Below are positions 1 to 20,666 of a stretch of 20,666 bases of DNA, in pieces. How positions within the stretch are numbered: position 1 is the stretch's first letter; each line of letters starts with the position of its first letter. The notes beneath the pieces were generated by a model, which was given only the letters and a program-made list of their open reading frames with translations, did not search any database and had not been told where the DNA came from. Origin of the DNA: Hadesarchaea archaeon (GTDB lineage: Archaea > Hadarchaeota > Hadarchaeia > Hadarchaeales > Hadarchaeaceae). The translations under genes were made by a program, and so were the position numbers. The stretch lies in contig JAUXAS010000006.1 of assembly GCA_030619825.1 (NCBI GenBank), positions 1 through 20,666 on the forward strand. The letters are read 5' to 3'.

Positions 1-20
1 CAAAAAAAATAAAAAAAGAG
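1..20 (-). terminator. Oligo-T terminator downstream of albA
   Basis: Minus strand reads CTCTTTTTTTATTTTTTTTG starting about 12 nt after the albA stop, a typical archaeal U-tract. Confidence 0.6.
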
Positions 21-31
21 CGCTGGAGGGT

Positions 32-361
32 CTACTTACTCCTTCCAAGCACTATTTCGACGGTCGAAACATTGGCCGCGCCGCGCTCGCCTTGAACCTC
101 TTCAGTCCCAATCAAAATGTTTTTCACTTGGAGCCCCTGCATGAAGCGATTTTTGGTAATCTCCGCAACATCGACGGCCCTGCTGATTGCTCTACCTCGT
201 GCCTTCAAGATAACATCCCCGGAACCCATGTTGAACTGCGTTATCACTGCAAGCACGTAGTTCATCACGGGCTTTATCCCGATAAAAACCACGTTCTCCG
301 CAGCTTGTCTTTCCTTCACCACAGGTTTCTCTTCAGTCACGGCAGGTTTCTCTTCAGCCAT
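32..361 (-). CDS. albA: DNA/RNA-binding chromatin protein Alba
   Basis: Alba motifs [26 protein letters not shown] and VSTVEIVL. Start moved to ATG 361 because GGAGG lies at 371-375 on the minus strand. Confidence 0.96.
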
Positions 362-410
362 TGTACCTTGCCTCCCTTTGTTTTTAGACAATTCTCTCTA
401 TCCTCGGCAT

Positions 411-426
411 TCATAAATACCTTTTG
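411..426 (-). promoter_or_regulatory. BRE/TATA promoter of albA
   Basis: Minus strand CAAAAGGTATTTATGA about 50 nt upstream of the ATG. Confidence 0.6.
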
Positions 427-678
427 GGGGTCGAACCAAGGGCAGGAAAAGTTAAATATTCCAACTTTTTATAGGGTTCCTAGTTTCGGGCCTGAAATGT
501 ATCCATCCAAGCAATTTGATAACCTTTTAGGCCAATTCACACCTGTTGAGAGTGTGTAACACGAAAAATCCAATTAAAAATGCTTCTTTTTTGAGCGTGG
601 AAAATGGGCACTGGTCAAAAGGGTCAGGTAGATGAGCATTTAGTGTGATCCTTTATGTTAAGGGTCGAGAGCGGGTGA

Positions 679-1086
679 CTAACGCCGTCGTGGGACTTCC
701 TTTGTAAGCTGTACCATTCGCTTTTCGATCCTGTCCCGCAGCTCATCCATGTTTCCTTCGCCGCGAGCCAGCGTGACGTAGTCGAGCATGTCGTCTACCA
801 TGAGCTCGGCGGTTTCGGCTTCGAGGATTCCCGCGTAGACAGCTAGCTCGAGCGTGTAAAACGAGCGCATGATGGCGTCACGCCCCCTCCACCAGCGCTT
901 CCAGGCCCCAGGCCTCTGGATGCGGAGCTTCTCGGCGAGCTCTTCAAAGGTCGCGCCCTCGCTCCAGTAGTGAAGGAGCATGGTTTTGAGCGTTTTTTCG
1001 TCCAAGTGGGACCTCTCCAGCAGTGCGCGTGCGAGCAGATTCTCGCGCAGCCATTTTTCAGCTCGAACGAATTCCTCTCTTGGCAT
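679..1086 (-). CDS. Uncharacterised archaeal helix-turn-helix protein
   Basis: GATFEELAEKLRIQRPGAWKRWWRG is HTH-like (sigma region 4-like). GGAGG RBS at 1091-1095. All-helical C-terminus. Confidence 0.75.
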   Translation of the reverse strand: MPREEFVRAEKWLRENLLARALLERSHLDEKTLKTMLLHYWSEGATFEELAEKLRIQRPGAWKRWWRGRDAIMRSFYTLELAVYAGILEAETAELMVDDMLDYVTLARGEGNMDELRDRIEKRMVQLTKEVPRRR

Positions 1087-1098
1087 ATGTCCTCCACA

Positions 1099-1136
1099 TG
1101 TTTCCCTTTTTTGGAAACAAGATTAAAAACCTATTG
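1099..1136 (-). promoter_or_regulatory. TATA box plus inverted-repeat operator upstream of the HTH gene
   Basis: Minus-strand AATAGGTTTTTAATC (1135-1121) is followed by the perfect IR TGTTTCC-N7-GGAAACA (1099-1119). Confidence 0.55.
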
Positions 1137-1145
1137 GAAAAAGAG

Positions 1146-2024
1146 TCACCTTAGGAATGGAAGAGCCCGTTTTAGGGGTGGGCGCTTGTTTGCTGCCTTT
1201 ACAATGCGCGCGTCGATCGGCACATCCATCTCCGCAGCATGGTGAATAGCGTTGCTCGCGGCCTTCAAGGCCGACCTCGGGACTCCCTTGCTGAGTTTGT
1301 AGAGCGATTTAAATCCACTTGGGATCAACAAACCATCGTAGTTGGTGCATCCAGCGTTTTTGAGGCGGAGTTCGAGTAGTTCCTTGAGATTTTTCCTGTC
1401 CATCGGCCTTAGCTTGGCGTGTACTTGTATGCGGTCGAGCAGCGCGGGCACTTTAGCGAGGAATCGTCGCATCTGTTTGAGCTCACCATTGAGGAGGATT
1501 GAGATATTTGGGATGTCAGACAGCACGCGCAGAAATTCACTAACCTCAATCACGTCTGCGCCGCTCTCGGAGATGTCGTCGATGATCACCGCTAGCCGCT
1601 CTTGGTGCTCATGCGGCCATCGGCGCAGGATTTCGAAGAGGCTCGCTTGGTCTTTATTGGCGTCCATCTCCAGCCCCAGAATTATCGCGCGCAGCAGCTC
1701 GTCGGCCGATCTGTACGTGGCGCCGTGGATGAGGATGGGCAGGACGTGTTTTGAAGGATCGGGTGCGGTTAGGCTTTCCTCCCTCAGTGAGGCGGCCAAG
1801 AACTTGCAGGCGGTCGTTTTGCCCATTCCCAGCGCGCCCGTAAGGACGCCGATCTTACCCTCAGACAGCAACCATTTGAGCTTGCGCAGGTCATCCTTTT
1901 GAAATGGGGCAAATGCATCCACCGAGGGTAGTTCGAGCTCGAATGGGTCGCTCTGCAGCCCCCAACGCTGGAGGTAGCTCTCAAAACGCTGGTCGCGACC
2001 GATCTTTTCCTCGAATGTGGTCAT
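1146..2024 (-). CDS. ExeA/GspA-like AAA+ ATPase
   Basis: N-terminal WGLQSDPF, Walker A GALGMGKT, Walker B VIIDD, arginine finger LLDRI, sensor-2 SKGVPR. ATGA overlap with the upstream gene. Confidence 0.85.
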   Translation of the reverse strand: MTTFEEKIGRDQRFESYLQRWGLQSDPFELELPSVDAFAPFQKDDLRKLKWLLSEGKIGVLTGALGMGKTTACKFLAASLREESLTAPDPSKHVLPILIHGATYRSADELLRAIILGLEMDANKDQASLFEILRRWPHEHQERLAVIIDDISESGADVIEVSEFLRVLSDIPNISILLNGELKQMRRFLAKVPALLDRIQVHAKLRPMDRKNLKELLELRLKNAGCTNYDGLLIPSGFKSLYKLSKGVPRSALKAASNAIHHAAEMDVPIDARIVKAANKRPPLKRALPFLR

Positions 2025-2824
2025 CTCGCTACCCTCACTTGCAGTTCAAATGATCCATTTTTACTCGTTAGGTAACCGCGAGCGCTCATTCGTTCACAAA
2101 ATGTCTTCGTGAGCGCTTCCGGGCAGCGGGCCCGGGAGGCGAGATCTTTGGGTGTGAATGTTTTCAATACAATGGCTGCCGAGAGAAGGTCCCCGAAAAC
2201 GGTGCGTTGAGTCAATCCAGCGGGTGCGAGTACATCGAGGATGGCGTGGCGAGGGGCTTCTGCTATCTTTGGGGTAATAGGAGCCGGCCGAATCTCTTCC
2301 TTTATCGTTTTTTCGGGCTTTTGGACGGGTATTTCGGGCGATATGAGCACTTCGGGCGATATTCTACGCTTTTGGACCCGTGGAGGAGCTCTATGTGCTT
2401 CTTGGTGGCATTTCTGGCAAAGCGTGACCAAATTATCTGGATTGTTCCGGCTCGTTCCATCTTTATGATGCACTCCGAGGAGCTCTTTTCCACCACATTT
2501 CGAGCAAGTGTAATCATCTCTGATAAGAGTAGCTCTTTTCACAAGCTCCCAGTCATCTCGATGGTAAGAAAAGACGTAGCTTAAGAAGATTGAAAGGTGC
2601 CCATTTTTTGGGAAGGTGGGCTGAGGGGACAACGGAGGCGAAACTACGGACGGTTTTTCCAGCAAACGTTCTATTTCACCCTCAGGTATCCTCCTTTGAC
2701 CCCCTTCTGGACGCACGACTTTGATTTTTCCTTCTTTGTCCCACCGTCTGATCGTGTTTGGGTGTACCCCCAGTAAGGTGCACGCTTCCTTCATTGTATA
2801 CAGCTTTTTCAACTCTGCCACCAC
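2021..2824 (-). CDS. MerR/excisionase-type HTH + HNH endonuclease + Pro-rich linker + probable C-terminal winged helix
   Basis: YTMKEACTLLGVHPNTIRRWDKEGKI...GGQRRI (MerR/Xis HTH); RDDYTCSKCG..GVHHKD....NNPDNLVTLCQKCHQEAH (Zn-binding HNH); FTPKDLASRA...MSARGYL..KNGSFEL (wHTH-like). GTG start. Confidence 0.85.
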   Translation of the reverse strand: MVAELKKLYTMKEACTLLGVHPNTIRRWDKEGKIKVVRPEGGQRRIPEGEIERLLEKPSVVSPPLSPQPTFPKNGHLSIFLSYVFSYHRDDWELVKRATLIRDDYTCSKCGGKELLGVHHKDGTSRNNPDNLVTLCQKCHQEAHRAPPRVQKRRISPEVLISPEIPVQKPEKTIKEEIRPAPITPKIAEAPRHAILDVLAPAGLTQRTVFGDLLSAAIVLKTFTPKDLASRARCPEALTKTFCERMSARGYLTSKNGSFELQVRVAR

Positions 2825-2960
2825 TTCACTCTTTTTAACAACTTTTCACTTCTCCTAACAACATTAGTTTTAGTTTTACCTTAAAAAGTTAACTATTCCT
2901 GACTGCAATTGAGGAATTTTTAACAAAAGCTAACAAAATTGGGGTTAAAAAGCTAACAAA
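2825..2960. repeat. Cluster of TAACAA direct repeats around the promoter of the MerR-HNH gene
   Basis: TAACAA at 2836, 2856, 2921, 2931 and 2954. TTCACT-N5-TAACAAC occurs twice with a 20-bp period. Minus-strand TATA-like AACTTTTTAAGG at about 2890-2879. Confidence 0.6.
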
Positions 2961-3969
2961 TTCTAGGCGCGGGATCCCCGACAGGCGACTCTAGCAAGCG
3001 CCGCCCCCCGACAACCGTTTCAAGTATCACATCGCTGGGGTGGTCGGTTGTCACTTCGCCTATTACACAGGCTTTTTTGCCGTATTTTGTCTTTAGGACC
3101 GCAGCGAGAACCTCATCGCAGCGCTCGGGTTCAACCCCGATGATTGCCTTACCCTCGTTTGTTATCTGGAGTGGGTCAATGCCCAGCATTTCGCTCATCG
3201 ACCTAACTGCGGGCAGAATCGGGATGTCAGCTTCATTCACTAGGATCCCAACTTTCGCCTTCGAGGCCATATCGTTAAGCGCAGCCGCTAAACCTCCACG
3301 TGTTGGATCCTTCATTGCCGTCACCCCACCTGCTTTAAGAGCAGCTTCGACGGTTTCCCAAAGGGGCGCGACATCAGAGCTAAGGTCAACATCGACGCTG
3401 ATACCTTCCCGGTGAGCTAAAATGCTGACTCCATGGTCTCCGATGGTCCCGGTGACGATGATTTTGTCCCCCGGTTTAAGGCCGTGATCGGTAACTAGGG
3501 TTTCGGCCACACCTATTCCAGTGGTGGTGAGTACTACTCCATCGAGCGCCCCCCGCTCCATGACCTTCGTGTCGCCCGTTATCAACGGGACATTTGCCTC
3601 CCGCGTAGCGGCATCGATCGATTGACAGATTTTCCGGAAATCTTCAACCAAAAATCCCTCCTCGAGCACGGCGGCGCACGCCATCGCCAGTGGGCGGGCT
3701 CCCATCACCGCGAGGTCGTTCACCGTGCCAGCAATTGCGAGCCTGCCTATGTCGCCCCCAGGGAAGAAAAGTGGTTTGACGGTGTGGGAGTCGGTTGTCA
3801 GCACGAGGGTTTTGTCGCCAAGCGATATCGTAGCCCCATCGTCTAGTTCATCTAGCCCAACCTCTCCCGCACGCCTAAGCGAGAGCTCTTTCAGCGCGAC
3901 ATCTACAATGAATTTCATCATCGCCGTGCCGCCGGCCCCATGAATTAGCGAGATTTTCTCATCCGACGT
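2953..3969 (-). CDS. hypE: Hydrogenase maturation carbamoyl dehydratase HypE
   Basis: Motifs TTDSHTVKPLFFPGGDIG, GTVNDLA, TGDTKV, KDPTRGG and C-terminal PRIC. The conserved N-terminal ISLIHGAGG lies upstream of the called ATG (3921) and is preceded only by ACG at 3969; the start position is less certain than the identity. Confidence 0.93.
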   Translation of the reverse strand, partial: TSDEKISLIHGAGGTAMMKFIVDVALKELSLRRAGEVGLDELDDGATISLGDKTLVLTTDSHTVKPLFFPGGDIGRLAIAGTVNDLAVMGARPLAMACAAVLEEGFLVEDFRKICQSIDAATREANVPLITGDTKVMERGALDGVVLTTTGIGVAETLVTDHGLKPGDKIIVTGTIGDHGVSILAHREGISVDVDLSSDVAPLWETVEAALKAGGVTAMKDPTRGGLAAALNDMASKAKVGILVNEADIPILPAVRSMSEMLGIDPLQITNEGKAIIGVEPERCDEVLAAVLKTKYGKKACVIGEVTTDHPSDVILETVVGGRRLLESPVGDPAPRIC

Positions 3970-4334
3970 TTTTTAACCCCCTTCTCAAGTTTCACATTTA
4001 CAATTTCGAGCTCGGTGCCCGAAGTTAGAGATGCTCCATGCCTGCCGCATTTTGGGCAGGCAATTCCAAGCCCGGGCTCCGGCAGGTGGGTGTCCAAGCT
4101 TTTTGCTTTGCCGGAGTAGCCGCACTTGCACTTAATCATAATTGGCACCCTGACGATGTTAAATCCCGTTGAGTTGAACTCGTCACCCCCAAGCTTCTTC
4201 AGCCATAGCCTCAGGGAGCTGGGCTCGTTGATTTCACCCACACGCAAATTTACCTCAAGGATCCGTGCTCCTCGGTCGGCCGATATTTGGTGGAGGGCCT
4301 TTAGCACGCGAGTTGCAAGCTCGACCTCATGCAC
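3945..4334 (-). CDS. hypA: Hydrogenase nickel metallochaperone HypA
   Basis: MHE start (GTG), CKCG and CPKC zinc site, SGTELEI C-terminal strand. Confidence 0.93.
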   Translation of the reverse strand: MHEVELATRVLKALHQISADRGARILEVNLRVGEINEPSSLRLWLKKLGGDEFNSTGFNIVRVPIMIKCKCGYSGKAKSLDTHLPEPGLGIACPKCGRHGASLTSGTELEIVNVKLEKGVKKRRMRKSR

Positions 4335-4554
4335 CGGCTACACCTCGGGTCACTTCATCCCAGGAGCTGAGGATTTCCTTGGCCTTGGTTTCATCTAGTA
4401 CCTGGATGGCGTAGCCCGCATGAACGAGCACGTAGTCGCCCTCACGCACGTTCCCGAGCAAATCTAGCTTGACCTCCCGCCGCGCACCGCCAAAATCAAC
4501 GGCCGCGACCTGTCCATCGATTTTCAACACTTTACCTGGGATCGCGAGACACAT
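4327..4554 (-). CDS. hypC: Hydrogenase assembly chaperone HypC
   Basis: MCLAIPGKV start at ATG 4554 with a GAGGGG RBS; GDYVLVHAGYAI motif. Confidence 0.96.
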   Translation of the reverse strand: MCLAIPGKVLKIDGQVAAVDFGGARREVKLDLLGNVREGDYVLVHAGYAIQVLDETKAKEILSSWDEVTRGVAGA

Positions 4555-4627
4555 CCGGCTTCTCCCCTCGGCCATCTTACTAGATTAACCTTTTCAATGC
4601 TTATTGGGTTTATCTATTGTGGTATTT

Positions 4628-5323
4628 ATGCCGGCGAAATTTGACTTTCACGTGCACACGATGTACTCAGACGGCGTGGGGACGGCCGCGGCGATGGCGG
4701 AGGCGGCAGAGGCACGGGGATTGGAAGCGGTCGCCCTCACCGATCACGGACCCGAGTTGAGCGTGGGTACCCCCCGAGAGAAACTCACCCCCATGCTGCA
4801 GGACATCAGGCTGGCGCAGGAGGACGCGGGTATCCCGGTACTAGCCGGCATCGAGGCGAACGTGGTGGACGAGGGGGGAACTATCGATGTCGATGACGAG
4901 TTCATCGGGAAGCTAGACATCTTGGTGGTCGGTATTCACAAGCTAGGGAAGGCTAAGGATTCAGTTGAGCTCGCTAGAGATTACCTGGGGAGGGCAACCC
5001 ATGCGATCGAGCGCCACAAAATCGATGTCTTGGCGCACCCGTTTTACTTTCATCGCGATTTGGCACCTCACCTTTTACCGGAAGACCTCGAAAATTTCGT
5101 GAGGCTCGCGGCTGGACGCGGGGCAGCGATGGAAGTTAACATGAAATATCGGGTGCCCGGCGAGGAGTTCTTGAGGCTCTGCTTGCATGAAGGGGTTAAG
5201 TTGAGCATAGGCACCGATGCCCACACCACGGGTGAGGTTGGCAGGGTCGATTGGGCGCTTGGGGTACTCCAGCGCATAGGGGCGAGACGCGAAGATCTAA
5301 TTTTGGACGGCTTTTTAAGGTGA
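4628..5323 (+). CDS. PHP-family metal-dependent phosphoesterase
   Basis: Metal-ligand motifs DFHVHTMYSDG, TDH, GIE, GIH, LAHP and GTDAH. ATG 4628 is preferred over TTG 4604. Confidence 0.9.
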   Translation: MPAKFDFHVHTMYSDGVGTAAAMAEAAEARGLEAVALTDHGPELSVGTPREKLTPMLQDIRLAQEDAGIPVLAGIEANVVDEGGTIDVDDEFIGKLDILVVGIHKLGKAKDSVELARDYLGRATHAIERHKIDVLAHPFYFHRDLAPHLLPEDLENFVRLAAGRGAAMEVNMKYRVPGEEFLRLCLHEGVKLSIGTDAHTTGEVGRVDWALGVLQRIGARREDLILDGFLR

Positions 5324-5327
5324 GGAC

Positions 5328-5807
5328 GTGCCGCTTGAGCTTTCTTCCTTCCTAAAAGGCGCAGACCGCGTGGCGATCGTTGGCGTTGGGAGTGAGATGC
5401 GGGGGGACGATGCAGCTGGTATCGAGGTCGTGCGTGGGCTGAGGCATAAGCTCAAGTCGTCAAGGGTGCTTTTGGTTGAGGGCGGAGTGGCGCCGGAGAG
5501 CTTCACTTCAACTATCAGACGGTTCAAACCCTCACACGTGATTTTTATCGACGCAACCGACTTCGGCGCCGAGCCTGGCGAAGTAATCTTAGCAGAGCCC
5601 GAGGCCATCACCGGCCAATCCATCTCGACCCACACTCTGCCGCTTTCCATCCTCGCGGGCTACCTTCGAGAACAGACGGGGGCGAAAATAATACTGTTAG
5701 GGATTCAGCCGGCACGGGCGCAGATGGGCGCGGAGATGGGTGAGCCGATAAAGGACGCGGTTGAGAAAGTCGATGAAGCTTTGCTGAGGGCGCTTGGCTC
5801 ACTTTAG
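5328..5807 (+). CDS. hycI: Hydrogenase maturation endopeptidase HycI
   Basis: Motifs GVGSEMRGDDAAG, PESF, FIDA, STHTLPL and GIQP. Adjacent to a group 4 hydrogenase whose large subunit has a C-terminal extension. Confidence 0.93.
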   Translation: MPLELSSFLKGADRVAIVGVGSEMRGDDAAGIEVVRGLRHKLKSSRVLLVEGGVAPESFTSTIRRFKPSHVIFIDATDFGAEPGEVILAEPEAITGQSISTHTLPLSILAGYLREQTGAKIILLGIQPARAQMGAEMGEPIKDAVEKVDEALLRALGSL

Positions 5808-5833
5808 CTTGCTTCGAGCATGGCACACGTGTA

Positions 5834-6160
5834 TCATTCGGACCTAGCTTGCTGTATGTCGAAGGTCGCGAGCTCGAAGTTCTTGGTCATTGTGATTGCG
5901 CGCGTCGGGCAGGCCTCGGCGCATTCCCCGCAGAATGTGCAGCGCCCATGCCATATGCTCGGTTTTTTGGTTTCCTTGTTCACGCTTATCGCCCGATCCG
6001 GACAAGCTTTGATGCAGAGCCAGCAACGGATGCACTTCTCCTTATCGATGACTGGCGCGCCGCGGAAGCCCTCGGGCGGCTCCACCTTGACGTAGGGGTA
6101 CTTCACCGTGAAGGGCTTGCGGAAGATGTTCTTTACAACAGTGAGCAGGATCTTCGGCAT
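5834..6160 (-). CDS. mbhN: Mbh subunit N, 2x[4Fe-4S] ferredoxin-like (NuoI-like)
   Basis: MPKILL...TVKYP, FRG, CIRCWLCIKACP and CTFCGECAEACP. The real start is ATG 6160; the upstream part of the 250-aa ORF is off-frame overlap with mbhM. Confidence 0.92.
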   Translation of the reverse strand: MPKILLTVVKNIFRKPFTVKYPYVKVEPPEGFRGAPVIDKEKCIRCWLCIKACPDRAISVNKETKKPSIWHGRCTFCGECAEACPTRAITMTKNFELATFDIQQARSE

Positions 6161-7113
6161 CAGGGCACCACCAGCACCAAGACTAAACTGATTATCGCAA
6201 GTAGCGCCCCAAATGTCAAATAGAACTTCAGGGCCTGGTCGATGCGTAGGCGTGCCATGATGTTTCGCAGGGTCGTCGTGATCAGCACGATGACAAGGGT
6301 TTTGATGAGAAAGTCGACAACACCGGGAATTTGCACCCCACCGATTGTGTAAGCGACTGGTCCTCCTAAGAAGAGGGCGGCGATGAACCCCGCCACGACC
6401 AGCGTTTCGATGTCGTACACGACGCGCCAGATTGCAAGCTTTGGGCCTGAGTACTCCGTCATGGCCCCGTGCACAATCTTGCTCTCGGCTTCGGGGATGT
6501 CGAATGGGACGCGCATGAGCTTTCCTTGGATGCTGGTGAACATGGCGATTAGTGCAGGTATGAGGCGCCAGTCTAGGATGAGCCAACTGTGCTGGGCCTG
6601 GTAACCAACGACCGTCGTGAGGTTAAGGGACCCAACCCGAGTGACGACGGCGATGATTACAAGGATAAATACAAGCTCGTAACTGAACAGCTGGACCACA
6701 TGGCGCGCGGCCCCAACCGAACCAAACGGGCTTCCCGAGGAGTAGCCGCCGAGCATTAGGCAGATGGCAGGGATATTGAGCAGGTAGATGATGACGATCA
6801 AGTCAGCAACCGTCGCTAGCGCGGGCTGGGCTGAGTAGACTGGCAACAAGAGCATCACCGTGACGACCGCCCCCAGGGCGATGAGAGGGACGACGTTGAA
6901 TACCAGAGATTGGGCGGCGTGCGGCGTGATGTCCTCTTTGCTCATCAGCTTGCCAACATCGAGGTATTCCTGCCAGATGGGGGGCCCTATGCGGTGCTGC
7001 ATGTGCCCGGTGACCTTACGGTCGATGCCGACGTAGAGCAACCCAATGAGGGAGGCGAAGAGCAGCCCCGGAAAGACTAGGGAGTTGAAGAAGAAGTCCA
7101 GGACCTCCATCAT
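6160..7113 (-). CDS. mbhM: Mbh subunit M, membrane anchor (NuoH-like)
   Basis: DRKVTGHMQHRIGPP, PFDIPEAE and EYSG motifs; multiple TM helices. Confidence 0.93.
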   Translation of the reverse strand: MMEVLDFFFNSLVFPGLLFASLIGLLYVGIDRKVTGHMQHRIGPPIWQEYLDVGKLMSKEDITPHAAQSLVFNVVPLIALGAVVTVMLLLPVYSAQPALATVADLIVIIYLLNIPAICLMLGGYSSGSPFGSVGAARHVVQLFSYELVFILVIIAVVTRVGSLNLTTVVGYQAQHSWLILDWRLIPALIAMFTSIQGKLMRVPFDIPEAESKIVHGAMTEYSGPKLAIWRVVYDIETLVVAGFIAALFLGGPVAYTIGGVQIPGVVDFLIKTLVIVLITTTLRNIMARLRIDQALKFYLTFGALLAIISLVLVLVVP

Positions 7114-8261
7114 TTCCTCCGTCCCCTCAGCTCATCAAAACTCACGACGCGCGCCTTGCCCGTGTGCGAGTCCACCAAGGTAACGCGATCGGTACAAGCA
7201 AAGCAAGGATCTATGCTCGCCATAACAATCGGGATTTCAGCAATAGTCCCGCCCACGAACATGGGTTTAAATGATGGGATGTTGGCGTAGGTTGGAGGTC
7301 GGACGCGTATGCGCTCCGGTTTATCCGTACCGTTCGAAATTGCGTAGTAGAGTAGTTCTCCTCTTGGGGCCTCTATGCGCCCGAGGGCCTCGTTGGGTTC
7401 AATTTTGGGGGCAACCTTCGTCCGCAAAGGTCCTCTAGGTAAGGCTTTGAGTGCTTGGCGGATTATTCGAATAGATTCTAAAATTTCGCGAAGCCGGACG
7501 ATGACTTTGGCCAAGACGTCCCCTTCCCGCTCGATTATCACTTTAAATGAAATCTCATCATAAGCCGCATAGGGATCATCCCTCCTTATGTCAACATCGA
7601 CGCCAGAAGCCCGGGTGGTTGGGCCCACAATACACAATTTTATCGCATCCTCCTTCGTCAGTACCCCAACACCCATACAGCGCGCTAAAATCGTGCGATC
7701 TGAGGTACAAACGTCGATGTAGTACTTGGTCTCTTTTTCGAGCTTATTTAATACTCTCAACATTGTGGGAACATATTCAGGTTTTACATCGCGCCTTACC
7801 CCACCCAAGGTGTTTGACGCCGAGATTTGTCGGTTTCCTGAGATCATTTCTTTCAAATCGAGTACGAGCTCGCGATCGCGCCAGAAAAACATGAATAAAG
7901 TATTAAAGCCTATCTCATGAGCAGCCACCCCCGCCCAAAGCAGGTGACTGTGAATGCGCTCGAGCTCGCATAGTATGGTTCGAATAAAGCGCGCCCGGTC
8001 AGGAACTTCGATGTTGGCAAGTTGTTCGATTGTCTGACAATAGGCCGTCGTGTGGGCAACGTTGCATATGCCGCAGATCCGCTCGGCGAGGTAGATGTTG
8101 TGCAGGTAACTTCGCTCCTGCAACGCGCGCTCGATACCGCGGTGTATGTAACCTAATCGGACATTGAGATCGATGATTTCCTCACCTTTAACCTCAAACC
8201 TGAAGTATTCTGGCTCCTTCAGGGCAGGATGTTGCGGGCCAAATGGGACTACAAATGTCAT
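7110..8261 (-). CDS. mbhL: Mbh subunit L, [NiFe] catalytic large subunit (group 4)
   Basis: GPQHP, HRGIE, L1 motif ERICGIC and L2 motif DPCFACTDR followed by a 24-aa cleavable tail. All four Ni/Fe cysteines are present. Confidence 0.96.
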   Translation of the reverse strand: MTFVVPFGPQHPALKEPEYFRFEVKGEEIIDLNVRLGYIHRGIERALQERSYLHNIYLAERICGICNVAHTTAYCQTIEQLANIEVPDRARFIRTILCELERIHSHLLWAGVAAHEIGFNTLFMFFWRDRELVLDLKEMISGNRQISASNTLGGVRRDVKPEYVPTMLRVLNKLEKETKYYIDVCTSDRTILARCMGVGVLTKEDAIKLCIVGPTTRASGVDVDIRRDDPYAAYDEISFKVIIEREGDVLAKVIVRLREILESIRIIRQALKALPRGPLRTKVAPKIEPNEALGRIEAPRGELLYYAISNGTDKPERIRVRPPTYANIPSFKPMFVGGTIAEIPIVMASIDPCFACTDRVTLVDSHTGKARVVSFDELRGRRK

Positions 8262-8695
8262 TTCGATTCCCTCTCAAACTCCTTGCGTAGCGGGTGCGCT
8301 CCCTCCGGCCAATCGTCGGGCAGGAAAAGCCTTTGCGGGTCTGGGTGGCCCTCAACCTTGACACCGAGCATCTCCATGAGGTCACGCTCGTACAAGACCG
8401 CCCCCGGGAAGATGTCGGTTATGGTGAATATTTTCAAATCGTCCTTGGATAGGGAAATTTTCAGGTTTAGTATCGCGGGCTGGCAGTCGAAGTGATAGAT
8501 GACCTCTACGGCATTGCCCCGATCTACCCCAGTTATCGTTGAGAGGTGCGTAACTCCAGCCACCTTCAACGCGGGCAGGAGGTCTCTGAAGCGCTGCTTG
8601 TCGCTCGTGGCGAAAAGGCGACGCTCGCTCACAATTCTCACATCGCCAACGTGCGCTTTGATGAGGTCAGCGACTTCTTTGGAATCCATTTTCAC
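8258..8695 (-). CDS. mbhK: Mbh subunit K (NuoC-like)
   Basis: HLSTITGVD, YERDLMEMLG..EGHP and HPLRK motifs. Start is GTG 8695 or ATG 8689. Confidence 0.92.
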   Translation of the reverse strand: MKMDSKEVADLIKAHVGDVRIVSERRLFATSDKQRFRDLLPALKVAGVTHLSTITGVDRGNAVEVIYHFDCQPAILNLKISLSKDDLKIFTITDIFPGAVLYERDLMEMLGVKVEGHPDPQRLFLPDDWPEGAHPLRKEFERESK

Positions 8696-9105
8696 ACCTT
8701 CTCGAGGGCTTTGACTAGGGCAAAAATAATAGCCTCCGGTTTCGGCGGGCAGCCCGGCACATAGGCGTTGACAGGTATGAACTTGTCTAGGGGACCGACG
8801 ACATTGTAGCAGTCATAAAAGACGCAGCCAGAGGCGGGGCAGGAGCCAACCGCCACCACCATCTTCGGCTCCGGCATTTGCTCGTAAATTCTGATGATCC
8901 TATCTTTGGCTTGCTTGGTTATGGGTCCAGTGACAACTAGAATATCAGCATGCCTTGGGGAGCCCCGAACTTGCATACCAAAGCGCTCGATGTCGTGGCG
9001 TGGTATGATTGTTGCGACGACTTCGATACTACAGCCATTGCAGCCGCCCGTGTCGAAGTGCAGCAGCCATGGAGACTTTCTCCTGAAGAAGCTAACTAGA
9101 CCCAT
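8692..9105 (-). CDS. mbhJ: Mbh subunit J, small Fe-S subunit (NuoB-like)
   Basis: GGCNGCSIE, SPRHAD, VGSC and PGCPP motifs. Confidence 0.95.
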   Translation of the reverse strand: MGLVSFFRRKSPWLLHFDTGGCNGCSIEVVATIIPRHDIERFGMQVRGSPRHADILVVTGPITKQAKDRIIRIYEQMPEPKMVVAVGSCPASGCVFYDCYNVVGPLDKFIPVNAYVPGCPPKPEAIIFALVKALEKV

Positions 9106-9464
9106 CAGCCCACCCCTATCACCAGCGCGATCGATATGAGAATGATGATAAGCCCCACGACCACCCAGAACAGGTAAGTGCTGAGGTCGCCGCTGTGAGC
9201 AGGACGGATGTAACGATAGAAGGGCCTGAAGACACGGCGGATGGGCGAGAAAAACTGCTCGCTGTCCGCATGGATATCACTCGCTTCCAGCTCCTCGCCA
9301 CATGCGTAGGTCTTGAGCTTTCCGGCGCTCGGCTTTGCCTTGGTGAGCCTGCGTCCGCCCAGGAGGATGAGCCCCCCGACAGCAGCAATCAATAGCATCG
9401 CCGCGGTCGCGATGATAGGTCCCCAAAATCCACGTCCGAACAACACCGATTCAGATATCATCAT
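9105..9464 (-). CDS. mbhI: Mbh subunit I
   Basis: GFWGP followed by a TM helix, YACGE, HSGDLSTYLFW and a final TM helix; lies between mbhH and mbhJ. ATG 9464 overlaps the mbhH stop. Confidence 0.85.
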   Translation of the reverse strand: MMISESVLFGRGFWGPIIATAAMLLIAAVGGLILLGGRRLTKAKPSAGKLKTYACGEELEASDIHADSEQFFSPIRRVFRPFYRYIRPAHSGDLSTYLFWVVVGLIIILISIALVIGVG

Positions 9465-10957
9465 GCACCACCCAACACCGCACTTATGTAGCCGCCCGAG
9501 TTCATCACAGCTTCCTGCGCTGGGCGCACGATGTCTATCCCGAGCTGCGGGAGTACCCCGAATACCACGCAGAGAACCGCGAGCAACATAATCGGGAACA
9601 TCATGGGTAGCGGGGTTTCTTTTACATCGCTTAAATGTTTTGGCCGCTGCCCGAGGAAGATCGAGTTGAGTGCCTTCAGGAAGTAAGCGAGCGTCAGGGC
9701 ACTTGTGATGAGGGCAATGATGGTGAACACGGGCTGCCCGGCCTCGATGCCAGCCACGTAGATCATCCATTTGCTCGCGAACCCGTTGAAGGGTGGTACC
9801 CCTGAAATCGCGAGGGCCCCCACCACGAACAGCGTCGCGGTCACTGGCATGTTCTTCCAGAGCCCCCCGAGCTGGTCCATGTTAGAGGTTCCAACGCGGT
9901 AGATGATTGCCCCGGCGATCATGAACAACATCGTCTTGTAAATGGCGTTGTTGAAGAGGTGGAAGAGCCCGCCTTGGATCCCCAGCACTGTGCCCAAACC
10001 GATTCCGAGTAGGACGTAACCGACCTGGGAAATGCCTGAGTAAGCCAAGAGACGCTTGAGGTCACGCTGGGCGAGGGCCATTAGCGCCCCGATCACCATC
10101 GTCACTAGCCCGAGGGCAGCGAGCATGATTCCTATCGCGAAAGCCCCGAATAATGTGTAGACCACCCGCACCATCGCGTAAATTCCGACGGTCGCGGTAG
10201 CCCCCGAGAAGAGGGCGGCCACGGCCGAGGGCGCGGCCTGGTAGGCGTCGGGCATCCACATGTGCAGGGGTACCACCGCAATCTTGATGCCGAGTCCCGT
10301 CACGAAGAGGGCGAGCGGCACAATCACGGCTGATGGGGATACTTGGCCGAGCTTCTGCGCTAGGTCGGCGATGTTGAGGCTGCCCACGAGCCCGTAAAGA
10401 AGTGCAATGCCCAGCAGGATAAACGAGGTCCCCAATGAGCTGACGATCATGTACTTGATGCTTGCCTCGATTGACTGCCACTTTCGCCTGAACGCCACGA
10501 GGGCGTAGGAGGAGATGCACATTATCTCGAAGAACACATAGAGGTTGAAGATGTCTCCCGTGAGCGCGACGCCCATCATCCCAGCCACGATGAGTAAAAA
10601 GAGTGTGTAATACTGGTCGAGCCCGGTATCGCGCTCCATGTAGACGAAGGAATAAATCATGACGAGTGTGCCGATGCCGGCAACGATGAGCGCAACGAGC
10701 AAGTTCAGCCCGTCGATGGCAAGGTTGACCCCCCAGGGAGGCTGCCACCCTCCTAGCTGATAGACGAGCACTTGGCCGCCCCACACCGCTGGCAACATGC
10801 TCGCCACGACCGCGAACTCCGCAAGCACGACAGCGATCGCAAACCACTCCCGGGCGCGTTTGATGCCTCGCCGGCGAGACAAAATTCCAATTACCGGCAT
10901 CAGGAATGCAGCGAACAGCGGGAGCAGGATGGCTAAAATTGGGGCGTGGGAGATCAC
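9461..10957 (-). CDS. mbhH: Mbh subunit H, MrpD/NuoM-like antiporter subunit
   Basis: TGDIFNLYVFFEI, KIAVVPLHMWMPDAY, DLKRLLAYS and GVPPFNGFASK motifs; many TM helices. Confidence 0.95.
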   Translation of the reverse strand: MISHAPILAILLPLFAAFLMPVIGILSRRRGIKRAREWFAIAVVLAEFAVVASMLPAVWGGQVLVYQLGGWQPPWGVNLAIDGLNLLVALIVAGIGTLVMIYSFVYMERDTGLDQYYTLFLLIVAGMMGVALTGDIFNLYVFFEIMCISSYALVAFRRKWQSIEASIKYMIVSSLGTSFILLGIALLYGLVGSLNIADLAQKLGQVSPSAVIVPLALFVTGLGIKIAVVPLHMWMPDAYQAAPSAVAALFSGATATVGIYAMVRVVYTLFGAFAIGIMLAALGLVTMVIGALMALAQRDLKRLLAYSGISQVGYVLLGIGLGTVLGIQGGLFHLFNNAIYKTMLFMIAGAIIYRVGTSNMDQLGGLWKNMPVTATLFVVGALAISGVPPFNGFASKWMIYVAGIEAGQPVFTIIALITSALTLAYFLKALNSIFLGQRPKHLSDVKETPLPMMFPIMLLAVLCVVFGVLPQLGIDIVRPAQEAVMNSGGYISAVLGGA

Positions 10958-11319
10958 TCCTTCAACCTCCTGAGCTTCGATGGGTCAAGCGTGCCGTAGT
11001 GGCGGTAGGCGTAGATGGTGAGCGAGAGAGCCAGCGCGAGGATGCAGATGTTGATGACGATTGAGGTCAGCACGAGTGCTTGAGGGATGGGGTCGACGGC
11101 TTGGGCGGCAAATCCAGGGAGATCCGAGAACATCTCCCCGCTGACGATCGCAGCCGCGCCTCCTGAGCGATATCCAAGGCTTATCAGGAAGAGGTGGATC
11201 CCATCGGTCAGCACGACTAGGCCGATGATGAGCTTGATCAGGTTTCGCTTGAGCAACAAACAGTAGAGCCCGAGCGCGACTAGGAGCATTGCGATGACAT
11301 AGTTGAAATCCAACTTCAC
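10954..11319 (-). CDS. mbhG: Mbh subunit G (MnhC-like)
   Basis: NLIKLIIG and DPIPQALVLTSIVI motifs. Start is uncertain (GTG 11319 or TTG 11313) because of the repeat. Confidence 0.9.
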   Translation of the reverse strand: MKLDFNYVIAMLLVALGLYCLLLKRNLIKLIIGLVVLTDGIHLFLISLGYRSGGAAAIVSGEMFSDLPGFAAQAVDPIPQALVLTSIVINICILALALSLTIYAYRHYGTLDPSKLRRLKE

Positions 11320-11349
11320 ACCCCTGTGAATTTCACACCCCTGTGAAGT
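11313..11349. repeat. Two tandem copies (17-bp period) of the palindrome TTCACA-CCCC-TGTGAA
   Basis: Exact copies at 11315-11330 and 11332-11347; outer ACTTCACA...TGTGAAGT symmetry. Confidence 0.95.
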
Positions 11350-11363
11350 CCAGGTTCGTTCAT
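11316..11363 (-). other. Putative translated mini-ORF MNEPGLHRGVKFTGV linking mbhF to mbhG
   Basis: ATG overlaps the mbhF stop (ATGA) with a GAGGTGA RBS; its TGA overlaps the mbhG GTG (GTGA). Confidence 0.55.
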
Positions 11364-11794
11364 TTTTCGTCACCTCTGAAAGCGAACAGCATCGCGTAGA
11401 AGATCAAGAGGATGCCAGCCGCGACCTTTATCCCGACGCCAAGGTAAAGCAGGGGCAAGTTGCCAGCGCTGAAAAGCTGCCCGAGCTCCCCCAGCGGAAA
11501 CTTGTTTTGCAGGAATGCGACGCCGAGCAAGAGGCTGAGCAAGCCGAGGACGACTATCGCTAACCCCCCGATGCTTTCAAGCACTTCAGCTTGCAAGAAG
11601 CTAACCTTCGTTTCCGCCCGCTCGATGCCGTAGGCTAGGAGTAGCATCACCACCGAGGCGGCGATGATCACACCACCCGGGAAACCCCCTCCGGGAGTCA
11701 GGTGGCCGTGGAGCACAATGTAGGCGCCGAAGAGGAAAGTGAACGGGAAGAGGAGCCTCGTGATGGTTCGAACGATCACCGTCATTCCTGCCAT
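11360..11794 (-). CDS. mbhF: Mbh subunit F (MnhB-like)
   Basis: HGHLTPGGGFPGG and LFSAG motifs. Confidence 0.92.
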   Translation of the reverse strand: MAGMTVIVRTITRLLFPFTFLFGAYIVLHGHLTPGGGFPGGVIIAASVVMLLLAYGIERAETKVSFLQAEVLESIGGLAIVVLGLLSLLLGVAFLQNKFPLGELGQLFSAGNLPLLYLGVGIKVAAGILLIFYAMLFAFRGDEK

Positions 11795-12093
11795 TACTCT
11801 CGCCTCCTGAATGCCCTGAACACCATCACCACGCCCACGACAGCCGTGAAGAGCACCGTCACCTCGCCCAGCGTGTCGTAGCCACGATAACCCCAGACGA
11901 CGCTCGTAACCACATTTGCCGCACCCGTCTGCTGGGGAGCATCCTCTAAAATCCGCTGCCCGATGCTGTTCTCGAGATCTTCCCCGATCTGGCGGGCGGG
12001 GAAAGAGCCGAATGGTAACAAGTTAGTGCTGACGGTGAAAACAAGCAACGCGCCAATCGCCAAGACCATCCCAAATGCCAGCACTCGCTGCAT
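11794..12093 (-). CDS. mbhE: Mbh subunit E
   Basis: [26 protein letters not shown] motif. Confidence 0.92.
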
Positions 12094-12345
12094 CTATTCT
12101 TCCCTCCTCGTGCGGCTTATCGCTATTACGAATATCACGGTCGCCACCCCCACCCCCACGGCCGCTTGGGTGATTGCGATATCGGGGGCCTGAAGCATGT
12201 AAAAAATTACGGCGAGGGAGATGCTCGCGCCGGCTAAAACGATCACCGAGTGGAGCAGGTCCTTGAGCTCGATCGCGATTAGGGCGAACACGAACAGGAG
12301 CACGAGCAGGGCATTTTGGATCAGCAACTCGAGACTCAATTTCAC
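12094..12345 (-). CDS. mbhD: Mbh subunit D
   Basis: KDLLHSVI and LQAPDIAITQAAVG motifs; three TM helices. Start is GTG 12345 or TTG 12339. Confidence 0.9.
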   Translation of the reverse strand: MKLSLELLIQNALLVLLFVFALIAIELKDLLHSVIVLAGASISLAVIFYMLQAPDIAITQAAVGVGVATVIFVIAISRTRREE

Positions 12346-12379
12346 ACCCCTGTGAACTTCGCACCTCTATAAACTTCAC
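12341..12379. repeat. Same 17-bp-period palindromic repeat: one exact, one degenerate and one partial copy
   Basis: TTCACACCCCTGTGAA at 12341-12356, TTCGCACCTCTATAAA at 12358-12373 (12/16 identical), TTCAC at 12375-12379. Confidence 0.9.
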
Positions 12380-12383
12380 TCAT
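12342..12383 (-). other. Putative translated mini-ORF MSEVYRGAKFTGV linking mbhC to mbhD
   Basis: ATG overlaps the mbhC stop with a GGAGG RBS; its TGA overlaps the mbhD GTG. Confidence 0.55.
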
Positions 12384-12706
12384 GCTTTCTCCTCCTTGAG
12401 CTTGTCGACCACGCTTCGACGCCAGAGCTTGACGCCGGACTTGTGGGCTGCCCGAGCGATCGCATGGGAGCCCACCGGGTTTGTGAGGAAGAGGAAGAGG
12501 GCGATAATAAGAGCTTTTAAGGTGTACAAGCTGAGCCCCTCGAGCACACTCACACCTATAAGAGTCACAATCACCCCACCGACCACGACGACGGTATTTG
12601 CGTGAATTCGGTTGTAAACGTCTGGGAAGCGCACGATTCCCATCGCCCCAATGAGAGCACAAAAGGCGCCGATACCAAGCAAGATGTAAGCGATTATTTC
12701 AATCAA
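12380..12706 (-). CDS. mbhC: Mbh subunit C (MnhG-like)
   Basis: GIVRFPDVYNRIHA and TNPVGSHAIARAA motifs; TTG start. Confidence 0.93.
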   Translation of the reverse strand: MIEIIAYILLGIGAFCALIGAMGIVRFPDVYNRIHANTVVVVGGVIVTLIGVSVLEGLSLYTLKALIIALFLFLTNPVGSHAIARAAHKSGVKLWRRSVVDKLKEEKA

Positions 12707-12963
12707 GTTTCGATCCCCCTTCCTTCAAGATATTTTGCGATGGCGAGCGTTACCAAGAAGGCGAGGAAGGCGTAGACCAAGGCAACGTCGAGGTAGATCG
12801 GGGCGCGGTAGTAGACGCCCAGCAGCACTAGGGCACCGATCATCAGCACGACTAAGGCATCGATGGCGATGACCCGATCGGGGGCGGTGGGGCCCAGAGC
12901 AGCGCGGAGCGCGCAGAAGAGGCATGAGCCGAAGACGATGATAAGCACCCCGAGCAGAATCAT
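12703..12963 (-). CDS. mbhB: Mbh subunit B (MnhF-like)
   Basis: GPTAPDRVIAID, YLDVALVYA and AKYLE motifs. Confidence 0.93.
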   Translation of the reverse strand: MILLGVLIIVFGSCLFCALRAALGPTAPDRVIAIDALVVLMIGALVLLGVYYRAPIYLDVALVYAFLAFLVTLAIAKYLEGRGIET

Positions 12964-13463
12964 CTGAATATCCTCCTGAGGAAGCGCTCGAAGGGTCGAG
13001 CTATTTGCCTGCTGGTTTCCTCGGGCTCGATTGCCTTGACATCGATCCAGTGCACGTATAGGGAGGATTTCTCTTCATTGACATCCACGCTGAGCGTACC
13101 CGGAGTCATCGTGATTGCGTTGGCCAAGCCGGTGATGCCGAAGTCACTCTTGAGCTCAGTCGGTACTCGCACGATGCCGGGTTTAATGGGCATTCGTGGG
13201 TGCAAGATGCAATAGATGACGCTTGCATGCGCCTTCAGCTCGGCCCAGATATATGCGGGTAGATAGGCGAGAGCGTAGCCCCATCGCTTTGGTTCAAATT
13301 TCTCCCGCATCCCCCCGCGAAAGAGGAGCTCGTAGGAAACCACGGCCACGAAGGCAGCGACGATCGCCCCCACCCCGAGCTCTTGGAAATCGAGTGAACC
13401 TGTTAGAGCAATCCATGCTAGCCAAAGGCAGACGAACGCAACGAACAAACTCTCCTTGGTCAT
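12960..13463 (-). CDS. mbhA: Mbh subunit A (MnhE-like)
   Basis: PIKPGIV, LANAITMTPGT and LYVHWI motifs; first gene of the operon. Confidence 0.93.
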   Translation of the reverse strand: MTKESLFVAFVCLWLAWIALTGSLDFQELGVGAIVAAFVAVVSYELLFRGGMREKFEPKRWGYALAYLPAYIWAELKAHASVIYCILHPRMPIKPGIVRVPTELKSDFGITGLANAITMTPGTLSVDVNEEKSSLYVHWIDVKAIEPEETSRQIARPFERFLRRIFR

Positions 13464-13496
13464 GAGTATAGCCCCCCCTGCTTCATATCACGGAGT

Positions 13497-13513
13497 GAAT
13501 TTTAATTTTTCGC
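13497..13513 (-). promoter_or_regulatory. Probable BRE/TATA promoter of the mbh operon
   Basis: Minus strand GCGAAAAATTAAAATTC about 35-50 nt upstream of the mbhA ATG, with a G-rich RBS in between. Confidence 0.5.
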
Positions 13514-13574
13514 TTTGCCATGCCAAGAATTTCCCCCTTTTAAACAACCTACACCCAAAGGCTAGGCGGGCGAA

Positions 13575-13721
13575 TTGAACACTTTGCTGTTTGTGCCCAT
13601 GTTGATCGTGACCTGGCACATCGGCGTGACCTTGTTCGAGCGTTCTCGCTGCACACGCCAGGCAAGCCCCCCGTTGGCGTTTCCCGGCGGATTTACAAAT
13701 CGTGGCATGGGGAGCTCATGA
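13575..13721 (+). CDS. Possible 48-aa small protein with hydrophobic N-terminus
   Basis: TTG start after AGGCGGG; open frame MNTLLFVPMLIVTWHIGVTLFERSRC...GSS; its stop overlaps the ATG of the next gene; TTTTAAA at about 13537-13543. Confidence 0.35.
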   Translation: MNTLLFVPMLIVTWHIGVTLFERSRCTRQASPPLAFPGGFTNRGMGSS

Positions 13722-16700
13722 GGGGGTTTATTTCGCTCGTACTCATGCTCGCGGTGCTGCTTTTAGCGACGGTTCCGGCCAGAGCCAGCTTGGACGTTTT
13801 TACCGACGATAACTTCAGCTCACCCGGAGGGCTGGATGGTGTCGAGGTTGTTGCTGGTGATGTAAGGTTGAAGATTACTCCCGAGAACTGGATGCAAACC
13901 ACAAAAGCTGATTTTGGGCAATGGCTGAACTACGACAATGTAGCGCCCATCGATCCCGGGGACGTAAAACTTGCGAGCACGGGCGACGAGTGGTCCACCC
14001 TAGAAAATGCACCGTACAAGTGCACTTATGGCATAACCACGACCGGTGCCGGAGACTACATATTTATCCTCAAAAGCTACTGGGCCGACGTCAAGGTTGG
14101 GATAGGACGATACAACACCGCGACCAAGAGCTGGGAGAATTGGAGTAACCCAACGATTGAGTGGCATGAAAAGAAGCAGTACTTTAAAAATGGTTGCTCG
14201 ATAGCTTGGGACAATGGCGGCTACATTTACGTGCTTGCGGGGGGCAGCTACGATGATACATCCAATCCATCCGATCCCACCACGCATGAGCCCCGTTACG
14301 GCTTCTGGCGCTTCTCGGTCGACAATCCATACAGTTGGGAGCGTCTCGAGAACACGCCATGGCATCAAGGCCCAGGGGATGCTTTAGTTTGGGCAAGGGT
14401 TAACGGCGAGAACTACATCTATGCGTGGATTGGTACCACAAGCAAAAATCGCGGGCGTGGTTGTGGGGTAAAATTTTATCGCTATAGCATTCTCAGCGAG
14501 CAATGGGGCGCAGAGCCGATAACCGAGATAGGGAAGCTGTACTCTGATAACGAGGTTTCGCCGCCCTACGGTGCCGACGATGGGTCGAGCTTGGTTTGGA
14601 CCGGAGGGGATTACATCTATTTCTTACCGGGCGCCTATACCGAGAACCTATCCCCCAATAAGGAACGCTATTTTACACGTTTTGTAATTTCGGAGAATAG
14701 ATGGGAAAAACTGGCGATGTTGCCCTACAACGAGAACCCAAACACGACAGAGAGCGATGGTGTCGATGACGGTGGCTCGATGGTCTGGGATGGCGGCGAT
14801 TACCTTTACGTTTTGAAGGGCGGCGATGGCAATGGTGATAACGCGGCGGACAATTTCTGGCGTTACAGCATCATCTCGAACTCATGGGAGGTGCTGACAG
14901 GAGTTCCGTTTGGGCCGTCTAAGAACAACGGTAAAAGGCTAGGGTACGCGGGCGAGAACGTGTATTACTGGCATGCCAACTCAACTGGGTTCTTAGTATA
15001 TGCACCACCGAGGTACAAGGAGAGCGGCTATTTTACCTCGAGTGTTTTCGATGCAGGCACGATTGCGACTTGGCAGCAGATAAGCTGGGATGGGAGCGAG
15101 CCTCTTGGGGCGCTTGACAAGAAAAGACTCGTCAGCGCCGAGCCGGTGAATTTGATTGACAACAGGGGTAAGCTGGGCGTGCTGCCGTCCCTGCAAGTCC
15201 TTTCGAACCCGAGCTTTGAGTTCGGCGCCACGCCAAGTGGCTGGACGCTGGTGTATTTGGGAAATGAAAATACGGGGGGGACTTGGGATACCCATGGGAA
15301 TTATGTGGACGGGAGCGCATCCGGCCGTGTGAAGCAGGTGTCAGGTGGCTTAGGTTTCAGGGGTAGCGCGGCTGAACAAACGTCGAGCACTTTTGGGACA
15401 GTAGATCAAACTGCAACTAACACTTTGAGATACTATGCGAGATATCAATATCACGGAGGCAAGGATAGTGCCGATTTGCGCATGGTGATCGTTGAAGTAG
15501 AATTCACAAGCGGCTCCACGACCTATAAACTCAGGTATTACCACTCCAACGCAGGAATGCCGACGGATAACGCCACCGTGAAATACATCGATGGGGGGTA
15601 CCCCGGGTGGCAGACATGGACCCCGGAGCAAGTGTGCAACCTCAACGAGAGCATCAGGAACAAGTTTGGGCTAACAACGTTTGCCGTGACTGCGGTGCGC
15701 GTTGGAGTTTTGATGAATAAAATTAACTCGGGAAATACTACCATTCATGGTTTGTTTGACAACCTTAGATTGATAAAGGAGAGTCCATTGGAGGATTACA
15801 TCGGCACGAGTCGTAGGGATGGCGTCTACGAGAACATCAGCGAGAATTGCACCGCCTCGGTCAATCAGTACAAATACGTGGTGTCTCACGCCAGCGTCAA
15901 GGGGGCCGTCGATGGCTTCGAAGATCAGCAGAGCGCGACCGATGGTGGGACGCACTCGACGTTACACGAGCAAGCATACACCGTACAAGTGACCGCGACT
16001 GAGAAAATTAACCCGAGCGATGACGCGTATGTTGGAGAGGATTCTCCTGATATCATGTATGGGTCCGCCAACTCGGCTAGATTGGGCACCCGAACTCAAA
16101 CAGGCGCAAACAGGCGGGCATTTCTAAAATTTGACTTTTCAGGAATTCCAACGAACGTCGCGATCACCGAGGCGAAGCTCTGGCTCAGAGTTTACTCCTA
16201 TTCAAATCCAGTAGATGAAATGAGGCGCGTGCAAAGTTGGTCGGTTACCGACGATAGCTGGACCGAGGGCACCGTAACTTGGAATACTCAACCAAACCTG
16301 GTAAAGAATCTCGGCACGGCGTACATAGACGGATATAAGTGGTTCTCATGGATGGTCACGGGCTTTGTGCAGGATCAATTCGGGGGTGACAACCTCGTGA
16401 GTTTCAGCATCAGGCATGGGAATGAAAATCTTGATGACACAGCGAGGACCATCTACTACCGCTCCAAAGAATCCGATGTCGACGATCCTTACCTCGAAGT
16501 CACCTACGCGGTGCCAAGGACGCATTACAACTTGGAGATCCACGAGGGCGTCGACAACTTACCTTTGGGCACCAACTACACCCTTCAGATTCGTTACAAG
16601 CTCAGCAACATCAACGATAACTTCAAGGTCATGGTCAAAGATAGCGCGGGAAATTGGAACTACCGCGGGAAGAGTTTGGGCAGCTCCATGGATTGGGAGC

Positions 16701-17803
16701 TCTGGGAGTACCGGCTGCTCAATAACGAGTTTATCGCAGACGGGGACAGCGTGGGTAATAATGTGCGAATCAAGTTCGTCGATTGCGACAACGAGGCAAC
16801 GGGTGCGGCCGATTTGCTCATAGATTACATTCGGGTCAAGAGCACAAAGGCAAATAACTACACCCTTCGCTGGGAACACCGCATCACAGGTGTCGAGAAC
16901 ACTTACGAAAATGTTATCCTCCGAATCTATGGCTACAACGCAACCGGCGACGAGAACGCGATCGTCAGCGTCTGGAATCGGAGCGCTAGCGAGTGGGAGA
17001 ACTTCGCGGAGGACCTATCAACGGCTCTAGGAGAGATCACCCACAGGCTCACAAATGTTGGCGATTACCTAGTGGAGGATAGCATCTCGATTAAGTACGA
17101 GGGCGCGGACAACACTGATGATATTCAAACAACAATATGCATCGATCACGTCGTTCTTGAGGCGCAAAAGCCATACTCAACGGCGCTGCGTGTTTGGGCG
17201 AGGAGCAGCGCGGATAACTCCACGTGGTCCGACTGGGTCGAAAACCCGAGCGGCGATAGCTTGCCGTTGGAGAACCGCTACTTCCAGTACCGCGTCGAGC
17301 TCTCAACCACCGACTCCGAGGTGACTCCCATGCTTCACGAGCTCATCGTTTATTACGTGCCTTGGTCGCCTCGCGTTGGCACCTTCACCAGCCAGGCGCT
17401 TGAGCTGGGTCATGTGGAAAACTGGGGGATGCTGAGCTGGGAGGCGGCGCTGCCTGAGAACACCTCGATCTCCTTCGCCACCCGCTCGTCGCCCGATGGC
17501 TTGAACTGGTCTGAGTGGGAGGAGCTGGAGTCGAACGCCATCCAGAGCCCGACCCACGGCATGCTCTATTTGCAGGTTCGGGTGACGCTTCAAGGGGTGG
17601 GTTCCCTCACGCCGACGCTTCGAAGCTATAACATATCCTACACTCCCGAGCGTGCGGCGGAGAAAATAGCATTAGTGGCAACGGTGGGCGCGGCTGGCAT
17701 CGCGGCAGCTGGAGTTGCGTGGGTGTTTTTGAGGGGGCGGTTGCACGCCGGGAGGCGAAGGCGGCGTCTTGGACAAAAGCGCAGACGGGCGAGGAAGCGA
17801 TAG
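13718..17803 (+). CDS. Large membrane-anchored cell-surface protein (signal peptide, Kelch-like propeller, CBM-like and DNRLRE-like domains, C-terminal TM with basic tail)
   Basis: Hydrophobic N-terminus ending ARA-S; Kelch-like GGDYIY...F.RY....N.WE.L repeats; SNPSFE...FDNLRL; DDAYV..RAFLKFD..WTEGTVTWN..SKE; many NxS/T sequons; TM helix followed by RRRRR. Confidence 0.88.
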   Translation: MRGFISLVLMLAVLLLATVPARASLDVFTDDNFSSPGGLDGVEVVAGDVRLKITPENWMQTTKADFGQWLNYDNVAPIDPGDVKLASTGDEWSTLENAPYKCTYGITTTGAGDYIFILKSYWADVKVGIGRYNTATKSWENWSNPTIEWHEKKQYFKNGCSIAWDNGGYIYVLAGGSYDDTSNPSDPTTHEPRYGFWRFSVDNPYSWERLENTPWHQGPGDALVWARVNGENYIYAWIGTTSKNRGRGCGVKFYRYSILSEQWGAEPITEIGKLYSDNEVSPPYGADDGSSLVWTGGDYIYFLPGAYTENLSPNKERYFTRFVISENRWEKLAMLPYNENPNTTESDGVDDGGSMVWDGGDYLYVLKGGDGNGDNAADNFWRYSIISNSWEVLTGVPFGPSKNNGKRLGYAGENVYYWHANSTGFLVYAPPRYKESGYFTSSVFDAGTIATWQQISWDGSEPLGALDKKRLVSAEPVNLIDNRGKLGVLPSLQVLSNPSFEFGATPSGWTLVYLGNENTGGTWDTHGNYVDGSASGRVKQVSGGLGFRGSAAEQTSSTFGTVDQTATNTLRYYARYQYHGGKDSADLRMVIVEVEFTSGSTTYKLRYYHSNAGMPTDNATVKYIDGGYPGWQTWTPEQVCNLNESIRNKFGLTTFAVTAVRVGVLMNKINSGNTTIHGLFDNLRLIKESPLEDYIGTSRRDGVYENISENCTASVNQYKYVVSHASVKGAVDGFEDQQSATDGGTHSTLHEQAYTVQVTATEKINPSDDAYVGEDSPDIMYGSANSARLGTRTQTGANRRAFLKFDFSGIPTNVAITEAKLWLRVYSYSNPVDEMRRVQSWSVTDDSWTEGTVTWNTQPNLVKNLGTAYIDGYKWFSWMVTGFVQDQFGGDNLVSFSIRHGNENLDDTARTIYYRSKESDVDDPYLEVTYAVPRTHYNLEIHEGVDNLPLGTNYTLQIRYKLSNINDNFKVMVKDSAGNWNYRGKSLGSSMDWELWEYRLLNNEFIADGDSVGNNVRIKFVDCDNEATGAADLLIDYIRVKSTKANNYTLRWEHRITGVENTYENVILRIYGYNATGDENAIVSVWNRSASEWENFAEDLSTALGEITHRLTNVGDYLVEDSISIKYEGADNTDDIQTTICIDHVVLEAQKPYSTALRVWARSSADNSTWSDWVENPSGDSLPLENRYFQYRVELSTTDSEVTPMLHELIVYYVPWSPRVGTFTSQALELGHVENWGMLSWEAALPENTSISFATRSSPDGLNWSEWEELESNAIQSPTHGMLYLQVRVTLQGVGSLTPTLRSYNISYTPERAAEKIALVATVGAAGIAAAGVAWVFLRGRLHAGRRRRRLGQKRRRARKR
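17660..17677 (+). repeat. 18-bp direct repeat, left copy (GAGAAAATAGCATTAGTG)
   Basis: Identical to 20616-20633. Confidence 0.85.
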
Positions 17804-17872
17804 GTATAATTTTTTGAACCAAAAAGTATTAATAAATAGACTTATACTAAAAAACTGAACTAAGTGGTTCAA

Positions 17873-18403
17873 ATGTTTGGACTAATGAAAAAAACGCCTG
17901 CTGCAATCTTGAGATTTTTCTTCGATAACCCCTCACGCGAATTCTATCTCAAAGAGATTCAGGAGGGGACCAAAGCTGCCAAAGCTGGCCTCATCAACTG
18001 GTTGAACAAATTCGTTAAAATGGGCATCCTCACCAAAAATACGCGTGGGCGGCTACGCATTTACAGCCTGAAAAGCGGGGACCCGTTTGTGAAACACCTG
18101 CGGATCTTGATAAACGTCAGCGCATTTCTCCCCTTAGCGGGGGAGCTCGGAGAGCTCGATGTCGAAGTCTATCTCTATGGTTCAGTTGCAAGAGGAGAGG
18201 ATGTGGAGGGTAGCGATGTGGACCTGCTGATTCTCGGCAAGGCGAAGCCGCGGGAGGTCGCGAGGCGCGTGCAGTTGTTTTCTAGGAAGGTTGGGAGAAG
18301 GGTGAGGCCACAGGTTTTCTCCAAGTTCGAATGGAGCCAGATGGTCAAAAAAGACCCGGCATTTTTCGAGAGGGTGGAGCGGGACAAAATCAGGTTGGTG
18401 TGA
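17873..18403 (+). CDS. wHTH + minimal nucleotidyltransferase (MNT) antitoxin
   Basis: N-terminal wHTH (REFYLKEI...GIL...GRLRIYSL); YLYGSVARGED..SDVDLLI. Start is ATG 17873 or GTG 17864. Confidence 0.9.
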   Translation: MFGLMKKTPAAILRFFFDNPSREFYLKEIQEGTKAAKAGLINWLNKFVKMGILTKNTRGRLRIYSLKSGDPFVKHLRILINVSAFLPLAGELGELDVEVYLYGSVARGEDVEGSDVDLLILGKAKPREVARRVQLFSRKVGRRVRPQVFSKFEWSQMVKKDPAFFERVERDKIRLV

Positions 18404-18840
18404 TGGACTTCAAGGAATGTATGGAAAAGGGTTTTCTCAGGCGGGTCGAGGTAGATCAGGAGCTCGTCCGAAAGGAGCTGGCCGGCGCGAAATACGACTT
18501 GGGGGCAGCGCGTCACGATCTGAAGCGGGGGGATGCGAAATGGGCGACGGTGAAGAGCTACTACTCAATATTTCACGCCGCAAGGGCAGTTCTCTATTCG
18601 TTAGGTTATCAGGAGAAGGCACACTTCGCGATAAGCGCCGTCTTGAGGGAGCTCGAGAAACAGGGCAAATTGGAGGCGAAGTACACCCTCGATTTTGAAG
18701 CGTGCATGGAGTCGAGGGAAGATGCCGACTATCGGCTCGAATATTCCAAGGAGCGGGCTGAGGTGAATATCGGAATTGCGGATGAATTTTTGAGCAGAAT
18801 GAAAAAACTCGTAGCAGAGCTAACGATGAGCGAAGCTTAA
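18403..18840 (+). CDS. HEPN-domain protein, MNT partner
   Basis: SYYSIFHAARAVL, H and REDADY (Rx4Y variant) motifs. ATG 18403 overlaps the MNT stop (TGATG). Confidence 0.9.
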   Translation: MDFKECMEKGFLRRVEVDQELVRKELAGAKYDLGAARHDLKRGDAKWATVKSYYSIFHAARAVLYSLGYQEKAHFAISAVLRELEKQGKLEAKYTLDFEACMESREDADYRLEYSKERAEVNIGIADEFLSRMKKLVAELTMSEA

Positions 18841-18841
18841 A

Positions 18842-18896
18842 TAGAACTTTATGTAATAATCTTACATAATGCATAAGAAAAATGTAGAAAGTTCTA
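18842..18896. promoter_or_regulatory. Nested inverted repeats at the abiE promoter (probable AbiEi operator)
   Basis: TTATGTAA-N5-TTACATAA (18849-18869) inside TAGAACTTT...AAAGTTCTA (18842-18896), just after TATA-like AAGCTTAAATA. Confidence 0.65.
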
Positions 18897-19675
18897 AAAG
18901 CTTGGGCAAGCGGGAGGCAGCGCTGCTCTCGAAGCTAGCAGCGGAAAGGTTAACGATTTTCTCCCCCATCGAAGTTTGCAGGTTCTTGGGTTGCAAGAGG
19001 AACGCCGCGTATCGGATAGTTCACTCCCTCAAGCGGAAAGGGTGGGTAAAAGGGATCACAGGCGGGAAGTACCAATTGCTCACGTTAGCCGGCTTGCCGA
19101 CGGAAGACCTTCTTGTGCTCGCCTGCAGCTTGGTATGGCCCTCCTACGTCAGTCTGTGGACCGCCCTGAATTACTACAAGCTTACTGAACAGGTGCCGAG
19201 GGCGATTTTCCTCATCACCACCAGCAGGAAGAGGGAGAAAAAATTAGGTGACGTAAGAGTTCAGTTCGTGCAACTGAGCCGAGATAGGTTTTTCGGCTAT
19301 GCGAGGATCGACAACATTTGCATGGCCGAGAGAGAGAAGGCGATAGTGGACAGCCTTTCGTTTCCTAGGTACGTGTCGTTGAGCGAAGTTTGCAAGGCGC
19401 TGGACGCCGCGAGGGAGGAGATCTCGTTCGAAAAGCTGATCGAGTATTCAATAAAAATGAAGAACGCATCTTTGCTCAAGAGGCTCGGTTTTTTGATAGA
19501 ACTTCTGGACATAAAGCTGGCTCCCAAGTTATTCAAGTCTCTCCAAAGGCGCATCGGCAAAGGGTATTCCCTTTTAGATCCCACTAGACCGAGATTCGGA
19601 AATTACAACAAGCGATGGCTATTGAACGTCAATGTCGGAAGGGGAGAGCTCATTTACTGGAGGCGGGTCGGATGA
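18869..19675 (+). CDS. abiEi: Type IV TA antitoxin / transcriptional regulator AbiEi family
   Basis: N-terminal wHTH (LKRKGW...GKY); SYVSLWTALNYYKLTEQVP; EKAIVD; KRLGFL; WLLNVN. Confidence 0.88.
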   Translation: MHKKNVESSKSLGKREAALLSKLAAERLTIFSPIEVCRFLGCKRNAAYRIVHSLKRKGWVKGITGGKYQLLTLAGLPTEDLLVLACSLVWPSYVSLWTALNYYKLTEQVPRAIFLITTSRKREKKLGDVRVQFVQLSRDRFFGYARIDNICMAEREKAIVDSLSFPRYVSLSEVCKALDAAREEISFEKLIEYSIKMKNASLLKRLGFLIELLDIKLAPKLFKSLQRRIGKGYSLLDPTRPRFGNYNKRWLLNVNVGRGELIYWRRVG

Positions 19676-20451
19676 TGACGCGCGAGCAACTCCAAGCGTT
19701 CGCCAGCGCCAACGGCGTGCCGCTTTTTACCCAAGAGAGGGACTATGCCCAGGCGCTTTTCCTGTTCAGGCTTTACAAGCGCGGGCCACCCCTAATTTTC
19801 AAGGGCGGTACATGCCTCAAGCTGACACGCGACTCGCCCCGTTTTTCAGAGGATTTGGATTTCACCGCAACGCGCGAATTGGTTGAAGTCAAATCAGCTC
19901 TAAAGGCGGCGGCGGATGAGCTAAATATGGTAGGTATGGAGGCGGAGATAAATCAAGGGCGGGCGAGGACAGGGGGATACCAGTGCAGGCTGAAGTATCA
20001 TGGACCACTTTACACGGGTGAGGAGCGCACCGCTGGCGGCGTGGCGATAGATGTAAGCCTCAGGCGAGATGTGATACTTAGGCCCGAATGGAGGACGATC
20101 CCATCGCCCTACCCGGACACCCCCCCGTTTACGGCGCAGTGCATGCAAGCTCAAGAGATCCTCGCGGAGAAGGTGAGGGCACTATCAATAAGGGCGGCTC
20201 CCAGGGACCTCTACGACGTCTGGTTTTTGTTGAACAGGGGCATAGAGCCGAGTTTGAGGATGATCGATCGGAAGCTCTCTCTATATAAAAAGAGGTTCAG
20301 CATCAAAAAGTTCAGCGATTCTATTGGACGGGTCAAGTTGGGGTGGAAGCGTGACCTAGCCCCCTTACTTAGCTCGGCCCCGAGGTTCGAGACGGTGAGC
20401 AGAGAGGTCATCGCGAGGCTGGAGCCAATCGCTGGGAGATATAGGGCCTAA
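19672..20451 (+). CDS. abiEii: Type IV TA toxin, AbiEii-family nucleotidyltransferase
   Basis: ERDY, FKGGTCL, RFSEDLDF, EILAEK and RDLYD motifs. ATGA overlap with abiEi. Confidence 0.92.
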   Translation: MMTREQLQAFASANGVPLFTQERDYAQALFLFRLYKRGPPLIFKGGTCLKLTRDSPRFSEDLDFTATRELVEVKSALKAAADELNMVGMEAEINQGRARTGGYQCRLKYHGPLYTGEERTAGGVAIDVSLRRDVILRPEWRTIPSPYPDTPPFTAQCMQAQEILAEKVRALSIRAAPRDLYDVWFLLNRGIEPSLRMIDRKLSLYKKRFSIKKFSDSIGRVKLGWKRDLAPLLSSAPRFETVSREVIARLEPIAGRYRA

Positions 20452-20609
20452 TTTTGCCACGGCAATCGTCGATGAAGGTATTAACGTTCAACGTAGTCAT
20501 CAGAGCTATTTAAAGCTTTTTCTTTGAGGTTAGGGGATTTTTAAGGCTCGAAACTCTTAAATAGGGGTCATTGAAGAGTTCAGCTCGCAATAAAAAAGGA
20601 GTTGGATAG

Positions 20610-20666
20610 GTGAAAGAGAAAATAGCATTAGTGATCGCAGTCTTAATGATAACTTCAATGGCATTT
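20610..20666 (+). CDS. N-terminus (signal peptide) of a secreted or membrane protein, truncated by the window end
   Basis: GTG start MKEKIALVIAVLMITSMAF..., upstream AAGGAG and TATA-like AAACTCTTAAATA (20551-20563). Confidence 0.65.
   Translation, partial: MKEKIALVIAVLMITSMAF
20616..20633 (+). repeat. 18-bp direct repeat, right copy (GAGAAAATAGCATTAGTG)
   Basis: Identical to 17660-17677. Confidence 0.85.

Follow-up and report, generated by a model that had tools for sequence, protein, structure and literature searches.

How chromosomes are positioned in most archaea is an open question. In Bacillus, RacA anchors the origin region to the cell pole via DivIVA, and we know of no AAA+ ATPase that acts as a partition motor. 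The few archaeal chromosome-positioning systems presented in the passages cited here all use ParA (PMC5120986, PMC13722703). Closest to the locus reported below are AspA-ParB-ParA of the Sulfolobus plasmid pNOB8 and SegAB of Sulfolobus, which, as these passages describe them, share with it overlapping genes, sites upstream of the cassette and an ATPase (PMC5120986, PMC13722703). They also have an adaptor of two domains joined by a long flexible linker, as is predicted here, and their sites may double as centromere and operator. AspA itself binds a 23-bp palindrome ahead of its own gene, as the product of gene C is predicted to do with one of 21 bp (PMC5120986). The ATPases differ: in those systems a ParA-type deviant-Walker ATPase binds DNA, whereas here the protein is an AAA_22 AAA+ ATPase with a predicted membrane tail. 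Bacillus RacA is a MerR-like architectural protein (PMC5859096), and MinD4 of Haloferax has its membrane-targeting sequence behind a long acidic linker (10.1101/2020.04.03.021790).

The window, that is the whole stretch of DNA analysed, comprises 20,666 nt of the forward strand of contig JAUXAS010000006.1 of a Hadesarchaea archaeon (GCA_030619825.1). It contains a hitherto undescribed set of a DNA-binding protein and an ATPase with a predicted membrane tail, present in nearly all genomes of this deep-subsurface phylum. The literature searched on Hadarchaeota or archaeal ExeA-like ATPases, segregation, HNH and IS607/BldC/Xis topics, with most subscription journals and supplements lying outside that scope, holds no description of this module. 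Its features are as follows.

679..1086, minus strand: gene C (P0003, 135 aa), a sigma4/Tfx-like helix-turn-helix (HTH) protein, third member with looser linkage
1099..1119, unstranded: 21-bp palindrome TGTTTCC-N7-GGAAACA, the predicted P0003 binding site
1146..2024, minus strand: gene B (P0002, 292 aa), an ExeA/TnsC/Cdc6-related AAA+ ATPase
1149..1181, minus strand: basic/aromatic amphipathic tail of P0002 (residues 282-292), a predicted membrane-targeting sequence
2021..2824, minus strand: gene A (P0001, 267 aa), a predicted DNA-binding adaptor made up of HTH, optional HNH, flexible linker and winged helix
2024..2260, minus strand: C-terminal winged helix (residues 189-267), which stays constant among versions of gene A and is predicted to contact the ATPase
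2261..2386, minus strand: Pro/Glu/Lys-rich low-confidence linker (pLDDT <50 at residues 160-184), ~11-75 aa in relatives
2387..2608, minus strand: helical lead-in and zinc-binding HNH (residues 73-146), a domain that not all relatives have; its catalytic motif is intact here
2654..2803, minus strand: BldC/Xis/IS607-TnpA-like HTH of HPNT type (residues 8-57), from profile matches
2835..2959, minus strand: array of repeats lying over the promoter, with five TTGTTA[AG] copies among eight GTTA[AG] words

The preliminary description of this locus was correct as far as it went, and left out the array, the ATPase tail, the palindrome and the third gene. The ATGA overlap that it reported between genes A and B lies at 2021-2024, with both ORFs on the minus strand, and profile searches together with an AlphaFold model bear out its intact zinc-binding HNH between two predicted DNA-binding domains in P0001. 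Contigs of independent DNA runs span the locus (X13 covers 328-3600 with 32 differences and X8 covers 269-2796), ruling out an assembly artefact. A contig from an RNA library of a close relative (X18) spans 1919-3600 and 1729-1889; such contigs cannot demonstrate transcription. A sigma70 promoter scan was set aside as uninformative for archaea.

The ATPase is present in 59 of 66 Hadarchaeota genomes, including 24 of the 26 of high quality, and is normally single-copy. A gene encoding HTH, linker and winged helix lies directly upstream of it in 56 of 57 assessable genomes, and the pairing of genes A and B, on which the preliminary description had staked its two-gene module, therefore holds. Gene C is found in 40 of 41 relatives. 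Judged from these genome sequences, the locus is a single-copy core module of the Hadarchaeota. It is not indispensable everywhere, since it was not found in G031 and G034 (92% complete), nor in five less complete genomes. Transposase, integrase, secretion and division genes are not conserved neighbours among 111 ORFs at 14 loci, and, in line with the earlier observation, no transposase or secretion family occurs among the nine window proteins or those 111 ORFs. In its near-universal, single-copy and syntenic occurrence the module is unlike defence islands and active mobile elements.

At the centre of the preliminary description stood an ATPase-regulated site-specific nuclease. The HNH of P0001 (residues 107-145, E 2e-5; CxxC, VHH, N, CxxCH and H) is a variable insert in the family, as that description had thought conceivable: it occurs in 24 of 57 loci and is absent from 33. 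The four zinc cysteines are kept in all 24; the domain is catalytically intact in 11 and has lost catalytic residues in the other 13, and a nuclease as the core of the module is not supported. Where intact, the HNH is strongly conserved: G000 and genus g8 share 60 of its 71 residues, as against only ~61% identity in the ATPase, at equal synonymous divergence. Because of this conservation, an accessory nuclease or metal-binding role is possible in the lineages concerned, and the purifying selection on the intact HNH in some of them counts against the membrane-tether explanation that we favour below. A defence role for a site-specific HNH nuclease under control of the ATPase would accord with this selection on the domain in this genome and 10 other loci, with domain-level matches to ZorE and MADS Mad1, and with a weak match of the ATPase to Mad8 (4e-4). 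We nevertheless consider it highly improbable, given the HNH's absence from 33 and alteration in 13 of the 57 loci, the single-copy, syntenic occurrence across the phylum, the lack of a PtuA or PtuB model match at E 0.1, and the gene's own promoter as the sole site linkable to the HTH.

P0002 contains Walker A at residues 63-70 (GALGMGKT), Walker B at 147-150 (IIDD), N179, R198 and GxPR at 247-250; across 24 diverse members there is no variation at G66, G68, K69, D149, R198, G247, P249 and R250. Profile searches assign it to AAA_22 (E 1e-11), with the PEP-CTERM/ExeA-type ATPase below cut-off, and gave no AAA_31, CbiA or ParA match. It also matches a PHROG 'DNA transposition protein' (2e-16), Cdc6 (2.5e-9), VchTnsC (6e-8) and a target-activator B protein (2e-4). 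Outside the family, the closest relatives are AAA_22 proteins that have a winged helix-turn-helix fused at the C terminus (wHTH; G041, P0104, P0131, P0125, P0140), and the bulk of the more distant matches are ExeA-type proteins, some with predicted membrane anchors.

The ATPase is likely to be membrane-bound through its amphipathic tail. At least two aromatics occur in the last 12 residues of 42 of 56 tails, compared with 21% of 591 long ORFs of this genome. The tail is kept behind long acidic or basic linkers (acidic in genus g15), and a hydrophobic helix stands in its place in G019. Taken one by one, the tails seldom score above shuffled versions of themselves (p <0.05 in 6 of 56), and G035 and G028 are without a clear amphipathic tail. 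Six MinD tails of the same genome, considered as a positive control, did not provide one, none of them being aromatic-rich.

An ATPase of this kind might do a membrane job unrelated to DNA position, as an ExeA-like assembly factor or in division or envelope positioning, in which case the winged helix would be a protein partner and the HTH and array would only set dosage. The prevalence of ExeA-type proteins, some with predicted anchors, among the distant matches agrees with such a role, as does the winged-helix recognition helix, which has no conserved basic face. MinD/ParA-family genes do lie within ~2 kb of the locus in G034, G043 and G046, but this adjacency is near chance because there are several paralogues per genome. 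Secretion and division genes are not conserved neighbours, and a membrane job leaves unexplained why HTH and winged helix stayed fused through repeated changes of HTH type; we regard it as rather unlikely. Displacement of the module by MinD/ParA in G034 was dropped, being a single case among many paralogues.

Residues 8-57 of P0001 match HTH_17/MerR (E 2e-13), and matches to excisionase TIGR01764, BldC and IS607 TnpA are confined to this domain. The IS607 TnpA model NF033518 covers residues 12-58 only (34.8 bits against a cut-off of 110), and the BldC model NF033787 scores 39.6 bits against a cut-off of 77, the HTH being part of a 267-aa fusion. The model of the N-terminal domain compares with BldC-DNA structures 6ama and 6amk at TM 0.78-0.83 of target (Foldseek E >0.001), and the HTH is ~40% identical to BldC over ~52 residues. 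The BldC/Xis/IS607-like character first ascribed to the HTH thus stands, and the domain adjoins a repeat array. In the passages cited, BldC, Xis and IS607 TnpA are like it in having the same MerR-like fold, no MerR coiled coil, and short AT-flanked direct repeats spaced 10 and 20 bp (PMC5859096, PMC6188088), and the arrangement of a MerR-like HTH with short direct repeats just upstream, described for IS607 (PMC6188088), is found here as well. However, BldC is described as a 68-residue global regulator with a regulon (PMC5859096), whereas here the HTH is fused to a winged helix, has one array in the genome and can be exchanged, and IS607 TnpA has a serine-recombinase domain that gene A lacks (PMC6188088).

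Copies of TTGTTA[AG] start on the plus strand at 2835, 2855, 2920, 2930 and 2953 (spacings 20, 65, 10 and 23). With five copies this is the best TTGTTAR cluster in the genome, the next best having two, and none of 2000 dinucleotide shuffles reached five (mean 0.3); elsewhere in G002 and G044 there are no more than isolated extra pairs. We predict that the array is bound by the P0001 HTH, and regard it as a candidate centromere-like site; an array over the promoter is equally expected for a pure autorepressor, which counts against the tether explanation. In motif classes defined after the data were seen, HPNT types go with GTTAR (24 of 24), xKT types with GACAH (12 of 13) and Xre-like types with CTAC (12 of 14). 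Independent pairs alone co-vary in the expected direction in 4 of 4 cases (p 0.125) and 3 of 3 (p 0.25), too few for significance. An HTH-to-repeat code in unrelated IS607 and phage genes was suggestive in some of 15 viral loci (L089, L094, L096) and was rejected as inconsistent.

Relatives have MerR-like HTHs of other types in its place, or an Xre-like HTH that is unrelated, the type having changed at least nine times while the fusion to the winged helix was kept. The HTH tree splits HPNT+HNH from the rest with support of 100/98, a clade that the ATPase data reject (p-AU 4.7e-6), and the pairwise-distance correlation with the ATPase (rho) is 0.92 for the winged helix, 0.82 for gene C and 0.63 for the HTH. 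Tree and distance comparisons show that array and HTH, with the HNH where present, have been exchanged as one cassette, and that the winged helix follows the ATPase. Specificity can therefore be swapped together with one cis site, which would be intolerable for the regulator of a dispersed regulon. The exchanges are old, because the synonymous divergence of the cassettes equals that of the ATPase. With no sign of a sweep in synonymous sites, we rejected the idea that the cassette with HNH, or the one lacking it, spread recently in the manner of a homing element.

We predict the winged helix to be the domain that contacts the ATPase. Its model (AlphaFold, residues 190-264) matches generic wHTH folds (best Z 10.1, rmsd 2.1 Å over 71 residues), an Atlas search returned generic wHTH clusters only, and Foldseek at E 0.001 gave no match for either model. 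Of 57 loci, 55 have R or K at position 207, which is R in P0001. Descent of the winged helix from the C-terminal domain of the fused AAA+-wHTH relatives was discarded (hhalign probability 5%, not significant).

The exchanged cassette invites comparison with a domesticated Mu/Tn7/IS21-like targeting unit or old homing-type insert, with an ATPase from a TnsC/MuB-like regulator, an HTH, array and HNH from IS607-like or phage elements, and a residual recombination role. The ATPase matches to VchTnsC, the B protein and the PHROG transposition protein point in this direction, as does the HTH, which is closest to IS607 TnpA and to stand-alone excisionase-like proteins of viral contigs; IS607 TnpA is described, in the passage cited, as binding short direct repeats at the left end (PMC6188088). 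We hold such an origin to be very unlikely as an explanation, as transposase and integrase are missing among the neighbours, the chromosomal position is fixed, viral contigs contain no ATPase family member (two distant matches at 25-27%), and synonymous sites record no recent sweep; moreover, it would explain where the parts came from, but neither the tail nor why the phylum has retained them. That the module as a whole came from a mobile element or virus was rejected, viral contigs giving only those two distant matches and HTH-only ones.

The palindrome TGTTTCC-N7-GGAAACA is present in 44 of 56 loci, with a symmetric variant, TACTTCC-N7-GGAAGTA, in 11 and neither in one. All five genomes scanned have a single site each. 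The PWM score is 31.9, with 11.8 for the next best, and residue 58 of the gene C recognition helix, R/K versus Q, tracks the palindrome type in 51 of 51 cases, from which we predict that P0003 binds it. The gene C model resembles sigma region 4 (Z 7.5-8.5) and the archaeal transcription factor 8hno (Z 7.8, rmsd 0.9 Å over 52 residues); Pfam sigma4 and TFX_C gave no match, and Atlas neighbours at 0.81-0.82 are leads only. A gene C regulon was rejected: no second site was found, and the six exact 10-base matches (spacer 7) in G000 are weak except for the locus's own.

These sites would also suit a membrane-coupled regulatory circuit, a split archaeal AAA+-wHTH regulator in which an ATPase sensing nucleotide or membrane state would control an adaptor acting as repressor, while gene C would regulate itself or the adjacent alba. 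Array and palindrome each overlap promoters, the nearest outside relatives of the ATPase have a fused wHTH, and genes A and C of families f2 and f4 point away from each other across one common intergenic region. However, neither array nor palindrome recurs in the genome, which argues against a regulon as output, and the comparison of the split winged helix with fused ones is not significant. We judge a regulatory circuit unlikely, if still a serious contender.

In all three genomes with both on one contig, the locus lies 28, 51 and 39 kb from cdc6, and local GC-skew minima at ~785-790 kb in G002 and 321-326 kb in G025, the latter with an ORB-like site, are ~45 and 59 kb from it. On three related genomes and regional skew only, the locus is likely to be origin-proximal. 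ParB domains occur in only 17 of 66 genomes. ScpA is present in 58 of 66, SMC-like genes are also present, and MinD/ParA-family genes number 1-12 per genome, all of which count against the tether explanation.

The explanation that we tentatively favour, at somewhat less than even confidence, is a partition-like tether that would hold one origin-proximal site at the membrane and be built on an AAA+ ATPase rather than on ParA, actin or tubulin. It is suggested by the core-gene behaviour of the module, the single target site, the cassette swap, the tracking of the ATPase by the winged helix, the tail enrichment, the proximity to cdc6, the scarcity of ParB domains and the gene layout similar to segAB and aspA-parBA, and agrees with chromosome organisation, one of the options first offered. 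In such a tether, the gene A HTH would oligomerize on the array in the head-to-tail manner of BldC on direct repeats, and thereby repress its own operon. The ATPase tail would bind lipid, and the winged helix, via the flexible linker, would bind and regulate the ATPase, whose ATP-dependent assembly and release could lead to positioning or segregation. Where present, the HNH may be mainly a zinc-stabilized structural or accessory domain, and the sigma4-like gene C protein may bind its palindrome, either to regulate its own gene or as another component that recognizes a site.

Whatever its output, the module is testable, with three small proteins and two predicted DNA sites, and its natural specificity switches (HPNT/GTTAR versus xKT/GACAH; R or K versus Q with two palindromes) are built-in controls. 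It is also a case of a core gene in which DNA-binding domain and site have been replaced repeatedly as one unit.

As the preliminary description supposed, the module matches none of the described systems tested in this analysis. Septu likewise has an ATPase gene beside an HNH, but PtuA is an ABC-type ATPase, whereas P0002 belongs to AAA_22 and has sensor and arginine-finger motifs, and the HNH is optional. Zorya type II and MADS differ in their other genes (ZorA/ZorB; methyltransferase, kinase and specificity subunits), none of which is among the 111 neighbouring ORFs at 14 loci. In contrast to ExeA/GspA, P0002 consists of the AAA domain only, without peptidoglycan-binding domain, ExeB, secretin or T2SS genes; in contrast to TnsC/MuB of Tn7, Mu and IS21, no DDE transposase is among the neighbours and the locus is fixed. 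Orc1/Cdc6 genes proper are separate from the module (64 of 66 genomes), its order-level members having no fused wHTH and PF09079 (Cdc6_C) matches lying on other contigs of G000, C49 and C35. The DipA GTPase, SepF-like DipB (DUF2073) and zinc-ribbon DipC of Dip (Oap), as given in the passage cited, are unmatched by P0001-P0003 (PMC13228585). ParABS, SegAB, AspA-ParBA and HpaAB have a ParA-family deviant-Walker ATPase, which P0002, with its Walker A GALGMGKT, is not, and the three module proteins have no ParA, ParB, SegB or AspA family matches.

Two described proteins resemble parts of the predicted tether. MinD, like P0002, is an ATPase with a short amphipathic helix at its end, which a long acidic linker precedes in some members, but it belongs to the ParA/MinD class and not to AAA+, and the ATPase here has a DNA-binding partner. 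RacA pairs a MerR-like HTH on origin-proximal sites with a second domain reaching a membrane-associated partner, as gene A is predicted to do, but has many palindromic GC-rich sites and no such ATPase partner, as against one direct-repeat array here. If the tether is real, it would add an AAA+-driven class to chromosome-positioning systems and give ExeA-like ATPases a concrete function outside secretion. We therefore raise the possibility, with more doubt than the tether itself, of a new class of partition or anchoring system, in which a membrane-bound AAA+ NTPase of the Cdc6/TnsC/ExeA group would serve a single origin-proximal centromere, exchanged with its reader as a cassette and partly recruited from IS607-like elements, throughout a phylum that mostly lacks ParB.

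Both reading frames of the preliminary description are confirmed, including their ATGA overlap, and the locus is reproduced in independent metagenome contigs. Its features are as follows:

2021-2824, minus strand: gene A (P0001), predicted DNA-binding adaptor with HTH, HNH and winged helix
1146-2024, minus strand: gene B (P0002), AAA_22 ATPase
679-1086, minus strand: gene C (P0003), predicted sigma4-like HTH fold
2835-2959, minus strand: array of five TTGTTA[AG] copies, best such cluster of the genome
1099-1119, unstranded: palindrome TGTTTCC-N7-GGAAACA preceding gene C, predicted P0003 site

Gene A comprises a MerR/excisionase-type HTH (residues 8-57), an HNH (residues 107-145) and a C-terminal winged helix. 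Gene B contains Walker A, Walker B (IIDD), N179, R198 and GxPR motifs, whose residues are nearly all invariant in an alignment of 24 diverse members.

The ATPase is present in 36/41 relatives by single-sequence search and, by profile search, in 59/66 genomes of the phylum and 24/26 high-quality genomes. Where a genome gives a second match, it reflects a split gene, a contig break or a weak hit; the exceptions are G049 (two copies, 7% contamination) and G044 (a partial second copy). Our locus survey comprised 58 loci from 57 genomes, with two more genomes holding contig-edge fragments alone. The proposed coupling of genes A and B is borne out in 56 of 57 genomes, where the ATPase begins at the end of a gene for an HTH, low-complexity linker and winged helix (a count including G035, whose gene A is truncated at its 5' end); in the exception, G041 from another order, the winged helix is fused to the ATPase. 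The ATPase family forms about 15 clusters above 170 bits among 1.84 billion representatives, and the sources of homologues are named Hadarchaeota or Hadesarchaea. Next-best matches are archaeal AAA+-wHTH proteins (two labelled Asgard), TPR/membrane-anchored AAA proteins and ExeA-type proteins. N-terminal zinc ribbons, one or two of them, occur in some ATPases of the family (L025:1246-2289 of G018, P0081, P0082, P0100), and a related family (P0105, P0110, P0112, P0115, P0119) has a signal peptide, TPR, predicted membrane helix and zinc ribbon before the AAA domain. Module type and family label disagree in G040 and G030 (f4, with an f1-type tandem module) and in G047 (f1, with the divergent Xre type), reflecting either whole-module transfer or taxonomy noise.

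Neighbouring genes are housekeeping: alba, class II tRNA synthetase, hyp genes and PHP and, in family f5, topoisomerase VI and ligase. Translations of 2953-13463 in the window give hypE, hypA, hypC-like, PHP and maturation protease genes and an Mbh-type membrane-bound hydrogenase operon, the domain scan having covered hypE and PHP. In relatives, gene C and alba are separated by an Lrp/AsnC gene (L061:5137-5628), and related contigs have 772 other letters between 335 and 713; because no such ORF occurs at 392-678 here, the gene has been lost or decayed. The 1361-aa Kelch and CBM96 protein at 13718-17803 (plus strand), with an N-terminal signal and C-terminal membrane anchor by inspection, is likely a surface protein. 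An NTP_transf_2 nucleotidyltransferase gene (PADLOC PDC-M05A, 2e-27) and a HEPN gene at 17864-18840 (plus strand) form a predicted MNT-HEPN toxin-antitoxin-like pair, directly followed at 18869-20451 (plus strand) by the type IV toxin-antitoxin genes AbiEi and AbiEii (PADLOC 1e-64, 8e-54), together a small, putatively defence-like cluster.

The HNH is optional within the gene A family, being carried by 24/57 loci with at least six changes in presence on the ATPase tree. Four cysteines are kept in all 24; the HH dyad, Asn and His are kept in 11, and one or more of these is lost in 13. Between the window's genome (G000) and genus g8, identity is 85% for the HNH and 61% for the ATPase, with a synonymous difference of 44-58% in both, which disfavours a purely decaying HNH. 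The ATPase-regulated nuclease for defence that had been suggested does not survive the absence of the HNH from 33/57 loci and the loss of catalytic residues in 13 of 24; we conclude that the module is not a defence nuclease, a reading of very low probability.

The next-best TTGTTA[AG] cluster in the genome has two copies, and the five-copy array exceeds all 2000 shuffles. The dominant motif upstream follows the HTH type of gene A, in classes set after inspecting the data and with two loci omitted: GTTAR in 24/24 HPNT-type loci (the window's type), GACAH in 12/13 xKT-type and 3/4 SVRT-type loci, CTAC in 12/14 Xre-like loci (labelled by weak HTH_3 matches, E 0.007-0.013) and GATAAA repeats at the sole SPST-type locus. 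Independent pairs agree in 4/4 cases, too few for significance. The HTH tree separates 22 HPNT+HNH loci from 17 others (support 100/98), a clade rejected by the ATPase alignment (p-AU 4.7e-6, three partial ATPases omitted), and pairwise distances across 36 loci correlate with those of the ATPase at 0.92 for the winged helix, 0.82 for gene C and 0.63 for the HTH. This conflict and these correlations indicate that array and HTH (plus HNH) were swapped together, as one unit preceding a constant core of winged helix and ATPase; synonymous sites hold no sign of a recent sweep of the cassette. IS607-like elements are a plausible donor of the HTH cassette, and no transposase or secretion family occurs among the module neighbours scanned; that the module itself is a domesticated transposition unit is very unlikely.

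BldC binds head-to-tail on direct repeats (PMC5859096) and the left-end sites of IS607 TnpA are helically phased 9-bp direct repeats (PMC6188088), so that binding of the array repeats in the same mode is the natural inference for the gene A HTH. Because specificity can change together with one cis site, the adaptor should have a single target, its own upstream array. HTH and winged helix have remained one fusion while the HTH type changed at least nine times, and selection therefore probably keeps winged-helix/ATPase delivery to the array.

At least two aromatic residues occur in the last 12 positions of 42/56 complete ATPases versus 21% of 591 long ORFs, and an aromatic tail with a hydrophobic moment of at least 0.6 in 24/56 versus 7.6% of the background, counts that treat non-independent kin as separate. 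Where linkers intervene, acidic and up to about 90 residues long in genus g15 and basic in family f2, the short hydrophobic end still follows; G019 has a roughly 20-residue hydrophobic helix in place of the tail. No clear amphipathic tail was found in G035 and G028, and few individual tails outscore shuffles of their own residues. The ATPase tail is similar to the membrane-targeting sequence of MinD, which comes after a long acidic extension in Haloferax MinD4 too (10.1101/2020.04.03.021790). A membrane role of the ATPase apart from DNA, with dosage control, is unlikely.

Gene C is a looser partner of the module. Found in 40/41 relatives, it matches 43 records among 185,579 species genomes, most of them labelled Hadarchaeota/Hadesarchaea and four otherwise. 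In most of f1 it follows the ATPase in tandem; in f2, G047 and most of f4 it diverges from gene A. It lies apart from the pair in G018 and 5.6 kb away in G028, and is present in G031 and G034, where the pair is missing. Its modelled fold is a sigma4-like HTH. TGTTTCC-N7-GGAAACA precedes it in 44/56 loci, a symmetric TACTTCC-N7-GGAAGTA in 11 and nothing in one; residue 58 is R/K with the former and Q with the latter in 51/51 loci on the tree, where each changes six times, and independent pairs agree in 3/3 cases (not significant). In 5/5 genomes this palindromic site occurs once. Its half-site GGAAAC is similar to the right half of ORB elements in archaea, but the spacer has 7 bases, not 3. In G034, in which neither gene A nor gene B was found, a MinD/ParA-family gene (L066:5330-6052) overlaps the gene C end by four bases.

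Three genomes have module and cdc6 on one contig, 28 kb (G002), 51 kb (G025) and 39 kb (G033) apart. In G002 the regional GC skew reverses at about 785-790 kb, and in G025 at about 321-326 kb, where there is also an ORB-like site. In this small, related sample the data are consistent with a module near the origin. ParB_N is found in 17/66 genomes and ScpA in 58/66; ScpA has no match in the three family f5 genomes (G028, G031, G034), two of which lack the module, while the third has a strongly diverged one. Gene C lies directly behind the topoisomerase VI genes in all three. SMC-like genes beside scpA have open frames of just 728-793 aa and scores below the SMC cut-off (G000:C64:9392-11956; equivalents in G002, G021, G025, G038), and the SMC of these genomes appears unusually short.

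We tentatively favour a DNA-to-membrane tether at a single locus near the origin; binding, membrane association and positioning are all predicted. The adaptor HTH at the array would bring the winged helix together with the ATPase to one site; a membrane-bound ATPase would provide the link, and autorepression would be a by-product of array binding, as in the centromere/operator double reading left open for SegB sites (PMC5120986). A membrane-coupled regulatory circuit is a less probable but credible reading.

The module does not belong to Septu, MADS, Zorya, Tn7/Mu/IS21, ExeAB or Orc1/Cdc6, nor to Dip (PMC13228585). Literature searches found no description of a Hadarchaeota HTH-wHTH/ExeA-like ATPase module, and we regard it as a genuine archaeal core module that is conserved, undescribed and of predicted function. 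Without being a member of any of them, it resembles the aspA-parBA and segAB partition cassettes in layout (PMC5120986, PMC13722703), BldC and IS607 TnpA in the predicted DNA recognition of gene A, and MinD in the tail of gene B.

Follow-up and report, generated by a model that had tools for sequence, protein, structure and literature searches.

Palindromic units at two mbh gene starts of a Hadesarchaeon: probable footprints of a small palindrome-HTH cassette

How did a short palindrome come to stand in tandem at two gene starts of an archaeal mbh operon, and how are the genes behind it still begun? The window (the whole 20,666-nt stretch of Hadesarchaea archaeon DNA that was analysed) holds three exact copies of the 16-bp core TTCACAGGGGTGTGAA, all on the minus strand, at 11315-11330, 11332-11347 and 12341-12356, and a fourth, diverged copy at 12358-12373. 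When up to two mismatches were allowed, four core matches were observed against a mean of 0.56 in shuffled sequence, and none of 100 shuffles reached four. The genes at the two junctions encode mbh-type subunits by their Pfam domains (MnhB, Oxidored_q2, PhaG/MnhG and MbhD), and the features of the two junctions are as follows.

11332..11347, minus strand: palindrome core, first unit of the mbhF/mbhG doublet, exact match.
11315..11330, minus strand: palindrome core, second unit of the mbhF/mbhG doublet, containing the GGGGTG Shine-Dalgarno (SD)-like hexamer and the mini-ORF stop (11318-11316).
11316..11363, minus strand: 15-aa mini-ORF, presumably translated, opened by the ancestral mbhG ATG and overlapping the mbhF stop.
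10954..11313, minus strand: mbhG from its predicted TTG restart (11313-11311).
11360..11794, minus strand: mbhF, the upstream gene, MnhB domain (Pfam).
12358..12373, minus strand: diverged first unit of the mbhC/mbhD doublet, identical to the core at 12 of 16 positions.
12341..12356, minus strand: palindrome core, second unit of the mbhC/mbhD doublet, containing the SD-like hexamer and the mini-ORF stop (12344-12342).
12342..12383, minus strand: 13-aa mini-ORF, presumably translated, opened by the ancestral mbhD ATG and overlapping the mbhC stop.
12094..12339, minus strand: mbhD from its predicted TTG restart (12339-12337).
12380..12706, minus strand: mbhC, the upstream gene, MnhG domain (Pfam).

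The tandem repeats described in a first-pass annotation of this DNA are thus real at both junctions, by the located copies, the shuffles and the agreeing contigs of other runs (below), and both of its near-identical mini-ORFs, 11363-11316 and 12383-12342, are present; the start of each overlaps the upstream stop as ATGA, and its closing TGA overlaps an in-frame GTG. The mbhJ/mbhK junction, which had been named as a native copy of the same element, was rejected as such, since the left arm is absent there and GGTGTGAA is conserved in only one of five relatives. No known RNA family was matched by Rfam at the four loci searched, and no sigma-70-type promoter or terminator was found at the units with models that are ill-suited to archaeal promoters.

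Orthologous junctions aligned across the genus and outgroups, a check that had been proposed for this locus, include both filled and empty alleles. The mbhF/G junction is filled in 12 of 13 genus-level genomes (this one counted; G011 is empty), the mbhC/D junction in 9 of 11 (G008 and G002 are empty), and in seven outgroup genomes both are empty, a plain overlap leading into the subunit frame. Because relatives show empty sites, we read the units from these alignments as insertions behind the ancestral start codon. The first mbhD unit is intact in G003, G010, G013 and G001 and decayed in G000 (this genome), G004, G009 and G012. The mbhD insert is flanked by a 4-base repeat and most mbhG inserts by a 5-base repeat, which may be target duplications at the mbh sites.

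The palindrome is the commonest perfect inverted repeat of this genome, with six exact copies that all lie at four co-directional gene junctions, namely the two mbh sites, secretion ATPase/T2SSF and hisG/hisA; several overlap stop or start codons. The proposed search of the genome and its relatives found copies concentrated in the genus and at operon junctions: 12 of 13 genus relatives carry the pattern TTNACAGGGGTGTNAA, versus 1 of 27 other genomes, and a 20-base extended pattern had 25 stretches among 185,579 species, 20 of them in Hadesarchaea/Hadarchaeota records and five that were single bacterial matches without junction context, taken as chance. The palindrome consists of a fixed GGGG centre between variable arms, with compensatory arm variants T/A, C/G and G/C. 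Arm type is largely common to all sites of a genome (C/G in G000, G003 and G012; T/A in G001, G010 and G013), and is mixed in G004, G006, G009 and G007. At hisG/hisA palindromes occur across genera, with an arm type that differs by lineage, and this junction is clean in at least 8 of the 30 genomes shown. The two units of a junction doublet repeat directly, with GGGG running the same way in both, and at the junction copies examined the mRNA has the G-rich sequence; some copies lie between convergent genes and some just upstream of TATA-like boxes. At several junctions the spacers between palindromes contain 14-base palindromes with a CG or GC centre that are common to loci (L003:3226-3354). 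In G010 a palindrome doublet is adjoined by a foreign ORF that separates the DHQ synthase II gene from the dehydroquinase gene (L066:381-1013), and in G006 two palindromes, the first followed by a TATA-like box, enclose a non-HTH ORF of 232 codons, possibly a cargo cassette (L164:711-1484).

At the ATPase/T2SSF junction, where this genome has the doublet only, G003, G010 and one G012 contig carry a gene of ~105 codons between palindromes. Its ~100-aa product gives weak Pfam/NCBIfam matches of helix-turn-helix (HTH) type only (HTH_3 and HTH_23, E 6e-6 to 8e-4), its AlphaFold model is all-helical with a mean pLDDT of 93.8, and the nearest folds are XRE, Aca and R-M controller proteins (Z 6.8-5.6, Foldseek E >0.05). 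An XRE/Cro HTH fold is predicted, with scores that are middling and fold searches that exclude no known family. Matches of the cassette protein to IS families cover the HTH stretch only, and those shown in full lie far below the cut-off. A profile search placed the family in 29 of 66 genomes of the phylum, weak matches included, and found no member in this 89% complete assembly; an Atlas search returned only unnamed or generic HTH look-alikes, and no relative in viral contigs was confirmed among 37 pattern matches. An XRE-fold HTH gene flanked by this palindrome in uncultured Hadarchaeota is apparently undescribed: our literature search, outside which most subscription papers and bioRxiv supplements lay, found no description of such a palindrome-HTH element.

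The linkage between gene and palindrome is close. A palindrome lies within 200 nt of the HTH gene at all 36 genomic loci and on both sides at 19 of them (five of the 36 have little downstream sequence), and palindrome density is 7.4 per kb near the gene versus 0.19 per kb far from it. The rule for the palindrome was fixed after the first loci had been viewed and was therefore tested on 32 held-out metagenome loci, collected by protein alone, 31 of which have a GGGG-centred palindrome (the miss is a short fragment); the next-best loop tetramer occurs at 9 of the 32. Copies lie upstream of the gene at 34 of 36 genomic and 31 of 32 metagenomic loci, both phylogenetically redundant sets. Of 110 HTH-flanking copies, 21 have the opposite orientation. 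Many of these genes (L110, L114, L118, L120, L126, L127 and L130) share a leader past the TATA-like box with an anti-SD-like CCTCCA, a possible translational self-control of the HTH genes. In G050 (L143) six palindrome copies upstream of the HTH gene have an exact 27-bp period that could be mistaken for CRISPR, and in G033 (L115) the HTH cassette lies between cas4 and cas1.

Arms and protein also vary together. Among 38 non-redundant HTH proteins, retained of 57 after de-duplication, half-site distance correlates with helix-3 distance (partial r 0.60, compared with 0.15 for the rest of the protein), and the top seven of 82 protein windows for half-site correlation all overlap helix 3. A post hoc and underpowered independent-pairs test gave three of four pairs in the same direction, which is not significant (p 0.25). 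For the HTH at the pilus-operon junction, helix CPGAVSN goes with C/G arms and TQAAVSH with T/A arms. From these comparisons we infer that the palindrome is the predicted binding site of the HTH protein, a dimer of which would bind the arms. The earlier suggestion that the mbh units are operators stands at the level of sequence, where the arms track the predicted recognition helix of the linked HTH family; a regulatory role inside mbh is putative.

The HTH gene occurs in at least 25 different neighbourhoods, and among 80 neighbouring ORFs there is no recurring partner and no linked integrase, the neighbours being varied housekeeping genes and, once, a TnpB-like gene. Seven junctions of this genome that are orthologous to cassette sites are clean, and two carry one degenerate palindrome each where G005/G008 carry the cassette. 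Two contig regions (G000:C37 and G000:C92) are paralogous copies of one neighbourhood, each with a single degenerate palindrome at the cassette site. The EF-1alpha-family junction holds a cassette in G010, a doublet in G006 and G007, a singlet in G011 and a remnant in this genome, and G007 has one doublet, spacer included, repeated at two unrelated loci. The left end of the G012 cassette shares 36 identical bases with mbhC/D, including the rare first-unit variant, and its right end 34 with mbhF/G, which points to copying between cassette ends and mbh loci. In run X1 the dominant allele skips the cassette, and in run X6 the cassette stands at about half the flanking depth. A closed loop of 330 bp, made up of the HTH gene and two units, is also present in run X1 (L107 / L021:140-469) at ~6% of flanking depth; it may be an excised circle or, because run X6 has a 36-base repeat node (a 36-bp direct repeat), an assembly-graph loop.

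The cassette is thus likely mobile, and the sequence identities make it likely that the mbh units were copied from cassette ends; the case for this origin is indirect, because the 79 HTH loci, a redundant set, include none at a junction of mbh, his or aro genes. No recombinase is encoded in the cassette, whose ends are direct copies of the palindrome and not terminal inverted repeats. Among five HTH-rich draft (incomplete) genomes, searches gave no tyrosine-integrase match in three and no Y1-transposase match in four, nor was there a Y1 match in this genome. The cassette would insert at gene junctions and later be lost between its direct repeats, and its ends would be copied or converted to other sites by a putative trans-acting enzyme.

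On balance we favour, with some reserve, the reading that the mbh units are footprints of a mobile palindrome-HTH cassette, tolerated because a bridging mini-ORF would lead by way of stop and SD to a TTG restart. It corresponds to the first-pass idea of a self-neutralising repeat, largely borne out by the empty sites, by the six exact copies at four junctions and by the stop, SD-like hexamer and restart that are supplied. Against it, beside the indirect origin and the lack of a family member in this assembly, stand the genomes with mixed arm types and the three alleles with a different stop-to-TTG geometry (below). Passive scars, moreover, do not account for both arms changing together at numerous sites within a genome, for which an active process or selection is needed, and the palindromes at hisG/hisA across genera would fit a long-term function too. 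A bolder version can be put forward only tentatively, and we would not bet on it: that the ~100-aa HTH gene and its own palindromes form a minimal selfish element whose helix and arms co-diversify, the HTH directing insertion, circular excision and genome-wide site rewriting through a host enzyme at the GGGG centre, and the site targeting ribosome-binding regions so that each insertion repairs the operon it breaks.

The most serious rival makes the palindromes operators of a host regulon, bound by the HTH inside mbh, his, aro and pilus operons as roadblocks or polarity controls and kept matched by selection. Concerted arm change requires conversion or selection, and this reading therefore stays alive: the largely genome-specific arm type agrees with the flanks of the pilus-operon-junction HTH, hisG/hisA and the region ahead of the 3-dehydroquinase gene have old sites, and some copies lie just upstream of TATA-like boxes. 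We nevertheless think it unlikely, as the HTH is patchy in the phylum (29 of 66 genomes, weak matches included) and was not found in near-complete G002, which retains one unit, junction copies decay, the target genes have no evident pathway in common, and the genes around the HTH loci are many and unrelated.

A poorer candidate still, and an improbable one, is an mRNA hairpin under host selection, masking the SD until a terminating ribosome opens it and so tuning subunit stoichiometry. The compensatory arm changes and the G-rich side on the mRNA strand at the junction copies examined would suit it, and the fold of the mbhG doublet has an energy of -19.1 kcal/mol (z -2.1), but one unit alone gives only -4.8 or -2.5 kcal/mol, the mbhD region has a z of only -0.8, and there is no Rfam match in the four loci. 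Moreover, empty alleles are viable in close relatives, copies occur between convergent genes and upstream of promoters, some HTH-flanking copies are reversed (above), and the arms track a protein helix. A hairpin role is supported weakly, and at mbhG only.

Under the footprint reading, translation has to pass the insert. The predicted TTG restart, in this genome 50 nt from the old ATG at mbhG and 44 nt at mbhD, is present in all 21 filled alleles of the genus, and the old start is out of frame in every one, including the single-unit alleles of G008, G007 and G002. In 18 of the 21 the mini-ORF stop lies 2 nt ahead of the in-frame TTG although leader lengths vary; in the other three, from one clade, a one-base deletion shifts the stop beyond the TTG and breaks this +2 geometry. 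The TTG sits 5 nt past the GGGGTG hexamer, the spacing seen most often in this genome where G[AG]GGTG precedes a long ORF (23 of 58 cases, of which up to two may derive from the element itself); a search of this assembly gave no 16S 3' end. The GTG that overlaps the mini-ORF TGA, earlier pointed out as lying in the frame of the real subunit, occurs in 8 of the 18 alleles whose mini-ORF finishes in the last unit, as against 21 of 21 for the TTG, and was rejected as a conserved start: alleles with T/A arms have GTA there, and the codon also overlaps the SD-like hexamer. A further GTG, upstream at 11373 and in frame, would lengthen MbhG; it was also set aside, being present in only 4 of 12 alleles.

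The geometry of a -4 overlap into the mini-ORF and, in 18 of 21 alleles, +2 out of it is that of a termination-reinitiation junction, where the stop and an SD-led start are only a few bases apart. Without the mini-ORFs the stop-to-start gaps would be 46 and 40 nt, and in Haloferax gaps of 22-23 nt abolish reinitiation (PMC10666635). Because the gaps would otherwise be this long, the mini-ORFs are predicted to bridge the coupling: the old ATG at mbhD and mbhG would open a short peptide that delivers the ribosome to a stop 2 bases before the new TTG, so that termination-reinitiation keeps going over an otherwise 40-46-nt gap. Units likely survive inside operons in this way, because each brings along a stop together with a predicted SD and TTG restart. 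Measured against translational coupling as described in PMC6728339 and PMC10666635, the mbh junctions are alike in their ATGA overlaps, internal SD, very short stop-to-start distances and heteromeric-complex operon, and differ in that the bridging ORF of 13-15 codons is made by an inserted repeat; the coupling here is a prediction.

The same alleles speak to the proposal of a copy-number frame switch, by which slippage would toggle MbhD and MbhG between an ATG-initiated in-frame form and the reinitiated form and so tune stoichiometry. Its arithmetic is correct, as removal of 17 nt would put the old ATG in frame at both sites of this genome, and tandem units can slip. We reject it as highly improbable: not one of the 21 filled alleles is in frame, single-unit alleles included, the contigs of all four runs list no indel at the mbh junctions (contigs drop rare variants, and a minority allele could hide), and the first mbhD unit has decayed in the four genomes named above. 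That the repeats are an artefact of assembly, as short tandem palindromes in a metagenome-assembled genome might suggest and as the first-pass annotation had allowed, can be dismissed, as contigs of runs X1, X6 and X7 span both junctions with no gaps and share the structure, which recurs in 8-11 other species-level genomes of the genus.

Several known systems resemble parts of this one. The closest in outline are the REP/REPIN sequences with their RAYT transposases, in which dispersed extragenic palindromes match copies beside the cognate gene (PMC3116915). As there, repeated extragenic palindromes occur as singlets and doublets, and the dispersed sequence is the same as the copies flanking a cognate protein gene. 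By contrast, the Hadarchaeota partner is a ~100-aa XRE-fold HTH without a transposase domain and not a Y1/HUH tyrosine transposase, doublets are mostly direct and not inverted pairs with long hairpins, copy number is about 1-25 and not hundreds, the HTH gene itself occurs at many sites, and copies also serve as SD, stop and start. R-M controller proteins, Aca proteins and HigA are autoregulatory XRE-fold proteins with inverted-repeat operators. They are alike in predicted fold, size and a palindrome at the own promoter or start, whereas the Hadarchaeota HTH has no partner R-M, anti-CRISPR or toxin gene among the 80 neighbouring ORFs, its sites lie at both gene ends and are dispersed genome-wide, and its arms and recognition helix diversify together; the fold likeness itself is at Z <=6.8 and Foldseek E >0.05. 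Integron cassettes have long attC hairpins and a linked integron integrase. With these and with the minimal mobile elements of Neisseria the cassette shares the gain or loss of a single gene between conserved neighbours and bounding palindromes with an asymmetric centre, but its sites are 16-18 bp, its insertion sites are many, and no integrase is found among the 80 neighbouring ORFs. It differs from an insertion sequence or MITE in lacking a transposase and terminal inverted repeats, and from a phase-variable tandem repeat in that 0 of 21 alleles are in frame and four runs, on contigs only, have no indel. The very small dispersed repeats (SDRs) of Nostoc are palindromic inserts of roughly 20 bp with empty sites in relatives, as here; we know of no cognate DNA-binding gene with a co-varying helix, nor of SD/stop/start bridging, described for them.

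If the footprint reading is right, this is an archaeal repeat-plus-protein system that works like REP/RAYT with a bare DNA-binding domain as partner, and it poses the question of what moves or homogenises 16-bp sites without a linked recombinase. The mbh junctions would then show how an insertion is absorbed in a tightly coupled operon via a bridging mini-ORF, and gene callers would miss the TTG restarts there. The 38 natural helix/half-site pairs form a test set for the XRE recognition code and for orthogonal regulators.

Other features of the window and of a related locus were seen in passing. At the G012 mbh locus (L044), mbhE and mbhH have identities of 76% and 60%, versus 84-92% for mbhC, D, F and G, and this greater divergence in sequence suggests that the G012 operon is a mosaic. 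In the window, a three-gene minus-strand run at 679-2824 consists of a MerR-type HTH plus HNH protein, an AAA_22 ATPase and a 135-aa protein without assignment, and a 1361-aa ORF with an apparent signal peptide and C-terminal anchor (13718-17803) is divergent from the mbh operon. At the contig end (17864-20451), a nucleotidyltransferase gene with a small partner is followed by an AbiEi/AbiEii-type pair, likely two toxin-antitoxin modules.
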